Source: Chloroflexota bacterium (GTDB taxonomy: Bacteria > Chloroflexota > UBA11872). Taken from it: DNA of 64,000 bases. Where the stretch lies: assembly GCA_965243625.1 (NCBI GenBank), contig CBDEVI010000002.1:1974525-2038524 (forward strand). The letters run 5' to 3'. Below are positions 1 to 64,000 of this stretch, piece by piece. The position numbers and the translations under genes are program-made. The notes below the pieces were generated by a model. It was not told the origin of the DNA and searched no databases. It saw only the letters and a list, made by a program, of their open reading frames with translations. Every line of letters begins with the position of its first letter. Position 1 is the first letter of the stretch.

Positions 1-76
1 GCAATCCGCCCGACGTAATACCATGGCGCCGGCGCCGCGATTGGAGCGGCGCCGTTCAGCGGAGCAGCGCAGGTCT

Positions 77-643
77 ATGCCGGTCAACGGGTCCCGTCGA
101 ACCGCGCGCCTCGGGCGCGCCATTTGCGTGTTTCTGAGCGGCGTTTTCCTCGCCGGCGCCCTGGCGGCCTGCGGCGAGTCGAGCCGTTTCTCCGACCTGG
201 CGCCCACCCCTGAACCGACCCCCGCCGTCGCCCAACTGCTGGCCATGGTCCCGGCGGGACGGACCGCGCCCAACCTGGCCCCGGCGCCGCCCCCGCGCAC
301 GCCGGAAGCGGTCATTACCATGGCGGCGCCGACGCCCGTCGTGATCGAGACGCCGACGCCGCCGCCAAGCGGGGAGGGACCGGCCCCGCCGCCACCGACG
401 GCGGCGCCGCCCAGCGACCTTTCCCCCGGGCATCAGCTTTTCATCGCCAACGGCTGCACGGTCTGCCACGCCGAAGACCTGAGCGGCGGCATCGGACCGG
501 CGCTCGCGGGACGGACGGTTGACGATCTGACCGAGGAGCGCATCCGCCAGCAGCTCGGCGAGGGCGGCAACGGCATGCCGCCGTTTCCCGACTTGACGGA
601 AGAGCAAATCGTTCAGCTCATGGAATTCATTCGCAGCTCCTGA
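77..643 (+). CDS. c-type cytochrome lipoprotein (mono-haem, CxxCH) with Pro/Thr-rich linker
   Basis: Lipobox-like signal (LAGALAACGES), PT/PA-rich linker, haem-binding motif CTVCH, then GGIGPALAG...GMPPFP typical of class I cytochrome c. ATG at 77 is preceded by GGAGCAG; an upstream in-frame start at 23 is possible. Confidence 0.6.
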   Translation: MPVNGSRRTARLGRAICVFLSGVFLAGALAACGESSRFSDLAPTPEPTPAVAQLLAMVPAGRTAPNLAPAPPPRTPEAVITMAAPTPVVIETPTPPPSGEGPAPPPPTAAPPSDLSPGHQLFIANGCTVCHAEDLSGGIGPALAGRTVDDLTEERIRQQLGEGGNGMPPFPDLTEEQIVQLMEFIRSS

Positions 644-710
644 GTCCAAAATGACAATGCGCGTCCGCGCGCTCGTCGTAGAATCTGATGAAGGTCCGGT
701 GAGGAGCGCC

Positions 711-1388
711 ATGTTGCGCGTCGGAATCGTCGCAGCGATCGCGTTTACGGTGGTCCTGGCGGCGTGCGGCGACACTGCCGCTCCAGCAGCGCCCGCCGCC
801 GAGGCCGCACCGACGGCGACCGAAGCCCCCGCGCCGCCCACGGCAACGGACACTCCCGCTCCGCCGCCCGCGCCAACGCCGCAGCCGACGGCCACGCAGG
901 CGCCACAGCCAGCCGCCACGCCGACCCCGCCGCCGGCCCCAGCAAGGCCAGTTGCCGTCGACTTCTCGCTTCCAAGCGCCCAGGGTCCGCAATACACCCT
1001 GAGCTCATTCGCGGGGCAGCAGCCGGTGGTGGTGGTCTTCTACCGCGCTTTCTGGTGAGGGACCTGCCGCACCCAGCTCGTGGAGCTGCAGAAGCACTAC
1101 CAGGAGTTCGAGTCTCGGGGCGTGGAGATCCTCGCCGTCAGCACCGACTCGCTGGAAGACACCGCCGGCATCGTGGAGCGGGTCGGCATCCAATTCCCGG
1201 TGCTCTACAACATCGAGGGCAACGTCCCCCGCGAATACGGCATCTTCAATCTCTACGGCGACGGGCTCGCCACGGGGTCGGCGTTCTTGATTGATCTTGA
1301 CGGGAACCTGGCCTGGAAGTCGATCTACAGCGGCGTCCACGACCTGATCACGTCAGCCGACATCCTGGCGGCCATCGACGAGCTGTAG
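711..1388 (+). CDS. TlpA/ResA-like thiol:disulfide oxidoreductase lipoprotein, candidate selenoprotein (in-frame UGA at 1056-1058 read as Sec; motif FW-U-GTC)
   Basis: Signal/lipobox (VVLAACGD), PT-rich linker, then ...VVVFYRAFW-TGA-GTCRTQLVELQKHYQEFESRGVEILAVSTDS... The ORFs at 651-1058 and 1080-1388 are in the same frame, separated only by the TGA. The TGA sits exactly where the first Cys of the thioredoxin-fold WCxxC motif belongs. RBS GGTGAGGAG lies upstream of the ATG at 711. The paralog at 1540 has the identical layout. Confidence 0.6.
780..960 (+). repeat. Pro/Thr/Ala-rich low-complexity coding repeat (linker)
   Basis: Reiterated CCGACGCC/GCGCCGAC units encoding APTATEAPAPPTATDTPAPP. 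Confidence 0.7.
1074..1088 (+). promoter_or_regulatory. putative bacterial SECIS-like hairpin (CAGCUC-GUG-GAGCUG) 15 nt downstream of the in-frame UGA
   Basis: Perfect 6-bp stem with a G/U-containing loop, starting 15 nt 3' of the TGA. The identical 15-mer is conserved after the TGA of the paralog (2401-2415) although the intervening codons differ. Confidence 0.4.
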
Positions 1389-1539
1389 CGCAACGGCGGC
1401 GCCCGCACGCCGGGGCGATCTGGCGGAAACGCGGATTGGCCGCCTCATCGCATTCATCGGCCGGCCAAAGGCCGCGACGGCAAACCGGGACTACGCCACC
1501 GACGTAGAATTCGAGGGAAGAGGCGTCGGGAGAATCCGG

Positions 1540-2715
1540 GTGCGCGTCGGGATCATCGCGGTCGTCGCGCTGGCGGTCGTCCTGGCCGCGTGCGGCGAAG
1601 CCGCCGAGCCCGCGGAGCCCGCCGCCGAGGCGGCGCCCACGGCAACCGCGACTCCGCCGCCGGCGCCAACGGACACTCCCGCTCCGCCGCCACCCGCGCC
1701 GACGCCAACCAGCCCGCCGACGCCCACCGCCGCTGCCGCACCGACTCCAGTAGCTGTCGCCGCAGCGCCAACTCCCACGGCTGTTCCCGAGCCGACCTCG
1801 ACCCCGGCGCCCGAACCCACGTCCACTCCGGCCCCAACGCCCACGCCGGCGCCCGCCCCAACGTTCACGCCACAACCCACGCCCACCACGGCGCCCGCGC
1901 CGACACCGACTCCCGCACCCCAGCCCACGCCAACGCCACAGCCGACTCCCACGCGGGCACCAGAGCCCACGCCAACGCCGCAACCGACGCCTACGCCCGC
2001 GCCGGAACCCACGCCGACTCCAACCCCCGAGCCGACGGCACTCGACCTTTATGACGACGACGGCAACGGTCGGATCTCATGCGCCGAAGCACGCGCGCAC
2101 GGGATTGCCCCGGTCAGGAGCGACCATCCGGCGTACGAGTACATGACGGATCGAGACGGCGACGGCGTGGTTTGCGAGACGGCCGCGTCCACGCCGACGC
2201 CGGAACCGACCCCGACGCCGGAACCGACGCCCACACCACAGCCAACCCCGACCCCAACGTCCGCACCGGCCAGACCGGCCGCCGTCGACTTTTCGCTGCC
2301 AAGCGCTCAGGGCCCGCAATACACCCTGAGCTCATTCCAGGGACAGCAGCCGGTGGTGGTGGTGTTCTACCGCGCCTTCTGGTGAACGGCTTGCCGTACG
2401 CAGCTCGTGGAGCTGCAGAACAACTACCAGGAGTTCCAATCGCGCGGCGTGGAGGTCCTGGCTATCAGCACCGACTCGCTGGAAGACACCGCCGGTATCA
2501 TTGCGCAGATCGGCATCGAATTCCCGGTGCTCTACAACACCGAAGGTGACGTGCCCAGGGCCTACGGCGTCTTCAATCACTTTGGCGACGGTCTCGCCAC
2601 GGGGTCGGCATTCCTGGTCGATCTGGACGGGAGTTTGGCCTGGAGTCGGATCTACAGCGGCGTCTACGACTTGATCACATCCGCCGACATCCTGGCGGCC
2701 ATCGACGCGCTGTAG
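1540..2715 (+). CDS. TlpA/ResA-like thiol:disulfide oxidoreductase lipoprotein with Excalibur Ca-binding domain, candidate selenoprotein (in-frame UGA at 2383-2385; motif FW-U-TAC)
   Basis: GTG start at 1540 with GGGAGAA RBS and lipobox VLAACGE. A long PTPEPTP linker contains DDDGNGRISCAEA...DRDGDGVVCE (Excalibur DxDxDGxxCE). The C-terminal redoxin domain is interrupted by a TGA in the same frame, exactly as in the upstream paralog: ORFs 1540-2385 and 2407-2715 are co-linear. Confidence 0.6.
1620..2040 (+). repeat. PTPEPTP-type low-complexity coding repeat (linker)
   Basis: Dozens of ACGCCGACGCC-like 6-9 nt units. It explains the long antisense ORFs. Confidence 0.75.
2401..2415 (+). promoter_or_regulatory. 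putative SECIS-like hairpin of the second UxxC gene
   Basis: Same CAGCTCGTGGAGCTG hairpin, 15 nt after the TGA at 2383-2385. Confidence 0.4.
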
Positions 2716-2790
2716 GCGCTTGACGGCGCCCGCTGCACGCCGTGGGCCGCGCGCCTACAATCGCCGCCGGCTTCACCGACGGAAATCCCT

Positions 2791-3855
2791 ATGAATAACC
2801 CGCTGCGAGCCGGCGTGGTCGGCCTGACCGGCATCGGGGCCAATCGTCCCGGGCCAGGGCCGGGACCGGGCACCGGCTTCGAGATGCCGCATTCGCACGT
2901 CGCCGCCTATCGCCATGTCGCCGGCACCGAGCCGGTGGCGGTGTGCGACATCGTGCCCGAGAAGCTGGACGACTTTCACCGCACCTGGAGCGACGTGCTG
3001 CCCGACGTGCGCGGCTACACCGATTACCGCGAGATGCTGGCCCGCGAGGAGCTGGACGTGATCAGCGTGGCGACCCCGGACGACCGGCACGCGCAGATCG
3101 TGGTCGACGCGGTGGACGCCGGCGTGCGCGGGATCGTGTGCGAAAAGCCCATCGCCTCGACGCTGGCCGACGCCGACCGCATGATCGCCGCCGTCGAGGC
3201 CGCGGGCGTCCCCATGCTGGTGGATCACACGAGGCGCTGGATGTTCCCATGGGTGCAGGTGGCGGAAGTGATTGCGTCCGGCGAAATCGGCGACGTGCAG
3301 CGGATCGTGGCCAACCAGGGCGGCCCGCGGGCGATGCTGTTTCGCAACGGCACCCACATGTTCGACACCATTCTCTGGTTCGCCGGCGGCACGCCCACCG
3401 CGGTCTACGCGATCGCCGAAGCCGGGTTCGAGGACTACCCTCCGCGCTATGCCAGCGACGGCGGCCACGACCCCGACACCGACCCGGCCATGTCCGTGGT
3501 CGTCGAGTTCGACAACGGCGTGCGCGCCTTCTGGAACATGTGCAAGACCATGCCCCAGGTGTTCTCGCTGGAGGTCTTGGGCACTGCCGGGATCGCGCGT
3601 GTGGACGACTCGGGCAACGCGAGCGTCGTCGTCAAGAACGGCGGCGACTTTCAGCAGCGCAGCCTTCCCCGACCCCAGTACACCCTGGGCCACATCGCCG
3701 GCTGCGTCGAGGAAATGGTGCAGCTGATCCACCACGGCGGGCAGCCCTCGATGGACGGTCGGACATCGCGCCAGGTCGTGGAAGTGCTGCTGGCCGCGCT
3801 GCACTCGCAGCACGCCGGCAACGCCCGCATCACGCTGCCGATCACCGACGTGTAG
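2791..3855 (+). CDS. Gfo/Idh/MocA family NAD(P)-dependent oxidoreductase
   Basis: N-terminal Rossmann motif (GVVGLTGIG) and the family hallmark VATPDDRHAQIVVDAVDAGVRGIVCEKPIA...VDHTRRW. Confidence 0.85.
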   Translation: MNNPLRAGVVGLTGIGANRPGPGPGPGTGFEMPHSHVAAYRHVAGTEPVAVCDIVPEKLDDFHRTWSDVLPDVRGYTDYREMLAREELDVISVATPDDRHAQIVVDAVDAGVRGIVCEKPIASTLADADRMIAAVEAAGVPMLVDHTRRWMFPWVQVAEVIASGEIGDVQRIVANQGGPRAMLFRNGTHMFDTILWFAGGTPTAVYAIAEAGFEDYPPRYASDGGHDPDTDPAMSVVVEFDNGVRAFWNMCKTMPQVFSLEVLGTAGIARVDDSGNASVVVKNGGDFQQRSLPRPQYTLGHIAGCVEEMVQLIHHGGQPSMDGRTSRQVVEVLLAALHSQHAGNARITLPITDV

Positions 3856-3866
3856 GCGGCCCGCGG

Positions 3867-4850
3867 CTAAAGCGACTTGATATAGGCCACGATCGCCAAT
3901 AGCTCTTCGCGCGAGAGCAGCGTGTCGAGGTCGGCCTGCATCAGGCCTGCTTCGTATCCCTCCACGACTTCCGCGTTGGGGTCCACGATCGCGCGCAGCA
4001 GGTAGGCGTCGTCGGCGATGACCGTTGAGCCGTCGGCCAGCGTGACCCGGCTGAGGTAGACGCCCTGCCAGGTGGGCCCGATGCCGTCGGTCCCATCGCT
4101 GCTGTGGCACGCCTCGCAACCAATGGCGCGGACGAGCGAAGCCCCCAAGGCCGGATCAGGCGCCGCCACGGTGGGCGTGGGCTCCGGTGTGGGCGTGGGC
4201 GTTGGTTGCGGCGTAGGGGTTGGCGTTGGCGTTGGCGTCGGTGAGGGAGTCGGCGTGGGTGCCGGTGTTGGAGTCGGCGTCGGTTCCGGCGTGGGCGTGG
4301 GAGTCGGTTGCGGAGTCGGCGTGGGAGTGGGAGTGGGCCGCGGGGTCGGGGTCGGTTCCGGAGTTGGCGTGGGCTCCGGCGTGGGTGTCGGCGCGGCGGT
4401 CGGGGTGGGCGGCGGTGTCGCGGTGGGTTCCGGTGTCGCCGTTGGTTCCGGCGTGGTCGTCGGCTGGGGTGTGGGCGTAGGCGCCAGCGTCGGCGCGGGC
4501 GTCGCCGTGGGCGCTGGCGATGGGGTGGGCTCCGGGGTCTGCGTTGGCGTCGGAGTAGGCTCGGGCGTTGAGGTCGGCGTGGGTTCCGGCACGGGCGTAG
4601 GCTCGACCGTGGCAGTCGGCGCGAGCCTCGTCACCGTCGTCGGCGTCGAGGTTGGCGTGGGTGCAGGCGTGGGGGATGCAGCCGGTGGCGTGGCCGCCGC
4701 AGGCGGAGCTGAGGCTTCCCCGCATGCCAGGCACAGGAAGCCCACCGCGACGATGACGCCCGCTATTCGGGAGATGCTCGAGGGACCGGTCGACCGGCGC
4801 ATGGGTCCGCCCCGGCGACCACGGGCGAATCTACGCACGCGTCGGTTCAC
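3867..4850 (-). CDS. c-type cytochrome lipoprotein (CxxCH) with very long PTPEPTP linker
   Basis: Signal/lipobox ([10 protein letters not shown]), about 200 aa of PTPEPTP repeats, then a C-terminal cytochrome c domain: [18 protein letters not shown]...[11 protein letters not shown]. Confidence 0.7.
4150..4720 (-). repeat. PTPEPTP low-complexity coding repeat (linker of the cytochrome c gene)
   Basis: GGCGTGGG/GGTTCCGG-type units throughout. Confidence 0.75.
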
Positions 4851-4882
4851 ACAGCTCGCGAGTCACGGGCATTCAGGAAACC

Positions 4883-5977
4883 GTGCTCGGGGCCATGCGA
4901 ATGTGTCCTGCAATCTCGTCGCGCGGCGCATACGCGAGAGAGTATCGCGCGAGACTGGTAAATTCTGCCGTTGCTCCCCTTGAGTGCCCGCGGCAGGCAG
5001 CAGAGGTCGTCTTGGTCGTGCCGGAACAGTCTCCGCAGCGGAATCTGGCGATTGTCACTCGCAACGTCCTCGCTCAAGCCGTGCAGCTGATGGGGACGGT
5101 CGTGTCCTATTCGGCGACGGCGCTCCTGCTTGCGGTCACCCTGTTCGTGGCGATCCTGCCCGCGCGCCTTGTGGATGCGGCCGCCGCCTGGCTGGGACGC
5201 CGCGTGTATGCCCGGGGCGGGCGTCGCTCGCGCCAGCTGCGCGCCAACCTGTCGGTGGCCATGGGCCCATCGGCCTCGGCGCAAGACGTAAACGCCGCGG
5301 CCGGGGATGTCTATGCCAGTTACGGGCGCTACCTGGTGGAGTACTTCACGATGATCTGGCCCGATTGGTGGCGCCGACACCGCCGGGTCGAGATCGATTC
5401 GTCAGAGTTGGCGGCCGCGCTCGATGCAGGCCGGGGCGCCATCATCGTGAGCATGCACGCTGCGAGCTTTGAGATCGCCGCCCGCGAGCTGCGACGGCGA
5501 CACGCACCCATCTCTTCCGCCGGCGAACGGCTGCGTCCGCACTGGCTGGGGCGCGTGTTCGCGATGATCCGACGACAGGCAAAGATCGAGGTGCACGACG
5601 AGCGCGAGGCCGCCCGCCCGCTGCTGCGCGCGCTGCGCCGCAACGAGGCCGTGGGACTGGCCGCGGACCGCGTCATCATCGGCGACGGCGTGCCAGTGCA
5701 GCTGTGCGGCGAGACCGCGCTGCTCCCCAAGGGGCCCGCGCTGCTCGCCATCATGAGCGGCGCGCCGCTGATGCCCGCCTTCACCCGCCGCTTGCCCGAC
5801 GGGCGCGTGCAGGGCTACTTCGGACGCGCCATCCACCTGCGCGACCTGGACCGCTCGAACGACGGCCTGCAGGAAGGCGTGCAACGCATGGCGGATGTGC
5901 TGACGGAGATGATCGGCTACGGCTACCGCAGCTGGTACGCCCTGCACCCGGTGTGGCAAGCGGCGCGGGTGCGATAG
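4883..5977 (+). CDS. lipid A biosynthesis-type acyltransferase (LpxL/HtrB/PatA lysophospholipid acyltransferase family)
   Basis: N-terminal membrane anchor, then RGAIIVSMHAASFE (HX4D/E-like), LRRNEAVGLAADR and LPKGPALLAIMSGAPLMPAF, all typical of PF03279-type acyltransferases. GTG at 4883 with AGGAAA RBS; an alternative ATG at 5090 is possible. Confidence 0.55.
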   Translation: MLGAMRMCPAISSRGAYAREYRARLVNSAVAPLECPRQAAEVVLVVPEQSPQRNLAIVTRNVLAQAVQLMGTVVSYSATALLLAVTLFVAILPARLVDAAAAWLGRRVYARGGRRSRQLRANLSVAMGPSASAQDVNAAAGDVYASYGRYLVEYFTMIWPDWWRRHRRVEIDSSELAAALDAGRGAIIVSMHAASFEIAARELRRRHAPISSAGERLRPHWLGRVFAMIRRQAKIEVHDEREAARPLLRALRRNEAVGLAADRVIIGDGVPVQLCGETALLPKGPALLAIMSGAPLMPAFTRRLPDGRVQGYFGRAIHLRDLDRSNDGLQEGVQRMADVLTEMIGYGYRSWYALHPVWQAARVR

Positions 5978-6020
5978 CGGCCGACTAATCCAGACCAGGG
6001 GCCGGACGGGCGGGTTGGAA

Positions 6021-6046
6021 ACCCGCCCCTACCGACACGCAGAAGA
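6021..6046. terminator. GC hairpin GGGCGGGTT-GGA-AACCCGCCC followed by CTACC (repeated hairpin family)
   Basis: Perfect 9-bp stem 45 nt after the stop at 5977. Related copies are at 20842-20866, 40452-40478 and 40738-40764. Confidence 0.4.
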
Positions 6047-6179
6047 GTGCAACACCCTCGGCACAAATGTCCCCAAAATCCGTTCGCTGAACCCTTCGAC
6101 AAGCTCAGAGCCTGCCCCGTACTCGATACGGGGGCGAACGGATTGGGGCAGAGCCGGTGATCTTATGCCGCGATTCCTA

Positions 6180-6929
6180 CTACGCGTTGCCGGCGCTCTT
6201 GAGAAACTCCCGCGCGCCGGCCTCCAGCCAGGGCGTCCAGGGCGGGTGCAGGAAGCGGGCGCCGACGTCGATCCAGTGGGCCGCGTCTGACGTGAAGGCG
6301 AGAGTGCCCGCCACCCGACCGGCGGCGACGATCTGGCGAATCGTCTTCTCCGTCAGCTCGCGAATCTCCGGCGCGGTGTTGTCCAGGATCCCCATGCTCT
6401 GGCCGAGGTCGGAGGGCGCCACGAAGAACACGTCGATGTGGTCGACCTCGAGCAACTCCGGCAGGTTGCGGACCGCCTGTATGTCCTCCACCAGGATCAC
6501 GATCAGCGTTTCGTCGTTCGCCTTGTTCAGGTAGTCGTCCACGCCGTAGCCCTGGCGCGAGCCGAACATGCCGCGATGCCCGATGGGCGCGAACTTGGCG
6601 GCGTCCACGATTTGCCGCGCCTCGTCGGCGGTGTTGACGTGCGGTACCACGATGCCCTGCGCGCCCTGGTCGAGGGTGCGGTAGATGATGCCGGGCTCCA
6701 CGCGGTTGACGCGCACGATGGACGTCACGCCCCAGAGATCGCAGGCGCGCGTGAGGTCGGCGATGTCGCCGAAGTCGACTGGGCCGTGCTCGGCCTCGAT
6801 CCAGAAGCCATCGAATCCCCACGGGCCCATGAGGTCGATCATGTCGGGCGTGTTCACGCCTGCCGGGACGGTGGCGACCCCGCCCTCGGCAAGCTTGCGC
6901 TTGATGCGGTTCGGTCGGAGTTCGGCCAT
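6180..6929 (-). CDS. HpcH/HpaI family 2-keto-3-deoxy-sugar-acid aldolase
   Basis: GFDGFWIEAEHGP...VVPHVNTADEARQIVDAAKFAPIGHRG...VEDIQAVRNLPEL are diagnostic for the HpcH/HpaI/RhmA aldolase fold. Confidence 0.85.
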   Translation of the reverse strand: MAELRPNRIKRKLAEGGVATVPAGVNTPDMIDLMGPWGFDGFWIEAEHGPVDFGDIADLTRACDLWGVTSIVRVNRVEPGIIYRTLDQGAQGIVVPHVNTADEARQIVDAAKFAPIGHRGMFGSRQGYGVDDYLNKANDETLIVILVEDIQAVRNLPELLEVDHIDVFFVAPSDLGQSMGILDNTAPEIRELTEKTIRQIVAAGRVAGTLAFTSDAAHWIDVGARFLHPPWTPWLEAGAREFLKSAGNA

Positions 6930-7217
6930 GCTGAAGAGTCCTTACGGTTGTCGACGGGCGGACCGGCGACCGTCAGCGTAAGGCATGCCGCCGCAGCATG
7001 TTGTCCGCGTGCCGAATATCGTGGACGGCGGGAATTAACGCCAGATATCGACTTGGAACCGTCCAATTCGGCCCTGGGGCGTCCGCAATTGGTCGGAATT
7101 CCACCAAGCGCCCACCTTGGGACGGGGGTTTTTTGGCACGTTCGGGCAGTTGCTTCGACTACGAACTAAAATGGCACGCGCGCTTCCGGGACGCTCCCGG
7201 GCAAGCCGACGGCTCCG

Positions 7218-8309
7218 CTAGGTGCGGGTGACGGTGATGAACGTCCCGGACACCTCGCTCATGCGTGGGTTGTTCGGGTCGGTGCGGCCGTAGGCGGCCA
7301 GCAGCACGTCGGGAGCGACCGCTTCGATCCAGTCGTAGCTGCCGCAGTCCCAGGGCTGCGGGCCCAGGTGCAGGCAAAAGTGCCCGAACCAGGTATGGCC
7401 ATCGTCCAGGCTGAACGCCAGCCAGTCACCGGGACGGCCGTAGATCACCGCCAGCACGCCGTTGTCCAGGCGGCAGGCGTTGGGCCAGACGCCGCGGTCG
7501 GCGATTGGATCGGCCACGCTCCAGGTGCGCCCGTCATCCGCCGAGCGGCTCAGGTACAGCGGGGAATAGCGGGCGTCGTAGCGCCCCCCGCTGCGCATGA
7601 AGCACAGCACTTCGCCATTCGGCAGGGTCAGCAGCGCCGGTTCATCGAAGCCCTCGATCCGCACGTGGTCGCCGGGCATCAGGTCCGACGCCACCGTGGC
7701 GCGGTAGTGCCAGCTCCGGCCGCGGTCCGTGGAGCGCACGACGTAGGTGCTGTACTTGCGATGGCCCGCAAACCGCCCGTGCACGCCGGCCAGCAGGCTG
7801 CCGTCGCTGAGCGTCACGGTGTTGTGATCGACGTAGGAGTCCACGTGGAAGCCCCAGCGCTCGCTCTCACCTTCGGCGAGCTGCGGAACGCCGGAAATCT
7901 CCACCGTCTCCGCGGCAAACGTTTGTCCCCCGTCGGTCGAACGAAAGGCGCGACCCAGGTACACGCCCGATCTATCCGTCGTGCCGAGCCAGGGCTCCTC
8001 GGAACCTTCCAGGGCGACCAACTCGCCGTCCGGGAACTGGTAGACGTGCCAGCTCGGCCACGCCGGCGCCGGCTCCCAGGTCTGGCCCGCGTCCGGTGAC
8101 GCGCGCCAGGTCATGGCGCCGTCCTCCGAGGGGACGTTGCCCGCGATCAGGCGGCCATCGCGAAGATTGAACAGGAATCCGGCCGGACAGAAGCGGTCTT
8201 GCTCCGGAATCAGCGTGATGGTGTTCTCGACCTGAATCGTCAGTCCAGGCAGCTCGTAGCGCCCGCGGCACCGCGCTTCGTGGTCGACGGGCATGGTCTT
8301 GGCAGCCAT
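7218..8309 (-). CDS. BNR/Asp-box repeat protein (sialidase-like glycoside hydrolase fold)
   Basis: Four S-x-D-x-G-x-T-W/F Asp-boxes: STDGGQTF, STDRGRSW, SADDGRTW, SLDDGHTW. Confidence 0.75.
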   Translation of the reverse strand: MAAKTMPVDHEARCRGRYELPGLTIQVENTITLIPEQDRFCPAGFLFNLRDGRLIAGNVPSEDGAMTWRASPDAGQTWEPAPAWPSWHVYQFPDGELVALEGSEEPWLGTTDRSGVYLGRAFRSTDGGQTFAAETVEISGVPQLAEGESERWGFHVDSYVDHNTVTLSDGSLLAGVHGRFAGHRKYSTYVVRSTDRGRSWHYRATVASDLMPGDHVRIEGFDEPALLTLPNGEVLCFMRSGGRYDARYSPLYLSRSADDGRTWSVADPIADRGVWPNACRLDNGVLAVIYGRPGDWLAFSLDDGHTWFGHFCLHLGPQPWDCGSYDWIEAVAPDVLLAAYGRTDPNNPRMSEVSGTFITVTRT

Positions 8310-8396
8310 CTGGCGCTCGCTTTCCGGTGTTGACGGGACGGACCGGACGCCGATGGTAGCGCCGCTCGGCGTCGTGCCCCGGAGAAGAGGAAGCGC

Positions 8397-9587
8397 CTAG
8401 GCACCTTCCTCGTTGGGTTCCGCAAGGATTGCGGTGACCCGAGGCGTGACGACTTCGATGAGATGGACGAGGGTTGTCGCCAGCGTGTCGGCAAAGGCGG
8501 CGTCCAAGGCACTGCCGCGACGTGACACCAATAGCTCGTTCCACTGGCTATCAAGCGTTTGGTCATCGTAAGCCTGCGCATCGGCGAGGCGAGCAACGAC
8601 ATCAATCCCCTCGCCGCCCCGAAATCCGACATAGGCGAGCCATTGATCTAGATCGTGCTCATTCTCTTCGTGCAAGTTTATGTAGTAGAACATCGTCCAG
8701 TTGCCCCACGGCCGTCGCGCATACCACAGGTGGTAGTAGCGAAAGTCAGGACCTTGGCCTGCCCACTTGCTGCGCTTTCTCGGCCGTAGCGCGCGAGGAA
8801 GGCTTTCAATTGTGGCGTCGCCAACACCTCTGAGAAAGCGCGTCACTTCATCTCGGCTGTTCCTGGCAAAGGTCTGCGCCAGGCGACTGCCGCGTTGCCC
8901 CACGGACGGCTGCTCTGTTGAGGGATCACCTATTCCGACGAGGTAGTCGTCGACACCAGGCACGGGGATGATCGTGTTGGCCTGCACATAGAGTGAATCC
9001 GCGGCTTCATCCCGATAGGGCGTCAGTTGCACGCAGGTGATCAATTCTTCTCCGGGAGCCTTCTCGTTCAGCCAGAGCGCGGCAGACGTCACCTCCGGAG
9101 CGAATCGGTGACTGGCCAGGATAATGCGTTGATCGTTGTTCAAGGCGTTGAAGTCGTCGGCGTTCAGGTGTCGGAGTAGCCGGTCCGTGGCCTCCGACTC
9201 CGACAACTCGCCGTAATCGGCGAGCATGCGGACGATGTCTTCCGCGGTGGCGTGGTGGAGGTAGCTGGCGTACTTGATCGCCTGCCAGTGGGCATCCGCA
9301 CCCGTGTCGTCGCGCTTCAGCTCGATGATGACAAGCTTGCCGTCTGCGTCCACCGCCAGCAGGTCCAGCCGCTCGTCAGTTCGGTCAAAGCCGCTGAATT
9401 CCTTGCCGATGACCAGCAAGCCCTCACCCAAAATCCCGGGATTGGCGGCCACCCACTCTTGAATGTCGCGCCGTTCCTGAAACCCCAGGCTCGAGAATTC
9501 GACCTCCTCGATTCGCTCGGATTCGCGGTTCTCAGGATTGATTCGGAAGAGCTGTGGTTCGGCGCCCATACCGCCTCCAGGCTGCAC
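8397..9587 (-). CDS. PD-(D/E)XK nuclease superfamily protein (NucS/DUF91-like N-terminal domain plus DUF4268-like C-terminal domain)
   Basis: LDLLAVDADGKLVIIELKRD matches the RecB-like nuclease core of the NucS/DUF91 families. The C-terminal half has W/Y-rich motifs typical of DUF4268-type proteins. Confidence 0.5.
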   Translation of the reverse strand: MQPGGGMGAEPQLFRINPENRESERIEEVEFSSLGFQERRDIQEWVAANPGILGEGLLVIGKEFSGFDRTDERLDLLAVDADGKLVIIELKRDDTGADAHWQAIKYASYLHHATAEDIVRMLADYGELSESEATDRLLRHLNADDFNALNNDQRIILASHRFAPEVTSAALWLNEKAPGEELITCVQLTPYRDEAADSLYVQANTIIPVPGVDDYLVGIGDPSTEQPSVGQRGSRLAQTFARNSRDEVTRFLRGVGDATIESLPRALRPRKRSKWAGQGPDFRYYHLWYARRPWGNWTMFYYINLHEENEHDLDQWLAYVGFRGGEGIDVVARLADAQAYDDQTLDSQWNELLVSRRGSALDAAFADTLATTLVHLIEVVTPRVTAILAEPNEEGA

Positions 9588-9774
9588 TCAAGGAACCGGC
9601 CAGGTGGCCGGTCCCATTCATGGTTCGACAAGCTCACCACGAACGGGGAAGGGGAGCTTACCAATGGGCGTGAATGGACTTCCATAAGGTCATACCGACG
9701 GCAGTGGGCTAGTTGATCATCTGAGCACCGCACAGTGACCCGGCACCGGCAAGCACTCACGATTTGTCAGTTGA

Positions 9775-9850
9775 CTTGTGGGGTGGATTCCCGCCTTCGC
9801 GGGAATGACGGACTCACGGTCGCCCACTGTCGAAGCGAAAGCCACTCAGG
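9775..9850. repeat. REP/MITE-like intergenic repeat (family A: GGTGGATTCCCGCCTTCGCGGGAATGACGGACTCA)
   Basis: Palindromic core ATTCCCGC-CTTC-GCGGGAAT, shared with at least 9 other loci in this window. Confidence 0.8.
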
Positions 9851-9949
9851 CGGCAGTTGCTGGGGAGGCATGGCAGCGGTGACGCGGCCGTCTGAGACGA
9901 CGGCGCTTACCATGCGGCCAATGAGCCGCTGCGCCCAGGAGTCACTGCG

Positions 9950-11257
9950 ATGACCGAGTCCCAGATCCGCGAGCGAGTGTTGGCCGAGGTGGATGCGCTG
10001 GCCGATGACCTGGTCCAGATGACCATCGACACCGTCCGCATTCCGTCGGTGAATCCGACCTATCCGGGCATCGACCAGGAGGCGGCGCGCGGCGGCGAGA
10101 CCCGCGTGAACGAGTTCTGCCAGCCGCTGATGGAGGCCGCGGGCCTGGAGACCGACCTGTGGGAAGCGGAAGAGGGCCGGGCGAACCTTGCCGGCAGGCT
10201 CAGCGGCGCGGGTGGGGGCCGCTCGCTGCTTTTCAACGGCCACGTGGACGTGGTGCCGCCTGGACCGGACGCCAATTGGAGCAAGGCCGGGCCGTGGAGC
10301 GGCGAGGTCATCGACGGCAAGATCTGGGGGCGCGGCTCGTGCGACATGAAGGGCGGCAACGCCGCCGCGCTGACGGCGTTGCGCGCGGTATTGCAGGCGG
10401 GCCTGCACCCCAAGGGCGACGTGATCCTCGAGTTCGTCGTGGGCGAGGAGATGATGAACACCGAGGCCGGCACCGGCGCGGCCATCGAGCGCGGCTACAC
10501 CGCGGACGCGGCGATCGTGGCCGAGGCGTCCGGCCCTCCCCACCGCCTGGGCATCATCCCGGCCTCGCCCGGCCTGCTCTACATGGCGCTGACGATCAAA
10601 GGCCGGGCGGTGCACGCCTCGATGCGCGACGAGCTGATTCGCGCGGGCGGCGGCGGCGCGGCCATCGGCGTGTCCTCCATTGACAAGGCGCAGCTGATCA
10701 TGGACGGCCTGCGCCAGCTCGAGGAGGAGTGGGGTCAGACCAAGTCCCACCCGATGTTCAAGCGTCCCGGGCACTTCACGATCTATCCGGGCTTGGTGCA
10801 GGGCGGTCCGAACGGGCCGTTCGTGATTTCGGAAGAGAGCCGCGTGGAGTACGCGATCTGGCACCCGCCGCAGGAGCCGGTGGAGGACGTGAGGGCCGAG
10901 ATCGAGACCCACATCGCGCGCGTGGCGGCCACGGACTCTTGGCTGCGGGACAACCCGCCCAACGTCGAGTGGCTGCTCTGGTGGCCGCCGTTCGACGTGT
11001 CGCCCGACGAGCCGATCTGCAAGGCGCTCGAGGCGGCCTACACGGGCGTATTCGGCACCGAAGCGCCCTACTACGGCTTCGCCGCCGTCGACGACGGGGC
11101 GTTCCTGAACCGCGCGGGAATCCCGGCCATCACCATCGGGCCGGGGAGCCTGCTGGTGGCGCACGGTCCCGACGAGCACGTGGAGATCGCCGAGTTGATC
11201 GACGCGGCCAAGATCTACGCGCTGGCGATCGTCGAGTGGTGCGGCGCCGCATCATAG
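9950..11257 (+). CDS. M20 family metallopeptidase (ArgE/DapE/acetylornithine deacetylase-like)
   Basis: LLFNGHVDVVPPG, GRGSCDMKGG and EFVVGEEMMNTEAG are the canonical M20 metal-binding segments. Confidence 0.85.
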   Translation: MTESQIRERVLAEVDALADDLVQMTIDTVRIPSVNPTYPGIDQEAARGGETRVNEFCQPLMEAAGLETDLWEAEEGRANLAGRLSGAGGGRSLLFNGHVDVVPPGPDANWSKAGPWSGEVIDGKIWGRGSCDMKGGNAAALTALRAVLQAGLHPKGDVILEFVVGEEMMNTEAGTGAAIERGYTADAAIVAEASGPPHRLGIIPASPGLLYMALTIKGRAVHASMRDELIRAGGGGAAIGVSSIDKAQLIMDGLRQLEEEWGQTKSHPMFKRPGHFTIYPGLVQGGPNGPFVISEESRVEYAIWHPPQEPVEDVRAEIETHIARVAATDSWLRDNPPNVEWLLWWPPFDVSPDEPICKALEAAYTGVFGTEAPYYGFAAVDDGAFLNRAGIPAITIGPGSLLVAHGPDEHVEIAELIDAAKIYALAIVEWCGAAS

Positions 11258-11294
11258 GATCGGAGGCAGACTCCAGCGGACGGAGGCTCCCCGC

Positions 11295-12182
11295 ATGAGT
11301 CGCACCCACTCCTGCGAACCCACGATGACGGATGAGGACGTGGTGCGGTTCTGCCGCAACGGCTACTGGATTCTCGAAGCGGCGGTGCCGGACGAGATCA
11401 ACCGGCGAGCGCTGGACTATCTGGCGTCGAACACGAGCGGGGAACCCACTGAAATCCTGCACGAGGACTGGTTCGTCGACGGCGTGATTCTCAACCCGGC
11501 GGCCGCTGGAGCGGTGCGCTCGCTGCTGGGCGACGGCTTCGCCCTGCCGACGCTGATGGCCAATCACCGGGGCCGGGGACCGGCCAAACCCCAGGATTGG
11601 CACCGGGACAGCGGCTCACGCCACGGCCCGGAACTCAACTACCTGCAGGTCTTCTACTACCCCCAGGACGTGCCGCCGGAGATGGGTCCCACGGAGCTGC
11701 TGCCGGGCTCGCACTTCCTCTACCAGCGGGAAAAGCACATGGCGCATTACGGTGCGATCAAGGGCGGCGTGCTCACCAGCGGGCCGGCCGGTTCGATCTT
11801 CATCACCGCCTACAACATCTGGCACCGTCGGGCGGCTCGCACGGCGCCTGCGGCGGCCGGCGTGCGCCACTTGCTCAAATACAACTACTGGCGGACGGTC
11901 GACCCGAGGCGAGACTGGATCGTGAACCCGGAGTTCGACGTCGCGTCGGCGGATTTCGTTGTCGACGGGCTGAGGTTCGCCGACGGGGTCCGAGATTGCG
12001 TCGACGCGGCCGAGATGTATTTCTGGCTCTGCGGGAAGATCGACGAGTTTCACTACCTGGGCGGTCAGTCGTGGCCCGCGGACATCCTGCTGACCAAGCC
12101 GGCTCCCGGTTCCCACGAACGCGCCAGGTACCGCCAGCGCTTCGGCGTGCCGGGCGACATGACCGATCGACGGGAGAGGTGA
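11295..12182 (+). CDS. phytanoyl-CoA dioxygenase (PhyH) family Fe(II)/2OG-dependent oxygenase
   Basis: WHRDSG (HxD), ELLPGSHF and NIWHRR follow the PhyH architecture. GGAGG RBS. A paralog of 17010-17918. Confidence 0.8.
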   Translation: MSRTHSCEPTMTDEDVVRFCRNGYWILEAAVPDEINRRALDYLASNTSGEPTEILHEDWFVDGVILNPAAAGAVRSLLGDGFALPTLMANHRGRGPAKPQDWHRDSGSRHGPELNYLQVFYYPQDVPPEMGPTELLPGSHFLYQREKHMAHYGAIKGGVLTSGPAGSIFITAYNIWHRRAARTAPAAAGVRHLLKYNYWRTVDPRRDWIVNPEFDVASADFVVDGLRFADGVRDCVDAAEMYFWLCGKIDEFHYLGGQSWPADILLTKPAPGSHERARYRQRFGVPGDMTDRRER

Positions 12183-12199
12183 TCCGAGCGCCGCCGATG

Positions 12200-12430
12200 A
12201 GTTGAGGGGCGGCCGCGGCCAACCTCCAGGTTCGACCGAACTGGATTCCGGCTTCCGCCGGAATGACGGAGGGACTACGCAAGCGTCTCCTACCCTGGGA
12301 GCCCTTTGCAGAACCCGGCCAAGCTTGAGGATGACCTGGCGCACCATATCCACCCCCAGATTCAATGAGGGGTGGATTCCCGCCTTCGCGGGAATGACGA
12401 AGGATTACGCAAGGGAGTTTATATACGTAA
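12200..12430. repeat. composite REP/MITE-like intergenic repeat (two family-A palindromes: GGATTCCGGCTTCCGCCGGAATGACGG and GGTGGATTCCCGCCTTCGCGGGAATGACGAAGG)
   Basis: Same modules as at 20893, 31652, 32575, 34042, 40508 and 42573. Confidence 0.8.
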
Positions 12431-12448
12431 GTGCCCACGGGTCGGTAG

Positions 12449-12847
12449 CTAGCCCGGTCGACCGTCGCGGACGAGCCGGCAGCTCTGAGGGTCGACATAG
12501 CCCGAGCCCGTGCCCTGCAGCCGCACCCCAAAGGCGTTCAGCCACGAGTACTGCATCACGACGTAGTGCGTGCCGTCCGCTACCGGCTCTCTCGTGAACC
12601 GCGTCTCCACATGCTGGAAGCTGTCCGGTGAGAGCAAGTCCTGTTTCATCAGCTCCACCAGCCCGCCGTGTGAGCCGTCCCACGGATCGAGGCACCGCTC
12701 GGACCAACTGGGCGTCGGCGTCGGCGTGGCGCGTCGCTGCTCCTGGATCTCGCGGACCCGCCCCATATCGGCGTTGAACGAGGCACAGATACCGATGGCC
12801 CCGACTGCTGCTGCGATCCCCACGATCCAGAGTGCGACACGCCGCAT
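12449..12847 (-). CDS. hypothetical N-terminally membrane-anchored protein
   Basis: Strong AGGAGGA RBS 5 nt upstream of the ATG. N-terminal TM helix, then a Cys-containing soluble domain. No family recognised. Confidence 0.5.
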   Translation of the reverse strand: MRRVALWIVGIAAAVGAIGICASFNADMGRVREIQEQRRATPTPTPSWSERCLDPWDGSHGGLVELMKQDLLSPDSFQHVETRFTREPVADGTHYVVMQYSWLNAFGVRLQGTGSGYVDPQSCRLVRDGRPG

Positions 12848-13094
12848 CCCGTCCTCCTGCTACCAGACAGCCCCAGCGTGAGCCGCTGGGGCGCGTTTCC
12901 CAGTACCAGTAGGACAAGCCCCGCAGCCCGCACTGGGGCTGCCGGGAAACGCGCACGCGCCTTGCGACGCCTGCGGTCCTACTGGTGCGCGGAGGGTAGC
13001 AGGTCACAAACTTGTCAACCGTTGTCGAACGGCACGGCCACGCCGTACACTCAAGGCCCGGACAGAGAGAGTCCGGCTGGCGAGAGGGACTGCC

Positions 13095-13352
13095 ATGACC
13101 CCGGAGACTGCAGCGTTGTCCCGAGAGATTGTTGCCTACGAGTTTATGCGCGACGAACTGGAAGCCGAACACTTCGGCCGGTGGATCGTCGTGCACGACG
13201 AAGAAGTGTTTGGCATCTACGATGATCTTCAAGAGGCGGCGGATGCCGCCGTGCGCAACTTTGGACGCGGGCCGTTTTTGCTTCGCCAGATCGGCGAGCC
13301 GTCGACGGCACTGCCAGCGTCGGTGATGCAACCGGTCAATGCCGACAGCTAG
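13095..13352 (+). CDS. hypothetical small protein (85 aa) overlapping the start of the retropepsin-like gene
   Basis: GAGAGGGA RBS. Acidic 85-aa product. Its 3' end overlaps the downstream gene by 14 nt. Confidence 0.45.
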   Translation: MTPETAALSREIVAYEFMRDELEAEHFGRWIVVHDEEVFGIYDDLQEAADAAVRNFGRGPFLLRQIGEPSTALPASVMQPVNADS

Positions 13353-13812
13353 CTGTGGGTTCGTCGGACAGCCAGACTTGCTGTGGACGCATGGACCTAC
13401 GCTCCCTGTGCAGATTGGATTCGATGCGACATTTCAGGCGGGTGTAACACCGCGGGCAGACATTTCGGGTCCACAGCTGCCCGCTCTAGTCGACACAGGG
13501 GCGTACGAGAGTTCCGTTGACTCAATGCTGGCTGAAGCGTTGAAGCTACCCGTCGTTGGACGACGAGAAGTCGCAGGAAGCGCGGGGCCGCATACCGTCA
13601 ACCGCCACTTGGCCCAGATTTACGTCCCGACGCTGGACTACACAATCTATGGACTCTTCGACGGCGTTCACCTATTGGCCGGTGGTCAGCGACACGTGGC
13701 CCTGATTGGCCGGCTGTTCTTGCGAAGCTTTACGCTGACCTACGATGGCCTCACCGGTGCGGCGACCATCAGCAACGATGCGCACATTCGAACTGGGTCT
13801 ATAGGACCGTAG
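13339..13812 (+). CDS. retropepsin-like (clan AA) aspartic protease
   Basis: Catalytic LVDTGAYESSV (D-T-G-A) and the flap/dimerisation motif ALIGRLFL (hh-G-R-x-h-L) of retroviral-type and bacterial TIGR02281/03698-type aspartic proteases. Confidence 0.6.
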   Translation: MPTASCGFVGQPDLLWTHGPTLPVQIGFDATFQAGVTPRADISGPQLPALVDTGAYESSVDSMLAEALKLPVVGRREVAGSAGPHTVNRHLAQIYVPTLDYTIYGLFDGVHLLAGGQRHVALIGRLFLRSFTLTYDGLTGAATISNDAHIRTGSIGP

Positions 13813-13837
13813 TCCCCACCGGCAGCGACGGTCCGAG

Positions 13838-14041
13838 TTAGTCGGCGTCCGGCTGTTCGGTCGTCGGGGGCTTCGGAGCCGGCTTGAGGTACTCCCACTC
13901 ACCGGGCTTCCTCGGCGGGCTGGTCATCAGCGCGCGCGCCACCGCCTCCGGGGTGTCGGGAATCGGCTCGGGCATCGGCCTGGGCGGGCGGCCCCGCTTG
14001 CGGCGTGGACCAGATGGTGTACTCATCAACTCACTTGCCAA
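13838..14041 (-). CDS. hypothetical small basic/Pro-rich protein
   Basis: Last of four co-oriented, abutting small ORFs in the lower-GC island. No family recognised. Confidence 0.3.
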   Translation of the reverse strand: MASELMSTPSGPRRKRGRPPRPMPEPIPDTPEAVARALMTSPPRKPGEWEYLKPAPKPPTTEQPDAD

Positions 14042-14045
14042 TCAT

Positions 14046-14246
14046 TCAGGTTCGATTGTTGGCCGCTGACTTCAGCCGCTCATACTCTGCGTCCCGCTCG
14101 GCGTTCTTATGCAGCTGTGCATACTCCTTCTCGAGCTGTCGATCAATGTGCCAGTGCCAGGCGATGCACCCGCTGGCTATCACAGTCCCGCCTGCCCAGA
14201 TGAGTCCACCAATCAACCAGTTCGTATGCGGCAACACGAAATCCAT
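14046..14246 (-). CDS. hypothetical small membrane protein (N-terminal TM plus coiled coil; holin-like, speculative)
   Basis: TM segment LIGGLIWAGGTVIASGCIAW followed by a charged helical tail. Its start abuts the stop of the upstream ORF. Confidence 0.35.
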   Translation of the reverse strand: MDFVLPHTNWLIGGLIWAGGTVIASGCIAWHWHIDRQLEKEYAQLHKNAERDAEYERLKSAANNRT

Positions 14247-14521
14247 TAGCCACTACCATTGCTGACCGCCGTGATGACTGCCGTGATCAGCCCGGAGGCC
14301 AGAATGGCTCCTGGCGTCACAAACACCAAGCACACGGTTGCCGCACCAAGTGCGACTTGAGCCTTCGTCGGTCGCTGGCGAATCTCAGTCAGCGCAACCG
14401 TCGCATCCGCCTGCGCCTTGGAGAGGTCCTCGCGTAGCTTGAGAACCTCTGCGCTTAGATGCTCGGTGGTCGTAATCCCCTCACCTGATGCAGGCGGACG
14501 CGACGGGTCTTGGTGGCTCAC
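14246..14521 (-). CDS. hypothetical small membrane protein (coiled coil plus C-terminal TM; XhlA-like, speculative)
   Basis: Coiled-coil EVLKLREDLSKAQADATVALTEIRQR followed by the TM segment LVFVTPGAILASGLITAVITAV. Overlaps the upstream ORF by 4 nt. Confidence 0.35.
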   Translation of the reverse strand: MSHQDPSRPPASGEGITTTEHLSAEVLKLREDLSKAQADATVALTEIRQRPTKAQVALGAATVCLVFVTPGAILASGLITAVITAVSNGSG

Positions 14522-14805
14522 TCGTGAAAGACCTTCTGACCCTTAATCCAGTCCCACACGCGGGGGTCAAAGAATCCGGCGAATCCGCCATTCAGGCTGA
14601 TAACGATCCCGCATGTGTCTGCGGTTGCTGCTTGTCCCCCAATGCCGAGTTCATCTCTGATCGCCGGTGCCAACTTTGCACTGCGAATCATCACCGTCGT
14701 TTCCGACACGGGAAAATAGTCCCCCGTCGGCTCATACAGATTCTTGGCCCGCCCAAGCACCTCCTCATCAGCGCTGTCCAGCATGACTGCGAACAACTGC
14801 GCCAT
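14518..14805 (-). CDS. hypothetical protein (96 aa)
   Basis: Very strong RBS GAAGGAGG 5 nt upstream of the ATG at 14805. First gene of the four-gene small-ORF string downstream of the IS1595 transposase. Confidence 0.45.
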   Translation of the reverse strand: MAQLFAVMLDSADEEVLGRAKNLYEPTGDYFPVSETTVMIRSAKLAPAIRDELGIGGQAATADTCGIVISLNGGFAGFFDPRVWDWIKGQKVFHE

Positions 14806-14893
14806 GGCTACCTCCTTCAACCGACACCCTCCCAATGACTCCTAGCTTGCCTCAGGGGTGTCGGCCTTACCTCATGATCACACGGCTGTCAAG

Positions 14894-15999
14894 GCTGGCT
14901 CAACAAACCGCTCGTAGCAAGCCGCGAAAATATATCAGCATCTAGCAAGTGCCGTGGACAAGCCGCCAGAAGCCGGCTAGGCCACTACTGCCGCGCCGGA
15001 TACGCAGGCCCACCGGCAATCAGATCCCGGTAGCGCAGCCGCTTCCCCAGCATCCCGCGCGCCATCGCCTTCATCTGGTCGATCGTGTCGAGCGAGCGGC
15101 GGTTGTGCCGGCCCTCAAACTCCCGCACGTAGCGCGGCAGATGCTTCGGCGACATCTTGTGGTAGGTGCCGTGGTAGCTGCGCTTCAGCAGGCTCCAGAA
15201 ACTCTCGAGGCCATTCGTATGCGCCTGCCCGTCGACGTACTGGCCGACGGAATGCTTGACGGCCTGGTGGTTCGGCAGACCCCGGTAGGCCGTCGCCTCG
15301 TCCGTGTAGATCAGCGCGTCGGCCTCGGTGTGGTCCCGCACGAATTCCTGGAGTGTGGCCAGCTTCGTATCCGGCACCACGGCGGCGCTCACGCGGCCCG
15401 TCGCCCGGTCTTTCACGCCGGCGACCGCCACCTTACCGACCGTGCCGCGTCCGGCGTTCAATCGCTTGGAGGCGTGCTTGTTCTTCTCCTTGCCGCCCAC
15501 AAGCGTCTCATCGGCTTCCACCGGTCCTTCGAACGGTTCGGTCTGCTGATCGCGCCAGGTCTCGCGGATCCGGTGGGCGAGGTGCCACGCGGATTTCTGC
15601 GTGATCCCGATGTCCCGGTGCAGCTTCATCGACGCCGTGCCCTTGATGCCGGTCGTCAACAGGAAGGTCGCCAGCGCCCAGACCTGGTAGCCCAGCTTCG
15701 AGCTTTCCATCACCGTGCCGGTCCGGGTGCTGAACCGCTTGCGGCAGTCGCGGCAGCGGTACGGCATCGTCTTGTGCGCCGCGTTCGCCTGGACGCGGTC
15801 GGAGTCGCAATGGGGGCAGCGTGGGCCATCCGGCCAGCGGGCGTCGGCGAACCATGCCTCAGCCGCCGCGTCGTCGGGGAACCGGCGAAAGAACTCCACC
15901 AGGGTGATGCCCTTCCGGTAGTGCTGGCCAGGGGCGCTGCGGGCCATCCGTCGTCCTCAGGGTTTGTATGGATATACGGAAGTATAGTGCCCAATCGTT
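14894..15999. mobile_element. candidate IS1595-family insertion sequence (about 1.1 kb) delimited by an 11-bp direct repeat CGGCTGTCAAG
   Basis: A single transposase ORF. Identical 11-mers at 14883-14893 and 16000-16010 are a candidate target-site duplication. Terminal inverted repeats could not be confirmed by eye. Confidence 0.45.
14985..15947 (-). CDS. IS1595 family transposase (N-terminal zinc-ribbon plus ISXO2-like DDE domain)
   Basis: CPHCDSDRV...YRCRDCRKRFSTRTGT zinc-ribbon. DDE region: ADETLVGGKEKNKH...IYTDEATAYRGL...NGLESFWSLLKRSYHGTYH. Confidence 0.85.
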   Translation of the reverse strand: MARSAPGQHYRKGITLVEFFRRFPDDAAAEAWFADARWPDGPRCPHCDSDRVQANAAHKTMPYRCRDCRKRFSTRTGTVMESSKLGYQVWALATFLLTTGIKGTASMKLHRDIGITQKSAWHLAHRIRETWRDQQTEPFEGPVEADETLVGGKEKNKHASKRLNAGRGTVGKVAVAGVKDRATGRVSAAVVPDTKLATLQEFVRDHTEADALIYTDEATAYRGLPNHQAVKHSVGQYVDGQAHTNGLESFWSLLKRSYHGTYHKMSPKHLPRYVREFEGRHNRRSLDTIDQMKAMARGMLGKRLRYRDLIAGGPAYPARQ

Positions 16000-16644
16000 C
16001 GGCTGTCAAGTATCCGCCTCCAGCGTGACAGCACGATCCAGATCAGCACCCGTGATACCCTCAGCGCCCCCTTCGGAACCGGGCAATTGAGCATGGCGAA
16101 CCAGCGAATTGACCTCGTGGATGAGATCGTGAACATATGGCCTCACATGCTTCAGGAAGGATCTGACCGGTCGCCACGTCTTGTGGTGACCATTGACTGT
16201 CGACCATCCGAGGTGGACTTCACCTATGTGACAGGACCGCAGCTCAAGCGGGGGGTTCTGGTTGGCGACGTATCCCCGCTGAGGTCTGAGCCGGTGACGC
16301 GAGCACTGGGTCTGACGCTTGACGATGCCGAGACCCTTCACCGCCGACTTCGCGGCTTTCTCCGAGCGTTTCGAGAATGGCCTCGAACCGAACAAGATCA
16401 GCCATAGACTTCGCCTCGTCGGCTGTCTTCAGCCTCTCGTCTTCCAATCCCGGCGGGTCGTTGGCTGTCATCGTAAGCCTCCCTTCGAGAGCACCGCCGC
16501 TTGGGCACTTTGGTATATAAACTCCTACGCAAGGGTCTACCTGGGGAGTGATGCGAGGTGACCCAGGGGTCCCCGAATGGGCCGGCAGGCGCGAGCTAGG
16601 ATGGGAGGCGCGAGCGCCACGGCGCGATCGGCGGAGGTCTGCTG

Positions 16645-17013
16645 ATGAAGGACCTGCGGCAGATGGTGCGGCAGTGCATCGACGAGCTGCGCGAAGGGCG
16701 GCTGACCGAGGAGCGGCTGCGCGAGCTGGAGGACGCCGTCGGCGCGGAGAAGCCGCGGCGCTGGGATCTGCTTTACCTCCAGGCGGCCAAGACGTCGGAA
16801 GTGTCCGACGTGGTCGGCATGCGCATGATCCGCGACGGCGAGGTGGTCTATCCGCTGCCGCCGCCCGAAGACTGGCCCTATAAGACTGTCCTGGAGGCCA
16901 TCAACGACGGCTGGCGGGTGGTGAAGTTTCCCGAGCTGTCGCTGCTGATGGACGAGGGCCGCACCTATGGACTCTCTTGCGAGTTCATCCTGGAACGGAG
17001 GGCGACCGCATGA
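16645..17013 (+). CDS. hypothetical protein (122 aa), translationally coupled (ATGA) to the downstream PhyH-family gene
   Basis: The ORF ends in the ATGA overlap with the ATG at 17010. No family recognised. Confidence 0.4.
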   Translation: MKDLRQMVRQCIDELREGRLTEERLRELEDAVGAEKPRRWDLLYLQAAKTSEVSDVVGMRMIRDGEVVYPLPPPEDWPYKTVLEAINDGWRVVKFPELSLLMDEGRTYGLSCEFILERRATA

Positions 17014-17918
17014 CGCTGACCAAGCGCACCTATTCCTGCGCGCCCACCCTGACCGACGACGACGTGATCTGGTTCTGCCGCAACGGCTACTGGATCCTGG
17101 AAGGCGTGGTGCCGGACGAGATCAACCGGCGGGCCATGGTCTACCTGGACGACCATCCCATCTCCGAACCCTCGGAGATCCTGGAAGAAGACTGGTTCGT
17201 CGAGAACGTGATCTGCAATCCGGCGGCGGCCGGGGCGGTGCGCTCCCTCCTGGGCGACAACTTCACCCTGCCGGTCCTGATGTCGAATCATCGCGGCACT
17301 GCTCCGCGGCATCCGCAGGACTGGCACCGGGACGGCGGCTCGCGCTATGGCCCGGAGGTGAACTACCTCCAGGTCTTCTACTACCCGCAAGACGTGCCGC
17401 CGGAAATGGGCCCGACTGAGCTGCTGCCGGGCTCGCACTTTCTCTACCAGCGCGAGAAGCACATGGCGCACTACGACGCCATCAAGGGCAGCGTGCTGAC
17501 GGCGGCGCCGGCGGGCTCGATCTTCCTCACGTCCTACAACATCTGGCACCGGCGCGGGGCACGAACGGCGCCGACCGGGATTCGCAACCTGCTCAAATAC
17601 AACTACTGGCGCACGGAGGACCCCAAGCGCGACTGGATCCAGGAGCCGGACTTCAACCTCGAGTTTGCCGACTTCGTGGTGGACACGTTGCGCCACTCGG
17701 AGCTGATGCGGGACTGCGTGGACGCCGCCGAGATGTACTTCTGGCTCTGCGGCAAGTCCGACGAGTTTCAATACCTGGGCGGCCAGGGCTGGCCGGGCGA
17801 CATTCCCGAGAACAAGGCCACGCCCGAGGCGATCGAGCGCACGCGCTACCGCCACCGCTACGGCGTGCCGGGCGACATGACCGATCGAGGGAACAAGCGC
17901 GCGGCGCGCATCTGGTGA
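17010..17918 (+). CDS. phytanoyl-CoA dioxygenase (PhyH) family oxygenase
   Basis: Close paralog of 11295-12182 (CRNGYWILE...VPDEINRRA...WHRDGGSRYGPEVNYLQVFYYPQDVPPEMGPTELLPGSHF). Confidence 0.8.
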   Translation: MTLTKRTYSCAPTLTDDDVIWFCRNGYWILEGVVPDEINRRAMVYLDDHPISEPSEILEEDWFVENVICNPAAAGAVRSLLGDNFTLPVLMSNHRGTAPRHPQDWHRDGGSRYGPEVNYLQVFYYPQDVPPEMGPTELLPGSHFLYQREKHMAHYDAIKGSVLTAAPAGSIFLTSYNIWHRRGARTAPTGIRNLLKYNYWRTEDPKRDWIQEPDFNLEFADFVVDTLRHSELMRDCVDAAEMYFWLCGKSDEFQYLGGQGWPGDIPENKATPEAIERTRYRHRYGVPGDMTDRGNKRAARIW

Positions 17919-17919
17919 C

Positions 17920-18771
17920 ATGAGCTGGGATATCGAGCGGCACGCGACCGAGCTCGAGCGCGACGGCTACACGATCCTGGAGCGGGTGCTGCCGCAGGAC
18001 GAAATCGACGCCTCGGTCGCGGCGATCGAGGAGACGCTGGCCTCCGAGGAGACCATCGGGCGCAAATACGGCCTGCAGAGCGCCAACCTGCGGATGGTGT
18101 TCAACGCGCAGGCCAAGCACCGGCACTTCCACGGCCTGCCGCTGCGCTACCCGGCCCCGATTGAGGTGGCGCGGCGGGTGCTGGGCGAGGACATGTTTGC
18201 CCACGACGTCACGATCCGCGTGCCCATGCCGACCGGGGAGAAGGACCACAAACGCTTCGGCGGCAACCTGCACGCCGACTGGAGCGATTTCACGGTCAAG
18301 CCGTTCGTGGGCGGGCGGCACTACCCGCTGGGCATCCAGGCGGCCTGGGCCCTGACGGAATTCTCAACGACGACCGGTGGGCCGGTGGTCTGGCCAGGGT
18401 CGCACCTCACCACCGAGATCCCGCCCGAGGACTCGGTGTCGCTTCCGCCCGGATGGAAGATTGCCGAAGCTCCGGCGGGATCGGTGCTGATGTGGGACGC
18501 CAGTTTGTGGCACACCGGCGGCACGAATCGCGGCGACGGCCCACGCTACTCGCTGATCCTGTTCTTCCAACGCTGGTGGGTGAAGGGCTTCAACGACGCG
18601 TATCGCTACATGCCCCCCGAGATGCGTGCGCAGATGTCGCTGGACGAGCGGAAGCTCTGGGGACAGGAGGCCGGGGTTCCGCCGAACACGCATTTCCGCG
18701 GCATGAGCCAGGAGCAGATCGAGGCCCTGACGCCGGAGGAGCAGGCCGTCCTCAACATCGCGGCGTATTAG
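17920..18771 (+). CDS. phytanoyl-CoA dioxygenase (PhyH) family oxygenase
   Basis: Immediately follows the previous gene: the stop TGA at 17916-17918 is followed by the ATG at 17920. ELERDGYTILERVLPQDEI, HADWS, VWPGSHL and MWDASLWHTGGTN follow the PhyH pattern. Confidence 0.75.
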   Translation: MSWDIERHATELERDGYTILERVLPQDEIDASVAAIEETLASEETIGRKYGLQSANLRMVFNAQAKHRHFHGLPLRYPAPIEVARRVLGEDMFAHDVTIRVPMPTGEKDHKRFGGNLHADWSDFTVKPFVGGRHYPLGIQAAWALTEFSTTTGGPVVWPGSHLTTEIPPEDSVSLPPGWKIAEAPAGSVLMWDASLWHTGGTNRGDGPRYSLILFFQRWWVKGFNDAYRYMPPEMRAQMSLDERKLWGQEAGVPPNTHFRGMSQEQIEALTPEEQAVLNIAAY

Positions 18772-18796
18772 GACGGGCCGCGGTGGGGACCGGAAT

Positions 18797-19080
18797 TGTC
18801 ATTCCGAGCGCAGTGAGGAATCTAAGGGCGTTGTGCTTGTTGCCGGCCCCTTAGATTCCTCGCCGAGCCTCGGAATGACGGATAGAGGGCGCAAGTTGTC
18901 GCGGGCCACGGCCACCGCGTGGCCGCTGCCGCGGAACTGGAGATTCCTCGCTGAGCCCCCGAATGACCGCGGCGAGTCATTGGACATGTCATTTCGAACG
19001 GAGTGAGAAATCTAAGGACGTTGTGCCTGCTTTCCGCCCCTTAGATTCCTCGCCGAGCCTCGGAATGACAAAAATGGGGC
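18797..19080. repeat. tandem long inverted-repeat hairpins (family B: GTCATTCCGAGCGCAGTGAGGAATCTAAGG...CCTTAGATTCCTCGCCGAGCCTCGGAATGAC)
   Basis: Two complete hairpins with stems of about 34 bp (18797-18878 and 18975-19078) plus a half-unit near 18940. Related units are at 40425-40455 and 40618-40650. Probable REP/terminator role after the stop at 18771. Confidence 0.8.
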
Positions 19081-19172
19081 GTGGAAGAGGGTCCGCACCG
19101 CGCGCGCGTTGACGTTCGTCCAACCGCGCGCATAGCATCGGCCCGCAGCGCCAGCCCAGCGAGGGAGCCGCC

Positions 19173-19862
19173 ATGTCGGTATCCGGGCCGCTCGACGAAA
19201 CCACCTTTGCCGCGCTGAAGGCCGCCGACAGCCCCACCGTGTCGAACGCCATCGAGGAGCTGGGCGTGCGCGACCACCGGGTCGGGTTCGCCGGGTCGAC
19301 CGTGCGCTGTATATACCCGGAGCTTAGCGTCACGCTGGGCTATGCCGTCACCGCGCAAATCGACACCACGGGACCCGGCCCGATCGAGGTTGGCCGCGGC
19401 ATGCGCGAGTTCGCCGAGCTTTTGGCCGCCGCCCCCAAACCCGCGATCGTCGTGGTGCAGGACGTCGGGCCGCACAAGGCGCGCGCGGCGATGTTTGGCG
19501 ACTACGCCGCCACGCTCTACCGCGCGCTGGGCGCGGTGGCCTTCGTCACCGACGGCGCCATTCGCGACATTGACCAAATGCGCGAGATGCGCTTTCCGTG
19601 CTTCGCGGCGGGCACGTCGGTCTCCCACGGCAACCCGCGGCGCATCACCATGGACATTCCGATCGAGATCGACGGCATGGTGGTCGAGCCGGGCGACCTG
19701 ATCCACGGCGACGTGAACGGTCTGCTCAACGTGCCGCTGGCGGCCGCACCGGACCTGCCGGCGCAGATCGAGCACGTGCGCGTCACGGAGCGGGCGGCCA
19801 TGGACGCGCTGGTCGGCCCGAATGCGTCGGTGGACGAGGCGCTCTCCAAGATGGGGCACTGA
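19173..19862 (+). CDS. RraA-like protein (RraA / 4-hydroxy-4-methyl-2-oxoglutarate aldolase / DMK methyltransferase-like fold)
   Basis: VVQDVGPHKARAAMFGDYAATLYRALGAVAFVTDGAIRD...PCFAAGTSVSHG matches the RraA-family core. Confidence 0.8.
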   Translation: MSVSGPLDETTFAALKAADSPTVSNAIEELGVRDHRVGFAGSTVRCIYPELSVTLGYAVTAQIDTTGPGPIEVGRGMREFAELLAAAPKPAIVVVQDVGPHKARAAMFGDYAATLYRALGAVAFVTDGAIRDIDQMREMRFPCFAAGTSVSHGNPRRITMDIPIEIDGMVVEPGDLIHGDVNGLLNVPLAAAPDLPAQIEHVRVTERAAMDALVGPNASVDEALSKMGH

Positions 19863-19865
19863 GCG

Positions 19866-20750
19866 ATGGCGTTGAAATACTCGGTAGTGCTGGCGACGCT
19901 GGCGAGCAGTCCCGGCGGACAGGTGTGGGAGGACCCGGACACGGTGCTGGGCGCCGTGGCCGACGCGGGCTACGACGGCGTCGACCTGGACGCCGAGCCC
20001 GACCGCATCGACAACGCGCTGTTCTACGCCGTGGTCGACAAGGCGCGGAACCTGGGGCTGCGGATTCCCTCGCTGCTCGGGGCGTGGGGCGGCTGGCACG
20101 CCGGCGAGGAGCGGGACCTGGCATCGAGCGATGAGTCGAAGCGCAGCTACGCCGTCGACTACGCCAAGCGCTGCCTGGACCTGGGCGCGACGCTGGACGA
20201 GCCGCCGGTGTATGAAATCTGCGCCGTGTCGTTCGTGCCCGAGTATCCGGTGACCAGCAAGCCGCTAACGAAGCTGCGAAGCCAGTTCGAGCGGTCGGCG
20301 CGCGAGATCGCGGCTCACGCCGAATCCGTGGGTGTGCCGGTGGCCATCGAGTCCGTCAATCGCTTCGAGGGCTACGCCGGGTTCATGAATTCGGTCGTCG
20401 AGGCGGTCGCGGTGGTCGAGGCGGTCGGGTCGGACCACCTGGGCATCGTGGCCGACTTCTTCCACCTCAACATCGAGGACGGTCCGGTCACCGAGGCGCT
20501 GCGGACCGCGGGCAAGCACCTCATGCACATCCACTTGGCCGACAGCAATCGCCAGATGCCCGGGACTGGCCATCTCGACTTCAGCGACATCGTGCGCGTG
20601 CTGGATGCCATCGGCTACGAGGGCTATCTCTCGATCGACTGCGTGCCGGCCAAACCCGATTGGCGCACCGTGCTCACGTCCACGCGCGAATTCATGGGCC
20701 AGATCGAGGCCGGCGTGGACCTGCAGCGGCGGCTGGCGAGCGTCGCGTAG
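19866..20750 (+). CDS. sugar phosphate isomerase/epimerase (xylose isomerase-like TIM barrel)
   Basis: AGYDGVDLD...ESVNRFEGY...MHIHLADSNRQMPGTGHLDF...GYEGYLSIDCVP. Confidence 0.8.
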   Translation: MALKYSVVLATLASSPGGQVWEDPDTVLGAVADAGYDGVDLDAEPDRIDNALFYAVVDKARNLGLRIPSLLGAWGGWHAGEERDLASSDESKRSYAVDYAKRCLDLGATLDEPPVYEICAVSFVPEYPVTSKPLTKLRSQFERSAREIAAHAESVGVPVAIESVNRFEGYAGFMNSVVEAVAVVEAVGSDHLGIVADFFHLNIEDGPVTEALRTAGKHLMHIHLADSNRQMPGTGHLDFSDIVRVLDAIGYEGYLSIDCVPAKPDWRTVLTSTREFMGQIEAGVDLQRRLASVA

Positions 20751-20759
20751 TCTGCCTGG

Positions 20760-21035
20760 CCGCTTGAGGAATTCCATGCCACAGGGACTCCGGGCGGGTC
20801 TTTTCCTTGCTCCCTTGATGAGACCTCTGAAGATTCCGGTAGGGGCGGGTCTGCGACCCGCCCGCCGCCGAGCGTCTGGCTCGCCTCCAGGTTTGACCGG
20901 ACTGGATTCCGGCCTCCGCCGGAATGACGGCAGGATTACGCCAGGGTCTCCGCTAGGGAGACCCCTACCAGCAATCGCTGGCGGACAAGGCCTTATTCCC
21001 TCTCCCGGCGGGAGAGGGTTAGGGTGAGGGGCACT
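20760..21035. repeat. composite intergenic repeat (family-A palindrome GGATTCCGGCCTCCGCCGGAATGACGG, the GGGCGGGTCTGCGACCCGCCC hairpin and the CCCTCTCCCGGCGGGAGAGGG hairpin)
   Basis: All three hairpin modules recur elsewhere in the window. Confidence 0.8.
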
Positions 21036-21037
21036 CC

Positions 21038-22075
21038 GTGACTGCCACCCCAACCAACACCCAGGTAGTCCTGGCCCGCCGGCCTGTCGGCGTGCCGCAG
21101 GTTGAAGACTTCGAGATCGTCGAGTCGCCGATTCCGCGGCCTGCGGCCGGCGAGGTGTTCGTGCGCACGATCTACGTTTCCGTCGATCCGTACATGCGCG
21201 GACGCCTGTGGGAGAAGCCGCTGCGTGGCGAACCAATCGGCCTCGGCCAGGTGATGATCGGCGAGGGCGTGGGCGAGGTGGTCTTCTCCAGCGACCCGCG
21301 ACTGCGCGAGGGCGAGATCGTGCGCGGCGAGTTCGGCTGGCAGAAATATGCCGTCACCACGCTGGAGGACCTGGAGATCATCGACCGCAACGCCGCGCCG
21401 CTCTCGACCGCGCTCGGCATCCTGGGCATGCCCGGCCTGACGGCCTACTACGGCATGCTGGAGGTGGCGCGACCGCGCGCGGGCGACACCGTGGTGGTCA
21501 CGGGCGCCGCCGGGGCCGTGGGCAGCGCCGCCGGCCAGATCGCCAAGCTGCAGGGCTGCCGCGTGGTGGGCACCTGCGGCAGCGACGCCAAGTGCATGTA
21601 TCTCGTCAACGAGCTGGGCTTCGACGCGGCGATCAACTACCGCACCCAGCCGCTGGAAGAGGCGCTCGCCAGCGCCTGCCCCGATGGCATCGACGTGATC
21701 TTCGAGAACGTGGGCGGCGAGGTGCTCGAGGCCCTGCTGCGACGCATCAACCTCCACGCCCGCATCGCCCTCTGCGGCGCGATCTCGCAATACCACTCCC
21801 AAGAGCTTGCGCCGGTGCCGCCGCACTCGCGGACGCTCCACAGCCGCCGCGCGCGCATGGAGGGATTCCTGGTCAACGACTTCGAGGACCGCGATCCCGA
21901 GGCCATGGCCGCGCTCACCGAATGGGTCACGACCGGCCAGCTGACCTACCGGGAGAACATCGTGGCCGGGATCGAAAACGCGCCGGCGGCGTTCGTGGGG
22001 CTCTTTACCGGAGAGAACACCGGCAAGCAGCTGGTGCGGGTGAGCTCGGAAGAGGTCTCGGTCCGCGAGCCGTAG
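21038..22075 (+). CDS. NADP-dependent oxidoreductase, MDR superfamily (YncB/curcumin reductase/prostaglandin reductase-like)
   Basis: VLARRPVGVPQVEDFEI...YVSVDPYMRGRL...VVVTGAAGAVGSAAGQIAKLQGCRVVGTCGS. Confidence 0.85.
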   Translation: MTATPTNTQVVLARRPVGVPQVEDFEIVESPIPRPAAGEVFVRTIYVSVDPYMRGRLWEKPLRGEPIGLGQVMIGEGVGEVVFSSDPRLREGEIVRGEFGWQKYAVTTLEDLEIIDRNAAPLSTALGILGMPGLTAYYGMLEVARPRAGDTVVVTGAAGAVGSAAGQIAKLQGCRVVGTCGSDAKCMYLVNELGFDAAINYRTQPLEEALASACPDGIDVIFENVGGEVLEALLRRINLHARIALCGAISQYHSQELAPVPPHSRTLHSRRARMEGFLVNDFEDRDPEAMAALTEWVTTGQLTYRENIVAGIENAPAAFVGLFTGENTGKQLVRVSSEEVSVREP

Positions 22076-22141
22076 TGAGCGGGCGGTTCGGGCGGAGCTA
22101 GTACCGGTCAACGCGCTCGATCTCGGCGGTTTCACCGCGCG

Positions 22142-25100
22142 GTGCCGCGAGCAGGCACAATCCGGAGACCAAGGGGCACGAATCTAGGATTCTCTTCCGT
22201 GGCAGTCGACTCCACCTTGTCCGAGGGCATTCGAGAGCTCATACAGCGACTTGAGATCAAGCTCGGACAAGCTCGCGCGATTTCCGGCAAACCGCAGGAG
22301 TTGGCGGGCTTCTGGAACGCCGGCCCGGTGGAGGTCGCTTACGCGCCAAATCCGATTCCGGAGGGCAGCCTGGGCCGCGTGTGGCGCGATAGGCAAGCCG
22401 GCCGCGCAACGGCGCTGCTAGTGATCTGTCCGGGCGAGGCGGACGAACGTCTGGCCGTGGTTGGGCCTAACAGCCAACAGCCAGTAAGGCGGGCGCACGC
22501 GCACGCGCTCATCCAGGAGCTGCTGGACGCCGCTTCGCGCAGCCAACTCGAGGCCGCCCGGCGGCTCGATGCGGCGCTCGCCGTTCTGAATCTGTCCGCC
22601 GTTCCCGGCGTCGTCGCCCACGGATTGCTTACCACCCACTACCTTACGCGCCGGCTGAGCAGCCATCGGCGAGAGCTGAAAGATGCGTCCGCCGAGACCG
22701 AGGGCGTCGGCGCCTGGCGCGCTCTGGTGCAAGCACTCGGGTACAGCCTGCGCACGCGCGAACCGGATTACTACGTGCTGGAGGCGGACGGCCGAGCATT
22801 GGCGGCGCTGCGCGCACTGTCCGAACCGGGGCAGTTTGGGCGCGCGGGCCCGGGCGGCCAATTGCCGGAAGCAGCGCTGCTGGCCAATTGCCAGCGGGAA
22901 AACACGACCTGGGGTTTCCTGGCAGCTGGGGAGCGGCTGCGCCTGTACGCCTCGGCGCCGGAACGCGGATCGGCCATCGACCGCTGGCTGGAGATTGATG
23001 CCAGCCTTGTGCCCGGCGATTGGCGGTGGCTCCTGGGACTGTTCGCTCCGATTTCGCTGAAGCCCGACGGCCTCTTGGATCAGTTCCAGGTCAGGGCCGC
23101 CGATCACGGAACCGAGTTGCGCGAGCGCATCGAGCAGCAAATCCGCGAACGCGCCCTACCCGCCATCGCACGCGGGCTGGGCGAATGGATTGAAGCAAAC
23201 CAAGGCGCTGACCTCTCCGATCCGGCGACCCGCGAAGAGATTCAGGAGGCCAGCCTCACCTTCCTTTTCCGCGTGCTGTTTCTGTTGTACGCGGAGAGCC
23301 TGGACTTTCTGCCGGCCTACGCCGCCGCCTACCAGCCGCATTCGGCTACGACCATCGCGCGTGAAGCGCGCGACAACATCGATCGCCGTGGCGGATCGAC
23401 AACGACATGGGCGCGGCTGCGCACGCTGTTTCACGCCGTCAGTGGCGGCGACGCGGCCTGGGGCGTCTACGCCTACAACGGCGCACTGTTCGCGGCTGAA
23501 GACGGGCTGCCGGGCGCCGGGCTCTTGGAGCACGCCGATGTCCGCGACGACCACATGCGGCCCGCGCTGGTCGCCATCGGATTCGACGACGAGGCGGCTG
23601 ACGCCGACGCGGGCGTGGATTACGGCGGCCTGGACGTGGGTCACCTGGGCGCGATCTACGAGGGCCTGCTGGCGCTCAAGCTCTCGCGCGCTAGCGAGGC
23701 GCTGGGCTGGGACAAACGCCGCAAGCGCTACGTGCCGCAAGCTGAGCCGGGAGAGGACGGCATCGCGGCGGGTCAACTCTTCTTCCAGACGGAAGCCGGG
23801 GGACGCAAGGGCGGCGGCGTCTACTACACGCCGCAGCTGCTGGTGCGGCACCTGGTGAACCACTCCGTGATCCCGGCATTGGACGAGCATTTGCGGGGAA
23901 TCGCGAACCTACGCCAGCGTGACCCAGACGCGGCGTCGCGGCGGCTGTTCGAGTTTCGGGTGCTGGACCCGGCCATGGGCAGCGCCCACTTCCTGGCCGA
24001 CGCGCTGGACCGCATGGCCGACCACTATGCGAGCTTCCTGGCGGAGCATTCCCTTCCCGGCGTTCGCGAGCGGCTGATCGCCCTCCGGCGCGAGGCCGAA
24101 GGGGCCGAACGAGCGGAAGACGCCCAACTCCTGCGGCGGCTGATTCTCAAGCGCTGCATCTACGGTGTGGACCTCTCACCCATGGCGGTGGAGATCGGCC
24201 GCGTGAGCTTGTGGCTCAAGAGCTTCGTGCCCGGCATGGCGCTGAGCTACCTCGGTCACAACCTGCAAACCGGCGACGCGCTGGTGGGGGCAGCCACGCT
24301 CGGAGGCCGACGTGCCGCGGCCCTCCATAGGCGGCCGCAAACCGGCGACGCGTCAGTGCGAGCGGCAGCGCTGGACCCCGTGGCCAGCGTGCTGCCGCTG
24401 GTGCTCACCGAACGGGACTCGCCAATTCTCCGTGCGCTCGAAGTAGCGGCGTCCAAGGCCCGAGAGTTGGCGGACATCGAGGACCGCACCCCCGGAGACG
24501 TGGCTCGCTCGCAAGAGGTCGAGGCTGAGTTGCGCGAGGCCGCCGCCGGAGTGCGTCGGGTGCTTGATCTTTGGACGGCCGAGCCGTTCGGCGTCGAGGG
24601 TGCCCGCCAGGTCCTGGCGCGCAAGTCGGTCGCGAACGTGATCGCGGATGAGGCGTCGGGGAAAGACGCCGAGCTGCTGTCGGCCGCGCAAGCCGAAGCC
24701 GCCCGGCGTCATTTCTTCCACTGGCCGGCAGCCTTTCCCGAGGTGTTTCAGCCCGATGGCGAGCGGCCTGGATTCGACGCGGTTGTGGGCAATCCTCCGT
24801 GGAATGAAATCACTATCGAGGAATTGGCGTTCTACGCCCTCCACGATCCTGGCCTACGAGCCCTCCAGTCGAACGCCGAACGTGAAGCACGGATTATTCG
24901 CCTTGTCCAGCAGTTCCCAGAGTTGCCCAGAGCTTTCGAGCGGCTAAGGGCTCGATTAGAGCAGGAGCGGGCGTTCTTTCGCGCGGAGAACGGATACGTG
25001 GCTCAAGGATCGGGCGATACGGATGTCTACAAACTCTTCTGCGAGCGCTACCGGCATCTTGTGCGAGAAGGCGGGCGCGTTGGCGTGGTGCTGCCCCGCT

Positions 25101-26257
25101 CGGCTCTTCAGACGAAGGGCGCGCGCGGCTTCCGAGATTGGCTGTTTAGTCAAGCGCCACCAGAGCGCGTGGATTTCTTGCTCAATTCAGGGCGCTGGGC
25201 ATTCGACATGGAACCGCGCTACACCATCGCGCTGCTGGCGGCGGCGCATCGCGCACCCGCGAAGAATGCAACGCTGACCATGACGGGACCGTCAGCCAGC
25301 CGACAGGCGTTCGAGAATCGCTCTGAGGTTCGGATTCCGGTGGCGGCGCTCGGCACTGGCCACATGGTGCCGCTGCTGCCGAGCCAAGCCCAGGCCGATG
25401 TGCTGGCCAAGACGCGGCTGGGTATTCGAATTGATGAACTACGGATTCCGGGAACGAAGACCGGCGCTGCTTCGTCTCGTCTAATTCCCTATACGGAGTT
25501 GCACGAGACGAAGCAGCGCCGGTTCTTTGATCTCCCTCGAGGTGAAGGCGACACCCCCGTCTGGAAGGGGCGCTCATTTGGGCAGTACGACCCACATGGC
25601 CGCGATCCGGCAGGAGACTGTTGGTGGGGCGATACTTTCGAATTCGTCCAAACCAAACGCGCGCGTGCGCGCGTTTTCAAAAATCTGTTCTCGCCCAGCG
25701 TGCTCGCCGATCCGGCCACGCATCCGGTGCGCCGGGCACGTATTGCCTTTAGCGACGTGACCAACCGTACAAACTCCCGAACCGTGATTGCCTGTTTGAT
25801 CCCGCCGAAAGTCTTCCTTGTAAACAGCGCGCCATACTTGGTGTCGCCCACAGGAGATGCCCATGCGCAGATGGTCGCGCTTGGGGTACTGAACAGCTTG
25901 CCCTTCGACTGGCAAGCCAGGCGCTTCGTTGAGTTACACGTCAGCTTCTTTCTCCTCAACATGCTGTGTTTTCCACCCATCGAGTCGCTGGACCGAGACG
26001 CGATAGCGCGGCACGCCGGCCGCCTGTCGTGCGTGGACAAACGCTTCGCCGAGTTCGCGGCCGAGGCGGACGTGGACTGCGGCCCGCTGCTGCCCGAGCA
26101 ACGCGACGAGCTGCGCGCCGAGATCGATGCGCTGGTGGCCCACGGTTACGGCCTTTCCGCTGACGACCTGGAAGTCGTCTTCGACGACTTCACGCTGGCC
26201 GCCGTGCCGACCGCCTATCGCGACCTGGTGCGCGACGCCTATCGGCGGCTCGCGTGA
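22142..26257 (+). CDS. large gamma-class N6-adenine DNA methyltransferase of the Eco57I/BREX-PglX/DISARM-DrmMI type (1371 aa)
   Basis: Helical N-terminal region with LTFLFRVLFLLYAESLDFLP and LGAIYEGLL. GVYYTPQLLVRHLV (motif X). FRVLDPAMGSAHFL (motif I, AdoMet). IYGVDLSPMAVEIGRVSLWLK. VVGNPPW (motif IV, NPPW). C-terminal TaqI_C-like target-recognition region (LGVLNSLPFDW). GTG start. There is no internal Met for about 470 aa, so the start is uncertain. Confidence 0.8.
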   Translation: MPRAGTIRRPRGTNLGFSSVAVDSTLSEGIRELIQRLEIKLGQARAISGKPQELAGFWNAGPVEVAYAPNPIPEGSLGRVWRDRQAGRATALLVICPGEADERLAVVGPNSQQPVRRAHAHALIQELLDAASRSQLEAARRLDAALAVLNLSAVPGVVAHGLLTTHYLTRRLSSHRRELKDASAETEGVGAWRALVQALGYSLRTREPDYYVLEADGRALAALRALSEPGQFGRAGPGGQLPEAALLANCQRENTTWGFLAAGERLRLYASAPERGSAIDRWLEIDASLVPGDWRWLLGLFAPISLKPDGLLDQFQVRAADHGTELRERIEQQIRERALPAIARGLGEWIEANQGADLSDPATREEIQEASLTFLFRVLFLLYAESLDFLPAYAAAYQPHSATTIAREARDNIDRRGGSTTTWARLRTLFHAVSGGDAAWGVYAYNGALFAAEDGLPGAGLLEHADVRDDHMRPALVAIGFDDEAADADAGVDYGGLDVGHLGAIYEGLLALKLSRASEALGWDKRRKRYVPQAEPGEDGIAAGQLFFQTEAGGRKGGGVYYTPQLLVRHLVNHSVIPALDEHLRGIANLRQRDPDAASRRLFEFRVLDPAMGSAHFLADALDRMADHYASFLAEHSLPGVRERLIALRREAEGAERAEDAQLLRRLILKRCIYGVDLSPMAVEIGRVSLWLKSFVPGMALSYLGHNLQTGDALVGAATLGGRRAAALHRRPQTGDASVRAAALDPVASVLPLVLTERDSPILRALEVAASKARELADIEDRTPGDVARSQEVEAELREAAAGVRRVLDLWTAEPFGVEGARQVLARKSVANVIADEASGKDAELLSAAQAEAARRHFFHWPAAFPEVFQPDGERPGFDAVVGNPPWNEITIEELAFYALHDPGLRALQSNAEREARIIRLVQQFPELPRAFERLRARLEQERAFFRAENGYVAQGSGDTDVYKLFCERYRHLVREGGRVGVVLPRSALQTKGARGFRDWLFSQAPPERVDFLLNSGRWAFDMEPRYTIALLAAAHRAPAKNATLTMTGPSASRQAFENRSEVRIPVAALGTGHMVPLLPSQAQADVLAKTRLGIRIDELRIPGTKTGAASSRLIPYTELHETKQRRFFDLPRGEGDTPVWKGRSFGQYDPHGRDPAGDCWWGDTFEFVQTKRARARVFKNLFSPSVLADPATHPVRRARIAFSDVTNRTNSRTVIACLIPPKVFLVNSAPYLVSPTGDAHAQMVALGVLNSLPFDWQARRFVELHVSFFLLNMLCFPPIESLDRDAIARHAGRLSCVDKRFAEFAAEADVDCGPLLPEQRDELRAEIDALVAHGYGLSADDLEVVFDDFTLAAVPTAYRDLVRDAYRRLA

Positions 26258-29200
26258 CGATGGACTCGCCGTCGGGCGGCCAGCCGGAGTTGATCGACAA
26301 CCGGGAGCGCTACTCGCACGGCGAGGCGCTGGAATGGCTGGCGGCCCACTACCCCCTGCCGCTGCGCGCGGCCAGCGGCTACGTGCGCCTGGGCGGGTTG
26401 CACGCGCTGGCCCAGATGCCGGGGCCGGCGGACCGGCCGGTGCGGCTGCTGCTCGGGGCGATGCCCGATCCAGGTCTGGGTGAGGACTCGCCAATCGACG
26501 AAGCGCGGCAGGTGAATCAACTCTTCGAGCGCGCCCTCGAACGTCTGCGACGCGAGCGCGACTTCGACGCCTTCCCACCCAGCCGCCGGCTACAGGCTCT
26601 GGCCGCGGTAGACGACTTTCTGCGGGCGCCGCGGGTGGAGGTGCGCCGCTACGCGCCACGATTCCTGCACGGCAAGACCTACATCCTCAGCAGCGACCCC
26701 CACCACGAGGCCGCGCCGGGGGCGGCGCTGGTGACGTCGGCCAACCTGACAAGGGGAGGGCTTTCCGGAAACTTGGAATTGGGGCTGGCGCGCTATGACC
26801 CGTGGTTGGTACGAGAGGCCGCCAACTGGTTCGACGGGCTTTGGGCGGAGGCCGAGCCGTTCAAGGATGAGCTCCTGGATCTGCTGTTGCCGCCTCCGCA
26901 GGCGCAAGACCCGGAGACTATCTTTCTGCGCGCGCTGCTGGAGCTTTACGGCGACGAGTTCGCGGAGGTTGACCCGCCGCCGGTGACCACGCTGGCCGAG
27001 TTTCAGCGCGACGGCTACGAGCGCGCCCGCTACATCGTCGATGCCTACGGCGGCGTGATCTATGCCGACGGAGTTGGCACGGGCAAGACGTTCATTGGGG
27101 TGGAGTTCGTGCGCGACTACGCGCGCGAGCGCGGCCTCTACACGCTGGTGGTGGCACCGGCGCAGCTGCGCGACACGACCTGGGTACAGGCGCTGCGGGC
27201 GGCCAACCTGCCACATGAGGTGGTGTCCTACCAGGAATTGGCCGCCGACGAGCAACTAGCGGATCCCTCCCACAGGCAACGCCAACGGGTGCTGAGCCTC
27301 AACAAGGACGCCTATCGGCTGATACTCGTGGACGAGGCGCATGCCTTCCGCAACCGCGACACGACTTGGTATGGCGCGCTTCATCGACTGCTCGGCGGCG
27401 AGCCCAAGCACCTGGTGCTACTCACGGCCACGCCGGTCAACAACTCGCTGTGGGACCTGTATCACCAGATCATGCTGTTTGCACGGGCGGAGTCCCGCTT
27501 CGCCGGAGCGCCGCTCCGCGTTCGCGACTTGAAGCAGTTTTTCGTCACGGCGGGCGCCAACGAGCCGGAAAGCGCCTCACACGCGAAGCTGTTCCCGCTG
27601 CTCGATGCAGTGGCGGTACGGCGCGACCGGCGTTTCTTGCAGGAGCGCTACCAAAACGCGGCCTTTCCGGATGGCACCCCGGTGCGCTTTCCCCAGCCAC
27701 GCTTGACCGCTCACCGCTACGACCTGGACGCGGCCTATCCCGGCGTATTCACCGAGATCGTGGCGGCGATCGACAAACTCGAGATGGCGCGCTATCGGCC
27801 CTCGGCCTACTTGCGCGACCAGGCCGAAGAAAGCGCGCACGAGAACGTGTTGGCCGCGCTGATCCAATCTGGACTGTTGAAGCGCTTCGAGTCGTCGGTG
27901 TACGCCGCGCACAAGACCGTCGAGCGGATGGTGGCAGCCCACGAACTGGTACTGCGTGCGCTCACCGAGCACGACCTGGTGCCTGGGCCCGAGCAATTAC
28001 TCGAGCTGCTTGCCGAAGACTCCGATGGCTGGGACACGGCAGAGCTCGAGGACGCCCTGCTGGAGGCTTGCGGAGACGCCTGGGCGGCCACGGACTTCGA
28101 GGACAGCTTCGGCGAGCACCTTGACGCCGACTTGAGCACGCTGCGCCTGCTGCGGGTGCGCCTTTCTGATCTGCTGCAAGTCGAGGATCCCAAGCTGACC
28201 GCGCTGGCCCGCGTGCTGCAAGAAACGCCGGCACGCAAGGTGGTGGTCTTTGCGAGCTACGCGGACACCGTGGCGTACCTGGATGAACAGTTGCGCTCGC
28301 GGCCCGAGATTGGCAACGGGCGGGCAATGGCCGTGATCCACGGCAGCGCCGAGGACGCCGCAACTCGCACGCACATTCTCGAACGCTTCTGCCCCCGTTC
28401 CATGACGGACGACCCGGATTTCAGACCGCGGGATGGCGAGGTCGATCTGCTTCTAAGCACGGACGTGGTGTCCGAAGGTCAGAACCTGCAAGACGCCCAG
28501 GCGGTCGTCTCCTACGACATGCCCTGGAACCCGCAGCGTGTGGTGCAACGTAATGGCCGAGTGATTCGCCTCAAGTCGGACTTCGATGAGGTGTTCCTCG
28601 CCACGCTGCTGCCCGCCGACGGTGCGCTGGAAGAGGAATTGGAGTTGGAGTCCAAACTGCGCGCCAAGATCGCGGCGGCCAACGCCTCTATTGGAATGGA
28701 GTCCGAGGTGCTGGCCGACGCCGGGGCAGAGTCCCGAAACTACGCCGAACTCAAGGCATTCAGCGACCGGCTGGTGGAAGGCGACGCCGACCTGTTGGCC
28801 GAAGGCGAGGGCGGTGAGATCGGCTCGTTCGCGGGCGAGGCATACCGCCACCGGCTCCGGCGCGCTCGCGATGAGGGGCGGTTGGAGGAACTGAGGGGAC
28901 TTCCTTGGGGGATCGGCGCGGCGTTCCGGGCTGCCACCCAGCCTGCCGACGTGAATCTGCCGGGCGTGTTCTTTGCCTGCCGGACACGCGCGGACCGTCG
29001 CTACTGGCGATTCGTGGACGCCGACGGCCGCGTACTGACGACAGACTTGCGGATGCTGCAGCTGGCGGACCCGCACGGCGCCATCGGCGAGCCCGAGCCC
29101 ACGACCATTGACCTGGATGCTGTCTGGCAGGTGGCCGTGAACGACATCTGCACCGAGCACAACGCGCAGCTCGATCCGCAGACCCGCGAGGCGCGCTTGC

Positions 29201-29517
29201 CCGCCAGCCAGCGCTGGGCGCTCCAGGACATCCTGCGCTCGGCCGAGGCGCCGGGCGGGCGAGAATTCGAGCAAGCGCACGACGCGCTGACGGTTGCGCG
29301 CCCGGGAATCGTGCTGCGCGACCTGTCCGCAATCCGCCACCGCCAGCAGGACGGGGAGCTAAGCGTCTCCGAGGCTGCAGAGGAGATTGCTAGTGCGGTT
29401 CAGCGGCACGGGCTAAGGCCGATGCAAGTGCCAGACGAACCGGAATCGGAAATCACTCCGGACGACGTGGGCGTGGTCTGTTATCAGATCGTCCTGCCAC
29501 CGGGCTCTGACGCGTGA
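26254..29517 (+). CDS. PLD-family (HKD) nuclease fused to an SNF2/DEAH superfamily-2 helicase (1087 aa)
   Basis: Start overlaps or abuts the methyltransferase stop (GTGACGATG). PLD motif FLHGKTYILSSD...LVTSANLT. Helicase motif I DGVGTGKTF, motif II LILVDEAHAFRN, SNF2 motif III LLTATPVNNSLWDLY. C-terminal motifs V/VI: STDVVSEGQNLQDAQAVVSYDMPWNPQRVVQRNGRVIRL. Confidence 0.85.
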   Translation: MTMDSPSGGQPELIDNRERYSHGEALEWLAAHYPLPLRAASGYVRLGGLHALAQMPGPADRPVRLLLGAMPDPGLGEDSPIDEARQVNQLFERALERLRRERDFDAFPPSRRLQALAAVDDFLRAPRVEVRRYAPRFLHGKTYILSSDPHHEAAPGAALVTSANLTRGGLSGNLELGLARYDPWLVREAANWFDGLWAEAEPFKDELLDLLLPPPQAQDPETIFLRALLELYGDEFAEVDPPPVTTLAEFQRDGYERARYIVDAYGGVIYADGVGTGKTFIGVEFVRDYARERGLYTLVVAPAQLRDTTWVQALRAANLPHEVVSYQELAADEQLADPSHRQRQRVLSLNKDAYRLILVDEAHAFRNRDTTWYGALHRLLGGEPKHLVLLTATPVNNSLWDLYHQIMLFARAESRFAGAPLRVRDLKQFFVTAGANEPESASHAKLFPLLDAVAVRRDRRFLQERYQNAAFPDGTPVRFPQPRLTAHRYDLDAAYPGVFTEIVAAIDKLEMARYRPSAYLRDQAEESAHENVLAALIQSGLLKRFESSVYAAHKTVERMVAAHELVLRALTEHDLVPGPEQLLELLAEDSDGWDTAELEDALLEACGDAWAATDFEDSFGEHLDADLSTLRLLRVRLSDLLQVEDPKLTALARVLQETPARKVVVFASYADTVAYLDEQLRSRPEIGNGRAMAVIHGSAEDAATRTHILERFCPRSMTDDPDFRPRDGEVDLLLSTDVVSEGQNLQDAQAVVSYDMPWNPQRVVQRNGRVIRLKSDFDEVFLATLLPADGALEEELELESKLRAKIAAANASIGMESEVLADAGAESRNYAELKAFSDRLVEGDADLLAEGEGGEIGSFAGEAYRHRLRRARDEGRLEELRGLPWGIGAAFRAATQPADVNLPGVFFACRTRADRRYWRFVDADGRVLTTDLRMLQLADPHGAIGEPEPTTIDLDAVWQVAVNDICTEHNAQLDPQTREARLPASQRWALQDILRSAEAPGGREFEQAHDALTVARPGIVLRDLSAIRHRQQDGELSVSEAAEEIASAVQRHGLRPMQVPDEPESEITPDDVGVVCYQIVLPPGSDA

Positions 29518-29571
29518 GATCCGAGGAGGTATCGGTCGTCTGCGCGGTGTGATCGAGCGGTCTAGGCGAGG

Positions 29572-30216
29572 CTAGCCAGAGTCCACCCGCGCGGCGAGTT
29601 CGTTCCAGGCGGCTTCGACTCGGGCGACGGCGCTGAGGGTGGCGTAGGTGTCGGGCCACATGGCGTCCACGATGGCTTTGGCGCCGGCGTCGTCACCGGC
29701 TGCCGCCAGCTGCTCGATCTCGGCGGTGCGCGCGGCGTGGCGGGCGGCGGTCCCGCGGGCGAGCCGGGCCAGCTCCCGCGACACCCGGAAGTGCTCAAGG
29801 GCAAGGTCCGCGGTGGAGACGCCGGCGGACGGATCGTGCTCGGCGCGCTCTTCGCTGGTCGAGTGACCGTACTTGGGCGGCAGACGCGACCCGTCCTCGG
29901 CGTACATGGTGTGGGTCGGCTCGACGTGCGGCGTGACCGAGAGATACATGATGACCGGCTCGTCGCCGACGACGCGCACCTGGTGCATCTCGTCGCGACC
30001 CGCGAAGCACAGCTCACCCGGGCCCAGCACCGCGGATTCGCCCTCGATCTCGAACTCGGCGCGGCCCTGCATGATCAGGAAGACCTCGGCGCCCAGGTCG
30101 TGGCTGTGGCGCGTGGCCACGTCGCCCGGCTCGAAGCGCAGAAAGCGCGCGCGGATCTCGGGCGTGATGACGACGTTCTTGATATCGCGGCGATAGTCGA
30201 AGACTTGCAGCGGCAT
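29572..30216 (-). CDS. cupin domain protein
   Basis: FEPGDVATRHSHDLGAEVFLIMQGRAEFEIEGE...GPGELCFAGRDEMHQV is a two-motif cupin. ATG at 30216 with GGAAGGAG RBS. Confidence 0.7.
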   Translation of the reverse strand: MPLQVFDYRRDIKNVVITPEIRARFLRFEPGDVATRHSHDLGAEVFLIMQGRAEFEIEGESAVLGPGELCFAGRDEMHQVRVVGDEPVIMYLSVTPHVEPTHTMYAEDGSRLPPKYGHSTSEERAEHDPSAGVSTADLALEHFRVSRELARLARGTAARHAARTAEIEQLAAAGDDAGAKAIVDAMWPDTYATLSAVARVEAAWNELAARVDSG

Positions 30217-30239
30217 GGCTAAGCGGCTCCTTCCAAGTG

Positions 30240-30340
30240 GAGACCTTTGCAAAATTTTTTGACATCCCGCGCCCCACCTCGGATCACCCTCACCCTAACC
30301 CTCTCCCATCAAGGGAGAGGGGACCGGACGGGCTATCCAG
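30240..30340. repeat. intergenic repeat module CACCCTCACCCTAACCCTCTCCC-ATCAA-GGGAGAGGGGACC
   Basis: CCCTCTCCC/GGGAGAGGG hairpin family. Copies also at 20990, 31560, 32480, 40330 and 40700. Confidence 0.75.
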
Positions 30341-30355
30341 ACTTCAGGGGCCGGG

Positions 30356-31447
30356 TCACGCATGGGCCTCCAGGTGCGCCAGCACGATATCGCGTACCAG
30401 CGCGACGTGCTCGACGGCCTCGCGGCCCGGCGTGAGCGGCTGATCGCCGCGCCTGATGCACGCCGCGAAGTGCTCCAGCTCCAGCTTGAACGGGTTGGCC
30501 TGCCATGAGCGGGTGGTTGTGGCGGGGTGGCCCTCGGCGTCGATCCACTGCACGGTGACGTCGCTCGGCACGCCGCGGCTCCAGCCCGTGGGGAACGAGG
30601 CGATCACGCGATCGCGCGAGCCATAGACCGCCAGCGTCTCCTCGAAGCTGAAAAGCTCCGGCAGGTCGATCCAGCTGCACACGGCCCGCGCGCCGCCGGG
30701 GTACTCCAGCACGGTGGACAGCGCGACGCCGCCGGCCCAGATGTCGGTGCTGACGACGCGGCGCGGACTGCCGAACATGCCGTGAAGGTTGCCGATGTCG
30801 TGGATCATGCTGCCGTTGATGGCCCCGAAGGCGCTGAGCGTGGCGGCGTCGACCCGGTCGCGGCCCAGCGCCTCGGCGACGAGCCGGTCCGACTCTGCGC
30901 GCCCGGCCTCGATCACCTCCCGGGGCAGATCGGACGGCACGTGGTAGTCGAACGTCGCCAGGTGCAGCGCGTTGTCGGGGTGCAGGTGGTTGACCTGGAT
31001 GAAGCGCACGTCGTCGATTGCCGCCACCCGCCGCTGCGCGAACTGGAAGGCCGGGTCATAGCGCTTCATGTAGGCCGCTTGGTAGACGAAGCCGGCGCGG
31101 TCGGCCGCATCCGCCATGGCCTCCGCCTCGGCAACCGTGTAGCAAACGGGCTTTTCGACCAGGATGTGCTTGCCGGCCTCGGCCGCCGCGATAGCGGGCG
31201 GCGCATGCGAGCCGGTGGTGCAGACGATGACCGCGTCGATGTCCGCCCGCTCGACGAGCTCGTGAAAGTCCACGTGCCGTCGCTCCGGCGGCACGCCGTA
31301 GGCGTCGCCGACGTGCGTCAGCAACTCACGCGACAGGTCGCACAGGCCGGCGATCTCGAACTCGTCCTGGAGCTCGACCAGGTGCGGCAAGTGCTGGATC
31401 TGGGCAATCCCGCCACAGCCGATGACGCCGATCCGAATTCTGCTCAC
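30356..31447 (-). CDS. Gfo/Idh/MocA family oxidoreductase
   Basis: IRIGVIGCGGIAQ Rossmann motif plus AVIVCTTGSHAPPAIAAAEAGKHILVEKP. Confidence 0.85.
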   Translation of the reverse strand: MSRIRIGVIGCGGIAQIQHLPHLVELQDEFEIAGLCDLSRELLTHVGDAYGVPPERRHVDFHELVERADIDAVIVCTTGSHAPPAIAAAEAGKHILVEKPVCYTVAEAEAMADAADRAGFVYQAAYMKRYDPAFQFAQRRVAAIDDVRFIQVNHLHPDNALHLATFDYHVPSDLPREVIEAGRAESDRLVAEALGRDRVDAATLSAFGAINGSMIHDIGNLHGMFGSPRRVVSTDIWAGGVALSTVLEYPGGARAVCSWIDLPELFSFEETLAVYGSRDRVIASFPTGWSRGVPSDVTVQWIDAEGHPATTTRSWQANPFKLELEHFAACIRRGDQPLTPGREAVEHVALVRDIVLAHLEAHA

Positions 31448-31489
31448 GGTCCGAAGTGCCTTCGATTTGCGATGCGCACGCCGAGCCTA

Positions 31490-31795
31490 CCGCCTGGTCC
31501 CGCCAGCGGAGACCTCTTCCCAAATGATCGACATGCCATCCGCATCCAATCCTCGAATCACCCTCTCGCTGCCCCTCTCCCGGCGAAGACCATTGCAGAA
31601 TCCAACAGGGCTTGGGAATGACCCGGCCCATCCTGTCCGCCCTCAGATTCAATGAAGGGTGGATTCCCGCCTTCGCGGGAATGACGAAGGGTTACGCAGG
31701 GGTCTCCCTTCGCGGGGAAAGGCTGCGCGGGAATGACGGACTCAAGGTTGCCCACTACCCGCTGGACGGCCCTGCCTTACTTATTTTAAGCTCTG
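31490..31795. repeat. full-length composite REP/MITE-like element (about 250 bp), copy 1 of 3 near-identical units
   Basis: Ordered modules: CCCTCTCC hairpin, CATTGCAGAATCC, GGGCTTGGGAATGACCCGG, CCATCCTGTCCGCCC, TTCAATGAAGGGTGGATTCCCGCCTTCGCGGGAATGACGAAGGGTTACGCAGG. Same order at 32440-32650 and 33940-34140. Confidence 0.8.
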
Positions 31796-31811
31796 CGTAA
31801 GGAGGTCCCTC

Positions 31812-32057
31812 ATGCTCGTGAAGATCACGTCCAAGCGCCAGGTCACCTTCCCCAAGCATGTGCTGGACGAATTGGGGGTGGGGCCCGGCGACCGGCTCGA
31901 GCTGCGCGAGGGTCCCGATGGCTACATCCTGAAGCCCAGGCGCATCGACTATTCCAAGCTGGGAACGCTGAGGGACAAGATAAAGCCCGGCACTCCGCCG
32001 TTCGACATCCGTAAGTTCCGGGACGAAGGATATGATCCGGACAAGTATCGGGATTGA
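31812..32057 (+). CDS. AbrB/MazE/SpoVT-type antitoxin (VapB-like)
   Basis: AAGGAGG RBS. MLVKITSKRQVTFPKHVLDELGV swapped-hairpin beta-barrel signature. Overlaps the downstream PIN gene. Confidence 0.7.
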   Translation: MLVKITSKRQVTFPKHVLDELGVGPGDRLELREGPDGYILKPRRIDYSKLGTLRDKIKPGTPPFDIRKFRDEGYDPDKYRD

Positions 32058-32436
32058 CACCTCGATTCTCGTCCGGTTGGTCACCGGCCAGCCTCCCGAC
32101 CTGTTTACCCTCTGCGTCGAAAGACTCAGCGCCCTCTGCGCGGCGGACGCCGAGATTCTCGCGTCAAATCAGGTGATTGGAGAGGCCTACGTCACCCTTC
32201 AACGTCACTATGGAATCTCGAAGGAGGACGCCCGTGACGAGCTTCACACCACCCTCACCAGCGGTCTGGTCGCCCCACTGAGCGGGCGCGTCGTACTGGA
32301 CGCCCTCGCGGCGACCAGTAACCCCGGCCTGTTCGACCGCCTGATCGCCATCGACTACGAGCGGGCCGGGATGGACACGCTCACCTTGGACAGGCGCATG
32401 GCTTCCCTCCGCCACGTGCGCCTCGTCGCAGAGTGA
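32032..32436 (+). CDS. PIN-domain ribonuclease toxin (VapC-like)
   Basis: N-terminal IGIDTSILV (first PIN acidic residue) and the partner position overlapping an AbrB-type antitoxin by 26 nt. Size 134 aa. Confidence 0.65.
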   Translation: MIRTSIGIDTSILVRLVTGQPPDLFTLCVERLSALCAADAEILASNQVIGEAYVTLQRHYGISKEDARDELHTTLTSGLVAPLSGRVVLDALAATSNPGLFDRLIAIDYERAGMDTLTLDRRMASLRHVRLVAE

Positions 32437-32439
32437 GCG

Positions 32440-32650
32440 ACTGACCGAGCCGCGACATTTCATCCAGGCCCAATGCTCGGATCGCCCTCTCCCTAACCCT
32501 CTCCCAGAGGAGACTTTTGCGAAATCCGGCCGGGCTTGGGGATGACCGGTCGCATCCTGTCCGCCCCCAGGTTCAATGAAGGGTGGATTCTCGCCTTCGC
32601 GGGAATGACGAAGGGTTACGCAAGGGTCTCCAGAGGGAGACGGGATCGGG
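32440..32650. repeat. full-length composite REP/MITE-like element, copy 2
   Basis: Same module order as 31490-31795. Together the two copies bracket the vapBC pair. Confidence 0.8.
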
Positions 32651-32735
32651 CCAAGGACAGTCCTGGCGCAGGCGTCCGGTATTCTCGCCGGGCTCGCCGG
32701 ATGGCGACATCGGTTGGTGCGAGAGGACGGACGGG

Positions 32736-33866
32736 GTGTCCCAGGGACTGGCGGCGAACGAGGGCGACATCCTGCTGCTGGTGGGGACGCGGAAGGGTGC
32801 GTTTTTCCTCTCCTCTGACAGGTCGCGCAAGGAATGGTCCGTCTCCGGCCCGCATCACGCGGGTTCGGACGTGTTCCACCTGTCCTACGACGCGAGGGAC
32901 GGGGGCACGGTCTTCGTCGCCATCAACAGCCCGATTTGGGGGGCGGAGATCCAGCGCAGCCGGGACCTGGGCGCCACGTGGGAGGCGGCGACGCGAAACC
33001 CGAGCTTTGGGGAGGGACGCAAGGACTCGGTCGAGAAGGTCTGGCACGTGGCGCCGGGCCGGTCGAGTGAGCCGGGCGTGGTCTATGCCGGAGTTTCCCC
33101 GGCGGCCCTCTTCAAGAGCGAGGACGGCGGCGACACGTGGGCTGAAGTCGAGTCGCTGACCGACCATCCGACCCACGAACGGTGGGAGCCGGGATTCGGC
33201 GGACTATGCCTGCACAGCATGGTGCTGGACCCGGCCAACGACGACCGACAGTGGGTGGCCATTTCGGCCGTCGGCGTGTTCGGCACCACCGACGGCGGCG
33301 CGACGTGGTCGACGATGAACGCCGGCGTGCGCGCGGACTTCGCGCCGGATCCGTTCCCCGAGTTCGGGCAGTGTCCGCACAAGCTGCTGGGACATCCGGC
33401 CATGCCCGAGCGGCTGTATCAGCAGAACCACTGCGGCGTCTTTCGCAGCGACGACGGCGGGCGGCAATGGATCGACGTGAGCGACGGACTGCCCTCGCGT
33501 TTCGGCTTCGTGCTGGGCATCCACGCCGCCGATCCCGACACCATCTTTGTCGTGCCCGAGGACAAGGCACTGGACGGCGAGGTCGGCGGTTTCGTGCGCT
33601 ATGTGACCGACGCAAAGTTCCGGGTCTACCGCAGCCGCAATGCCGGGGCCGACTGGGAGCCGCTGACCAACGGCCTGCCCCAGCAAGACGCCTATGTGCA
33701 CCTCATGCGCGAGGGCATGGCGACCGACCCGTTGGACAACTGCGGCATCTACCTCGGCACGACGACCGGACAGATATTCGCGAGCCGCGACGAGGGGGAC
33801 AGCTGGGAGCTCCTGGTCGACTACCTGCCGCCGATCAACTCGGTGGACTGCGCGGTGGTGGTTTAG
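32736..33866 (+). CDS. BNR/Asp-box repeat protein (Ycf48-like / sialidase-like beta-propeller)
   Basis: Asp-boxes SEDGGDTW, TTDGGATW, SDDGGRQW, SRNAGADW, SRDEGDSW. The ORF is open from 32583, but its 5' part lies in the repeat element. An in-frame GTG at 32736 is preferred as start. Confidence 0.65.
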   Translation: MSQGLAANEGDILLLVGTRKGAFFLSSDRSRKEWSVSGPHHAGSDVFHLSYDARDGGTVFVAINSPIWGAEIQRSRDLGATWEAATRNPSFGEGRKDSVEKVWHVAPGRSSEPGVVYAGVSPAALFKSEDGGDTWAEVESLTDHPTHERWEPGFGGLCLHSMVLDPANDDRQWVAISAVGVFGTTDGGATWSTMNAGVRADFAPDPFPEFGQCPHKLLGHPAMPERLYQQNHCGVFRSDDGGRQWIDVSDGLPSRFGFVLGIHAADPDTIFVVPEDKALDGEVGGFVRYVTDAKFRVYRSRNAGADWEPLTNGLPQQDAYVHLMREGMATDPLDNCGIYLGTTTGQIFASRDEGDSWELLVDYLPPINSVDCAVVV

Positions 33867-33939
33867 CGAACGTCTCCACCACTCCACGCACTGGTGGAGA
33901 CCTCCGAAATCGCGCGGTGGTCAGACAAGCTCCATCAGG

Positions 33940-34140
33940 AACGCCAGCCGTTGACTCCCGTCCCGACCTTCCCGCTTCCAGGTGACCTTTGCAGAGTCCA
34001 GCCGAGCTTGGGGAAGACCGGGCGCGTCCTGCCCGCGCCCAGGTTCAATGAAGGGTGGATTCCCGCCTTCGCGGGAATGACGAAGGGTCTTCCTTCAGGG
34101 GAAAGGGGGCTGATCAGAGGCTTTCTCGCGCGGGAAGCCT
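33940..34140. repeat. full-length composite REP/MITE-like element, copy 3
   Basis: Same module order as copies 1 and 2. Confidence 0.8.
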
Positions 34141-34144
34141 CGGC

Positions 34145-35320
34145 CTAGCCGCCGCTCAGGACCTTGTAGCCGTAGTTGTCCTTGGTGCGTTCGGCGACTG
34201 GGAGCACCTCGACTACGACGCGGGATAGGCCCACGACCTCGCCATTGGCGTCGAAGCTGTAGTCGTCGCCGAGGGCGCCGCTCCAGGTGATGCCGTAGAG
34301 GCAGTCGCGGAATCCGTCGGCGTCCTGGTCGTCCCCGGTTTGGCTGAGGCACTCGGCGGCGATGTAGACGGTGTCGTAGGCGGAGCCGAGGTGCCAGGGC
34401 AGGGTGATGTAGTCATAGCGCTGCCGGAAGTCGGCGAGCACCGACTGCGTCTTGGCGTTGTTGGGGTCGGGCGCGGCGGTGATGGCCTTGACCCCGGTGG
34501 CGGCGTCACCCGCGATTTCGAGCGACGTGGTGCCCACGGTAATGGTGTCCCCGTAGATGGGGCCGGCGTAACCGAGCTCCCGCGCTTGCTTGATGATGGT
34601 GCCCGCCGCGAACTCGGCCTGCGGCGCGATGTGGAGCGCGTCCGGATTGGCCTCGAATAGCTTCGTCAACTGCGACCGGAAGTCCGTGATGTCGGACCCA
34701 AACCGCTCCGCGGCGACGATGGCGCCGCCGTTCTCCTCGAACCGCGCGACGGTCGTCCGCCGGACGCCCTCGGCGTAGTCGGTTTCCTCGGTGATGGTGG
34801 CCAGCGTGCGGATGCCGTCGGCCCAGAGCGCGTCGCCGGTGCGGATGCCCACCTCGATGTCGCTGATCTGGGTGCGGAAGATGTAGTCGCCGGCGTCGGC
34901 GATGTCGGGGTTGCTGGCCAGCCCGGAGAAGAGGATCACGCCGTCGGCCTCGGCCAGCGGGGCGACGCCGAGCATGGCGCCGCTGCACGACGTCCCGAGA
35001 ATGATCTTGACGCCGTCGACGTCGGTGAGCTTCTTGTAGGCGTTGATCGCGTCCTGGGCGTTGCACTTCGAGTCCTCGACGACCAGCTCCACCCGGCGCC
35101 CGTCGACGCCGCCCGCGGCGTTGATCTCGTCCACGGCCATGACCTTGGCCTGATGGGCCACGGTGCCGTAGGTCTCGCCGGCGCCGGTGAGGGATTCCAT
35201 GACGCCGATGCGATAGGGGATGACCTCGTCGGCATCCTCGCCGCAGGCCGCAAGTGCTGTCGCCAAGGCGATCTGCAGCAGCCCCAGCGTGACGGCTCGC
35301 TTCCAAAACGTGAGTCGCAT
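34145..35320 (-). CDS. ABC transporter substrate-binding lipoprotein, branched-chain amino acid (LivJ/LivK, type 1 PBP) family
   Basis: Lipobox LATALAACGED, then YRIGVMESLTGAGETYG...DSKCNAQDAINAYKKL...ILGTSCSGAMLGVAP typical of Leu/Ile/Val-binding proteins. ATG at 35320; the ORF is open further upstream. Confidence 0.8.
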   Translation of the reverse strand: MRLTFWKRAVTLGLLQIALATALAACGEDADEVIPYRIGVMESLTGAGETYGTVAHQAKVMAVDEINAAGGVDGRRVELVVEDSKCNAQDAINAYKKLTDVDGVKIILGTSCSGAMLGVAPLAEADGVILFSGLASNPDIADAGDYIFRTQISDIEVGIRTGDALWADGIRTLATITEETDYAEGVRRTTVARFEENGGAIVAAERFGSDITDFRSQLTKLFEANPDALHIAPQAEFAAGTIIKQARELGYAGPIYGDTITVGTTSLEIAGDAATGVKAITAAPDPNNAKTQSVLADFRQRYDYITLPWHLGSAYDTVYIAAECLSQTGDDQDADGFRDCLYGITWSGALGDDYSFDANGEVVGLSRVVVEVLPVAERTKDNYGYKVLSGG

Positions 35321-35491
35321 ATACGGATTCCTGAATACTGTCTGGCGCCCGCCGTGTAGTTTAGGCGGCCGGTGCATGAGGGCGCCGCTGGGGTTACACG
35401 GGCCGCGATGGGGCGGTGCTACCGTGCCTCGGCCATTTCCGCCGGCCAGCGGCCGCTGGGGCGATCGATCTGCCTCGCCGAAGGTTGAGCC

Positions 35492-36181
35492 GTGCTCGAT
35501 TTCGACCGCATTCGATGGATCAGCTTCGACTGCTACGGCACGCTGGTCGATTGGGAGACCGGAATCTTCGAGGCCGTCGCCCCGGTCCTGGCGTGCCACG
35601 GCATTCACAAGTCGAGGTCTGAGATCCTGGCGCTCTTCGCCGACGTGGAGCCCCGAGTGCAGTTCGCAAGCTACCTGGAATACCGCCGCGTCTTGCGTCG
35701 CGTGATGGTCCTGATCGGCCGCGAACTCGGCTTCCAGCCCACCGAACCCGAGCTAGCCTGCCTGGCCGACACCCTGCCCCGCTGGCCAGTCTTCCCGGAT
35801 ACGGTGGGCGCGCTGCGGGCGCTGCAATCCCGCTTCAAGCTCGCGGTGATCTCCAACGTGGACGACGACCTTTTCGCCGGGACGGCCGCGGCGCTGGGGA
35901 TCGACTTCGACGCCGTGGTCACGGCGCAGCAGGTCCGCAGTTACAAGCCGAGCCTGCGCAATTTCCACGCCGCCGCTGCGCGCATGGGCGTAGCCGAGGA
36001 CGCCTGGCTGCATGTCGCCGAGAGCCTCTTCCACGACATCGCGCCGGCAAACCGCCTGGGAATCGCCAGCGTCTGGGTGAACCGCGCGAATCGGGGAGGT
36101 GGAACGCGCCGCACCGACGCCGTTCCCGACCTCGTGGTGCCCGATCTGGCGACGCTGGCGCGGATACTGTGCTCACCGTGA
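35492..36181 (+). CDS. HAD superfamily hydrolase (haloacid dehalogenase type II / phosphatase-like)
   Basis: ISFDCYGTLVD (motif I DxYGT), KLAVISNVDD (motif II), SYKPS (motif III Lys). Confidence 0.8.
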   Translation: MLDFDRIRWISFDCYGTLVDWETGIFEAVAPVLACHGIHKSRSEILALFADVEPRVQFASYLEYRRVLRRVMVLIGRELGFQPTEPELACLADTLPRWPVFPDTVGALRALQSRFKLAVISNVDDDLFAGTAAALGIDFDAVVTAQQVRSYKPSLRNFHAAAARMGVAEDAWLHVAESLFHDIAPANRLGIASVWVNRANRGGGTRRTDAVPDLVVPDLATLARILCSP

Positions 36182-36236
36182 CGGCCGAACGGCGCCAGCA
36201 CCGGACCAATCGTTGACCTTGGGAGGGGCTGATTCC

Positions 36237-36677
36237 GTGACACCAAGCCGGAGCATATTCGTGAACCTGGCGGTGAAGGACGTGGCCAGGTCCGTCGCGT
36301 TCTTCACCGAGTTGGGGTTCGAGTTCAATCCCGCGTTCACCAACGATCAGGGAGCGTGCCTGATCATCAGCGAGAACATCTTCGCCATGCTGCTGGCGGA
36401 GAGCTTTTTCAGCAGCTTCATTCCGGGACGGCGGATCGCCGACACGTCGGACACGACCGAGGCGTTGCTCGCCGTATTCCTGGCCGAGCGGGACGAGGTC
36501 GACGCCATGCTCGACAAGGCCGTGGCGGCGGGTGGAACGGCCTTCCGGGAACGGTCGGAGTTCCAAGGGATGTATGGCGGCGCGTTCCAGGACCTGGACG
36601 GGCACATCTGGGAGATCGGCCACATGGGGCAAGCCGCAACGGAGGAGGCTCCTGCGGCTGCTGAGGAGGGGTCATGA
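36237..36677 (+). CDS. VOC (glyoxalase/bleomycin-resistance/dioxygenase) family protein
   Basis: GTG at 36237 preceded by GGGAGGGG. IFVNLAVKDVARSVAFFTELGFEF...DGHIWEI is the paired beta-alpha-beta-beta-beta VOC fold signature. Confidence 0.7.
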   Translation: MTPSRSIFVNLAVKDVARSVAFFTELGFEFNPAFTNDQGACLIISENIFAMLLAESFFSSFIPGRRIADTSDTTEALLAVFLAERDEVDAMLDKAVAAGGTAFRERSEFQGMYGGAFQDLDGHIWEIGHMGQAATEEAPAAAEEGS

Positions 36678-37138
36678 TGCGGGCATCGCCAAAGGTCAGC
36701 CCGTTTCTCTGGTTTGACGGCCGGTCGGTGGAGGCCGCCGAGTTCTACGTCTCGGTGTTTCCGAACTCCCGGATTCTGAGCGTCTCGGTGATTTCGGAAG
36801 GCCCCGCCAAGGGCCAGGCGATCGTCGAATTCGAGCTCGACGGGCAGAAGTTCGGCGCGGTGGACGGCGGGCCGATGTACAGCTTCACGCCCGCCGTTTC
36901 GTTCGTCGTCGCCTGCGAGTCGCAGGAGGAGATCGACTACTACTGGGACCGGCTGTCGGAAGACGGCGAGCCGGGCCGATGCGGCTGGCTGGAGGACAAG
37001 TTCGGCGTGTCGTGGCAGGTGACGCCGTCGATGCTTCCCGACCTGATGGCGGGCAATGCGTCGAAGGTGACGGAAGCCATCCTCGCCATGGACAAGATCG
37101 ACATCGAAACGCTGCGCCGGGCGTCCGAGAGCGACTGA
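36674..37138 (+). CDS. PhnB-like VOC superfamily protein
   Basis: ATGA overlap with the upstream gene. KVSPFLWFDGRSVEAAEFYVSVFPNS...FELDGQKFGAVDGGP...EEIDYYWDRLSEDGEPGRCGWLEDKFGVSWQV is the PhnB/3-demethylubiquinone-9 methyltransferase-like family pattern. Confidence 0.75.
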   Translation: MMRASPKVSPFLWFDGRSVEAAEFYVSVFPNSRILSVSVISEGPAKGQAIVEFELDGQKFGAVDGGPMYSFTPAVSFVVACESQEEIDYYWDRLSEDGEPGRCGWLEDKFGVSWQVTPSMLPDLMAGNASKVTEAILAMDKIDIETLRRASESD

Positions 37139-37146
37139 GGCCGCCA

Positions 37147-37782
37147 GTGATTGCTGAGCTTGGCACCCACCCGAGCGATGGACGGCTGCTGCTGCACGCG
37201 GAAACTCAGGCCGAGTGGCGGGCGTGGCTGGAGCAGAATCACCAACGCGCGGACGGCGTCTGGCTCGTCTCGTGGAAGAAGGCCACGGGTAAGCCGTTCA
37301 TTCCCTATTCCCACACGGTGGACGAAGCGCTGTGCTTCGGCTGGATTGACTCGCGGCCCAACCGGGTGGACGACGAGCGGGCGATGCGGCTTTTCACGCC
37401 ACGGAGACCGAAAAGCCTCTGGTCGCGCATCAACAGGGCGAAGGTGGCGCGACTCACGGCGCAGGGCCGGATGGCGCCGGCCGGCATGCAAATGGTCGAG
37501 ACGGCGAAGGCGAACGGATGGTGGACGGTCGGAGACGAGATCGAAGACCTGGTCATCCCGCCCGACTTGGGTTCGGCCCTGGCCGCCAACGAGACGGCGA
37601 GTGACTGCTTCGAGCGTTTCGCCGCCTCGGCGAAGAAGAGCATTCTCTGGTGGATCAAGTCGGCGCGGAAGCCCGAGACCCGGGCCAAGCGCATCGCGCA
37701 GACCGTGGAGCTGGCTGCCGAGAACCGCATGGCCAACCACCCCAAGGGCAGGGACCAGGGTCCGAAACGGCGCTCGGGCTAG
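37147..37782 (+). CDS. YdeI/OmpD-associated (DUF1801/bacteriocin-protection) family protein
   Basis: AEWRAWLEQNHQRADGVWLVSWKKATGKPFIPYSHTVDEALCFGWIDS...WWIKSARKPETRAKRI. GTG at 37147 is preferred. The ORF is open from 36979 but overlaps the previous gene. Confidence 0.65.
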   Translation: MIAELGTHPSDGRLLLHAETQAEWRAWLEQNHQRADGVWLVSWKKATGKPFIPYSHTVDEALCFGWIDSRPNRVDDERAMRLFTPRRPKSLWSRINRAKVARLTAQGRMAPAGMQMVETAKANGWWTVGDEIEDLVIPPDLGSALAANETASDCFERFAASAKKSILWWIKSARKPETRAKRIAQTVELAAENRMANHPKGRDQGPKRRSG

Positions 37783-37830
37783 CGCGTATACGCTGGCGGC
37801 ACGACAACCGCCCATCGACCCACCCCAGAC

Positions 37831-39060
37831 ATGACTACCCGTCGCTCGAGGCCGCTAGACAGATTGGTACGAGCGTTCGTCCTCTTTGCCCTCGTGGCCC
37901 TCGCGTTGTCGGCCTGCGGCGAGGACGCATCCGATACGTCCGAGCCGCAGGCGCCGACCGCCGCGACCATCACGGTGGGGGCATCTCCGGCGCCGGCGCA
38001 TCCCGTGCCCACCGCGACGGCGGCGGCACCGGCGGCGCCGTCCCCGGCCGCGACGGTGGCGGCGATCCTGCCAACAACTGCGCCTTCGCCTGCGGTCACA
38101 ACAGCCGTGCCGGCTCCTGGCGTTGCGGTCTCCGAAGCGTTTGGCGTCGTGGACGCCGCCAACGCGTTCCTCGACGGGCTCACTGCGGACCAACGGGCGG
38201 GGGCTGTGCTCGCCTTCGATTCGCCGCTGCGGCCCAACTGGTCCAACCTGCCGCCGAGCATGACGCGCTTCGAGCACAACGGCGTCCGCATCGGCGACCT
38301 GAACGCCCGGCAAACCGAGCTGATGCATGAGTTCCTGCGCGCGGCGCTCAGTCCGGACGGCTACGCCAAGGTCGTCGGCATCGTGGGGGCCGAAGACGCG
38401 CTGGCCGCATCGTCGGGGCGTCAATTGAGCGCGGACAACTACTGGCTGGCCTTCTTCGGCGAGCCCTCCGCGGACGATCCCTGGGGCTGGCAGTTCGGCG
38501 GTCACCACCTGGCCGTGAACGTCACGGTCGTGGACGGGCGCTCGTATCTGTCACCAACTCTGGTGGCTGTCCAACCGGCGTCCTACGAGGTCGACGGCGT
38601 CACGATCGCGCCTCTGGCCGCCGAGGTGCAGTCCGGGCTGGCGCTGATGAACGCGCTGGACGACGCGCAGCAGGCGGCGGCGCGGGTACAGCGGCCCAAT
38701 GAGCTATGGGCCGGCGCGGGCAAGGACGGCGTGACGCCGCCGCTGGAAGGCGTGCCCGTGGCGGGGTGGAGCGAGGCCCAGCGAGCCCTGCTGCTGGACG
38801 CGGTCGCGCAATGGGTCGGCCTGATGCCCGCCGCCAGCGCCGAAGAGCGGTTGGCCGAGATCGCGGCAGACCTTGGCGATACCCATTTCGCCTGGCACGG
38901 CGACGTCGACGCCGGCCGGCCCATCTACTACCGCATCCAGGGACCGACGCTCATCATCGAGTTCGCCACGCAAAGCAGGTCCGGCGGCGACCACGCGCAC
39001 TACCACTCGATCTATCGCGACCCAACGAACGAGTACGGAGCGGCTGCCGCTGCCGGCTGA
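37831..39060 (+). CDS. DUF3500 domain lipoprotein
   Basis: Lipobox ALALSACGED, Ala/Pro-rich linker, then WQFGGHHLAVN...FAWHGD...PIYYRIQGPTLIIEFATQ...HAHYHSIYRDP characteristic of DUF3500. Confidence 0.7.
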   Translation: MTTRRSRPLDRLVRAFVLFALVALALSACGEDASDTSEPQAPTAATITVGASPAPAHPVPTATAAAPAAPSPAATVAAILPTTAPSPAVTTAVPAPGVAVSEAFGVVDAANAFLDGLTADQRAGAVLAFDSPLRPNWSNLPPSMTRFEHNGVRIGDLNARQTELMHEFLRAALSPDGYAKVVGIVGAEDALAASSGRQLSADNYWLAFFGEPSADDPWGWQFGGHHLAVNVTVVDGRSYLSPTLVAVQPASYEVDGVTIAPLAAEVQSGLALMNALDDAQQAAARVQRPNELWAGAGKDGVTPPLEGVPVAGWSEAQRALLLDAVAQWVGLMPAASAEERLAEIAADLGDTHFAWHGDVDAGRPIYYRIQGPTLIIEFATQSRSGGDHAHYHSIYRDPTNEYGAAAAAG

Positions 39061-39216
39061 CCACATCGAACGAGCTTCCGACCCTGGCTACCGGCGATGC
39101 TGAGACCGTCGACGGGGTCGCATATCCAGCGTCTCCAACTTGGGCTGGCGCGGCGAATCGGCCATAATGACGACCCGTCAACATCGGTTGGATTCGCCTA
39201 GCGAGGCAGGCATTCC

Positions 39217-40275
39217 ATGACGACGGTAACTCCCGCCGTGGCGCAGGCGCCGCGGCTGACGACGGACCAGATTGCCCAGTTCAAGCGCGAAGGATTTCTC
39301 GTGCTGCCGGGCGTGGTCGATCCCGAGCTGTGCCGGCAGGCGCGCGATCAGATGTGGGACACGATCGCGCAGTACCGGCCCAGCATGAAGCGCGACGATC
39401 CCTCCACCTGGACGCCGATCAGCGAGGAGGAAAACGCGAGCTACGTGCGTGAGGAGACCGGCGGCGACCCCTATTTCGGCGGCGGGGGGCACCGGTTCTA
39501 CATCCGCAACGGGGCCGAGGATTTGCTGCTGGACATTGGCGCCCGCGTGGTGTGGGACGTCGCCGAGCAGCTGTTGGGCGAGGGCGAGGTTGTCTACCCC
39601 GCGGGCCTGGACGCCACCGGCCACACCACGGGGCCGTGCTACCTGACCGAGGGCGCGGTGAAGGGCATGGAGTCCCACCTGGGCGACAAGACCAGGGAAT
39701 GGACCGGTCCGCCGACGAACAGGACCGGACCGCTGCGCCTGCCGAAGACCGGTCCCCACTGGGTGACGGGCCAGGGCACGCGCGGCATGTATTGCACGCT
39801 GCCGAACGGATCGCCCCGCGGACCGAACTATCCCTCCGCCCATTCGGGTGAGGGCATGGGCTCGGAGAGCCGCTGGAAGGTGCAGACGGCGGTCTACTTC
39901 GACGACCTGCCGCTGGGCGCGGGCGGCTTGCACCTGTGGCCCGGCAGCCACGCCAGGGTGTGGGAGGCCTACCGCGAGCTCAAGCAGAGCGGCTCGGGCG
40001 AGGCGTATGACGGCTACAAACATCCCGTGGTGGCCGACATCAAGGCCGACACGGAGCCGGTGGACACCCACGGTCCGGCGGGATCGGTGGTGCTGTGGCA
40101 CTCGATCATGCTGCACATGGCGGGCGTCAACACCTCGAGCGACATCATCCGCCAGGCGACGCTGTACGCCTTTGCCAAGACGCCGGAGTCCATGCCGGAC
40201 GAGAGCGTGGAGAACGAGACCCTCGACGACATCTGGAAGGATTGGTCGGACGAGGTGCGGGCGGTGGCGGGCTAG
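39217..40275 (+). CDS. phytanoyl-CoA dioxygenase (PhyH)-like Fe(II)/2OG oxygenase
   Basis: QIAQFKREGFLVLPGVVDPELC...LWPGSHA...VLWHSIMLHMAGVN. Confidence 0.75.
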   Translation: MTTVTPAVAQAPRLTTDQIAQFKREGFLVLPGVVDPELCRQARDQMWDTIAQYRPSMKRDDPSTWTPISEEENASYVREETGGDPYFGGGGHRFYIRNGAEDLLLDIGARVVWDVAEQLLGEGEVVYPAGLDATGHTTGPCYLTEGAVKGMESHLGDKTREWTGPPTNRTGPLRLPKTGPHWVTGQGTRGMYCTLPNGSPRGPNYPSAHSGEGMGSESRWKVQTAVYFDDLPLGAGGLHLWPGSHARVWEAYRELKQSGSGEAYDGYKHPVVADIKADTEPVDTHGPAGSVVLWHSIMLHMAGVNTSSDIIRQATLYAFAKTPESMPDESVENETLDDIWKDWSDEVRAVAG

Positions 40276-40289
40276 GGGGTCGCTTTCGA

Positions 40290-40780
40290 GGGGGCCAGGA
40301 TCCCGGGCTGCGCGCAGCCCGGGCCACCGGAGACCCTCACCCCAGCCCTCTCCCTTCCAGGGAGAGGGAGTCGGGCGGCGTCGGCGTTTGGTCCGATGCG
40401 CTGGGGTCGTGCGCTCGAGATTCCTCGCTGCGCTCGGAATGACAGATGGTGGGCGGGTCTGAGACCGCCCCTACCCCGCGTATTTGGCATGCCTCCGGGA
40501 TCAGCCGGACTGGATTCCGGCCTACGCCGGAATGACAGAGGGGTTGCGCAAGGTTCCCTTCGAGGGAGGGAGTCGGGCGGCGTCGGCGTTTCATCCGATG
40601 CGCTGGGGTTGAGCGCTCTAGATTCCTCGCTGCGCTCGGAATCACATTTCGGGGCTGGGACGGCTGGCTCGGTGTCCAGTGCCCTCGCGAAGACCCCCTC
40701 CCCAACCCTCCCCCTTCCAGGTGGAGGGGGCAGGAGTTCGGCACGGGCGGGTCTGAGACCCGCCCCTACCCCGAGAACTT
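40290..40780. repeat. about 490-bp intergenic array of repeat modules between convergent genes (two CCCTCTCCC...GGGAGAGGG hairpins, two family-B units, one family-A palindrome, two GGGCGGGTCTGAGACCCGCCCCTACCCC hairpins)
   Basis: 40330-40375 and 40700-40735 (family CCCTCTCCC). 40425-40455 and 40618-40650 (GAGATTCCTCGCTGCGCTCGGAATGAC). 40508-40540 (GGATTCCGGCCTACGCCGGAATGAC). 40452-40478 and 40738-40764 (GGGCGGGTCTGAGACC). Confidence 0.8.
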
Positions 40781-40784
40781 CGCG

Positions 40785-41648
40785 CTAGCCGCCGGCGGCT
40801 CGCTGCCGTTCGGCGCGGACTTTGGCGGAGAGCGCGGCGAGGTGGCCGTCGTTGGCGAGGCGCTGTTCCAGGTGGCGCATGCGCTCCGGCGAGGCGGTTT
40901 GGAGCATCACGTCGCCGTAGGCGCGCTCCATCTCGTGCCGTGACAGATTGGCAACCGACTTTCGAACGGGCTCCAAGTCGTCGTCGGGTTGCCGCGCCTG
41001 CATGTTGATGGTGAACATGCGCCGCCGCGTGCCGCCCCCGAACGACGCGTGCTTGATCTCGTGATTGAATACCAGGACGTCGCCGGGTTGGGTTTCCAGC
41101 GCCACGGACGGCACCTCGGTCCCTGACAGGCCCCAGGTCTTCTCGGGCAGCGACGCGCGCTCGTCGAGCGGCGTGCGGTAGTAGTCGACCGCGCCCAACA
41201 TCCGCCAGAAGCGGCCGCCCTTGTGGTGGCTGCCCGGAATCACCCGCAGGCTGCCGGACGCGGCGTCCAGCGGATCCAGGTAGAACGCGGTCTTGATGGG
41301 GAGCTTGGCTCCCCAGCTCGTGTCGGAATGCCAGGGCGTATCGCCGCTGTAGACGTTGCCGTCGCTGGTCATGTAATTGAAATCCTCGCCGCAGATCGAG
41401 GACCCGATGCCGACGACCCGCGGGTCGTCGAGCAGCGAGCTCAGATATGGGTGCTGGTCGATGAACGGCACCACCACCGTCAGCCGCTCGTTCAGGTCGT
41501 CCGCCGCCCCGTCGAGCCCGCCGCCATTGGCGGTCCACACCTCGCGGAAGGCGTCGTTGAGCGCGTCGACCTCGTCGCGAAAGAGGCCCCGCAACGCCAG
41601 GTAGCCGAAGGTCTTGAAGAATCGCAGTTGTTGCTCGGTGAGTTGCAT
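40785..41648 (-). CDS. phytanoyl-CoA dioxygenase (PhyH) family oxygenase
   Basis: MQLTEQQLRFFKTFGYLALRGLFRDEV...PWHSDTSW...VIPGSHH...VFNHEIKHASFGG. The ORF is open to 41816, but the ATG at 41648 fits the family N-terminus. Confidence 0.7.
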   Translation of the reverse strand: MQLTEQQLRFFKTFGYLALRGLFRDEVDALNDAFREVWTANGGGLDGAADDLNERLTVVVPFIDQHPYLSSLLDDPRVVGIGSSICGEDFNYMTSDGNVYSGDTPWHSDTSWGAKLPIKTAFYLDPLDAASGSLRVIPGSHHKGGRFWRMLGAVDYYRTPLDERASLPEKTWGLSGTEVPSVALETQPGDVLVFNHEIKHASFGGGTRRRMFTINMQARQPDDDLEPVRKSVANLSRHEMERAYGDVMLQTASPERMRHLEQRLANDGHLAALSAKVRAERQRAAGG

Positions 41649-41809
41649 GGCGCTCTCCGATCCGCTCGTGCACCCGGGCCCGCCCCCAAGAATGCTGCCA
41701 CCTTCGGGGGCGCCGCGCCAGCCGCGGTCGCGCCTGGCTTGGGGCGCGATCCGCCGCTGGCCCGAATAGCCCGCCCAACCGCGGATCGCTATGCTCAAGC
41801 GCCCACCGA

Positions 41810-42391
41810 GTGCCACCCAGACGATCGGCCATGCGCTACATCAGCCGAAATGAGCTATTCGGCTACGGTTTTCTGACCGGTGCGGTGGTGGTGCTGTCGC
41901 TGCCGCTGTTTCCGTACCAGTGGCACGTGTTCATGCATGTGGCCGGCGCGGTGGTCTTCCTCGGCAACATTATTGTCACCGGCGTGTGGATGCTGCTGGC
42001 GGAGCGGACGCGGAGCATCCCAGTGATCCACTTCTCGGCCAAGGCGGTGATCCGGGCCGATTTCCTGTTCACATTGCCGGGCGTTCTGCTGCTGGTGATC
42101 AATGGGATCGTGATGGTGGTTGCCCGGTGGGGCGGGTGGGACGCGTTTCACCAGATCTCGTGGGTCACCGTTGCGCTGGGGTTGTTCATCGCGTCCGGCG
42201 TGATCTGGGTGGGCGCCCTGCTCCCCGCCCAACATCGGATGGCGGTGTTTTCGGACCCGTCGGCCTATCCGGAGTCTCTGCCGCCGCGCTTCGTCTCGGC
42301 GATCCGTCAGTGGTATTTCTGGGGCGTGCTGGCGATTCTGCTCCCCGTCGTCTCGCTCTACCTGATGGTCCACAAGCCGGCGTTCGGATAA
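41810..42391 (+). CDS. hypothetical polytopic membrane protein (DUF2269-like)
   Basis: Four predicted TM helices. No RBS is obvious at either the 41810 or the 41831 ATG. Confidence 0.5.
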   Translation: MPPRRSAMRYISRNELFGYGFLTGAVVVLSLPLFPYQWHVFMHVAGAVVFLGNIIVTGVWMLLAERTRSIPVIHFSAKAVIRADFLFTLPGVLLLVINGIVMVVARWGGWDAFHQISWVTVALGLFIASGVIWVGALLPAQHRMAVFSDPSAYPESLPPRFVSAIRQWYFWGVLAILLPVVSLYLMVHKPAFG

Positions 42392-42479
42392 GGCGCTGCG
42401 ACGGAGATTTCCGGAACCCCGGCGGTCCGACCGGTCGAGGCGCCCGAAACCACGGCAGCTGTGACGCAGCAGGGGTCTC

Positions 42480-42700
42480 ACTGCGAGGTAGCGAGCGGCA
42501 TTGACTATCGGACCACCGGATGGCTTCGCCTCGGCGTCGGGCCCCCTTGATTCGTCCAGTGACACGCTGGGGTGGATTCCCGCCTTCGCGGGAATCACAA
42601 AGGACTACGCAGAGGACTCCCTTCGCGGGAATGACGGACTCGAATTGACCCGATACTCATTTAGAAGCAAGCGTCGTGATATATTGTTTGGCCAATACCG
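42480..42700. repeat. composite REP/MITE-like repeat (GGGTGGATTCCCGCCTTCGCGGGAATCACAAAGGACTACGCAGAGG plus CTTCGCGGGAATGACGGACTCGAATTGACC)
   Basis: Family-A modules as elsewhere. Confidence 0.75.
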
Positions 42701-42741
42701 TCGCTTTATTTCTGATTTTCCTTACATGAGAGGAGAACGAT

Positions 42742-43239
42742 TTGACGGAAATCGACGAGGTCTTGGCTAGCAGCGCCAGCTATGCGGCAAGCTTCCGCGC
42801 GGGGGATTTGACCGCATCGCCCGGGCGCAGCCTTGCGGTAGTGGCGTGCGCGGACGCGCGCATTGACGTGCACAGAATCCTGGGGCTCAAGGAGGGCGAC
42901 GCTCACGTCCTCCGAAACGCGGGAGGCGTGATTACCGACGATGTGATTCGGTCGCTGATCATTTCCCAGCGACTGCTCGGCACCCGCGAGGTCATGGTCA
43001 TCCATCACACCGACTGCGGCATGCTGAAATTCCGCGACGACGACTTCAAGGACGAAATTGAAGCCGAAACGGGGATTCGTCCGGCATTCGCGCTCGAAGC
43101 GTTCGCGGATCTCGACCAGAATATGCGGCAATCCATTGCTCGAATCCACGCCAGCCCGTTTATTCCACACAAAGACCAGATTCGGGGGTTCATCTACGAT
43201 TGCGCCTCTGGAAAGCTCTCGGAGGTCCTGGATTCATAG
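42742..43239 (+). CDS. beta-class carbonic anhydrase
   Basis: TTG start with GAGAGGAGAA RBS. VVACADAR (CxDxR) and VIHHTDCG (HxxCG) zinc ligand motifs. Confidence 0.85.
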   Translation: MTEIDEVLASSASYAASFRAGDLTASPGRSLAVVACADARIDVHRILGLKEGDAHVLRNAGGVITDDVIRSLIISQRLLGTREVMVIHHTDCGMLKFRDDDFKDEIEAETGIRPAFALEAFADLDQNMRQSIARIHASPFIPHKDQIRGFIYDCASGKLSEVLDS

Positions 43240-43400
43240 CCAAATCATGGCAGAAGTGTTTGGTTTCAATCGATGAATCGATCTAAGTCGCAAATCAATT
43301 GTTATTCTGCATTCAATCGATGTTTTATTTCATCATCAATGCGAGGATTCCGGTCGCATTGTCCGCAAAGAAGTTTGGTGCTATAGTTCGGGATCGTTAG
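43240..43400. other. anomalously AT-rich (about 35% GC) intergenic segment with direct TTCAATCGATG repeats
   Basis: TTTCAATCGATGAATCGATC...ATTCAATCGATGTTTTATTTCATCATCAATG in a genome that is otherwise about 68% GC. Lies upstream of the SulP gene. Confidence 0.5.
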
Positions 43401-43592
43401 ATTTGGCGGGGCCGGGCGGTCCGCCATGCGGCAGCGAGGGAGAGGCACGTTGCCCGCCGTAGCCCCACCCCGGCAAATGGCATCGCTGCCGTCGAAACCC
43501 CCGCGCCGGGCTTCCAGCCTCACAGCAACCCCGGTGGAATTCGCGGGTAGCCACCGACAGGCGGAAGCGGGGGATCGATCGGGAACTCGGTC

Positions 43593-45209
43593 GTGAGCTA
43601 CACCCGCCAGGCCCTTCGCGGAGATCTTTTCGGCGGCGTAGCGGCTGCCGTCGTCGGGTTGCCATTTGCGCTGGCCTTTGGCGTGGCGTCGGGACTTGGC
43701 CCAATGGCCGGCCTCTACGGGGCGATCGCCGTGGGGTTCTTCGCGGCGGTGTTTGGGGGCACGCGGTCGCAGATTTCGGGGCCCACCGCCCCGGTTGCCA
43801 TGGCCATGGCGGTGGTCGTCGCCATGCACGCCGACAACATGGCCGAAGCGTTCACCGTGGTCATCATGGCGGGCCTCATCCAGACGCTCCTGGGCGCCAT
43901 TCGCGTGGGTCGCTTCGTGGCCTACGCGCCGTTTTCCGTGATCTCAGGACTCCTGTCCGGCGTGGGCATCATCATCATCCTGGTGCAGACGCTGCCCTTC
44001 GTGGGCGCCCCCGTCGCAATCGGCGGCCCCGTGGAGACGGTGCGTGCGTGGCTGGACGCGCGACACGACGTCAACTACAGCGCGCTGGCGATCGCCGTGG
44101 TCACGTTGGCGGTGGTCGTGGCGTGGCCCAAGCGGTTGCGGACCTATCTCCCGCCGACGCTGGTGGCGCTGCTGGCCGGAACGCTGCTCAGCGCGCTGTG
44201 GCTCAGCGATACGCCCGTCATCGGCGACGTGCCAACGGGCCTGCCGGAGTTGCAGTTGCCCGACGTGTCCGTCGACGCCCTGGCCGGCGCGGTGTTGCCC
44301 GCGCTGATCATCGCCCTGCTGGGAGCGATCGACAGTTTGATGACCTCTCGGGTCGCCGACTCGATGACGCGCACGCGGCACGACCTGAACCGGGAGCTGA
44401 TCGGCCATGGCATCGGCAACATGGCCGTGGGATTCGTCGGCGGGCTTCCGGGCGCCGGAGTGACGCCCGGCACCGTGGCGAATCTCCGCGCGGGGGGACG
44501 CACGCCGGTTTCCGGCGCATTGCGCGCGGCCATCCTGCTGGCGCTGGTCCTGGCCCTGGGGCGATACGTCGAGTTCATCCCCCACGCGGCGCTGGCCGGA
44601 ATCCTGATCAAGATCGGCTGGGACATCATCGATTGGCAGTTCCTCACTCGCATCCACCGCGTGCAGCCCGAGCACCTGCTGGTCATGGCCGTCACGCTGG
44701 GATTGACGCTGGTCCTCGACCTGGTCACCGCCGTGGCCATCGGTCTGATCGCCGCCGCCGTGGCAAGCGCACGCCAATTCGAGCGCCTAGACATGGACAG
44801 CGTCGTTTCGACGCCGCTACCGGAGCAGAGCGCTGGGCCCGGTTCGGATGGCTCGGGCGAGGAGACCTCGTTCGCCGAACGCGTGGGCCTGGTGTCGCTG
44901 ACGGGGAGCTTTTCCGTGATCTCCGCAAGCAAGCTGATCAACACGATCAGCGCCGACATTCGCCAGCACGAGGTCGTGATCCTCGACTTTTCCGACACGG
45001 TCTACATGGACGACAGCGCCGCGCTGGTGCTGGAGCGGCTGATCGATGTGGCGATTGCCGAAGACACCACGTGTGTGGTGTTGGGTCTCGGAGGTCGGGC
45101 CGCCATCACCCTGCACGCGCTCAACGTGCTGCGGCGCATTCCCGCGGACCGCTTTGTGGCCACCCTGGATGACGCGCAGGCGACGGCAAGGCGTTTGCTG
45201 GAGAGCTAA
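43593..45209 (+). CDS. SulP family anion transporter with C-terminal STAS domain (BicA/DauA-like; sulfate/bicarbonate permease)
   Basis: GTG start. LFGGVAAAVVGLPFALAFGVASGLGP (SulP N-terminal signature), polytopic core. The C-terminal STAS domain (VVILDFSDTVYMDDSAALVLERL) is anti-sigma-antagonist-like. Confidence 0.85.
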   Translation: MSYTRQALRGDLFGGVAAAVVGLPFALAFGVASGLGPMAGLYGAIAVGFFAAVFGGTRSQISGPTAPVAMAMAVVVAMHADNMAEAFTVVIMAGLIQTLLGAIRVGRFVAYAPFSVISGLLSGVGIIIILVQTLPFVGAPVAIGGPVETVRAWLDARHDVNYSALAIAVVTLAVVVAWPKRLRTYLPPTLVALLAGTLLSALWLSDTPVIGDVPTGLPELQLPDVSVDALAGAVLPALIIALLGAIDSLMTSRVADSMTRTRHDLNRELIGHGIGNMAVGFVGGLPGAGVTPGTVANLRAGGRTPVSGALRAAILLALVLALGRYVEFIPHAALAGILIKIGWDIIDWQFLTRIHRVQPEHLLVMAVTLGLTLVLDLVTAVAIGLIAAAVASARQFERLDMDSVVSTPLPEQSAGPGSDGSGEETSFAERVGLVSLTGSFSVISASKLINTISADIRQHEVVILDFSDTVYMDDSAALVLERLIDVAIAEDTTCVVLGLGGRAAITLHALNVLRRIPADRFVATLDDAQATARRLLES

Positions 45210-45266
45210 CCCAGCGGCAGGAACCACCCCGGCTGTTCGGTCACGTCTGGAGATGCAGTGGGGGCA

Positions 45267-48146
45267 TCACCGATCTGTCGGGCGTCGGCCTACTCGCCGA
45301 AGCATCGAGCGGCAACGGGAGCGGTCGACACCGTTCACCACCAGGCTCGCTGCCACACCTCCAGCGGTGACGGCGGCGATGGCGATGCCCAGGTCATACC
45401 AGCGCTGGGGCGCGTATTCGAAGGTGATCGCGGAGTCTTCGGCAACCGGCAGGAAATAGCCGTTCCAGAGGCCGTCCGCGAGCAGCGGGGCGAAGGCTTG
45501 GCCGTCCACCCAGGCCAGCCAGGTGGGGTCGTAGGCGCGGCGGAGGACGATGAAGGCCCAGCCGCCGGCGCCGCGCGCGGTGGCTTCGATCCGGGTGAGC
45601 TCACGCGTCGAGACTTCAAGACGCGGCTGGACCAGCGCGGGCGAGGTCTGATCCGCAATCGGGCGCCATGCGATGGGCGCCAGGGCCAGGGTGCTCACGG
45701 CTTCGAGCCCGGGTCCGGCGATGACGCTGACGTCTCCATCCGCCGCGGCCCCGACCCGCATCCACCGCCAGCCGGTCGCCGGAGTCGTGGTGGTGAGCCG
45801 CGCGCTGGAGTTGGCGGTCGCAACGTCGATCCAGGTCGAGCGAGGGCTGGTGAAGACACGCAGCCAGACGGCGCGGTCGCGGTGGTCGGGGACGGGAATC
45901 CGCAGCGCCGCACGCTCGCCTCCCGGCGTGGCGAACGCCAGCCCCAGGCCGTAGTCCGATGCCCAGTCGTGGAGGTCCTCCCGCCCAAGGCGCTTGAGCC
46001 AGGACTGCCGCTCATCCGCGTATGCCCCGCCGCGGGTCCAGCCGTCCTTCGACCCGTGGAAGCCAAACCAGCCGGTGACGGGCATCAGCTCGACGTTTTC
46101 GGCGACGCCGAAGATTGCGTCGGTGGTTGCCTGCGCCGGGGAGGGCGAGTCGGGCAGCGACGGACGCACCCGGTGGTTGGCCAGGACGCGCGTGACGCCG
46201 GCAGGGGCGGCAACGTCGAGCGTGTCGCTCCAGACCGCGTTGGTGGCTTCGAGCAGCGGCGCGGCGGCGCCAAGTTCGAACGCCATGGCGTTGGGGCCGG
46301 ACGCCAGAACGGCAGCGTCGGGCAGCGCGGCGAGGGCCGCGGCCAACTCGTCACCTGCCGGCTGATCGCGGATTAGCACCACGTGGCTAAAGCCCCCGCG
46401 TTGGACGGCGGCAAGCGCCTCGGCAGGCTCGACGCCGTAGATGTATTCGATCCATCGACCGGGGATGGACGACGGCGGCGCCGGCGAGCGCGTGTCGCCG
46501 GTGAGGGATGGGTTCGCCAGGCTCGCCGCCTCCATCAGGCGCAAGGTGCGCGCCGGGTCCCAGGGCGCGGGCCGGTTGTCGGAGGACACGACCAGGATTC
46601 GACCCTCCGGCCCGGCGGCCGCGTCCGCCACCCGCAACACGTCGCGATAGTCCGCCGGCAACGGCCGGGGGACGTAGCCGGGTTGATCGGTGCTCCAAAG
46701 GAGCGGCACGGCAGGCGCGGCATGGACGCCAAGCGCGAGAACGATATAGCCGACGAGCAGTGCGGGCGCGAGCGCGCTTCGCGTCCACCCGCCGGCCTCA
46801 ATCCGGCTGAGAAGATCGGCGGTCACGAATCCGGCGCCAAAGGCCTGCGCCATGATGAGCAGTCCGACCACCCGGTCCGGTTCACGAAATACCCACAGGC
46901 CGGGAACGGTATTCACGGCTGCCTGATACGTGTCGGCCGTGAGCGTCGAGTTCGACGCGGCCGCGACCAAGGCCGCGGCATACCCCCCAACGGCCAGATA
47001 GAGCGCCGGCGGTCCCCAACGGCGTAGGACAACTGCCGCCAGGGGCAGCGCCGCCACCGCCCAGCCGGCGAACTCCCAGGGCAGCCGGCTGGCGCCGGCG
47101 GGAACCAAGAGCTCATGCCAGTTGGCGTTGGCGGCTCCCAGGAGCGTGGTCGGCAGGTCCTGGTGATGCGCGAGCACCGTGCGGGTTTGGTCCATGAGGG
47201 TGTAGGCCGGATCGGGGCTGCCCCCGAAGAGCTTGACGGCCACATACGGCGCGATCTGATAGGCCAACAGCGGGACGACTGCCGCCGACCACACGAGGCC
47301 GTCGGTCAGCGCCCGGCGGCGCTTGACGGGGCACTGCACCATGGTGCCGATGACCCACGCGGCAATCATGAACGTGGTGAAGACCAGGTAGTGGGGCTGC
47401 GCCGCGCCCAAGACCGCGAAGACGAGGGCGGATGCAACCGTCCAGCGTCGTTGCGCGGTTCGGGTGCCCTCAAGATAGAGCCCCAACACGAGCGGCGCCG
47501 CCGCCCATTGAGCCAGCAGCCAGCTGTGCTCCAGACGCGCGATCGTCCAGGGATTGACCACCAATGCCACCGCCGCGACCATGGCTCCCGTGGCTGCGCA
47601 GGTGCGAGGAATCTCAGTGCGCCAGCGGGCGAACAAGGCAAAGGCCGCAAAGGCGCTGACGTATCCGACGCCCGCGATCCACAGCACGATCAGGCGCGCA
47701 TACGTCGGGCCGTCCAGGCCAAGCGCTTTGGCGACGCCGACGAGCGCGAGCGTGACCGGCAGCCGGCCAGCACCCGCGATGCTCAGCGTCTCGCGCGGCG
47801 ACCACAGGGGATAGACGCTGTGCTCGATTACGCGATCCAGGAAAAGCGAGGGATAGAGGTCACGCTGCTGCAGGTCGCCGGGGGTCGTGATGACGGCCCA
47901 GAAGACGGCCACCACAATCAGCGCGCCGGCGCCGAACGCCAGCGCCCAGGGGCTGGCCAGCCGCCCGGCAAGCCGCCAGAGAGCCGGCAGCGACAAACGG
48001 CTGCCACCTGGGCGGCGGGTCACTGCCGATGATGTTGCAGCGATTTGGGGTGGCACGGGGTGTGCTGGCGGCCTTGAGTGTAGTCGCGGCCGTGGCGGCC
48101 GCCCTGGCGCTGGGAGGCGCGGAACGCCAGTGGCCGGCGTTCCCAA
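45267..48146 (-). CDS. large polytopic membrane protein, probable GT-C-fold glycosyltransferase/polymerase (paralog of 51829-53904 and 61341-64000)
   Basis: At least 12 N-terminal TM helices followed by a large soluble C-terminal domain. The Pro/Arg-rich N-terminal 50 aa is doubtful; a start near 47996 would remove the overlap with 48029-48778. Confidence 0.55.
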   Translation of the reverse strand: MGTPATGVPRLPAPGRPPRPRLHSRPPAHPVPPQIAATSSAVTRRPGGSRLSLPALWRLAGRLASPWALAFGAGALIVVAVFWAVITTPGDLQQRDLYPSLFLDRVIEHSVYPLWSPRETLSIAGAGRLPVTLALVGVAKALGLDGPTYARLIVLWIAGVGYVSAFAAFALFARWRTEIPRTCAATGAMVAAVALVVNPWTIARLEHSWLLAQWAAAPLVLGLYLEGTRTAQRRWTVASALVFAVLGAAQPHYLVFTTFMIAAWVIGTMVQCPVKRRRALTDGLVWSAAVVPLLAYQIAPYVAVKLFGGSPDPAYTLMDQTRTVLAHHQDLPTTLLGAANANWHELLVPAGASRLPWEFAGWAVAALPLAAVVLRRWGPPALYLAVGGYAAALVAAASNSTLTADTYQAAVNTVPGLWVFREPDRVVGLLIMAQAFGAGFVTADLLSRIEAGGWTRSALAPALLVGYIVLALGVHAAPAVPLLWSTDQPGYVPRPLPADYRDVLRVADAAAGPEGRILVVSSDNRPAPWDPARTLRLMEAASLANPSLTGDTRSPAPPSSIPGRWIEYIYGVEPAEALAAVQRGGFSHVVLIRDQPAGDELAAALAALPDAAVLASGPNAMAFELGAAAPLLEATNAVWSDTLDVAAPAGVTRVLANHRVRPSLPDSPSPAQATTDAIFGVAENVELMPVTGWFGFHGSKDGWTRGGAYADERQSWLKRLGREDLHDWASDYGLGLAFATPGGERAALRIPVPDHRDRAVWLRVFTSPRSTWIDVATANSSARLTTTTPATGWRWMRVGAAADGDVSVIAGPGLEAVSTLALAPIAWRPIADQTSPALVQPRLEVSTRELTRIEATARGAGGWAFIVLRRAYDPTWLAWVDGQAFAPLLADGLWNGYFLPVAEDSAITFEYAPQRWYDLGIAIAAVTAGGVAASLVVNGVDRSRCRSMLRRVGRRPTDR

Positions 48147-48778
48147 GCTACGCGTTCAATCTGAACTTCGGGCCCGCCTTTGCCGGCGGCAGCCTGGAGC
48201 AGACGTTCGCCGCTCCGGCCACGCCGCTTCTCCGCATCGAGCTGCGCGCGGTCAGTCCCTGGCCCGAGACCGTCATGGTTCGGGTGCGCGATGTCGGCAA
48301 TCCGGCGGCGGTGGTGCTGGTCGAGTCCTCCGTTGGGATTGCCGCCGACGGCGCGATACGTCTCGACCTTCCGGGGACGGTGGATACGAGCGAACGGTTC
48401 CTGCAAGTCCAAGTCGTCAATCCGCCCGAGTCACTCACGCCCTTAGCGCTCCAGGCCAATCACACCGATCCCTATGGCGGCGGACAAGCCGCCATCGGCA
48501 GAGACCCCGGCACGGGATCGGTTGACCTGGTGCTACAGACCTGGCGGCGTGTCACGCCAACGGCGCTTGCGCTGGAGGTGCTACGCGCAAACGCGCTAGG
48601 CGCCCTCTTCGCGCTGACGTCCCTCGTGGCAGTCGCTGGTCTGGCGCTGGCCTGGGGCTGGCCTCGCATTGCCGACCGATCACGATCGGTGGCGGCGGCA
48701 GCCACCTTGCTGGGCTTCGCGGTGGGACTTGGGCTGCTGCGTATCGGCTTTGAAGTTCTTGCGCCCTGGGTGACCTGA
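48029..48778 (+). CDS. hypothetical membrane protein (TM, soluble beta-rich domain, C-terminal TMs)
   Basis: Architecture paralogous to 51110-51832 and 60226-61338. Confidence 0.4.
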   Translation: MMLQRFGVARGVLAALSVVAAVAAALALGGAERQWPAFPSYAFNLNFGPAFAGGSLEQTFAAPATPLLRIELRAVSPWPETVMVRVRDVGNPAAVVLVESSVGIAADGAIRLDLPGTVDTSERFLQVQVVNPPESLTPLALQANHTDPYGGGQAAIGRDPGTGSVDLVLQTWRRVTPTALALEVLRANALGALFALTSLVAVAGLALAWGWPRIADRSRSVAAAATLLGFAVGLGLLRIGFEVLAPWVT

Positions 48779-48783
48779 CGGCG

Positions 48784-49854
48784 CTAGCCGCCCCACTCGG
48801 CGCGGCTGTGCGGTCGCGCCGCCCCCAGGAGGCGTCGCAGCGTCACCGTGCCGTAGACGACGAGCGTGATCCAGCACGCGGGCAGGTGATAGAGCCAGGC
48901 GCGATCGCGCCGACGCATCCAGCCAATCGCCGCCTGGACCAGCAAGGGCGCTACGGTCAGCGTGGCGGCGGCGAATAGCATGGCGCCGCGCCACGGCGGG
49001 GCGGTCGGCCCCGTCCGCATGCCGGCCGCGCTGAAGTAGAGAAAATCCTGCGCTCGGCGCGTTTGCTTGCGGGCGAACTGTCGGAGGGATTGGGCGTAGT
49101 GGTGCGCGATGCCATGGTGGAGTTTGGCGACATGGACGAACGATCCGGAAGTGCCTGTGTGAAGGATGTCGACATCGAAGAGATAGCCGTCGCGCACGGC
49201 GGCGGCGGCAACCGACCGCCGGGTGAAGAATCCGTTGGCCCCCACCGTCGGTAGTCGCTCGCGACGGAACCGAACCTTGCGGTAGGTGGGGGTCTCCTCG
49301 TAGATCTCGTGATCCACGCCGGTCCACTTGCCCGTGACGAGGCATTCGCGGTCGTAAGTCCCGAGAAAGAGAACGAAGGGATCGTTCATGCCGAGCAGCG
49401 CGAAATAGCGATCGAGCGCGGGCATCGTTTCCAGGGCGGTGAACTGGATCGGCTCGGCGCCCGCGATCTGAGGATCGCCCAAAGCGTCGACGACGGTCTC
49501 CAGGGTGTCCGGCGACGTCAGCTCGTTGTCCGAGTCGACAAAGCCCACGATTTCGTGGGACGCGCGCGCCAGACCGGCGGCCTTGCCGGCTTCACCCGTG
49601 ACCAGTGGGTTTTCGACCACCGTGCAGCCCCACGACTCGGCAACGCGCCGCGTCGTATCGGTTGAGCCGCCGTCGGCGACGATGATCTCCAGCCGATCCG
49701 CGGGATATCGCTGGGCGCGAATCGACCGGAGCGCAATTTCAAGACTCCGCGCGCAGTTGAGCGTGGGGATGACGATCGAGATTCCGGGGACATCCGCCAT
49801 GGCCGCAGTATGCCGAAGCTCCCGCTGTGCGAGTCGACCGGCTACCGGAACCAC
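48784..49854 (-). CDS. family 2 glycosyltransferase (GT-A fold)
   Basis: ISIVIPTLNCARSL...EIIVADGGSTDTT...GFVDSDN (DxD). Confidence 0.8.
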   Translation of the reverse strand: MVPVAGRLAQRELRHTAAMADVPGISIVIPTLNCARSLEIALRSIRAQRYPADRLEIIVADGGSTDTTRRVAESWGCTVVENPLVTGEAGKAAGLARASHEIVGFVDSDNELTSPDTLETVVDALGDPQIAGAEPIQFTALETMPALDRYFALLGMNDPFVLFLGTYDRECLVTGKWTGVDHEIYEETPTYRKVRFRRERLPTVGANGFFTRRSVAAAAVRDGYLFDVDILHTGTSGSFVHVAKLHHGIAHHYAQSLRQFARKQTRRAQDFLYFSAAGMRTGPTAPPWRGAMLFAAATLTVAPLLVQAAIGWMRRRDRAWLYHLPACWITLVVYGTVTLRRLLGAARPHSRAEWGG

Positions 49855-49880
49855 GTCGCGGAATCCGGGCGTGAGGACTC

Positions 49881-51113
49881 CTAGGCGTCGTTGCCGGACG
49901 CACCGCCGGTGCCGAGGTCGAATCCATATTGCTGGACGATCACGTCCACGTTTCGCTCGGAGAATCGGCGCTCAGCCGCGGCGCGTGCCCGCGCGCGGAG
50001 CGCGGTCAGACCGGGGCGATCAGCCAGCATGTCCTGCAGTCCGGCCATGAACGCCTCGGCGCACGGCTCAACGAGCCGCCCGATCTCGGGAGTCACGGCT
50101 TCTCGCAGACCACCGAGATTGCTCGCGACGATTGGCGTTCCAGTCGCGCTGCCCTCGAGCACCACGATCCCCGCCGCCTCCTCGTACTGCGACGGCACCA
50201 GCAGCAGGTCAGCCGCGGCGTACATCGTCGCGATGGTGTCGAGGCGTTCGGCCGGCGGGCCGGCAGGATCCTGCATGAGCGTCAAGTTTGGCGACGCCGT
50301 TGAAGCCTCCGCGACTTCGGCTCCCATGTCACCTTCGGCGCCCAGCATCCGGAATTGCACGTTGGGCAGCCGCCGCGCGAGATCGAGAACGATGCCCACA
50401 CCCTTCTTGCGCAACAGTCGACCAACAAAGAGGCAGGTGGGCGCCGACTCCGGCCACCCGAGCTTGGCGCGAGCTTCGTCCTGGCGGCGCGGCCGAAAAA
50501 CCTCGAGGTCGACCCAGTGCTGGTGGGCGGTGACGCGTGCCGGATCCAGGCCGATGGCGAGAAGCTCCTGCCGGGACGCCTCGCTCACGGTCAACACCCG
50601 ATCGGCGCGCCCGAGCAGGGAACGCACGGCTTGCGCCAGCACCCGGCGTTGCCGCAGCTCGTAGATCGCATGCATGCTGACGACGATCGGCTGTCGCGCA
50701 CCGGTCCAGCGCATGCCCAAGGCGGCCACGGCGGCGGACAGCCCGTGCGCGTGAATGACGTCAAAGCCGTCGCTATGACGTATCCGGTGTCGAATGGCGC
50801 CCGCCAGCAGGCCGGGAACCAGGTAGGCGAACACCAGCGGCGCGTAAGGTTCGATGCGCGGATGCCATCCGCGCCCAAACCACGGAATGCGAATGACTTC
50901 GCCGTTCGGGAGCGGCTCGCGCGACGGGGCCTTCACCGGAGCGACCAGCGGTTGGTGCGTGAGGAGCGTGACGCGGGTGTTTCGCCGCGCGAGTGCGGCG
51001 ATGAGCGCGTCGATGTGCGTCTCGACGCCGCCACGATTGGGCGAGGCGAATGGTGACAGCATGAGCACACGCCGACGGTCGCGGGAGTGGGCGTCGCGCG
51101 CAGCCGGCGTCAT
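49881..51113 (-). CDS. family 4 glycosyltransferase (GT-B, GT1/GT4)
   Basis: N-terminal LMLSPFASPNRGGVETHIDAL and C-terminal EAAGIVVLEGSATGTPIVAS (E-x7-E-like sugar-donor motif). Confidence 0.8.
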   Translation of the reverse strand: MTPAARDAHSRDRRRVLMLSPFASPNRGGVETHIDALIAALARRNTRVTLLTHQPLVAPVKAPSREPLPNGEVIRIPWFGRGWHPRIEPYAPLVFAYLVPGLLAGAIRHRIRHSDGFDVIHAHGLSAAVAALGMRWTGARQPIVVSMHAIYELRQRRVLAQAVRSLLGRADRVLTVSEASRQELLAIGLDPARVTAHQHWVDLEVFRPRRQDEARAKLGWPESAPTCLFVGRLLRKKGVGIVLDLARRLPNVQFRMLGAEGDMGAEVAEASTASPNLTLMQDPAGPPAERLDTIATMYAAADLLLVPSQYEEAAGIVVLEGSATGTPIVASNLGGLREAVTPEIGRLVEPCAEAFMAGLQDMLADRPGLTALRARARAAAERRFSERNVDVIVQQYGFDLGTGGASGNDA

Positions 51114-51832
51114 GTGATTGCGGCCGGCCCATGGAGCAGGCCGAAGACGACGGCCGTCGCCATGCCACTTCCCACCGCCACGGCTGCCGAGCCTCCGAAG
51201 CGCCGGCGATGCAGCGAGGACTGCGCGGCGCTTCCCATCACCATGCCCACCAGCAGGGCAACGGCGCCTCCGACCCCCAGGTAGAGCGGCGACTCGGTGG
51301 CCTGCACTCGCAGTCGTGTGAGCGCGCCTGCGTGCCCGGATACTGAAAAGGCCAGATCGATGTCTATCGGCGACTGGCCGAGCCGGTCGACGAGCTGCCC
51401 ACCCGCGTACACATCGTTCCCCGTCGCCCCAACATAGAGTTCCGCCGGAGAGTCTTCGAGCGCGACGACCCGAATGGCAAGCGGTCCGGCCGGCAAGTCT
51501 ACCGAGGCGATCGCGATTGAGATTTCCTGGAGTTCAGCGCCGGGTGGCGCCTCGAAGCGAGCCGAGCGGAGCGGCTGGCCATCCTCGGCGCGCAGGAGGT
51601 GAACGTTCGCGTCGGCTGCCGGACCACCTTCACTCCGCGCCCAGATCGTCACGGTGTCTATGGGACCGCCGGCGAAGGCGACCGACTGCGTGATCGAGCC
51701 AACGAGCGGTCCGAGCCCAAAGCTCGGCGCCACGGGATTCTTGGCGGTAATCAGCGGCTTCCATCCCAGGCCGACCGCGACCCCGAGCATCAACGCCAGC
51801 ACCGTCGCGAGGAGCCAGACGGCGACCCTCAT
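51110..51832 (-). CDS. hypothetical membrane protein, directly downstream of a GT-C-like gene
   Basis: TM, soluble domain, C-terminal TMs. ATG at 51832 abuts the stop of 51829-53904. Confidence 0.45.
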   Translation of the reverse strand: MRVAVWLLATVLALMLGVAVGLGWKPLITAKNPVAPSFGLGPLVGSITQSVAFAGGPIDTVTIWARSEGGPAADANVHLLRAEDGQPLRSARFEAPPGAELQEISIAIASVDLPAGPLAIRVVALEDSPAELYVGATGNDVYAGGQLVDRLGQSPIDIDLAFSVSGHAGALTRLRVQATESPLYLGVGGAVALLVGMVMGSAAQSSLHRRRFGGSAAVAVGSGMATAVVFGLLHGPAAIT

Positions 51833-53904
51833 GGACGCCGACCACCCGGCCGCGGCCGATGCGGCCACAGCGTCCATGCGCCCCACGCGAAGAGCCCCGC
51901 CCACGCTAGGGCGTGGCCCGCCAGGAACGCCTGGTGCAAGCGATATTCAAGGACCAGAGGGCCTGCGGCGCCGGCCGCCGTGCGCACGCGCAGCAGGTCA
52001 CGCGCCGACGGTTCAACGGTCGCGGCATGGCCCGGCACGTCAGCGGTCCAGAGTGGATCCCAGTGTTCCTGGGTGAAGATGTCGCGCGCATGCTCCCCGG
52101 CTGGCGGCAGGTCGATGACAAGGCGATGCATGCCCTCGCGCCTCCACGGTAGCTCAATCGGTCCACGAGGACTTGCCACGTAGACCCACGGATACGCCGG
52201 CTCGACCGTGCGAAACAGCTCGTAGTAGTCCGCGGTCAGCACAAGCGCCAGACCGTCGGTCCGGCGCAGAGCCTGGGCAAGCTCCCGACCGCGGAGAGTG
52301 GCCGTTGGCACGAGCACCCGGGACACGCCGTGGGCGCGGAGGGTGTCGGTGAGGTCGGGCGGGCCAGCCTCGAGCAGCGACACGAGACGGTCGCCGACCA
52401 GCGAGTCTTCCGTCGCGTAGGGCGTGGTGACGGAAAGAATCTCGACCGCGTGGAGGACGCGGTGTTGCTCCGACCATTCGGGAAAGCGCATCGGCCACGC
52501 CGCCAACAGCGTGCGCGATGCCCCGGCGGCGTTCTGTCGGTCAATCTCCGCCGGCACTGTGCGCAACGACGCCGGGAACCGCTCCGGAACGAGGCTCAGC
52601 GACTGATCGTCCCAGAGCATGCGATGGACTCCGGGCACCATGAACGCCGCCAGCGCGATCCCAAGGACGGCAGTCTGGATCGTTGCAGTCACGGGGAGAC
52701 GGCGGGGAGCGCATCGAACAAATGTCGCTGGAGCGAGGGCTAGTCCGGGCAGATAGGCCAGGGCCAGCGCGCCGGAGAGCTTGTCCGGTTCTCTGAGCGC
52801 CCAGCCGAGCGGGGCATTCGCGGCGACGGTCAGATAGCCCGGACGCAGCGCTTCGTGCCAACTGGCAATTTGAATGAGCGCCGTCACTCCGCCAACGACG
52901 GCGGCGTATCCGAGCACTCGGCGTTGCCCGGGCTGTCGCCAGAACACCATGGCCAGCACGGCCGCGGGAATCAGGGCTGCCATGCGCCACCCCGGCAAGG
53001 CGGTGGTGTCGGGCTTGAGGCCGGCGCCGAAGAAGGTGTGCCCCGTCAGCGTGAGGGTGTCGATGACGGTCTGGCCGCTCTCGAGCACCGGCTGGACATC
53101 GGTTCCTTCGGCGTATCTGGGGCCGGTGGGCGAACCGGCGGCTGCCGTGACCAGGAGCGGGACGAGGATGAAGGCGGCAAATACGGCAAAGCCGCCGAGG
53201 AACGTCAAGGCGGCGGCGCCGATCGGGAGGCGGGGGCCGCGACTGGTGACGGCAGCGTAGGCGAACCATCCGAGGCCCACGAGCAGGCCAATCGTCATGA
53301 AGTGCGGCGAGGTGGAGACGGCAAAGGCCAGCGCGGCGGCCGCCGCCAGCGCCCGGTGGGCGCGGGAGCGCCCGGTGGGCGCGCGCGTCGCCACCACGAC
53401 GAGGCCGAGCACGAGCGGGAGGAGCACGGCGCTCACGTGCACCCCCAGCTGCTCCCATCGCGCCAGCGCCCAGGGGTTGAGTGCCCAAAACAGTCCCGCC
53501 AGCATCAGACCGAGGCGTATCGCAACCGGATGCGCGACTCGGACTTCCGGCCCCGCCATCAGTCGTGCCCCCAGATATCCGGCGAGAAACCCGAGGAGGT
53601 GCCAACTCAGCCAGTGGAACTTGCCCGCCGCCTCCGTGGTCAAATCAAACGCCTGAATGAGCAAGCCCCAGGGAACGTAGGAGTACGTGCGCATGACATT
53701 GACGAGCCCGGTGCCGTATGAGGTGTCCCAGGCGCTGGTGAACCGACGGGTCCAGAACTCGTTGGCGAACGGATAGCCGAGATCGCCCTGAATAATCTCG
53801 CCCGGCGTCGCGACGACCCGCCAGCCCGCGACCAGCGTGAGCAGCAGCCCGAGCACAATCCAGGCCGAATCACGGGCCAGCAGCCGGGCGATACGAGTGG
53901 TCAT
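51829..53904 (-). CDS. large polytopic membrane protein, probable GT-C-fold glycosyltransferase
   Basis: 691 aa with at least 11 TM helices and a C-terminal soluble domain. Paralog of 45267-48146. Confidence 0.55.
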   Translation of the reverse strand: MTTRIARLLARDSAWIVLGLLLTLVAGWRVVATPGEIIQGDLGYPFANEFWTRRFTSAWDTSYGTGLVNVMRTYSYVPWGLLIQAFDLTTEAAGKFHWLSWHLLGFLAGYLGARLMAGPEVRVAHPVAIRLGLMLAGLFWALNPWALARWEQLGVHVSAVLLPLVLGLVVVATRAPTGRSRAHRALAAAAALAFAVSTSPHFMTIGLLVGLGWFAYAAVTSRGPRLPIGAAALTFLGGFAVFAAFILVPLLVTAAAGSPTGPRYAEGTDVQPVLESGQTVIDTLTLTGHTFFGAGLKPDTTALPGWRMAALIPAAVLAMVFWRQPGQRRVLGYAAVVGGVTALIQIASWHEALRPGYLTVAANAPLGWALREPDKLSGALALAYLPGLALAPATFVRCAPRRLPVTATIQTAVLGIALAAFMVPGVHRMLWDDQSLSLVPERFPASLRTVPAEIDRQNAAGASRTLLAAWPMRFPEWSEQHRVLHAVEILSVTTPYATEDSLVGDRLVSLLEAGPPDLTDTLRAHGVSRVLVPTATLRGRELAQALRRTDGLALVLTADYYELFRTVEPAYPWVYVASPRGPIELPWRREGMHRLVIDLPPAGEHARDIFTQEHWDPLWTADVPGHAATVEPSARDLLRVRTAAGAAGPLVLEYRLHQAFLAGHALAWAGLFAWGAWTLWPHRPRPGGRRP

Positions 53905-54096
53905 TGAGACGGCTTCAGCTGGTCAGCGAAGACACGCGCCGGCGGCAGTGAGAGGCTACGTGCGTTGAGTACTATTCCGACCACCAACCCGTCAGGGATC
54001 CAGCGCGCTCACCGGCAACAAATGCACCGTCAGGCACCTTACCTTGTGGGTTGGCTGCAGCGATGATCCCGCGTCGGCCGCGCCCAGGGCTCGCGC

Positions 54097-54990
54097 ATGC
54101 GCCACGCGGCTGAATCGACTCCGACGCCGACCGCGTGGGAGCGGCTCGCCCACGTTCTGACGAATGTCGGGGACCTCTCCTATCGTCGTCGGATCCAAAC
54201 CATTGCGGAGTACCTGGACGCCAAGCCCGAGCACCGCATTCTCGACCTGGGGGCCGGCGAGGGCTTCGTGAGCCTGGCCCTGCGTGAGGCCTTTGGGAGC
54301 CGCATCGTGGCGCTGGACGCCGCGCCGCCGATTCTGCACCAGGGCGTGGATCGCGACGTCCACGGGTCCCGACACGTTTGGCTGCTTGGCGACGGCGCCC
54401 AACTGCCGTTTCGCGACCGGACCTTCGACGGCGTGGTGTGCTCGGAAGTGTTGGAGCACGTGGAGGACGACACCGCCGTGGTGCGTGAGATTGCGCGCGT
54501 GCTCAAGCCCGGCGGCGTCGCCACGCTGACCGTGCCCTGCGCAAACTACCCAGCGCTGTGGGACCCGTTGAATTGGGTGCGTGAGCGGCTTGGGCTGGGG
54601 CACTTCAGCCCGGACTCGGGCTTCTGGGGCGGACTCTGGGCCATGCATCTGCGGCTCTATGGTCCGGATGAGTTTCGGCGGGTGGTTGCCGGCGACGAGC
54701 GCCTGGAAGTGACGCACTTCGAGGGGCTGACGCGATGGTGCCTGCCGTTCAACCACATGCTGCTGTGGACCGGCAAGCAGCTTTACGGGCGATTGCCGGA
54801 ATCTTCGGCGGCCTACCGTTCGATGGAGAAGTTCGATTACGAACGCACGCCGCACCGCCGATTGAGCCTGAACCCGATCACGTGGGGACTGCGACTGATG
54901 CAGGCGATCGATCGCCGCAATGACACGCTGCGGGATCCGTTTGGGCCAAGCACGAATCTGGCCATTCGCGCGGTTAGGAGATCTCCCTAG
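54097..54990 (+). CDS. class I SAM-dependent methyltransferase (Methyltransf_11-like)
   Basis: ILDLGAGEGFVSLAL (motif I), VALDAAP (motif II), FDGVVCSEVLEHV, VLKPGGVATL. Confidence 0.8.
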   Translation: MRHAAESTPTPTAWERLAHVLTNVGDLSYRRRIQTIAEYLDAKPEHRILDLGAGEGFVSLALREAFGSRIVALDAAPPILHQGVDRDVHGSRHVWLLGDGAQLPFRDRTFDGVVCSEVLEHVEDDTAVVREIARVLKPGGVATLTVPCANYPALWDPLNWVRERLGLGHFSPDSGFWGGLWAMHLRLYGPDEFRRVVAGDERLEVTHFEGLTRWCLPFNHMLLWTGKQLYGRLPESSAAYRSMEKFDYERTPHRRLSLNPITWGLRLMQAIDRRNDTLRDPFGPSTNLAIRAVRRSP

Positions 54991-55045
54991 CCAGCGGGCG
55001 GCGAAACAGGGCAGAGATGTCCGCCGGTCTTGCGACGGGGGTCGG

Positions 55046-56194
55046 CTACGTCTGACGGTCCGCAATCTCCGCGAGTTCGCGCTCGGCAATGTCGGCCCAG
55101 TCGAGCGAGCGCACGCGGGCCAGTCCTCGTTCGGCAAGGTCCCGGCGCCCGGTGTCGTCGGCCAGGAGCCCCAAGATCTCGTCGGCAAACGCCGACGCGT
55201 CGCCTCTCGGAACGGCGCGGAAGGCCTCGCCCCAGACTTCCTTGAGCTCTGGCAGATCGAAGGCGATCACCGGCATGCCAAGCGCCATCGCTTCGCCGAT
55301 CGCGATCGCCCAATTCTCTTTGAACGACGGGTGCAGGAATAGCCGCGCGGTGCGAAGGGTGCTGAAGGCCTGGGTGGCATCGAGAATCGGCCCCAAGAAT
55401 TCAATATTGCCCTCGAGACCGAGCGCACGAACTCGCGCCTGGGCGGCCGGCATGTCAATGCCGCCACCAATGACTGCCAGCCTGGCGGTGGGCGACGCCG
55501 CCACGACGAGCTTCCAGGCATCGATGAGCGTGAATATCCCCTTCTCGGCCGAGACGCGCATGAGCGTCGCCGCGTCGAAGCGGCGGGTCTGTGTATCGCG
55601 GTCGATTGCCGCGAGCGTGGAGAGATTCACGCCGCAGGGAACGCCAAGAATGCGCCCCCTTGGGAACCCCAAGCCGATGAGCTGCCGCGTCGTGGCGGGC
55701 GATACGGCGAGCACGCGGTTGGCCCCCAGCGCCGCCACGAGAAGCGACAGCCGCTCGGAAACCAGGAATGCCAAAGATTGGTACCAGTGATGGCCCTCGC
55801 GTTGCCAGAATCTCCATGCCGGGATGTTGTGCGCCACTACCGCCCAGCGCACGCGGCGGCGGTACCAGAGCTTTAGCAGGAACCCAGGCAGGGTGTCGTA
55901 GAGCTGCTCGTTCGCGCTGACGATCACGTCTGGCTGAAGGCGGAGGAGTGATCGCGGAAGCCGCGCGCACACCGTGATGGCGCGCAGCATGAACGACCAC
56001 CGGCTCTCGCCGCCGTGCCAGGCGACAATATGGGGCCGCACCGTGAGGCCACGCCTCTCGAACAAGTCAGTGCTCGCCGCACTACCCATCAGGTGGACCT
56101 CATGGCCGGCGCGCGCCCAATGTCTGGCGACTTCGATGATCCGAATGTCCCCGCCGGCCACGCCGACGGCCTCTTGTCCGGCGATGCCGTTCAC
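55046..56194 (-). CDS. family 4 glycosyltransferase (GT-B)
   Basis: GGDIRIIEVARHWARAGHEVHL...C-terminal EKGIFTLIDAW...HPSFKENWAIAIGEAMALGMPVIA. Confidence 0.8.
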   Translation of the reverse strand: MNGIAGQEAVGVAGGDIRIIEVARHWARAGHEVHLMGSAASTDLFERRGLTVRPHIVAWHGGESRWSFMLRAITVCARLPRSLLRLQPDVIVSANEQLYDTLPGFLLKLWYRRRVRWAVVAHNIPAWRFWQREGHHWYQSLAFLVSERLSLLVAALGANRVLAVSPATTRQLIGLGFPRGRILGVPCGVNLSTLAAIDRDTQTRRFDAATLMRVSAEKGIFTLIDAWKLVVAASPTARLAVIGGGIDMPAAQARVRALGLEGNIEFLGPILDATQAFSTLRTARLFLHPSFKENWAIAIGEAMALGMPVIAFDLPELKEVWGEAFRAVPRGDASAFADEILGLLADDTGRRDLAERGLARVRSLDWADIAERELAEIADRQT

Positions 56195-56648
56195 GATCAG
56201 GAGAATGCGGATGGTTTCGGGCCTTGGCTTTCGCTCGAGCTCGTGAAGCTAGCAGAATGGCAGGGCGCGTCGTGGACGCCGACCACGGCGAATAGTGGTC
56301 GGCCTACCGATCGGCCTGGGTGCTGGACGGGGCAGCGTTGGTACGATGGCGGAAGGAACACCGCCCGCCGGGATGGCATGAGGTTCTCCGGCCATGGGCG
56401 CGTCTATCCAGGCGATGTGCAATTCACCAAATCCCAGGCATCGAGCGCCGCCGCATGCTGCGGGCATGGCCGGCCCGTGGGCCCGTTCGGCGATCGAACC
56501 GTGACGGTGAACGCACGCTGACGGCTCGATTCGGCGCAGTGCCGCGACAGTCCAGATTGCCGTCGCGACGCGCACTCGGCATCTCCGGCGGCGCTGCCGC
56601 GGGAGTGAGCGCTGGACGCGCGATCGGTCCGATTCTGAAACGCCGCCA

Positions 56649-58448
56649 ATGACCACCAAGCCAATCGTCACACTCGGCATCCACGAGGGGCTGATGGCCG
56701 CGGCCGCGCTCGTCGTTGATGGCGAACTCCGCGCCGCATGCGCCGAGGAGCGGCTGACGCGCCACAAGAACCAATCCGGTATCCCCCTGCGTGCGATCGA
56801 ATCCGTGTTGGCTACGGCGGGGCTTTCCATCGACGACGTCAACGTGATCGCGCCGAGCACCCAGGACGCCATCATCCCGACAATTGGCGACGTGCCGACA
56901 TCCGGGGCGACGGAGCGGTTTTTCGATGTTTACGGACTTGGCGGACGCTTGCTTGCGTCGATCGAGCGGCGCTGGCCCGCCAGCCGGGCCCTGACGGCGC
57001 CATCCGACTTCGCCCGACGGCTCGGCCGACCACTGCTCCAGCGCACCCGAGCCGCCGCCGTCAGCGCGGCAACCGGCGTCGATGCGCAGCGGATGGTGTC
57101 CTACGACCACCACTCGTCGCATGTCATGGCGCTGGCGGCAGTAGCCGGTCCCGCGAATCAACTTGTCTTCACGCTGGATGGCGAGGGCGATGGGTTGAGC
57201 GGATCGGTCGCGTGGTACCGCGCCGGACAGCCGCCCGAGCGGATCGGCTCCGTCTCGCGCAATGCTTCGCTCGGGCACATCTATGCCGGCGTGACCGGAC
57301 ACCTGCGCATGAGGTCGCACCAGGACGAATTCAAGGTGATGGGCATGGCGCCATATGCCCACGCCAGCGCCCGCGATGCCTGTCACGACCGACTGCGATC
57401 CCTGCTCCGGGTGGAGCGAGATTCGTCCGGAACGCCCGACATCAAGTCCTCGCGCGGCACGCGCCTCGCGCCGCGCTTCATCGGCGACTACGTGCGAGAT
57501 TTCAGGTTCGACGCCCAGTGCGGGGGCGTGCAGGCACTCTGCGAAGACACCATCGTGGAGTGGACGACCGCTTGGGTGGAGCACGTGGGCCTCGACCGCG
57601 ACGGCGTGGACGTCGGGCTTGGCGGCGGCGTCTTCATGAACGTCAAGGCCAACATGCGAATCGCGCAGCAAGCCTGGGCCAACTCGGTTACTCCGGTCCC
57701 GAGCTGCGGCGATGAGTCGTGCGCCGTCGGCGCGGCCTTCCTGGCATACATGGACGTTTGCGCAGCGGCCGGACGCGACGCGCAGATCCAGCCAGTCAAC
57801 GACCTCTACCTCGGGCCGGCGTGGAGCGACGCCGACATCAAGCGGACCGTCGATCGCGCGAGCTCCGCACACGGCCTCCACGTGGAACACCCGGCGGATA
57901 TTACGGATCGGACTGCCGCGTTGCTGGCCGACGGCCACGTCGTCGCGCGCTTTTGTGGACGCATGGAGTGGGGCGCCCGCGCCCTGGGGAATCGGTCCAT
58001 CCTCGCCGATCCCTCGCGGCACGACAGCGTGCGCGAGATCAACAAGCGCATCAAGAGCCGCGACTTCTGGATGCCCTTCGCCGCCACGATTCTCGACGAG
58101 GCGGCGTCCGCCTATCTGCAGACGCCGCCCGCCCCGACCTCGCCGCACATGATGCTCGCGTTCGACACCATGCCCGAACGCTGGCACGAGATTGCCGCCG
58201 GGACGCATCCCTACGACCGCACCTGCCGGGCCCAGATTCTCGAGCGCCGCGCGAATCCGGAGTATTACCGCCTGATCGAGCGCTTTCGCGATCGCACCGG
58301 AATCGCCGCCGTGCTCAACACCAGCCTCAATTTGCATGGCGACCCGATGGTGAACTCACCGGAAGACGCGCTGCGGACACTCCTCGAAAGCGACCTCGCC
58401 TTTCTAGCTCTCGAGGACTTCCTGATCAGCAAGCCCATCGTCACCTAG
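56649..58448 (+). CDS. carbamoyltransferase (NodU/CmcH/NovN family)
   Basis: IVTLGIHEGLMAAAALVVDGELRAACAEERLTR, HHSSHVMALAA, GGGVFMNVKAN and C-terminal VLNTSLNLHGDPMVNSPEDAL are the hallmark segments of O-carbamoyltransferases. Confidence 0.85.
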   Translation: MTTKPIVTLGIHEGLMAAAALVVDGELRAACAEERLTRHKNQSGIPLRAIESVLATAGLSIDDVNVIAPSTQDAIIPTIGDVPTSGATERFFDVYGLGGRLLASIERRWPASRALTAPSDFARRLGRPLLQRTRAAAVSAATGVDAQRMVSYDHHSSHVMALAAVAGPANQLVFTLDGEGDGLSGSVAWYRAGQPPERIGSVSRNASLGHIYAGVTGHLRMRSHQDEFKVMGMAPYAHASARDACHDRLRSLLRVERDSSGTPDIKSSRGTRLAPRFIGDYVRDFRFDAQCGGVQALCEDTIVEWTTAWVEHVGLDRDGVDVGLGGGVFMNVKANMRIAQQAWANSVTPVPSCGDESCAVGAAFLAYMDVCAAAGRDAQIQPVNDLYLGPAWSDADIKRTVDRASSAHGLHVEHPADITDRTAALLADGHVVARFCGRMEWGARALGNRSILADPSRHDSVREINKRIKSRDFWMPFAATILDEAASAYLQTPPAPTSPHMMLAFDTMPERWHEIAAGTHPYDRTCRAQILERRANPEYYRLIERFRDRTGIAAVLNTSLNLHGDPMVNSPEDALRTLLESDLAFLALEDFLISKPIVT

Positions 58449-58458
58449 GACCGGGACC

Positions 58459-60270
58459 ATGCAACCGACGACCAGCAAGCCAATCGTCACGCTGGGAATC
58501 AATGACGCAGCAGTGGCGGCAGCTGCGCTTGTGGTGGACGGCGAAGTCCGCGCGGCGTGCGCCGAGGAGCGGCTGACGCGCACCAAGAACCAGCTGGGCA
58601 TCCCTCGGCACGCCATCGCGACCGTGCTGGCGACAGAGGGCCTCACGATCTCCGACGTTGACCAGGTGGCGGTCAGCTCGGTCGGGGGGCTCGTCCCGAC
58701 GATGCATGGCACCCCGACGTCTCAGTCAACGCAACGATTCTTCAACATCTATGACACGGCCTTGAACATCCTTGGGTCGATCGAGCGACGCTGGCCCGCG
58801 AGCCGAGCCTTCACGCTCCCGTCCGACATCGCCGCGCGCTGGTTCGGCCGGCGGATGGTCCAGCGGACGCGCGCCGCCGCATTGCTCGAGGCGAGCGGCG
58901 GCGACGCGCGGCGACTGAGGTTCTACGACCATCACACGGCCCATGTGATGGCCCTTGCGCCACTTGCCGCTCCGGGGCCGACGTTGGTGTTCACCCTGGA
59001 TGGTGAGGGTGACGGCTTGAGTGGAAGCGTCTCGTGGTACCGGCACGGTCAGCCGCCCGAGCGGCTTGGCGCGGTGTCCCGCGATGCCTCGCTGGGGCAC
59101 GTTTACGCCGCAGTCACCAGCCATCTGCGAATGCGACCGCACGAAGACGAATTCAAGGTCATGGGCATGGCGCCCTATGCGCACGCCGGCACACGCGATG
59201 AGCTCTACGACCGCCTGCGGTCCCTCCTATGGGTGGAGCGATCACCCGCCGGCCCGCCCAACATCGTGGCTTCGCGCGGGACACGCGTTGCGCCGTGGTT
59301 CATCGGAGACTTCGTGGATGACTTCAGGTTCGATGCCCAATCCGGGGCCGTGCAACGGCTGTGCGAAGAGATCATCCTGCAGTGGACAACCGCCTGGGCG
59401 GAGTATCTCGGCCTCGACCGCGACGGCGTGAACATCGGGCTGGGCGGCGGAGTCTTCATGAACGTCAAGGCCAACATGCGCCTGGCCAACGAGTCCTGGG
59501 TCAAGTCGGTGACGCCGATACCCGGCTGCGGCGACGAGTCGATGGCCGTCGGCGCGGCTTACCTCGGATACATGGACATCTGCGCCGCGGCCGGGCGCCA
59601 GCCGCAGTTTCGGCAAGCCAACCACCTCTACCTTGGGCCGAGCTGGAGCGACGCCGACATCAGGCAGACCGTCGATCGAGCAGCCGGCGAGCACGGGCTG
59701 CGCGTGGAGCGACCCAGGGACATTGCCGACCACACCGCAGCCTTGCTGGCCGACGGCCATGTGGTCGCGCGCTTTCGCGGCCGCATGGAGTGGGGGCCTC
59801 GCGCCCTCGGCAACCGGTCCATCCTCGCCGATCCCTCGCGGCACGACAGCGTGCGCGAGATCAACAAACGCATCAAGAGCCGCGACTTCTGGATGCCCTT
59901 CGCCGCCACGATTCTGGACGAGGCCGCCTCTACCTATTTGCAGTCGCCGCCCGCCCTGACCTCGCCGCACATGATGCTGACCTTTGACACCGTGCCGGAC
60001 CGCTGGCACGAAATCGCCGCCGGGACGCATCCTTACGACCGCACCTGCCGAGCGCAGATCCTGGAGCGCCGAGCGAATCCGGAGTACTACCGTCTGATCG
60101 AGCGCTTTCGCGATCGCACCGGAATCGGCGCCGTGCTCAACACCAGCCTGAACTTGCATGGCGACCCGATGGTGAACTCACCGGACGACGCGCTGCGCAC
60201 GCTCCTCGACAGCGAGCTTGCCTACCTAACGCTCGAGGACTTCCTCATCAGCAAGCCGACGGCCGCGTAG
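58459..60270 (+). CDS. carbamoyltransferase (NodU/CmcH family), tandem paralog
   Basis: About 80% identical at protein level to the upstream gene across the whole length. Confidence 0.85.
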   Translation: MQPTTSKPIVTLGINDAAVAAAALVVDGEVRAACAEERLTRTKNQLGIPRHAIATVLATEGLTISDVDQVAVSSVGGLVPTMHGTPTSQSTQRFFNIYDTALNILGSIERRWPASRAFTLPSDIAARWFGRRMVQRTRAAALLEASGGDARRLRFYDHHTAHVMALAPLAAPGPTLVFTLDGEGDGLSGSVSWYRHGQPPERLGAVSRDASLGHVYAAVTSHLRMRPHEDEFKVMGMAPYAHAGTRDELYDRLRSLLWVERSPAGPPNIVASRGTRVAPWFIGDFVDDFRFDAQSGAVQRLCEEIILQWTTAWAEYLGLDRDGVNIGLGGGVFMNVKANMRLANESWVKSVTPIPGCGDESMAVGAAYLGYMDICAAAGRQPQFRQANHLYLGPSWSDADIRQTVDRAAGEHGLRVERPRDIADHTAALLADGHVVARFRGRMEWGPRALGNRSILADPSRHDSVREINKRIKSRDFWMPFAATILDEAASTYLQSPPALTSPHMMLTFDTVPDRWHEIAAGTHPYDRTCRAQILERRANPEYYRLIERFRDRTGIGAVLNTSLNLHGDPMVNSPDDALRTLLDSELAYLTLEDFLISKPTAA

Positions 60271-61338
60271 CCGGGAAGCCACCGGCACCGCCACTGTGGC
60301 CAGCAGCGCCCAAGCGCCCGTAAGCACGGCCAGAGCCGTCGCGACATCAATCGCGTCCTGAGTCACCGCCGCCGCGGCCGCACCGCCGAGAGGCACCGGC
60401 GCCAAGTACCAGTGGCGCACGGCCGTGACTGCCGCCCGCCAAAGGGCACGCACGACACTCCCAATGCTGGCCATTGCCGCTCGCGGCATGGTGATCAGGA
60501 TCAGAGCCCCACCGGCCAGCACCAGGAATGGGAAGGCCAGCAACGCAGCAGCGCCGGTCGGCGTGAGCCCTCGCAACACCCCGATTGGCACGCCCGCATC
60601 CAGCGGCACACTCAGGTGAACCACCGCCACAAACAGCCAAATCGCCAGCGCGCTCAGACCGATCAGCGCGGTGACTCCGGCTACGAGGCGCCCGTACACG
60701 CGCACCAGCAGCACGGTCGCCATGGCGCCGGCCAGCGCCCCGAGCACGGCCACGCCAGCCGCCACGGCCACCGTCCATTCCTCAATCGCGTCCACCACGG
60801 ATTCCAGATGTCGCACCGGCGGCACTCGCTGAAACATCCGGTGGCCCAACGCCAAAAAGCCCCGCAGCGGCTGCCCCATGATCGTCAGCTGGGTCCGCGC
60901 GGTGGCCTCTCCGATGTCGGCGCCCCGCAGCACCACGCCACCTCCCGGCGCCTCCAATACCCGCACCGCCAGGCGGTAGGCCGCCCGTTCCGTCGGCACC
61001 GGGAACGTGGCGACGTACTTTCGGATCCCCGGCCCCGTCAACTGGAGCCGGTCGGCCCACAGCAGCTGCCCGTCCTGCTCCAGCCGCACCTCCACCAGTG
61101 CCGGCCCCACCACATTCGACGTAGGCTGCGCCTCGAATTCCACGAACAGCTCCGGGCCGGCCTCCGGTCGAAGCTCCTGGCTCAGGCTCCATCCCGGCAG
61201 CAATGGCCCAATGCCGAACGGCTCGCCTTGCACACCGCCAACGATTAACGGCCCCGCCGGCCAGCTCAGCGCCGCCACCACACTGAGAATGGCCAACACC
61301 GCCCAAACGAACGGGGCAAACGGGCGTCGGCGCGCCAT
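60226..61338 (-). CDS. hypothetical membrane protein directly downstream of a GT-C-like gene
   Basis: TM, beta-rich soluble domain, about 6 C-terminal TMs. ATG at 61338 follows the stop at 61341. Paralog architecture of 51110-51832. Confidence 0.45.
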   Translation of the reverse strand: MARRRPFAPFVWAVLAILSVVAALSWPAGPLIVGGVQGEPFGIGPLLPGWSLSQELRPEAGPELFVEFEAQPTSNVVGPALVEVRLEQDGQLLWADRLQLTGPGIRKYVATFPVPTERAAYRLAVRVLEAPGGGVVLRGADIGEATARTQLTIMGQPLRGFLALGHRMFQRVPPVRHLESVVDAIEEWTVAVAAGVAVLGALAGAMATVLLVRVYGRLVAGVTALIGLSALAIWLFVAVVHLSVPLDAGVPIGVLRGLTPTGAAALLAFPFLVLAGGALILITMPRAAMASIGSVVRALWRAAVTAVRHWYLAPVPLGGAAAAAVTQDAIDVATALAVLTGAWALLATVAVPVASRLRGRRLADEEVLER

Positions 61339-61340
61339 CG

Positions 61341-64000
61341 TCATCGCCGCCACCACCGGCGCGGCACCGGCGCCCATCCAATCACGATCATGCTGAAGAG
61401 AACGACGAGGTTCGTCATCAAGATCCAAAAGTAGCCCGTGTTCGGCGTGAACGTCACGATCACTTCATCGCCGGGGGCCAGGTTCGCGAACCAGCCGTTG
61501 AAATGCCCGTCGAGCACCACGTGGCGCTCATCGCTCACTTGCTTCCCGTTGACCTGCAATACCCAGCGTGGGTCGAAGCGCTCGTCCAGCCGCACCAGCC
61601 GTTCCCCCGCCTCCCCCGAATACTCTCCCGAGAGCCAGCCGCGTTCGTTACCCGTGAGGGTAAGCGCTCCACCTTCGGCGGTGGTTCGCTGTCCCTCCTG
61701 CGCGAGGATCACGGACAGGCCATGCGGCAACGGCGACACCTCCACCCGCAGCAACTCGAACCGGAGACCCGGCAGTCCCTTGCGGATGTGGGCGACATCG
61801 AGCGTCGCAACAGATGCCCCGGGATCAAGCGGGACCTCGACCCGCACCTCCCGGCCGACCTGATAGGCCTCTTCGCGCTGAAGCGTGTAGGTGATGTTTG
61901 GATACAGCTGTTCGCCGATCAGGTGGACGCCGTCGACTCCGGTGTCAACCCGGCCGACAAAGGCAACGGTTCGGCCGTCGGCGGGCACGGTGGCTTCCAC
62001 GCGCACCGAGCCTTCGCACACCGCCGACTCACACGGCTGGAAGCCCTCCGCCGTCAGCGGTTGGTGGGTGACGCTGACAACCGGCTCGGGCGGCGGCGAG
62101 CCCCGCAGCACCAGCCGGTGCGGACCCGCATCGAGTTTGACCACCCCGGTGAGAATGTCGAAGCCGGCCTCGGTCGTGGCGCGCTCCAGCGGCAGCGGCG
62201 CACCGTCGATGGTGAGCGTCGGCTCGAGACCAGGGTGGGCGGCGAGGCGCACCGAATACGTGCCGGAGCGGGCCAGGCGGAAGTCACGTTCGCCGCCGGT
62301 GGTCCCAAGGTCCGACAGCACGGTGTAGACCGGCAGCCGGCCAAGCGCCCGCTCCCCCGCCCGCTCGGCAGCTTCGGTTTCCGCCGACGTGAGCAGCCCG
62401 AGTTGCGAAATCGCATTGAGGCCAAGACCGTCGGTTCTGATCTCCACGGCGTGCTGGCCCGCGCCGCTCGTCGGCGCCTCCACCCGCGTCCAGCGATAGC
62501 CGTATCCCGCCGCCTCCCGCGTTTCAATCCGTGCTATGAACTGACCGTTGAGCGAAACCTCGAGGGCGCTTCCCTCGGGGCTCACGAAGTGGCGGATCCA
62601 TAGCTCCCTGGTCGCTCCCGACGTGTCCACGGTGACCGTCATCGCCACACCGTCGGCGCGCGTCAGGAGCCCGCGCGTCATGTCCGCGATCTCGGGATCG
62701 GCATACCACCAGGCGTTCTTGTAGGGGGCCACCCAGTCCAACGTGGCGTCGGGAAGCTCGGGCCACACCTGATCCGCCGGACTCACCAGCGCGCCCGCCG
62801 GCAGATAGTTGGCTGCCAGGTCCAGCGGATCCGCTCCGAGCCAAACCTCGGAGGCGGCGTGCACGGCGCCTCCCGGAGCACCATCAATGCCCGCCACGCC
62901 CAGTTGGCCGCTGGCGGTGGTGACCTTGGCCGGGTCGTCGAACATGTGCCAGGCGGTGACGAGCGGGCGCAACGACGGCGATCCGACGAGAATCCGCTCG
63001 GGAAGGCCCAGGCGTTGCGACGGGGGCGTCGTGACCTCAAAAAGCTCAACCTGGCCCTCTGATTGGTCATCGAGTCGACGCAGGCCCGGTTGTTGCGCCA
63101 GCGCCAGGCGCGGGCGCGGCTGGCGCTCTTGCGCGGCCAGCCACGGCTCACCGGTTGCCTGGATGAAGCCGGCGTGCGCACTCACCCAGTGCGGGTCGAG
63201 CATGACGTTTCGAAATCGCCCGAAGGCAAGCAGCCGGTCGACGGGATATCGATTGGGACCGTACAGCCCCTGATTGAGCGCGGCGATATACGGGCCGTTG
63301 AGCGTTGAAGACGCCCCGCCCCAAATCGATTGCTTGGGCGGCTGCACTACGGGCGGGGGATTCCCCTGGCTGGAGTTTTGTCCCGTGCGGCTCTCGTAGC
63401 TGCTCGGCCAGAACATCGGCAGGTGGACCATGCGGTCGTTGTGGGGGATCGCCCGCAGGTTGTCGACGACCGCAACAGTGTCGGCATCGAACCGATAGGT
63501 CCGCAGGTGACCCGCGAGGTCCCCGCTCCAGAACGGGAGCGTGCTGCCGGCGACGACGGCGCCCGCGAAGACGTAGGCGGCGGTCCGTCGCATGGCCGGT
63601 GGCCGCGCCACGAGGTGGGCAACCGTTTGCCCCACCAGCAGAGCCAGTAGCAGTCCGGCTCCAGCCGTGAGGTAGCGGATGTTTCGGAAGAGTGCGCCAA
63701 ACAGCGTGGCGTCCACCCCATCCTGAATGACGGAGAGCGGTTCGTGGAACCCCTTGCCAATCAGCGCCAGCGCCAGGAATCCAAGCAGGCCCACCACCGC
63801 CTGCTTTCGGGCCGGTCCGCGCAGCAGGACCGGGGCCACAAGCGCCAGGCCGGTCAGCATGCCGCGAGCGACGAGCCGGACGCCGCTGACCGGAGCCAGA
63901 GGACCCACCGGATCTTGCGAGTAGTTGTAGGGCGCGCCGGTCAGCGTCAGCGCCTCGGCGAACGTCGGCGAGGCGCCCTTAATCCACTGCGCGGCGGCTT
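61341..64000 (-). CDS. large membrane-anchored protein, probable GT-C-like glycosyltransferase/surface glycan enzyme (5' end beyond the window)
   Basis: The frame is open to the window edge (...AAAQWIKGASPTFAEALTLTGAPYNYSQDPV...). TM helices, then a soluble domain of about 600 aa. Same paralog group as 45267 and 51829. Confidence 0.5.
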   Translation of the reverse strand, partial: AAAQWIKGASPTFAEALTLTGAPYNYSQDPVGPLAPVSGVRLVARGMLTGLALVAPVLLRGPARKQAVVGLLGFLALALIGKGFHEPLSVIQDGVDATLFGALFRNIRYLTAGAGLLLALLVGQTVAHLVARPPAMRRTAAYVFAGAVVAGSTLPFWSGDLAGHLRTYRFDADTVAVVDNLRAIPHNDRMVHLPMFWPSSYESRTGQNSSQGNPPPVVQPPKQSIWGGASSTLNGPYIAALNQGLYGPNRYPVDRLLAFGRFRNVMLDPHWVSAHAGFIQATGEPWLAAQERQPRPRLALAQQPGLRRLDDQSEGQVELFEVTTPPSQRLGLPERILVGSPSLRPLVTAWHMFDDPAKVTTASGQLGVAGIDGAPGGAVHAASEVWLGADPLDLAANYLPAGALVSPADQVWPELPDATLDWVAPYKNAWWYADPEIADMTRGLLTRADGVAMTVTVDTSGATRELWIRHFVSPEGSALEVSLNGQFIARIETREAAGYGYRWTRVEAPTSGAGQHAVEIRTDGLGLNAISQLGLLTSAETEAAERAGERALGRLPVYTVLSDLGTTGGERDFRLARSGTYSVRLAAHPGLEPTLTIDGAPLPLERATTEAGFDILTGVVKLDAGPHRLVLRGSPPPEPVVSVTHQPLTAEGFQPCESAVCEGSVRVEATVPADGRTVAFVGRVDTGVDGVHLIGEQLYPNITYTLQREEAYQVGREVRVEVPLDPGASVATLDVAHIRKGLPGLRFELLRVEVSPLPHGLSVILAQEGQRTTAEGGALTLTGNERGWLSGEYSGEAGERLVRLDERFDPRWVLQVNGKQVSDERHVVLDGHFNGWFANLAPGDEVIVTFTPNTGYFWILMTNLVVLFSMIVIGWAPVPRRWWRR

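Follow-up and report, generated by a model that had tools for sequence, protein, structure and literature searches.

The commonest predicted type of bacterial selenoprotein is a thioredoxin-fold protein whose active site reads UxxC. SECIS elements of the E. coli fdhF type are hairpins inside the reading frame that directly follow the UGA on its 3' side. One of the UxxC families is the Prx-like thiol:disulfide oxidoreductase, or 'Prx-like 1' (PF00578), which has been 'predicted with high confidence' (PMC13188914, Table 1) and is represented in the GOS marine metagenomes by 225 sequences in 37 samples (PMC2398784, Table 2). The Rcas_1661 family (NF041057), a thioredoxin-like (seleno)lipoprotein termed 'DsbG-like' in PMC13188914, and the SelL-related proteins (NF040769) are also thioredoxin-fold UxxC selenoproteins. 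Here we describe two tandem genes of a Chloroflexota bacterium that, judging by sequence, belong to the Prx-like UxxC selenoprotein family already predicted from marine metagenomes.

The window is the whole 64-kb stretch of DNA that was analysed, and the features in and around the two genes are listed in Table 1. As the original prediction had it, the reading frame of each gene stays open through one TGA: the translations of 651-1388 and 1540-2715 contain a single internal stop each, and the ORF pairs 651..1058/1080..1388 and 1540..2385/2407..2715 each share one frame. The ATG at 651, proposed as the start of gene 1, did not hold up; GTG 699 or ATG 711 is likelier, because AGGAG precedes ATG 711 and the homologue P0025 begins MRSAKLRVGIV. 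Gene 1 encodes a lipoprotein signal peptide, a Pro/Thr-rich linker and an AhpC/TSA thioredoxin-fold domain with W-U-G-T-C (context ...VVVVFYRAFW-[TGA]-GTCRTQLVEL). Gene 2 encodes a lipobox, a long Pro/Thr-rich linker with an Excalibur domain, and an AhpC/TSA thioredoxin-fold domain with W-U-T-A-C (context ...VVVVFYRAFW-[TGA]-TACRTQLVEL). In both, the lipobox LAAC is followed by a linker, and a Trp precedes the U/C position.

Table 1. Features of the selenoprotein locus and its neighbours (positions counted from the first letter of the window).
Feature	Position	Strand	Remarks
c-type cytochrome, membrane-anchored	23..643	+	Lipobox, Pro-rich linker, CxxCH; Pfam Cytochrome_CBB3 1.4e-11
Candidate selenoprotein gene 1	711..1388	+	Single in-frame TGA; stop TAG 1386-1388
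Gene 1 signal peptide and lipobox MLRVGIVAAIAFTVVLAA-C	711..767	+	Lipidated Cys codon 765-767, as read from the sequence
Gene 1 in-frame TGA, proposed Sec codon	1056..1058	+	First position of UxxC
Gene 1 hairpin CAGCUC-GUG-GAGCUG	1074..1088	+	6 bp, GUG loop; encodes Q-L-V-E-L
Candidate selenoprotein gene 2	1540..2715	+	GTG start; single in-frame TGA; stop TAG 2713-2715
Gene 2 lipobox Cys codon	1591-1593	+	Within gene 2 (1540..2715)
Excalibur calcium-binding domain	2077..2178	+	Insert in gene 2 linker, aa 180-213; Pfam PF05901
Gene 2 in-frame TGA, proposed Sec codon	2383..2385	+	W-U-T-A-C
Gene 2 hairpin GCAGCUC-GUG-GAGCUGC	2400..2416	+	7 bp, GUG loop; in predicted minimum-energy fold
GFO/IDH/MocA oxidoreductase	2791..3855	+	Directly downstream; Pfam
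Second c-type cytochrome lipoprotein	3867..4850	-	Pro/Thr-rich linker of about 200 aa; Pfam Cytochrom_C 7.2e-5

The window proteins share with Prx-like 1 a PF00578 domain well above threshold and a UxxC motif in the context FYR(A/G)x(W/F)-U-xxC-(R/T/K)xQL. The metagenomic sequence JCVI_READ_852987 (GOS Dataset S1, ...VFYRGYFUGICRAQLGEL...) aligns without gaps at 33% identity over 127 aa (E = 3e-27), and JCVI_READ_286511, a GOS 'Prx-like 1', at 30% identity (E = 7e-16); in both alignments Sec falls on Sec. The former has a lipoprotein-like N-terminus and reaches 40% identity to copies from other loci. What sets the Chloroflexota clade apart from Prx-like 1 is that it is Sec-only in 79 loci, forms tandem arrays of two to three Sec paralogues, and has long Pro/Thr linkers plus, in gene 2, the Excalibur domain (8.8e-10, 39.2 bits, cutoff 22), which among the related loci occurs in L002 only. 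Matches to the two other UxxC families were weak, and membership was rejected for both: genes 1 and 2 scored 33.0 and 16.4 bits against NF041057 (cutoff 190), and 51.9 and 48.6 bits against NF040769 (cutoff 120), a profile matched over positions 3-90 of its 173, in its N-terminal half only.

To survey relatives, we scanned genomes with C-terminal peptides as seeds, which are independent of the TGA site, and obtained 79 related loci from Chloroflexota, Dehalococcoidia and SAR202 genomes. The sample includes complete long-read chromosomes (the complete genomes carrying the family include OZ253558.1, OZ244789.1, OZ253587.1 and NZ_CP046146.1) and a cultured isolate, Ca. Lucifugimonas marina JH545. 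The nearest relatives among these loci are the sponge-type MAGs COS3_bin_17 and RHO3_bin_74. A stop precedes xxC at the identical codon in 78 of the 79 loci, that is, in all the alignable ones, and every one is TGA. The same codon is TGA in 80/80 aligned copies and in 132/132 gene copies when the window and the 79 loci are taken together. A tblastn survey found two to three tandem paralogues per locus, with the stop in every copy that has the redox motif. Such conservation is far beyond chance. In the 78 loci, the Cys three codons past the TGA never varies, although this residue comes before any internal start, and the coding sequence on either side of the TGA is under purifying selection, with dN/dS of 0.03-0.3 over both the 36 codons upstream and the 109 codons downstream.

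The TGA had been placed at the redox-active position, and this is borne out: both genes read W-[TGA]-x-x-C, and homologues with a Cys-type active site carry their Cys at this point. The alignment suggested as a check puts that Cys on the TGA in P0052/P0053 (FYRGLHCPICRSQL) and in seven further proteins (P0055, P0057, P0061, P0088, P0092, P0134, P0202); examples of their active sites are FYRAYWCSACRRQL, FYRAFWCTNCREQL and FYRGFFCGICRGQLVELQ. No Cys form was seen among the 79 loci examined, where the Chloroflexota clade is Sec-only.

The second element of the locus is a SECIS-like hairpin. As first described, an identical hairpin, CAGCTC-GTG-GAGCTG, begins exactly 15 nt past each TGA (1074-1088 and 2401-2415), and the codons between TGA and hairpin have diverged (GGG ACC TGC CGC ACC in gene 1, ACG GCT TGC CGT ACG in gene 2). 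Folding energies of the individual sequences do not make the hairpin stand out; its support is comparative, not energetic. The isolated hairpins have energies of -7.4 kcal/mol in gene 1 and -10.1 kcal/mol in gene 2; the former is absent from the predicted minimum-energy fold, and the latter copy has a z of about -1.8 to -2.4. The predicted fold of copy 2 also joined UUCUGGUG to UACCAGGA over a longer distance, a contact that other clades do not conserve and that was set aside. Rfam gave no match for the whole window at the gathering threshold, nor for the two SECIS regions at E <= 10.

Across the family, the stem occupies positions 18-24 and 28-34 (counting UGA as 1-3) at conserved spacing and has the form GCARCU/AGYUGC. 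The apical loop begins about 21 nt past the UGA and contains a G followed by G/U; 131 of the 132 copies fit N-G-K-N-N. Among 72 distinct sequences, three stem pairs never vary. The pair formed by the third base of the Gln codon and the first base of the Leu codon is A:U in 65 copies, G:C in 56, G:U in 10 and A-C in 1. A neighbour-joining tree requires at least 11 changes between A:U and G:C at this pair. No such coupling was seen between this Gln site and the third position of the Gln codon that follows, evidence against an effect of GC content. The covariation score was 0.139, compared with 0.082 in shuffles, and was reached by none of 500 shuffles. Synonymous sites are constrained as well: in the 3' arm, the Glu/Lys/Gln codon is NAG in 120/120 cases (the remaining 12 copies have GAT), whereas in the rest of these genes 57% of the Glu codons are GAA, and the second Leu codon is YUG in 125/132 copies, against about 38% elsewhere. 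The sequence of the hairpin is partly dictated by the conserved peptide Q-L-x-E-L, which is common to Cys homologues too. As controls, we looked at 11 redox-dead paralogues from the same loci and at a Cys homologue, and the hairpin is absent from all of them. The compensatory switches and the constraint on synonymous sites indicate that the hairpin is maintained by selection at the RNA level, which bears out its earlier description as a conserved SECIS-like element. It resembles the fdhF-type SECIS in its fixed spacing, in a loop about 21 nt past the UGA and in the apical G followed by G/U, and it differs from it in its shorter stem (6-7 bp), with no bulged U evident.

The conserved TGA, its alignment with Cys and the hairpin together support the proposal that these are UxxC selenoproteins; we put the probability that both genes encode selenoproteins, with UGA read as Sec at the active site, at about 0.9. 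By analogy with E. coli fdhF, from which we infer the decoding mechanism, the ribosome would reach the UGA at 1056 or 2383, and the hairpin 14-15 nt downstream would act as a bacterial SECIS. It would recruit SelB-GTP-Sec-tRNASec, Sec would be inserted, and translation would run on to the TAG. The Sec would then sit at the exposed nucleophilic first position of the motif, where the Cys at +3 could resolve the selenenylsulfide.

The UGA might instead be read by a near-cognate or suppressor tRNA (for Trp, Cys or Arg) without any Sec machinery, the hairpin serving to stimulate read-through. Such a reading would fit the shortness of the hairpin and its lack of an Rfam match, as well as the fact that some gene callers already call the codon W (P0102, P0149). 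It would also fit the outcome of our searches for tRNA-Sec, selA and selD in the window and the sampled loci, where none was found. Neither the window nor the related loci, which total about 1.5 Mb, a small fraction of the genomes concerned, yielded a tRNA-Sec with ARAGORN. With approximate E. coli probes, tblastn detected no selA or selD in the same DNA, a weak negative in view of these probes and of a coverage of about 20 kb per genome. One locus (L004) gave a 94-nt "tRNA-Phe", which falls within the GFO gene in antisense and was set aside as a probable false positive. Weighing against the suppressor tRNA is the site itself: the codon takes the place of the catalytic Cys in a CxxC motif, for which Sec is the known substitute. 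Trp or Arg as the nucleophile would abolish redox function in a domain that purifying selection strongly constrains. Furthermore, the family matches the published UxxC Prx-like selenoproteins, and the hairpin agrees with the rules for bacterial SECIS elements in its distance from the UGA and in its G-(G/U) loop. Dehalococcoidia, finally, are documented heavy users of Sec, their MAGs being among the most selenoprotein-rich bacteria in BSepDB, which is restricted to Sec-pathway species (PMC13326102). We found no selenoproteins of SAR202 or Lucifugimonas in the literature. Overall, decoding by a suppressor tRNA appears improbable.

Alternatively, translation could stop at the UGA and restart at the GTG of the hairpin (1080 or 2407), giving two polypeptides. 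The ORFs 1080..1388 and 2407..2715 do begin with GTG, and exactly these 102-aa products are found in databases. In many members, however, this codon is GGU, GGG or GGA, a Val to Gly change that leaves no start codon and so no GTG restart. Protein-level conservation extends over the seven codons from the UGA to the GTG, among them that of the invariant Cys. Moreover, two pieces of a thioredoxin fold divided at the active site, the C-terminal one having no signal peptide, could not come together extracytoplasmically. We consider a restart very improbable, more so than a suppressor tRNA.

Two further readings are effectively refuted. Pseudogenes, or sequencing and assembly errors for TGC/TGT, have the presence of a stop codon alone in their favour and had been judged unlikely from the outset; against them stand the 132/132 TGA in independent assemblies, complete long-read chromosomes and a cultured isolate among them, and a dN/dS far below 1 on both sides. 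A reassigned code in which UGA is sense (Trp or Gly, code 4 or 25) conflicts with the ordinary use of TGA as a stop, as already pointed out for this window: TGA ends 10 of its 34 confidently called genes, including 11295-12182, and terminates 28 genes of the family itself, and a scan of the 64 kb for further in-frame TGAs flanked on either side by coding signal found none. When all flanks were scanned by conservation, this family alone came up, other clusters having the look of off-frame noise. No further selenoprotein candidate that might show independently that these organisms decode Sec emerged from the window or the flanks.

Returning to Sec as the reading we favour, we asked what kind of enzyme the two genes may encode. 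The original prediction had called them ResA/TlpA-like. This stands for the WCxxC-style motif; neither protein reaches the NCBIfam cutoff for ResA (NF002854; 51.0 and 50.5 bits, cutoff 170) or TlpA (NF047696; 26.7 and 29.1 bits, cutoff 230), and AhpC/TSA 'Prx-like' fits better. The Pfam AhpC-TSA domain is detected at 1e-27 (96.9 bits) in gene 1 and 2.8e-28 (98.8 bits) in gene 2, with a cutoff of 26, and the fold is best described, from these matches, as an AhpC/TSA 'Prx-like' thioredoxin fold with a ResA/TlpA-style WCxxC motif. In common with ResA, TlpA and CcmG, the window proteins have a Trp before the nucleophile, a membrane anchor, an extracytoplasmic location as predicted and a thioredoxin fold with an inserted helix region; ResA in the PDB is matched at about 1e-7, and c-type cytochrome genes adjoin in the window clade. 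Their proposed nucleophile is Sec, not Cys.

The structures matched best by sequence are those of peroxiredoxins (AhpE Rv2238c, 1.5e-10; BCP/PrxQ, about 3e-7). The UxxC lies at the start of the first helix, a position backed by alignment to AhpE and ResA. In the alignment to M. tuberculosis AhpE from the PDB, Sec falls on the Prx Thr and the Cys at +3 on the peroxidatic Cys, while Arg stands in place of the Prx Pro and Gly in place of the catalytic Arg, so that the PxxxTxxC...R signature of peroxiredoxins is absent. PrxU (TxxU) differs too, in that its Sec is at the peroxidatic position and that of the window proteins at the Thr position. Because the Prx Pro, Thr and Arg are missing, a UxxC thiol:disulfide oxidoreductase is favoured over a peroxiredoxin, and the products are most likely extracytoplasmic thiol:disulfide (selenenylsulfide) oxidoreductases of the ResA/TlpA type, not canonical peroxiredoxins. 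They would be exported as lipoproteins through the lipobox Cys and kept off the membrane by their Pro/Thr-rich linkers; a lipobox-like L/V-A-A/G-C is present in at least 102 of 130 family copies by a crude pattern.

The neighbourhood offers a weak lead to their role. In the window clade, where c-type cytochrome genes are linked to the selenoprotein genes, it may lie in apocytochrome c or cytochrome-coupled redox chemistry. A c-type cytochrome gene is directly upstream of gene 1 on the same strand, and this pair of cytochrome c and selenoprotein recurs in eight loci (L001-L008), in which the second cytochrome lipoprotein is also conserved. The GFO/IDH/MocA gene is syntenic in two clades, with downstream homologues of 59-95% identity in L001-L022. 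The genes that flank the SAR202-clade copies have housekeeping functions (among them tyrS, ribF, DAHP synthase and trpA). Clustering of neighbourhoods revealed no functional partner conserved across the family, and no resB/resC/ccdA or maturation genes among the conserved neighbours. The sponge-associated lineage of the window contains duplicated modules of c-type cytochrome plus selenoprotein. That the clade is an obligately Sec-dependent surface subfamily, forming a previously undescribed selenium redox module coupled to cytochrome c, seems to us unlikely. If it were so, the module could serve, for example, in surface detoxification of peroxides or disulfides or in the handling of apocytochromes, and its unusually minimal SECIS would hold the peptide Q-L-(V/G)-(E/K)-L constant as well.

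These genes add little conceptually to what is known of selenoproteins. Their hairpin may be of wider use: it would be a very short SECIS kept by synonymous-site selection within coding sequence, and it could help to broaden models of bacterial SECIS elements, a canonical form of which is missing in 12.6% of BSepDB entries (PMC13326102). As one carrier, Ca. Lucifugimonas marina JH545 (L038), is in culture, the "predicted" status of Prx-like UxxC proteins is open to direct testing. Finally, annotation pipelines do split these genes, as had been anticipated: in public protein sets they appear as an N-terminal piece that stops after ...FYRAFW and a C-terminal piece of 102 aa. In a public collection of 5.8 billion proteins, we found no full-length selenoprotein member of the Chloroflexota clade; the close relatives there are all stored as two fragments, and a few have Trp at the Sec position. 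Because of this split storage, inventories of redox genes in SAR202, Dehalococcoidia and sponge-symbiont Chloroflexota under-count these proteins.

It is highly probable (about 0.9) that UGA encodes Sec in both of the tandem genes. In translation, each frame contains one internal stop, as originally noted, and it lies at the redox-active position: TGA 1056-1058 in 651-1388 (...VVVVFYRAFW-[TGA]-GTCRTQLVELQ) and TGA 2383-2385 in 1540-2715 (...VVVVFYRAFW-[TGA]-TACRTQLVELQ). Gene 1 likely starts at GTG 699 or ATG 711, with AGGAG upstream (its homologue P0025 starts MRSAKLRVGIV), and gene 2 at GTG 1540.

We scanned one genome per species, using as seeds C-terminal peptides that have no relation to the TGA site, and obtained 79 loci. 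All belong to Chloroflexota, Dehalococcoidia or SAR202, and the cultured Ca. Lucifugimonas marina JH545 is among the carriers. A stop at the identical codon, followed by x-x-Cys, is found in 78 of the 79, and every one is TGA; the lone exception, L065, is degenerate. Most loci carry two to three tandem paralogues, with the stop in every redox-motif copy, and counting the window TGA occupies this codon in 132/132 gene copies. Full-length homologues detected by HMMER carry Cys at the aligned position (e.g., FYRAYWCSACRRQL, FYRAFWCTNCREQL, FYRGFFCGICRGQLVELQ), the outcome sought by a check proposed with the original prediction. Comparison of the window gene with its relatives gives a dN/dS of 0.03-0.3, both for the 36 codons preceding the TGA and for the 109 following it. 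TGA is nonetheless an ordinary stop in this genome, as had been claimed: it ends 10 of the 34 confident window genes called by third-position GC content (11295-12182 among them), and is the true terminator of 28 family genes. The remaining window genes end in TAG (22) or TAA (2), an unusual usage given a 67% GC genome.

Together, these family-wide results exclude four other explanations. Pseudogenes, already argued against from the two copies alone, are incompatible with the conserved TGA and the dN/dS on either side of it, and sequencing errors with its presence in all copies; a reassigned code is contradicted by the genes that TGA terminates, and a stop-and-restart model by the "restart" GTG, in place of which many members have a Gly codon.

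Both window copies keep the identical hairpin past the TGA, and the five codons in between are not the same, again as noted. Numbering the UGA as 1-3, positions 18-24 pair with 28-34, with the consensus G-C-A-R-C-U-[N-G-K-N-N]-A-G-Y-U-G-C. The loop starts about 21 nt past the UGA and is of the G-(G/U) type, both in keeping with known bacterial SECIS elements (E. coli fdhF, Moorella SelB-SECIS). Among 72 distinct sequences, three stem pairs show no variation, and pair 27:37 (alignment numbering) is A:U in 39, G:C in 26, G:U in 6 and A-C in 1; the covariation score of 0.139, versus 0.082 for shuffled data, was reached by 0 of 500 shuffles. Both members of this pair are synonymous sites, one being base 3 of a Gln codon and the other base 1 of a Leu codon. 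The 132 copies divide into A:U 65, G:C 56, G:U 10 and A-C 1, with at least 11 switches along a neighbour-joining tree. The coupling is not a GC-content effect, because the Gln site shows no association with base 3 of the following Gln codon, 15 nt off (G/A 36, A/A 34, A/G 28, G/G 24). Synonymous choices within the hairpin are frozen: CUN is the only form of the first Leu codon, and the second is YUG in 125/132; the 3'-arm Glu/Lys/Gln codon is NAG in 120/120 (the other 12 copies have GAT), versus 57% GAA among Glu codons elsewhere in family genes; and 131/132 have GUN or GGN as loop codon, so that the residue there is only Val or Gly. As controls, one Cys homologue and 11 redox-dead paralogues from the same loci lack the hairpin. 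Isolated hairpin energies are modest (-7.4 kcal/mol for gene 1, -10.1 for gene 2; z about -1.5 to -2.4 in sequence context), and no Rfam model matches the hairpins or the window. The family-wide TGA, the Cys homologues and the hairpin covariation support the proposal of candidate UxxC selenoproteins with a SECIS-like element. The redox-dead paralogues (motif LFVPxxxDELDxxQ, no CxxC/UxxC) immediately follow the Sec genes in 11 loci of SAR202 type, at positions including ~10850 in L038 (JH545), 2228 in L032, 10602 in L047, 4941 in L053, 10635 in L057 and 2564 in L063.

Features of the two probable selenoprotein genes and their neighbourhood
Feature	Position	Strand	Remark
c-type cytochrome lipoprotein	23-643	+	first in gene order, before selenoprotein 1
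Selenoprotein 1	711-1388	+	between cytochrome and GFO genes
Hairpin CAGCTC-GTG-GAGCTG	1074-1088	+	gene 1, 15 nt after TGA
Selenoprotein 2	1540-2715	+	between cytochrome and GFO genes
Excalibur domain	2077-2178	+	inserted in Pro/Thr linker of gene 2
Hairpin CAGCTC-GTG-GAGCTG	2401-2415	+	gene 2, 15 nt after TGA; 7-bp stem over 2400-2416
GFO/IDH/MocA oxidoreductase	2791-3855	+	after selenoprotein 2
Second cytochrome c lipoprotein	3867-4850	-	after GFO/IDH/MocA gene
Lipid A acyltransferase family (Lip_A_acyltrans) gene	4883-5977		last in order listed

Profile searches used translations with U replaced by C. Both proteins match Pfam AhpC-TSA (1e-27 for gene 1, 2.8e-28 for gene 2) and Redoxin, and in gene 2 Pfam also detects a calcium-binding Excalibur domain. 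Of the 79 loci, only L002 (RHO3_bin_74) also has it in the linker, and the orthologous second copy of L001 has a plain one. The ResA/TlpA-like label stands in part: DsbE and ResA are among the solved-structure matches, but M. tuberculosis AhpE comes first (1.5e-10; BCP follows ResA) and ResA reaches only 51 bits against an NCBIfam cutoff of 170. No NCBIfam model attains its cutoff; the best, a SelL-related redox protein, scores 52 versus 120, and PrxU, WAxxUGC_long and Rcas_1661 fall far under theirs. In the AhpE alignment, RAFWUGTC stands opposite PLAFTGIC, placing Sec where the peroxiredoxin has its Thr and Cys+3 where it has the peroxidatic Cys; unlike AhpE, the window protein has Arg for the peroxiredoxin Pro and Gly for the catalytic Arg. 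These positions point to a Prx-like scaffold with CxxC-type chemistry.

Both N-termini consist of a signal peptide with terminal lipobox (VLAAC) and a Pro/Thr-rich linker, from which we predict lipoproteins outside the cytoplasmic membrane; of 130 family copies, at least 102 match a crude lipobox pattern. Such repeats (PTPEPTPTP..., ~200 aa) are linkers in several lipoproteins of this organism, e.g., 3867-4850 (-) and 1540-2715 (+), and give rise to numerous spurious ORFs that overlap on the two strands. We lean towards a role as thiol:disulfide oxidoreductase, with a GPx-like peroxidase role for the Sec as a reasonable alternative; in the best mechanistic reading, the oxidoreductase would act extracytoplasmically, cycling via a Sec-Cys selenenylsulfide.

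The window gene order is kept in the close relatives L001-L008, several of which repeat a cytochrome c plus selenoprotein module. Duplicated modules occur at L001 9328-12041, L005 10310-12589, L006 8030-10306, L008 7866-10306 and in L004; L005 and L006 also contain decayed remnants of cytochrome c (e.g., ...ERIRLQLGERGIGMPLFPDLSEVQIGQLIAFIRSS), in frame and immediately 5' of the second/third selenoprotein gene. The GFO gene is also adjacent in a second clade (L009-L022), and the SAR202 clade has housekeeping neighbours. No family-wide conserved partner was found, so context offers a weak cytochrome lead, and a functional link to cytochrome c is unlikely. Elsewhere in the window, 22142-29517 encodes a 1371-aa Eco57I-like restriction-modification methylase and, after it with a 4-nt overlap, a 1087-aa SNF2/helicase-C/PLD-domain protein; the pair resembles a restriction or defence module, unrelated to the selenoprotein genes. 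At 56649-60270, two carbamoyltransferase paralogues (599 and 603 aa) stand side by side.

The 64-kb window contains no tRNA gene, and the 79 loci, representing <1% of each genome, no tRNA-Sec. Over the same <1%, unverified E. coli SelD/SelA probes found nothing in window or loci, and neither window nor flanks yielded a further selenoprotein candidate. ARAGORN calls a 94-nt 'tRNA-Phe' within the GFO oxidoreductase gene of L004, on the opposite strand (12894-12987, -); with anticodon GAA it is not tRNA-Sec, and is probably a false positive. Indirect support for a Sec pathway comes from BSepDB, which is restricted to species that have one: two Dehalococcoidia MAGs are among its ten most selenoprotein-rich bacteria (PMC13326102), and one of them comes from the UUID-named assembly series to which many family loci also belong.

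In a 5.8-billion-protein collection, all close homologues are stored as two fragments, the splitting that had been expected of automated pipelines: C-terminal pieces form 24 clusters (~102 aa, 49-89% identity), N-terminal pieces 27 clusters ending ...FYRAFW, and the only full-length matches are two Cys proteins (31-33% identity) with FYRGLHCPICRSQL. Exhaustive HMMER over 1.84 billion representatives yielded only 335 related clusters, the best mostly ~100-aa fragments beginning right after the TGA. The matches P0102 and P0149 have Trp at the Sec position (FYRGHF-W-GICRAQLGEL), evidently TGA translated by a gene caller with a code-4/25-type table, a second kind of mis-annotation besides gene splitting. 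Among other homologues, P0078 carries a tandem pair of Cys-type domains, a fusion in the wider family, and P0101 and P0114 a CxxC-type followed by a Sec-type domain, the record ending ...VVLVFYRAFW at the UGA. At L064 9146 and L067 9227, the frame stays open for 276 and 249 codons past the UGA versus the usual ~110, which may reflect fusion with the next gene or a lost stop.

The GOS survey described 225 "Prx-like 1" selenoproteins (pfam00578, UxxC) in 37 samples (PMC2398784), and a 2026 review lists a "Prx-like thiol:disulfide oxidoreductase" (PF00578; UxxC or UxxU) as "predicted with high confidence" (PMC13188914). One Prx-like 1 sequence, JCVI_READ_852987 of GOS Dataset S1 (...VIIVFYRGYFUGICRAQLGELSQNH..., lipoprotein-like leader; PMC2398784), aligns gap-free to the window protein over 127 residues at 33% identity (E = 3e-27), and at up to 40% to other family copies. 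This alignment and the published family argue that the window genes belong to a known predicted selenoprotein family, as new members that are mis-annotated at present. Sec use is apparently exclusive in this Chloroflexota clade; this exclusivity, the arrangement in tandem arrays, the lipoprotein design with Pro/Thr linkers, the modules with cytochrome c and the clean demonstration of a minimal SECIS may be undescribed, but are variations on a known theme.

Follow-up and report, generated by a model that had tools for sequence, protein, structure and literature searches.

The window analysed here, a stretch of 64,000 nucleotides from a Chloroflexota bacterium, contains a segment of lowered GC content with a transposase gene, a protease gene and several short open reading frames (ORFs), and this locus raises the question of whether an insertion sequence (IS) lies inside an acquired island or whether the island itself is the mobile element. 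An earlier note on this DNA had described an island at 12440-16640 that carries an IS1595 transposase and lies between REP-type repeats. The ends of the segment give a different answer: the whole island, 12414-16525, is one IS1595-family transposon and not an IS inside an island (Table 1). It is very probably a "transporter IS", inserted in a REP-like unit with the duplication of 8 bp; the term denotes an IS carrying passenger genes and is applied to the ISNwi1 subgroup (Siguier, Gagnevin and Chandler 2009, as cited in PMC3129680; the concept also appears in PMC9330008).

Table 1. Features of the element and its insertion site (positions in the window)
Feature	Position	Strand	Remarks
REP-like unit, copy 1	12243-12300	+	Intact; hairpin with 8-bp stem and conserved 3' tail
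REP-like unit, copy 2, left part	12374-12413	+	Split by insertion; ends in target duplication
Target-site duplication, left copy	12406-12413		TACGCAAG, 8 bp; direct sequence reading
IS1595-family transposon with passenger genes	12414-16525		4,112 bp; inverted ends and target duplication
IRR, transposase-distal terminal inverted repeat	12414-12446	+	GGAGTTTATATACGTAAGTGCCCACGGGTCGGT; 28 of 33 positions match IRL
orf132	12449-12847	-	N-terminal hydrophobic segment, then domain of about 75 aa; good RBS AGGAGG
Protease partner	13095-13352	+	85 aa; resembles DUF5678 (Pfam 16.8, below cut-off 23.2)
Retropepsin-like aspartic protease	13339-13812	+	157 aa, single domain; D52-T53-G54-A55, I123-G124-R125
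orf67	13838-14041	-	Small basic protein KRGRPP...PEPIPDTPEAVARAL...PPRK..EWEYL; conserved in IS lineage
orf66, third module gene	14046-14246	-	N-terminal transmembrane helix, charged helical tail
orf91, second module gene	14246-14521	-	Coiled-coil-like N-terminus, motif EIRQRPTK, C-terminal transmembrane helix
orf95, first module gene	14518-14805	-	Predicted ferredoxin-like fold; strong RBS GAAGGAGG
IS1595-family DDE transposase	14985-15947	-	320 aa, intact; family scores well above cut-offs
Promoter-like site of transposase	15981-16009	-	TTGACA-17 nt-TATACT; 11 of 12 consensus positions
Candidate cargo ORF	16087-16407	+	106 aa; antisense to transposase, between left end and promoter; ORF list
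Alternative candidate ORF	16244-16471	-	75 aa; sense to transposase; strong RBS GGGAGG
IRL, transposase-proximal terminal inverted repeat	16493-16525	-	GGAGTTTATATACCAAAGTGCCCAAGCGGCGGT on minus strand
Target duplication, right copy, and rest of split REP-like unit	16526-16545	+	TACGCAAG at 16526-16533

Ends and insertion site

The perfect 8-bp direct repeat bounds the element on both sides, and the outer 13 nt of its 33-nt terminal inverted repeats are identical. These structures enclose the whole island, of which the transposase is not a passenger; its true limits are 12414-16525 and not 12440-16640. An exact search of metagenome contigs with the terminal repeat gave no match, and a single copy of the exact 4.1-kb unit is visible, so that movement of this exact unit has been seen once.

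The REP-type repeats that had been noted beside the island are present, but they are the target of the element and do not bound it: the insertion split one REP unit, and the piece noted at about 16525 is its other half. A pattern search found nine copies of the REP-like unit in the window versus none expected; they are mutually alignable, and the hairpin folds as predicted. Two PhyH-like genes flank an intergenic region with two REP-like units, of which the second took up the insertion; the duplicated target begins 6 nt 3' of the hairpin stem. Excision in silico, joining 12413 to 16534, regains the REP-unit consensus ...GGAATGACGAAGGATTACGCAAGGGTCTACC found in the other copies. The REP tail may have been hit simply as a stretch of locally higher AT content in a genome of 67% GC.

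The island is absent from all six syntenic contigs of relatives (92-95% nucleotide identity), in which the flanks are joined directly, with 7-9 bp replacing the island and one or both REP-like units. In L174, the sequences matching 9903-12290 and 16545-18869 of the window are just 7 bp apart, and a single uninterrupted REP unit contains the unoccupied target, TACGCGAG; the other five (L175-L179) have neither REP unit nor island. The presence/absence comparison that the earlier note had proposed for its horizontally acquired accessory segment thus came out in favour of acquisition. It is very improbable that the element was instead ancestral at this site and that the relatives lost it through deletion or precise excision. 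With zero or one REP unit in the relatives, this intergenic region is unstable, and deletions or gains therefore do occur; however, the element is missing from all six relatives, whose sites have two different configurations, and precise excision with an intact REP unit left behind is rare for DDE elements. The perfect target duplication and the identical outer ends also speak against an ancestral element, and they suggest that the insertion was recent.

Transposase and related elements

The intact IS1595-family transposase of the earlier note was confirmed by its scores with PF12762 (136 bits, cut-off 27), PF12760 (36.9, cut-off 25.4) and NF033547 (184, cut-off 75). The zinc-ribbon cysteines are conserved, and the residues kept in at least 95% of 41 relatives include C44, C47, C65, C68, D146, D216, E248 and K255; the closest relatives are 59-70% identical. 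As in known DDE transposases, the zinc-ribbon/DDE protein would bind both 33-nt terminal repeats and would move all DNA between them as a unit. The promoter-like site of its gene is the sole such site in 12200-16700 and holds an inverted copy of the inner terminal-repeat motif, TGGGCACTAT. The same arrangement is present in the relatives L002 and L033, and relatives with a short leader have a direct ATAGTGCCCA near the -10 element. The transposase would bind this motif within its own promoter and probably represses its own gene in this way.

From loci fetched with the transposase, 41 elements were delineated, namely that of the window and 40 relatives in metagenome-assembled genomes of many phyla. 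The relatives are 2.3-5 kb long, never about 1.1 kb, and share the end motif GGGRATTATATAC..AGTGCCCA, the same kind of 8-bp duplication (perfect in about 20 of them) and a backbone of left repeat, transposase, variable cargo and right repeat. Their cargo includes N6/N4 DNA methylases with or without HNH, an EcoRI-type methylase, GmrSD_N with HNH, and a DndB-like protein. In most of them about 85 bp separate the left end from the transposase start, and a small ORF adjoins the right end, whereas the element of the window has an extra 490 bp or so at the left end and about 1.4 kb between the small ORF and the right end, so that this unit has been remodelled. No traces of older ends were found inside it.

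The small ORF is orf67. Its family occurs in at least 33 of the 41 delineated elements, usually near the right (transposase-distal) repeat, and tblastn matches in 26 related loci lie on the transposase strand. The median dN/dS is 0.54 (0.22-0.25 for the closest pairs), the true start may be the ATG at 14026, and there is no Pfam match. Proteins of this type could assist transposition as accessory factors that bind DNA or have a regulatory role; no earlier description of a conserved small basic ORF in this lineage was found in a search conducted outside ISfinder.

Passenger genes

The cargo of this copy comprises the protease pair, the three-gene module, orf132 and, ahead of the transposase promoter, one or two orphan ORFs; no cargo gene has a PADLOC, NCBIfam or above-cut-off Pfam match. 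The identification of a retropepsin-like aspartic protease stood in spite of a Pfam score of 23.4, under the cut-off of 28.2: the invariant LVDTGA and ALIGRxFL motifs are present, and there are 451 homologs with 50-62% identity, many of which have precomputed PF13975, PF13650 or PF00077 matches. Among solved structures, the retropepsin-like domains of Ddi1 match best (E 0.025), in an alignment that covers DTGA. This copy departs from near-invariant residues of the family, e.g. C59 to S and I60 to V.

The stop of the partner gene overlaps the protease start by 14 nt. Partner homologs are 46-77% identical, and in 87 of 87 testable loci the protease gene is immediately preceded by one. The genes next to the pair represent 124 different Pfam families and are mostly ordinary housekeeping genes; the pair is sometimes found between restriction-modification genes. 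Elsewhere, partner and protease form a free-standing obligate two-gene module. Somewhat speculatively, the pair could be toxin-antitoxin-like or an inhibitor-controlled protease, in which the conserved C-terminal tail of the partner (LPASV...PV) would block the active site; the model of the partner is of low confidence (pLDDT 55.6).

The three-gene module recurs beside IS1595 transposases in L090 and L173, and is also present in L171 and L172. The first gene, orf95, likely starts at the ATG at 14805, and not at the TTG at 14835 where the 105-aa ORF described earlier began. Its product matches P0121 exactly and P0122 with 60% identity; a profile search yielded 140 distant relatives of about 90 aa, and there was no family match in Pfam, PDB or PHROG. 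The AF2 model has a pLDDT of 83, with weak, Cas2-like fold matches. Homologs of orf91 (L090, 62%; L171, 44%; L172, 38%) each directly follow an orf95 homolog. The start of orf66 abuts the orf91 stop, and its product is 47% identical to that of a 67-aa gene in L090 and has a hydrophobicity of 1.75 at residue 11. The module is predicted to encode a soluble ferredoxin-like protein and two single-pass membrane proteins.

For orf132, a hydrophobicity maximum of 2.4 at residue 4 accompanies a host-like GC3 of 0.83, and the product is predicted to be secreted or membrane-anchored. Its residues 52-126 are similar to hypothetical proteins encoded by five plasmids (best E 2e-10), and an identical protein is recorded in an NCBI genome. 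The ORF at 16087-16407 has no clear RBS and overlaps that at 16244-16471, which has a low-complexity C-terminal half and atypical GC at the codon positions. Neither has a homolog in the fetched loci or a family match, and the former has none in plasmids.

The short ORFs of the earlier note are present, but six of them (the partner, orf67, orf95, orf91, orf66 and orf132) have homologs, and orphan status, after limited searches, holds only for the ORF(s) at 16087-16471. A reading of the short ORFs of the low-GC stretches as debris without coding function, such as decayed genes, which would make the element an IS with junk DNA, is highly unlikely. Their GC3 of 0.58-0.71, far under the 0.83-0.90 of host genes, the lack of curated family matches and the outcome of the limited searches for 16087-16471 (fetched loci, plasmids and family libraries) would fit such an explanation, but it could hold only for 16087-16471: the partner, the protease, orf95, orf91, orf66 and orf67 have full-length homologs with 38-77% identity in unrelated contexts and with preserved gene order, the fold of orf95 is predicted with confidence, the genes have RBSs and overlapping stops and starts, and the dN/dS of orf67 is below 1.

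Base composition

The GC drop described for the island is real but patchy. In the proposed sliding comparison of GC and tetranucleotides, the 2-kb interval 13001-15000 has the lowest GC of 125 intervals (60.5% versus 67.1%, z -3.1) and the second-largest tetranucleotide distance (z 3.4). The 1-kb interval 14001-15000 is the lowest of 64 (58.3%), and 400-nt intervals over 14000-14999 have 57.8-59.0% GC versus 65-71% in the flanks. Inside the island, the transposase (67.5%), orf132 (66.9%) and orf67 (69.6%) are at host level, while GC is low in the protease pair (59.6%), in the three-gene module (58.6%) and between the transposase and the right end (58.5%). This mixture of genes at host GC and modules at 58-60% suggests that the cargo was gathered from several sources.

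The mosaic composition, the REP-like units that flank the segment and a 23-nt imperfect inverted repeat (14906-14928 / 16349-16371) that brackets the transposase would also agree with an islet acquired otherwise, e.g. by REP recombination, with a smaller IS1595 inside and coincidental outer repeats, but this is most improbable, since the outer repeats carry the lineage-specific end motif of 40 relatives and lie exactly at the perfect duplication, excision regains one REP unit exactly, relatives of the lineage are never about 1.1 kb, there are no family-type ends close around the transposase (the sole internal match is the promoter motif, kept in relatives), and neither a tRNA nor an integrase is nearby.

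Comparison with known systems

The protease shares D-T-G-A and the later I-G-R with single-domain retropepsins of clan AA (PF13975, PF13650, PF00077, Ddi1), and its size of about 150 aa is consistent with a homodimeric retropepsin. It differs in its scores below the Pfam gathering cut-offs, in an invariant N-terminal CGF motif and in always following a small partner gene of about 82 aa; we know of no described retropepsin family with such a motif and an obligate small upstream partner. Like type II toxin-antitoxin systems, the pair is an operon of two genes that begins with the small one and has an overlapping stop and start, is strictly co-occurring without conserved neighbours, and is at times located among restriction-modification genes, and here on a transposon. 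However, it has no sequence relation to known toxin or antitoxin families, the partner has no recognised DNA-binding domain, most neighbours are housekeeping genes, and protease toxins of this type are, to our knowledge, not established.

IS1397 in E. coli and ISPpu10 in Pseudomonas putida are inserted in REP/BIME repeats, and the element described here resembles them in its position inside a REP-like unit; there is, however, no evidence of REP specificity, and its relatives duplicate assorted AT-rich 8-mers. With the ISNwi1 subgroup of the IS1595 family, the element shares the zinc-ribbon and DDE transposase, the inverted ends and the 8-bp target duplication. Its ends, GGAGTTTAT, are close to the consensus ggnnatTAT that the subgroup reportedly has, and its length falls inside the 1,750-4,750 bp said to be typical of passenger-carrying members. 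It differs in a transposase that is at most 70% identical to any genome match and at most 43% to any plasmid-borne one, in a cargo that does not resemble the DNA methylases or nucleases carried by its relatives and lies on both sides of the transposase, and in belonging to a lineage in which a small basic ORF is conserved, usually near the distal end.

Ends and target site of the element

The best description of the segment is that of one IS1595-family transposon, which carries passenger genes and was inserted into a REP-like unit. A repeat search revealed a 33-nt inverted repeat (coordinates in the table), the two arms of which agree at 28 of 33 positions and share an identical outer 13 nt, GGAGTTTATATAC, the element ends being GGAGTTTATATAC..AAGTGCCCA. 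The 8-mer TACGCAAG lies directly outside each arm and constitutes an 8-bp direct target duplication. Inverted repeats and duplication together place the limits at 12414-16525, giving a length of 4,112 bp, instead of at 12440-16640, the range that an earlier note, made from the sequence alone, had assigned to the island. No integrase was found near the element, a tRNA scan of 9000-20000 was negative, and an Rfam scan of 12000-17000 gave no family match. It should be noted that, inside the element, a further inverted repeat of 23 nt (87% complementary, 14906-14928 and 16349-16371) encloses the transposase gene together with the promoter; this repeat could be a chance occurrence or an inversion site.

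In the REP-like unit, a hairpin with a stem of 8 bp, GGATTCCCGCCTTCGCGGGAATGACG, precedes a conserved tail, and a pattern search found nine copies in the window, all on the plus strand, versus none expected by chance. The stem varies by compensatory changes (CCCGC...GCGGG versus CCGGC...GCCGG), and the predicted hairpin was confirmed by folding. Joining position 12413 to 16534 yields a REP-like unit, ...GGAATGACGAAGGATTACGCAAGGGTCTACC..., in agreement with the copies at 20904, 31661 and 32585. Thus, REP-like sequence is indeed present on both sides of the island, as the note had proposed, but the "REP fragment at about 16525" is the other half of a unit that was split by the insertion.

Features of the element and copies of the REP-like unit (coordinates of the window)
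Feature	Position	Strand	Remarks
Right inverted repeat (IRR)	12414-12446		transposase-distal
Left inverted repeat (IRL)	16493-16525		transposase-proximal
Target duplication	12406-12413, 16526-16533		8 bp, direct
orf132	12449-12847	-	N-terminal hydrophobic segment
Protease partner, 85 aa	13095-13352	+	overlaps protease start by 14 nt
Retropepsin-like protease, 157 aa	13339-13812	+	451 homologs
orf67, small ORF of first form	13838-14041	-	tblastn matches in 26 loci
orf66	14046-14246	-	
orf91	14246-14521	-	
orf95	14518-14805	-	strong RBS GAAGGAGG
IS1595-family transposase, 320 aa, intact	14985-15947	-	PF12762, PF12760 and NF033547 above cut-offs
Sigma-70-like site	16009 to 15981	-	TTGACA, 17 nt, TATACT
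Candidate orphan ORF	16087-16407	+	globular-looking sequence, without RBS
Candidate orphan ORF	16244-16471	-	strong RBS, low-complexity tail
REP-like unit copies	9785, 12243, 12374, 20904, 31661, 32585, 34057, 40512, 42574	+	pattern search

Transposase and family assignment

The intact IS1595-family transposase that had been recognized in the sequence is confirmed by three profiles, namely PF12762 (136.3 bits, cut-off 27, profile positions 3-153 of 153 covered), NF033547 (184.2 bits, cut-off 75) and the N-terminal zinc ribbon PF12760 (36.9 bits, cut-off 25.4). In an alignment of 41 transposases, the zinc-ribbon residues C44, C47, C65 and C68 as well as D146, D216, E248 and K255 are at least 95% conserved. 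The element thus has the traits of the IS1595 family: a DDE catalytic domain, a zinc ribbon, terminal inverted repeats and an 8-bp target duplication. Within the family, ISfinder and Siguier et al. (2009) reportedly give, for the ISNwi1 subgroup, an 8-bp duplication, ends of the type ggnnatTAT and, for members with passenger genes, a length of 1,750-4,750 bp; the ends of the 4,112-bp element, GGAGTTTAT, agree with this consensus at eight of nine positions, and those of relatives with GGGGATTAT at all nine. A literature search on ISNwi1 gave no more than passing mentions of the name. The plasmid-borne transposases are at most 43% identical to that of the window, a comparison of the whole element with plasmids gave no match, and metagenome contigs contained no exact match to the terminal repeat.

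The only good sigma-70-like site of the region is located 27 nt upstream of the transposase start, which is served by the RBS GAGGA. This promoter contains the inner repeat motif in inverted orientation, TGGGCACTAT, two relatives (L002 and L033) have the same arrangement, and relatives with a short leader carry the motif in direct orientation, ATAGTGCCCA, near the -10 element. The motif would be an operator, through which the transposase might regulate its own expression. A different explanation, prompted by the internal repeat-like sequence at 15968-15994, was that a transposase-less mini-element (MITE) of about 560 bp had fused to a truncated IS; it was rejected because the motif also occurs in the transposase promoters of relatives, in either orientation.

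Empty site in close relatives and composition of the segment

The protein of the right-flank gene at 16645-17013 is encoded as an exact match on 11 other public contigs, six of which were retrieved and have 92-95% DNA identity to the flanks in the window. They share with the window the gene order M20 peptidase, PhyH-like protein (295 aa), 122-aa gene, PhyH-like protein (302 aa) and PhyH-like protein (283 aa), and the island is absent from all six. In one of them (L174), the alignments of window positions 9903-12290 and 16545-18869 are separated by 7 bp, and a single REP unit is uninterrupted and contains the unoccupied target equivalent, TTACGCGAGGG; in the other five, the flanks are 9 bp apart and there are zero REP units. 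The number of REP-like copies in this intergenic region is 0, 1 or 2 among the relatives. An insertion polymorphism is therefore evident from these sequences, since six syntenic relatives are without the element and one of them has an intact target REP unit. The main interpretation of the note, a horizontally acquired accessory segment, is right in view of this absence, and the comparison with relatives that it had proposed supports acquisition.

PhyH-like dioxygenase paralogs (11295-12182, 16977-17918 and also 17920-18771) are arranged in tandem around the insertion site, and the nearest two show about 77% DNA identity. The 122-aa gene, at 16645-17013, extends into the start of the next paralog, and no Pfam family matches it. 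A second strain-specific segment (8364-9902; 1,539 bp, about 60% GC) ends beside the REP-like unit at 9785 and carries a 396-aa ORF (8397-9587, minus strand) with a NucS_C-type endonuclease domain (E 1.9e-07); one relative (L175) has 51 bp in its place, between a BNR_2 gene and the M20 peptidase gene.

The drop in GC content that had drawn attention to the island is real. The GC content is 57.8-59.0% in 14000-14999 versus 65-71% in the flanks (400-nt sliding windows), 14001-15000 is the lowest of 64 1-kb windows (58.3%), and 13001-15000 has the lowest GC of 125 overlapping 2-kb windows (z -3.1) and the second largest tetranucleotide distance from the window average (z 3.4). However, the trough is patchy: the transposase gene (67.5%), orf132 (66.9%) and orf67 (69.6%) are at host level, and the low values belong to the protease pair (59.6%), the three-gene module orf95/orf91/orf66 (58.6%) and the 545 bp from the transposase to the right end (58.5%). 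Third-codon-position GC (GC3) is likewise host-like in the transposase gene (0.89) and orf132 (0.83), the flanking genes having 0.86-0.90, and is 0.58-0.71 in the remaining cargo ORFs. Another low-GC stretch of the window, 41500-44000 (61.3%, z -2.7, tetranucleotide distance raised), contains the REP-like unit at 42574 and an ORF (42742-43239) with a partial match to beta-carbonic anhydrases, and may be another variable region.

Related elements and a conserved small ORF

A scan for the transposase in one genome per species yielded 413 relatives, the best 80 of which (59-70% identical) were fetched with their loci. According to the record titles, these stem from Chloroflexota, Binatia, Latescibacterota, Acidimicrobiia, Gemmatimonadota (Longimicrobiales), Acidobacteriota, Alpha- and Gammaproteobacteria and Thermodesulfobacteriota. 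Related elements are found in metagenome-assembled genomes of at least nine phyla, and the candidate genus names of some hosts point to sponge symbionts (Candidatus Poriferisodalis, Candidatus Spongiisocius). Inverted repeats, GGGRATTATATAC...AGTGCCCA, bracket the transposase in most of the fetched loci, and about 20 relatives have a perfect, usually AT-rich 8-bp duplication. The related elements are 2.3-5 kb long and never have the size of a bare IS, about 1.1 kb. Several of the relatives' genomes contain three to five copies each.

Clustering of all ORFs of 41 delineated elements showed that they are built alike, in the order left repeat, transposase, variable cargo, small ORF and right repeat. 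At least 33 of the 41 elements have the small ORF, which occurs in two related forms, RGRP...PIPDTPENVARAL...PPK..EWxYL and YQPTKAE...IPxTPExLxKAV. The representative of the first form in the window, orf67, has no Pfam match, and it alone of the window's cargo recurs in the 80 fetched loci. Pairwise dN/dS values of the core have a median of 0.54, are below 1 in 96% of the pairs and reach 0.22-0.25 in the closest pairs, so that the protein is under constraint and the conservation is not just that of the end DNA. The product may be an accessory DNA-binding or regulatory factor.

The cargo of the relatives consists mostly of DNA-modification or restriction genes, including N6_N4 methylases, some of them fused to HNH or T5orf172 domains, EcoRI-type adenine methylases, a GmrSD_N plus HNH protein and a DndB-like protein (example loci: L051 8975-10393, L057 9022-10374, L072 8940-9878, L060 8972-11061 and L003 3975-5234).

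The retropepsin-like protease and its partner

The homologs of the protease (50-62% identity, 146-158 aa), many of which have precomputed matches to PF13975, PF13650 or PF00077, share the invariant motifs LVDTGA and ALIGRxFL and an N-terminal CGF. The protein of the window has the catalytic Asp-Thr/Ser-Gly motif as D52-T53-G54, deviates at a few sites that are near-invariant in the family (e.g., C59 to S), scores below the Pfam cut-offs (PF13975, 23.4 versus 28.2; PF13650, 20.2 versus 24.3) and has no NCBIfam match. The best solved matches of a family profile are the retropepsin-like domains of Ddi1, aligned over DTGA (E 0.025).

The partner has eight database relatives at 46-77% identity and is weakly DUF5678-like (16.8 bits, below the cut-off of 23.2), as are four of five family members. 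Its homolog is located directly upstream of the protease gene, on the same strand, in 87 of 89 protease-homolog loci, the remaining two being cut by contig ends. The neighbourhood varies: 129 neighbouring proteins from 27 long loci fall into 124 Pfam families that are mostly housekeeping (DnaE, AspRS, ThiG, PdxA, trp genes), ResIII is found in three of the 129 proteins, and no transposase family is among the 25 most frequent. The presence of the partner in all 87 testable loci and the varied neighbours therefore define an obligate, free-standing two-gene module, and its location in a transposon is unusual.

As to function, the leading proposal, with the balance of probability somewhat against it, is that the pair is toxin-antitoxin-like or an inhibitor-controlled protease. 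A profile search of the partner against PDB sequences found nothing, and its AlphaFold model (pLDDT 55.6) was too low in confidence for a fold search. A literature search on DUF5678 yielded nothing relevant, and one on retropepsins plus antitoxins only a note that small proteins of the retropepsin type are encoded near type III CRISPR loci of archaea. An association of the pair with defence islands is not supported, the neighbours being mostly housekeeping genes. In some genomes (loci L084-L088 and L081), the pair has a ResIII helicase/nuclease gene on one side and an N6_N4 methylase gene on the other, which looks like the inside of a restriction-modification or defence locus.

The three-gene module and the remaining cargo

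Downstream of the transposase gene follow orf95, orf91 and orf66, the stops and starts of which abut or overlap. The orf95 product is identical to one NCBI protein and 60% identical to one other, encoded on contig L090, where genes of 90 and 67 aa accompany it (62% identical to orf91 and 47% to orf66). A family-type inverted repeat and a transposase with 71% identity to that of the window enclose the L090 module, which is antisense to this transposase, an orientation opposite to that in the window. Two IS1595-family elements adjoin each other at 1891-2011 of the same contig, 120 bp separating their ends, and the module belongs to the left one.

Among 1.84 billion representatives, a profile search identified 140 distant relatives of orf95 of about 90 aa, a family without a match in Pfam, PDB or PHROGs. 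Three were looked up on one contig each: on L171, an orf91 homolog and then a third small membrane ORF come after the orf95 relative; on L172, an orf91 homolog comes after it, with HNH and HTH_7 genes flanking; and on L173, it is followed by a 164-aa transmembrane/coiled-coil protein and adjoins an IS1595 transposase 55% identical to that of the window, with a family-type end nearby. Thus, counting the window, L090 and L173, three of five orf95 contexts are IS1595 elements. The structural model of orf95 (pLDDT 83) predicts a ferredoxin-like fold (beta-alpha-beta-beta-alpha-beta-alpha). A Cas2/VapD-like nuclease was considered but is not supported, since the best PDB fold matches are Cas2-like but weak (7vxr_B, E 0.022, TM 0.59) and a conserved acidic residue after strand 1 is missing.

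The C-terminal domain of orf132 matches hypothetical proteins on five plasmids (best E 2e-10). The two candidate orphan ORFs overlap each other between the left end and the transposase promoter. Searches of all cargo ORFs against PADLOC, NCBIfam and PHROGs gave no usable matches.

Discussion

What had been seen as a low-GC island is a mobile element whose limits are precise and whose empty site is documented, and both are useful for annotation and for strain-level comparison of the population. Two results are new at the descriptive level. The first is an IS1595 lineage that always carries cargo and in which most members have a conserved small ORF, making the latter a testable candidate transposition factor. 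The second is a set of two recurrent, unstudied cargo modules that are widespread and deserve to be flagged, the pair of partner and retropepsin-like protease, with more than 450 homologs, and orf95/orf91.

All of this might be joined in one reading, in which the lineage would be a specialised carrier of defence or addiction modules moving between bacterial phyla, the small basic ORF a new accessory transposition factor, and both the partner-protease pair (toxin-antitoxin or abortive infection) and the membrane-acting orf95/orf91/orf66 new conflict systems. As a whole, this reading is unlikely to hold. Current understanding is not overturned: passenger-carrying IS1595 elements have been known since 2009. 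The concept of the "transporter IS" and its origin in the IS1595 paper have been described (PMC3129680, PMC9330008).

With regard to known two-gene systems, the partner-protease pair differs from type II toxin-antitoxin systems in having no match to a known toxin, antitoxin or defence model in Pfam, NCBIfam or PADLOC, but it resembles them in being a conserved two-gene operon that occurs in variable genomic contexts.

Follow-up and report, generated by a model that had tools for sequence, protein, structure and literature searches.

The repeats around the vapBC pair in the window, by which we mean the whole 64,000-nt stretch of Chloroflexota DNA analysed here, are selfish intergenic DNA of a largely known kind, namely a MITE plus a REP. 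The mobile unit is a 123-bp element with the terminal inverted repeats GGAGACCTTTGC…GCAAAGGTCTCC, which we call B1. B1 is a true MITE, as its ends are inverted repeats, its insertions duplicate the target and have empty counterparts in relatives, and an autonomous partner exists. Since its core is a REP of the CGTC class, both halves of the label "REP/MITE-like" given in the initial annotation were right. In our view, these repeats are probably nested selfish DNA, in which an IS5-mobilised, hairpin-homing MITE carries a CGTC-1 REP/NTS hairpin. The window contains four copies of B1 (c1-c4):

31585-31707, + strand: c1, 123 bp, with the ends GAAGACCATTGC…GCAGGGGTCTCC; flanked by the CCCCTCTCCC arm on the left and by the degenerate arm CTTCGCGGGGAAAGG on the right
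32509-32631, + strand: c2, 123 bp, with the ends GGAGACTTTTGC…GCAAGGGTCTCC; located in the loop of CCCTCTCCC-AGA-GGGAGA(C/G)GGG
33981-34093, + strand: c3, 113 bp, with 10 bp (TTACGCAAGG) deleted from the 3' inverted repeat; CCTTCCCGCTTCCA on the left side and TTCAGGGGAAAGG on the right side of the element
12298-12413, + strand: first 116 bp of c4, whose 3' inverted repeat is split by a 4.1-kb IS1595-family transposon; TACGCAAG at c4 is the 8-bp duplication from the insertion of this transposon
16526-16540, + strand: last 15 nt of c4 (TACGCAAGGGTCTAC), beyond the IS1595-family transposon

Only the 123-bp unit is common to all copies. The identities were 83% over 179 nt for c1 (31529-31707) and c2 (32453-32631), 87% over 105 nt for c1 and c3, 88% over 109 nt for c2 and c3, and 83-85% over 116-118 nt for the fourth copy (aligned at 12298-12415) and the others. 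The three units described previously were found where they had been placed and with the module order that they were said to share; the predicted identity of more than 80% among them holds over these 105-179 nt and not over 250 bp. The listed partial copies are all real; the 4.1-kb transposon has separated the final 15 nt of c4 from the rest, and these are the fragment noted at about 16525. Indeed, B1 represents a dispersed family and not a local duplication: BLAST of c2 against 917 kb of fetched loci revealed 17 further full copies on other contigs, from at least three related MAGs, and these alignments begin and stop at identical positions on either contig strand. The inverted-repeat ends were 12-19 nt long in 21 B1 copies and in the other elements of 112-159 bp. 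No match to a B1-specific pattern was detected in the JGI metagenome collection. B1 has no coding capacity, and the ORFs across it had no Pfam match. The recurrent pseudo-peptides RFNEGWIPAFAGMTKGYA and LDSGLRRNDG had been correctly translated, and the warning that they are not genes was justified.

The proposal of a single composite element of about 250 bp was not borne out. The apparent composite results from B1 sitting within another loop, either that of an older hairpin, CCCTCTCCC-loop-GGGAGAGGG, or that of a palindrome resembling B1's own. The module order (CCCTCTCC hairpin arm, TTTGCAGAATCC…, …GGAGAGG) is seen because the 123-bp B1 interrupts the loop of this older hairpin. The hosts and the unoccupied targets in the window are as follows:

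32454-32508, + strand: left part of "module A" (GACATTTCATCC…CCCTAACCCTCTCCCAGA), the host of c2; its right part is at about 32632-32669
31508-31584 (host of c1) and 30239-30330: homologous copies of module A
20998-21018, no strand assigned: uninterrupted hairpin CCCTCTCCC-GGC-GGGAGAGGG, an unoccupied target whose ortholog in L003 holds a full-length IS5-family element
30299-30321 and 40346-40368: other unoccupied hairpins

Inspection of the termini showed inverted-repeat ends together with target-site duplications that correspond to the 3-5-nt loop (CTTC, GAAG, AGA, TTCCA and TTGAT). The duplications vary in length and can be read as 3-5 nt or as 5-7 nt, an ambiguity of 2-4 nt; the GG…CC termini of the element resemble the foot of the stem into which it inserts. 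At c2, for example, the duplication is the loop AGA, or up to CCAGAGG when the outer G/C pairs are counted. In 13 of 24 elements the flanks form a perfect stem of at least 5 bp beside a copy of the 3-7-nt loop, versus 1.2% of the control positions. Examples of such hairpin-loop insertions are attcccgcCTTC/…/CTTCgcgggaat and, with an insertion sequence, ccctctcccTTGAT/IS/TTGATgggagag. The earlier suggestion that the element targets this intergenic spacing was not supported, and is better put as hairpin loops being targeted wherever they are located.

Empty sites were identified in syntenic Chloroflexota genomes that are 88-93% identical to the window (loci are designated by L and a number). At the site orthologous to c1, L003 has the hairpin module without B1, and L002, L005 and L006 lack both. 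At the c2 site the hairpin is uninterrupted in L005, and nothing is present in L002, L006, L001 and L003. The c3 site is empty in L002, where the genes abut, and is occupied by a different MITE subfamily in L005. At the c4 site, L002 and L006 have neither B1 nor the IS1595-family transposon. The insertion sequence of L003 has its empty counterpart in the window at 20998-21037.

Several copies (c1 in the window, as well as copies in L012, L007 and L058) have chimeric flanks, suggesting recombination between copies or later insertions alongside simple transposition. The combination of left and right arms from different hairpin types in some copies, and synteny breakpoints that fall at hairpin halves, would also be expected if local duplication, gene conversion or homologous recombination of intergenic regions, instead of transposition, had spread the repeats. 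We consider such a spread very improbable in view of the precise, identical boundaries in 21 copies on many contigs, the loop duplications and the clean empty sites. It is at most a secondary process.

Most of the 24 elements bounded by GGAGACCTTTGC/GCAAAGGTCTCC are 112-159 bp long, and two are 1182 and 1187 bp long. These long elements (L003, 1633-2819, and L090, 5873-7054) each encode a DUF772 + DDE_Tnp_1 protein of 323/329 aa, and the two transposases are 63% identical. Such 1.18-kb IS5-family insertion sequences, which are present in relatives, have the same 16-19-nt ends and the same hairpin-loop target as B1. Their interior is not shared with B1, and common ends of this kind do not by themselves establish an origin of B1 by internal deletion. 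In the 64-kb window, we found no transposase of this type; the sole transposase there belongs to the IS1595 family. The IS5 transposase is the presumed enzyme moving B1.

According to the mechanism we propose, B1 would be moved in trans by the DDE transposase of the 1.18-kb IS5-family insertion sequence. Both the insertion sequence and its MITEs would enter the loops of pre-existing intergenic hairpins, so that the 3-5-nt loop becomes the target-site duplication, and the 28-nt CGTC-1 hairpin of B1 (dRS3/NTS, SRM) would provide a new hittable loop per insertion. Repeated hits of this kind would account for the nested mosaics observed in this DNA: B1 in the CCCTCTCCC hairpin, B1 in the NTS loop, and B1 in B1.

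The vapBC pair was confirmed and is physically bracketed by c1 and c2, although both genes are neighbours of the elements and not parts of them:

31812-32057, + strand: vapB (MazE/AbrB-type)
32032-32436, + strand: vapC (PIN)

The pair had also been suggested to be cargo. Indeed, it fits exactly between c1 and c2, which point in the same direction, and vapBC lies beside different left-hand neighbours in L001 and L004, as might be expected of a composite transposon made by the two copies. However, the same pair, with an identical VapB, is found between the same neighbours in L002, L005 and L006 without the upstream B1 and without flanking copies, and B1 is absent downstream of vapBC in L002 and L006 too. 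Each copy is in its own hairpin with its own flanks, and the outer ends of c1 and c2 (CGGC versus AGAG) share no duplication. Furthermore, the rearrangement in L001/L004 breaks at the NTS hairpin half upstream of vapB and not at the B1 ends. The idea of cargo is thus hardly credible, and we rejected it: the outer flanks do not match, as those of a composite transposon carrying vapBC should, and L002, L005 and L006 have vapBC at this site but not the copies.

The window also contains remnants and a second MITE subfamily, whose ends are those of B1:

20826-20951, + strand: B2, the second subfamily, with the ends TGAGACCTCTGAAG…CGCCAGGGTCTCC
12183-12290 (3' part), 40451-40568, and about 8150-8290 of L005: B2-related copies
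42572-42654, + strand: 5'-truncated B1 remnant consisting of the hairpin and the 3' inverted repeat AAAGGACTACGCAGAGGACTCC

Within B2 are a REP with a GTAG tag and a hairpin of type II (see below), and its host site is a CTCCC-loop-GGGAG hairpin. Behind the inverted repeat of the remnant come the right half of an outer NTS hairpin (CTTCGCGGGAATGACGG) and its flank; this right half plus flank recurs at 31723-31756 and is uninterrupted at 9783-9828. Units between split palindrome halves were found, for example, in L027 (818-940), in L001 (15409-15543) and in the window (42572-42654).

The palindrome described in the initial annotation as perfect, ATTCCCGC-CTTC-GCGGGAAT, is exact at five window sites (9787, 12376, 31663, 34059 and 42576). 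Together with its surroundings, CGTC-ATTCCCGC-GAAG-GCGGGAAT-CCA(C), it fits the CGTC-1 REPs described by Di Nocera et al. (2013, PMC3733652), which have an unpaired CGTC tag, a 4-nt loop closed by an 8-bp stem starting with AT, and a CCA tail. The hairpins of this and related types are:

31659-31686, - strand: CGTC-1 REP/NTS-type hairpin in c1, CGTCATTCCCGCGAAGGCGGGAATCCAC, with an 8-bp stem and a 4-nt loop
9783-9810 (solo), 12372-12399 and 34055-34082: copies identical to the c1 hairpin
32583-32610 (1 change) and 42572-42599 (TGTG tag): variants of the c1 hairpin
20902-20929, - strand: type II hairpin with a compensated stem (ATTCCGGC…GCCGGAAT); also at 12241-12268 and 40510-40537
18798-19069, no strand assigned: cluster of type III hairpins (GTCATTCCGAG…GAGGAATC) at 18798-18822, 18854-18879 and 19044-19069
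40419-40443 and 40621-40645: further type III hairpins

The pattern GGATTCCNGC-N4-GCNGGAATSAC occurred 9 times in the window (0.02 expected), and the looser GATTCY-N8-14-GGAATSAC 14 times in 64 kb (0.01 expected). Using the definitions of the Neisseria Transformation Sequence (NTS) and the Ssn-related motif (SRM) in PMC11893778, with a cut-off of at most 1 mismatch for NTS, we obtained four window matches to the NTS consensus CGTCATTCCCGCGMAVGCGGGAATCYRG with 1 mismatch each (27/28), and 7 matches to the published SRM pattern versus 0.82 expected in randomised sequence. The 28-nt hairpin was 98% identical among the four window copies of B1, compared to 79% for the remainder of B1 (Fisher p = 2e-11). 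Its unpaired flanks are invariant and its stems change in a compensated fashion, with the stem pairs CGC..GCG in 180 and GGC..GCC in 30 cases across loci. The hairpin was present in more than 108 stretches among the matches listed from the genome collection, and 166 of 184 hairpins were extragenic, i.e. outside predicted genes.

Conservation of this kind could also come from RNA structure and not from mobility, if the repeats worked at the RNA level, for example as 3' stabilisers, terminators or small RNAs. Most window copies are downstream of + strand genes, and REPs and MITEs are known to affect mRNA stability in other bacteria (PMC3733652). However, the orientation of the hairpin was independent of the direction of the adjacent gene (97 same and 109 opposite at 3' ends, 62 and 69 at 5' ends; about 100 loci with G+C of at least 55%, all phyla). 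No Rfam match was obtained even at E = 1, no terminator-like T tracts were found, and the DNA fold of whole B1 was not more stable than that of shuffled sequences (z = -1.27). The insertion polymorphism among close relatives also counts against a required role at any single site, and we regard an RNA function as the source of the conservation as quite improbable.

The orientation of the hairpin showed a strong bias with respect to local GC skew (Spearman rho 0.67, p = 3.5e-14), which is mentioned neither in PMC3733652 nor in PMC11893778. A bias of this kind would be expected from replication-coupled single-strand transposition, as in REP/RAYT (REPIN-like) systems, where a domesticated IS200/IS605-type tyrosine transposase moves hairpins and doublets on ssDNA and the longer units are BIME-like clusters. 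In addition, the hairpins are short, abundant, extragenic and REP-like, with a tag on one side, and genuine GTAG-tagged REPs (GTAGGGGCGGGTCTGCGACCCGCCC) are present in the same intergenic mosaics. Nevertheless, a RAYT origin is unlikely. The tag is CGTC and not GTAG, and in the survey that defined CGTC REPs no RAYT gene was flanked by them (PMC3733652). Of the window genes that were scanned, none encoded a Y1 transposase. Units moved by RAYTs lack long inverted-repeat ends, duplications and an autonomous partner of the DDE type, all of which B1 has.

The elements can be compared with several known systems. REPINs, RAYT doublets and BIMEs are likewise palindromic, tagged, clustered and extragenic; here we found a CGTC tag, inverted-repeat ends and duplications, and the scanned genes of the window included no tyrosine transposase. 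Bacterial MITEs such as Correia/NEMIS, RUP, ERIC and Nezha resemble B1 in size (about 100-160 bp), inverted-repeat ends, short duplication, non-coding nature, intergenic location and IS-shared ends. B1 differs from them in sequence, in its target, which is a hairpin loop and not a short motif such as TA, and in its internal REP-class hairpin, which is far better conserved than the remainder of the element. IS1397 inserts in the REP loop with a 3-4-bp duplication. Among the insertion sequences directed at REPs are IS1397/ISKpn1 (IS3), IS621/ISPpu9/ISPa11 (IS110) and ISRm22 (IS4), and REP-specific insertion is known in five IS families, IS5 included (PMC1525189). These share with our elements an insertion specific to repeated extragenic palindromes, whereas here it is a non-autonomous derivative that inserts most, and one of the hairpins it targets is also part of its own sequence.

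Neisserial intergenic mosaic elements (NIMEs) consist of Neisseria RS units flanked by dRS3, with which the IS5-family IS1106 is associated (Bentley et al. 2007, PMC1797815; Tobes and Pareja 2006, PMC1525189). The similarities are an IS5-family element tied to an ATTCCC…GGGAAT palindrome, mosaics whose 50-150-bp units have this palindrome, whole or in halves, at their borders, and arrays that differ between close relatives and coincide with differences in gene content. In contrast to Neisseria, the unit sequences here are unrelated to the RS families, the arrays are short, and a second, unrelated hairpin, CCCTCTCCC…GGGAGAGGG, is equally used as a target; furthermore, the origin of the mosaics by loop insertion and loop duplication is directly visible from the empty sites. 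The hairpin itself corresponds to CGTC-1 REP/dRS3/NTS/SRM in the 27/28 NTS match, in ATTCCC-N8-GGGAAT, in its many extragenic copies and in its location beside ssn in other genomes, including Chloroflexota. It differs from the published CGTC-1 REPs and NTS (PMC3733652, PMC11893778) in that a MITE with ends of the DDE type carries most of the copies. Neither publication reports CGTC REPs or NTS from the phylum Chloroflexota.

In Neisseria, NTS/dRS3 is the ssDNA target of the GIY-YIG nuclease SsnA (Nat Commun 2025, PMC11893778). We found ssn genes adjoining the same hairpin in L108, L019, L050 and L114 and in the Chloroflexota chromosome OZ243944.1 (L115). No ssn gene (cd10448-type GIY-YIG) was detected in the window, in L001-L006 or in the sampled stretches of JAPPNP and OY759972.1; the DNA sampled from the closest genomes, about 250 kb, contained none. 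The near-identity to NTS in a distant phylum, the conservation far above that of the MITE and the compositional-strand bias all point to a protein that reads ssDNA, and this opens the biology of the Ssn nuclease family to tests outside Neisseria. Such a protein, reading the hairpin in single-stranded form, may keep it intact, and the likeliest candidate would be an Ssn-type GIY-YIG nuclease whose gene lies in another part of the genome. The bias in orientation may then come from keeping the cleavable strand off the lagging-strand template: with the Ssn-cut strand on the C-rich, presumably lagging, strand, the exposed lagging-strand template would carry the uncuttable form only. It is conceivable, if rather doubtful, that CGTC/NTS hairpins are held on one replication strand and have spread in Chloroflexota inside a DDE-mobilised MITE homing into the hairpins' own loops.

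For MAG annotation, these elements are the source of recurrent false ORFs (WIPAFAGMT, DSRLRGND and similar peptides), and they mark intergenic sites that differ between close relatives. CGTC REPs have been described as being without any dedicated transposase (Di Nocera et al. 2013, PMC3733652). Here, a CGTC REP is seen inside an IS5-type MITE that inserts in hairpin loops, those of the same REP included, and this ride provides a concrete and testable route for the multiplication of CGTC REPs and the growth of NIME-like mosaics. If the combined strand and homing model were true, the hairpins would be a self-amplifying target system, which would explain how a REP class multiplies "without a dedicated transposase".

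Reading of positions 31300-34400, repeat detection and self-BLAST confirmed the three related units that the initial annotation had described around the vapBC toxin-antitoxin pair in this 67% G+C window. The proposed identity of more than 80% among these units held over 105-179 nt and not over 250 bp: copies 1 and 2 were 83% identical over 179 nt, and the match of copy 3 to either of them (87-88% identity) was restricted to 105-109 nt. A fourth full copy was found at 12298-12415, with 83-85% identity over 116-118 nt. The partial copies listed previously were all real, and the recurrent pseudo-peptides were correctly translated, their ORFs having no Pfam match. The supposed composite element of about 250 bp turned out to consist of a shorter element, here called B1, plus both arms of an older host hairpin. 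Empty and filled sites, together with the common start and end positions of all copies, define B1 as a unit of 123 bp with the terminal inverted repeats GGAGACCTTTGC…GCAAAGGTCTCC. The features concerned are as follows.

12298-12413 and 16526-16540, B1 copy 4, in two parts
12414-16525, IS1595-family transposon, 4.1 kb
14985-15947, minus strand, transposase of the IS1595-family transposon (PF12762 and zinc ribbon)
31585-31707, B1 copy 1
31812-32436, vapBC pair
32509-32631, B1 copy 2
33981-34093, B1 copy 3

A BLAST search with copy 2 against all fetched DNA revealed 17 further B1 copies on other contigs of related Chloroflexota metagenome-assembled genomes (RHO3_bin_74, GCA_028873795.1; jk18x1bzbins.9; jk18xAbins.3), all with identical start and end positions. 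The family is therefore dispersed over several contigs, as had been proposed. A B1-specific pattern had no match in the JGI metagenome collection.

Identical VapB is encoded on 17 public contigs, and the six loci that we fetched (L001-L006) are syntenic with the window, with genes 88-93% identical and different intergenic regions. The site of copy 2 consists of just a few bases in L001, L002, L003 and L006 and solely of a CCCTCTCCC-AGA-GGGAGAGGG hairpin module in L005; the window has this same module with about 123 bp in its loop. At the site of copy 3, the genes abut in L002 and a different element is present in L005. The site of copy 1 holds the hairpin module alone in L003, and both module and B1 are missing in L002, L005 and L006. 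The element at the site of copy 4 is missing in L002 and L006.

The annotation of vapB as a MazE-type antitoxin and of vapC as a PIN protein was confirmed. The suggestion that the pair is cargo of a composite element formed with copies 1 and 2 was rejected: three relatives have vapBC in this position but lack the elements, and the outer ends of the two copies share no duplication. In L001 and L004, vapBC has a different left neighbour, with the breakpoint at a hairpin half upstream of vapB, which recalls the rearrangements associated with repeats in Neisseria (PMC1797815). The BNR/Sortilin-type gene between copies 2 and 3 (32736-33866) is present in L002, L005 and L006 and missing in L001, L003 and L004; since this distribution does not depend on the repeats, a repeat-mediated polymorphism was ruled out. 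Two very large genes at 22142-29517, for an Eco57I/MmeI-type methyltransferase (1371 aa) and a PLD + SNF2 helicase (1087 aa), form a restriction/defence-type island; in L002 and L005 its place is taken by a phosphotransferase (APH) gene, and in L001 and L004 genes similar to those of the island immediately adjoin vapBC on its left. Apart from this island and the one IS1595-family transposase, the remaining window genes are ordinary metabolic genes.

A search for inverted pairs of the 12-nt end returned 24 distinct bounded elements. Most were 112-159 bp long, with several different interiors, and two were of 1182 and 1187 bp. The long elements, located in L090 (chromosome OY759972.1) and in the syntenic relative L003, each code for a protein of 323/329 aa whose DUF772 and DDE_Tnp_1 domains correspond to the IS5-family architecture. 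These proteins share 63% identity, and the ends of the two elements agree with those of B1 over 16-19 nt. Because the ends are shared, B1, a MITE, is probably moved in trans by this IS5-family transposase.

Hairpin loops are the insertion target of the B1/IS5-type family: the two arms of a palindrome flank both insertion sequences and most of the short elements, with the loop sequence repeated at either end, for example attcccgcCTTC|…|CTTCgcgggaat, cccgcGAAG|…|GAAGgcggg and ccctctcccTTGAT|IS|TTGATgggagag. The flanks of 13 of the 24 elements form a perfect stem of 5 bp or more, compared to 1.2% of control positions. At 20998-21037, the window position orthologous to that of the L003 insertion sequence, the host hairpin is intact, and in two further loci (L007 and L027) a B1 copy lies inside the hairpin loop of another B1. 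The target duplication comprises at least 3-5 nt; as the GG…CC termini of the element extend the stem of the target, its exact length is ambiguous. REP-targeting insertion sequences are known from five families including IS5, with ISNm1106 and the Neisseria palindrome as an example (PMC1525189). In L003 (1633-4000), the IS5-family element and an IS110-family element (transposase 2855-3802) occupy neighbouring positions within a single CCCTCTCCC…GGGTTAGGGTGAGGG module, which the window has in uninterrupted form; L004 contains another IS110 copy.

The palindrome ATTCCCGC-CTTC-GCGGGAAT, noticed earlier as the core of the repeat, occurs exactly at five window sites. The pattern of hairpin plus flanks was found nine times in the window (0.02 expected), and a looser hairpin pattern 14 times (0.01 expected), 13 of them on the plus strand. 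Read on the minus strand, the B1 core is CGTCATTCCCGCGAAGGCGGGAATCCAC. The Neisseria Transformation Sequence (NTS), CGTCATTCCCGCGMAVGCGGGAATCYRG, includes dRS3 (ATTCCC-N8-GGGAAT); SsnA, a small GIY-YIG nuclease, binds and cuts just one of its strands, in single-stranded form (PMC11893778). Four window copies match the NTS with at most one mismatch, the limit applied in that study, and the broader Ssn-related motif (SRM) has 7 matches in the window versus 0.82 expected. The B1 hairpin also fits the CGTC-1 REP class, with a CGTC tag, an 8-bp stem starting with A-T pairs, a 4-nt loop and a CCA tail. CGTC REPs were described by Di Nocera et al. from five phyla, Chloroflexi not among them, and as having no dedicated transposase (PMC3733652).

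In the genome collection, a 29-nt pattern of the hairpin and its GGGT flank occurred in more than 108 stretches among the matches listed, which came from Chloroflexota, Dehalococcoidia, many Proteobacteria, Terriglobia, Bdellovibrionales and others. In the fetched DNA, 249 of 263 ATTCY-N8-15-GGAAT palindromes carried a one-sided GTS tag, about 108 of the 263 having come via the search pattern, so that just the remainder are independent. All 249 tagged palindromes were followed by C, the base reported as critical for binding (PMC11893778). Compensated stem changes were present among the palindromes (CGC..GCG in 180, GGC..GCC in 30). In the four window B1 copies, which were not selected by pattern, the 28-nt hairpin was 98% identical versus 79% for the rest of B1.

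A known RNA family was ruled out, as Rfam gave no match at gathering thresholds in the whole window and none at E up to 1 in 31400-34200. A promoter and terminator scan yielded nothing exceeding chance, which excluded a terminator. The fold of the DNA around copy 2 was no better than that of shuffled sequences; therefore, we claim structure only for the hairpins and the end pairing. A RAYT-type REP was rejected for the B1 core hairpin, though REPs with the classical GTAG signature (GTAGGGGCGGGTCTGCGACCCGCCC) occur alongside at 20838-20866, 40452-40476 and 40744-40770, interspersed with CGTC hairpins and borne inside B2, a second MITE subfamily with B1-like ends.

Thirteen of the 14 window hairpins face one way. 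In about 100 stretches (the window and fetched loci of all phyla whose G+C was 55% or higher), orientation showed no bias relative to the direction of the adjacent gene (97 versus 109 at 3' ends, 62 versus 69 at 5' ends), and a transcript-level explanation was therefore rejected. Orientation correlated strongly with local GC skew (Spearman rho 0.67, p = 3.5e-14), which was itself unrelated to the coding strand. With repeats masked, the GGATTCC…GGAATGAC form was on the G-rich strand in 99 versus 34 hairpins and 43 versus 13 loci of Chloroflexota, and orientation reversed with the sign of the skew inside single chromosomes (OZ251484.1 and OY759972.1). For B1 only, the trend was weak (15 versus 6, p = 0.08), this lineage having little skew. 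Provided that the G-rich strand is the leading one, the strand cut by SsnA would be kept off the lagging-strand template. A bias of hairpin strand with GC skew is not mentioned in PMC3733652 or PMC11893778.

Using a loose GIY-YIG pattern and an HMM built from the resulting matches, we detected no GIY-YIG gene in the window, L001-L006 or the fetched stretches of the closest genomes. Outside the close lineage, ssn-type genes adjoin the same hairpin in four pattern-fetched stretches, and the arrangement in L108 is hairpin-ssn-hairpin. A protein search returned 1627 relatives; two of them are encoded in tandem on a 4.23-Mb Chloroflexota chromosome (OZ243944.1), where one of the two genes ends inside a type I hairpin. 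Among the best 120 of the 1627 matches were OZ243944.1 and OY762634.1; OY759972.1 and a 3.3-Mb relative were not among these 120. Since no such gene was present in the sampled stretches of the closest genomes, yet ssn lies beside the same hairpin elsewhere, a cognate Ssn nuclease in the lineage of the window is a plausible candidate only. In L115 (OZ243944.1, 9540-10330), a Type ISP-like restriction-modification gene is followed by two tandem ssn-type GIY-YIG genes, the first flanked by GTCATTGCGGCGCAGGCCGCAATCC hairpins and the second terminating within a type I NTS hairpin; this points to two adjacent nuclease-motif pairs.

Several ORFs without annotation are found on the IS1595-family transposon (33-nt inverted ends GGAGTTTATATAC…, 8-bp duplication TACGCAAG), which interrupts B1 copy 4 in its 3' end and is missing in L002 and L006. 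At 18772-19172 and 40276-40784, hairpins of a third type (GTCATTCCGAGCGCAGYGAGGAATC), spaced at about 190-200 bp, form dense mosaics that also contain CCCTCTCCC hairpins and GTAG REPs. The window further contains tandem or nearby paralogous gene pairs with 73-82% DNA identity (849-2475; 11301-12149 versus 17025-17867; 56646-59286), of AhpC/TSA, PhyH-type dioxygenase and carbamoyltransferase types. A stretch of 1.6 kb (8310-9949) has no ORF passing the codon-position filter; at its end, immediately upstream of a gene at 9950, is a solo NTS hairpin (9783-9828).

To conclude, the repeat family is real and dispersed, and its anatomy is resolved: B1, an IS5-type MITE that homes into hairpin loops, contains a CGTC-1/NTS palindrome and is itself nested in other hairpin repeats. 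Each ingredient of this system is of a known kind. What is new is their combination (a REP class described as having no transposase is carried by a MITE that targets REP loops), the occurrence of such a CGTC-1/NTS-carrying MITE in Chloroflexota, and the strand bias of the hairpins.
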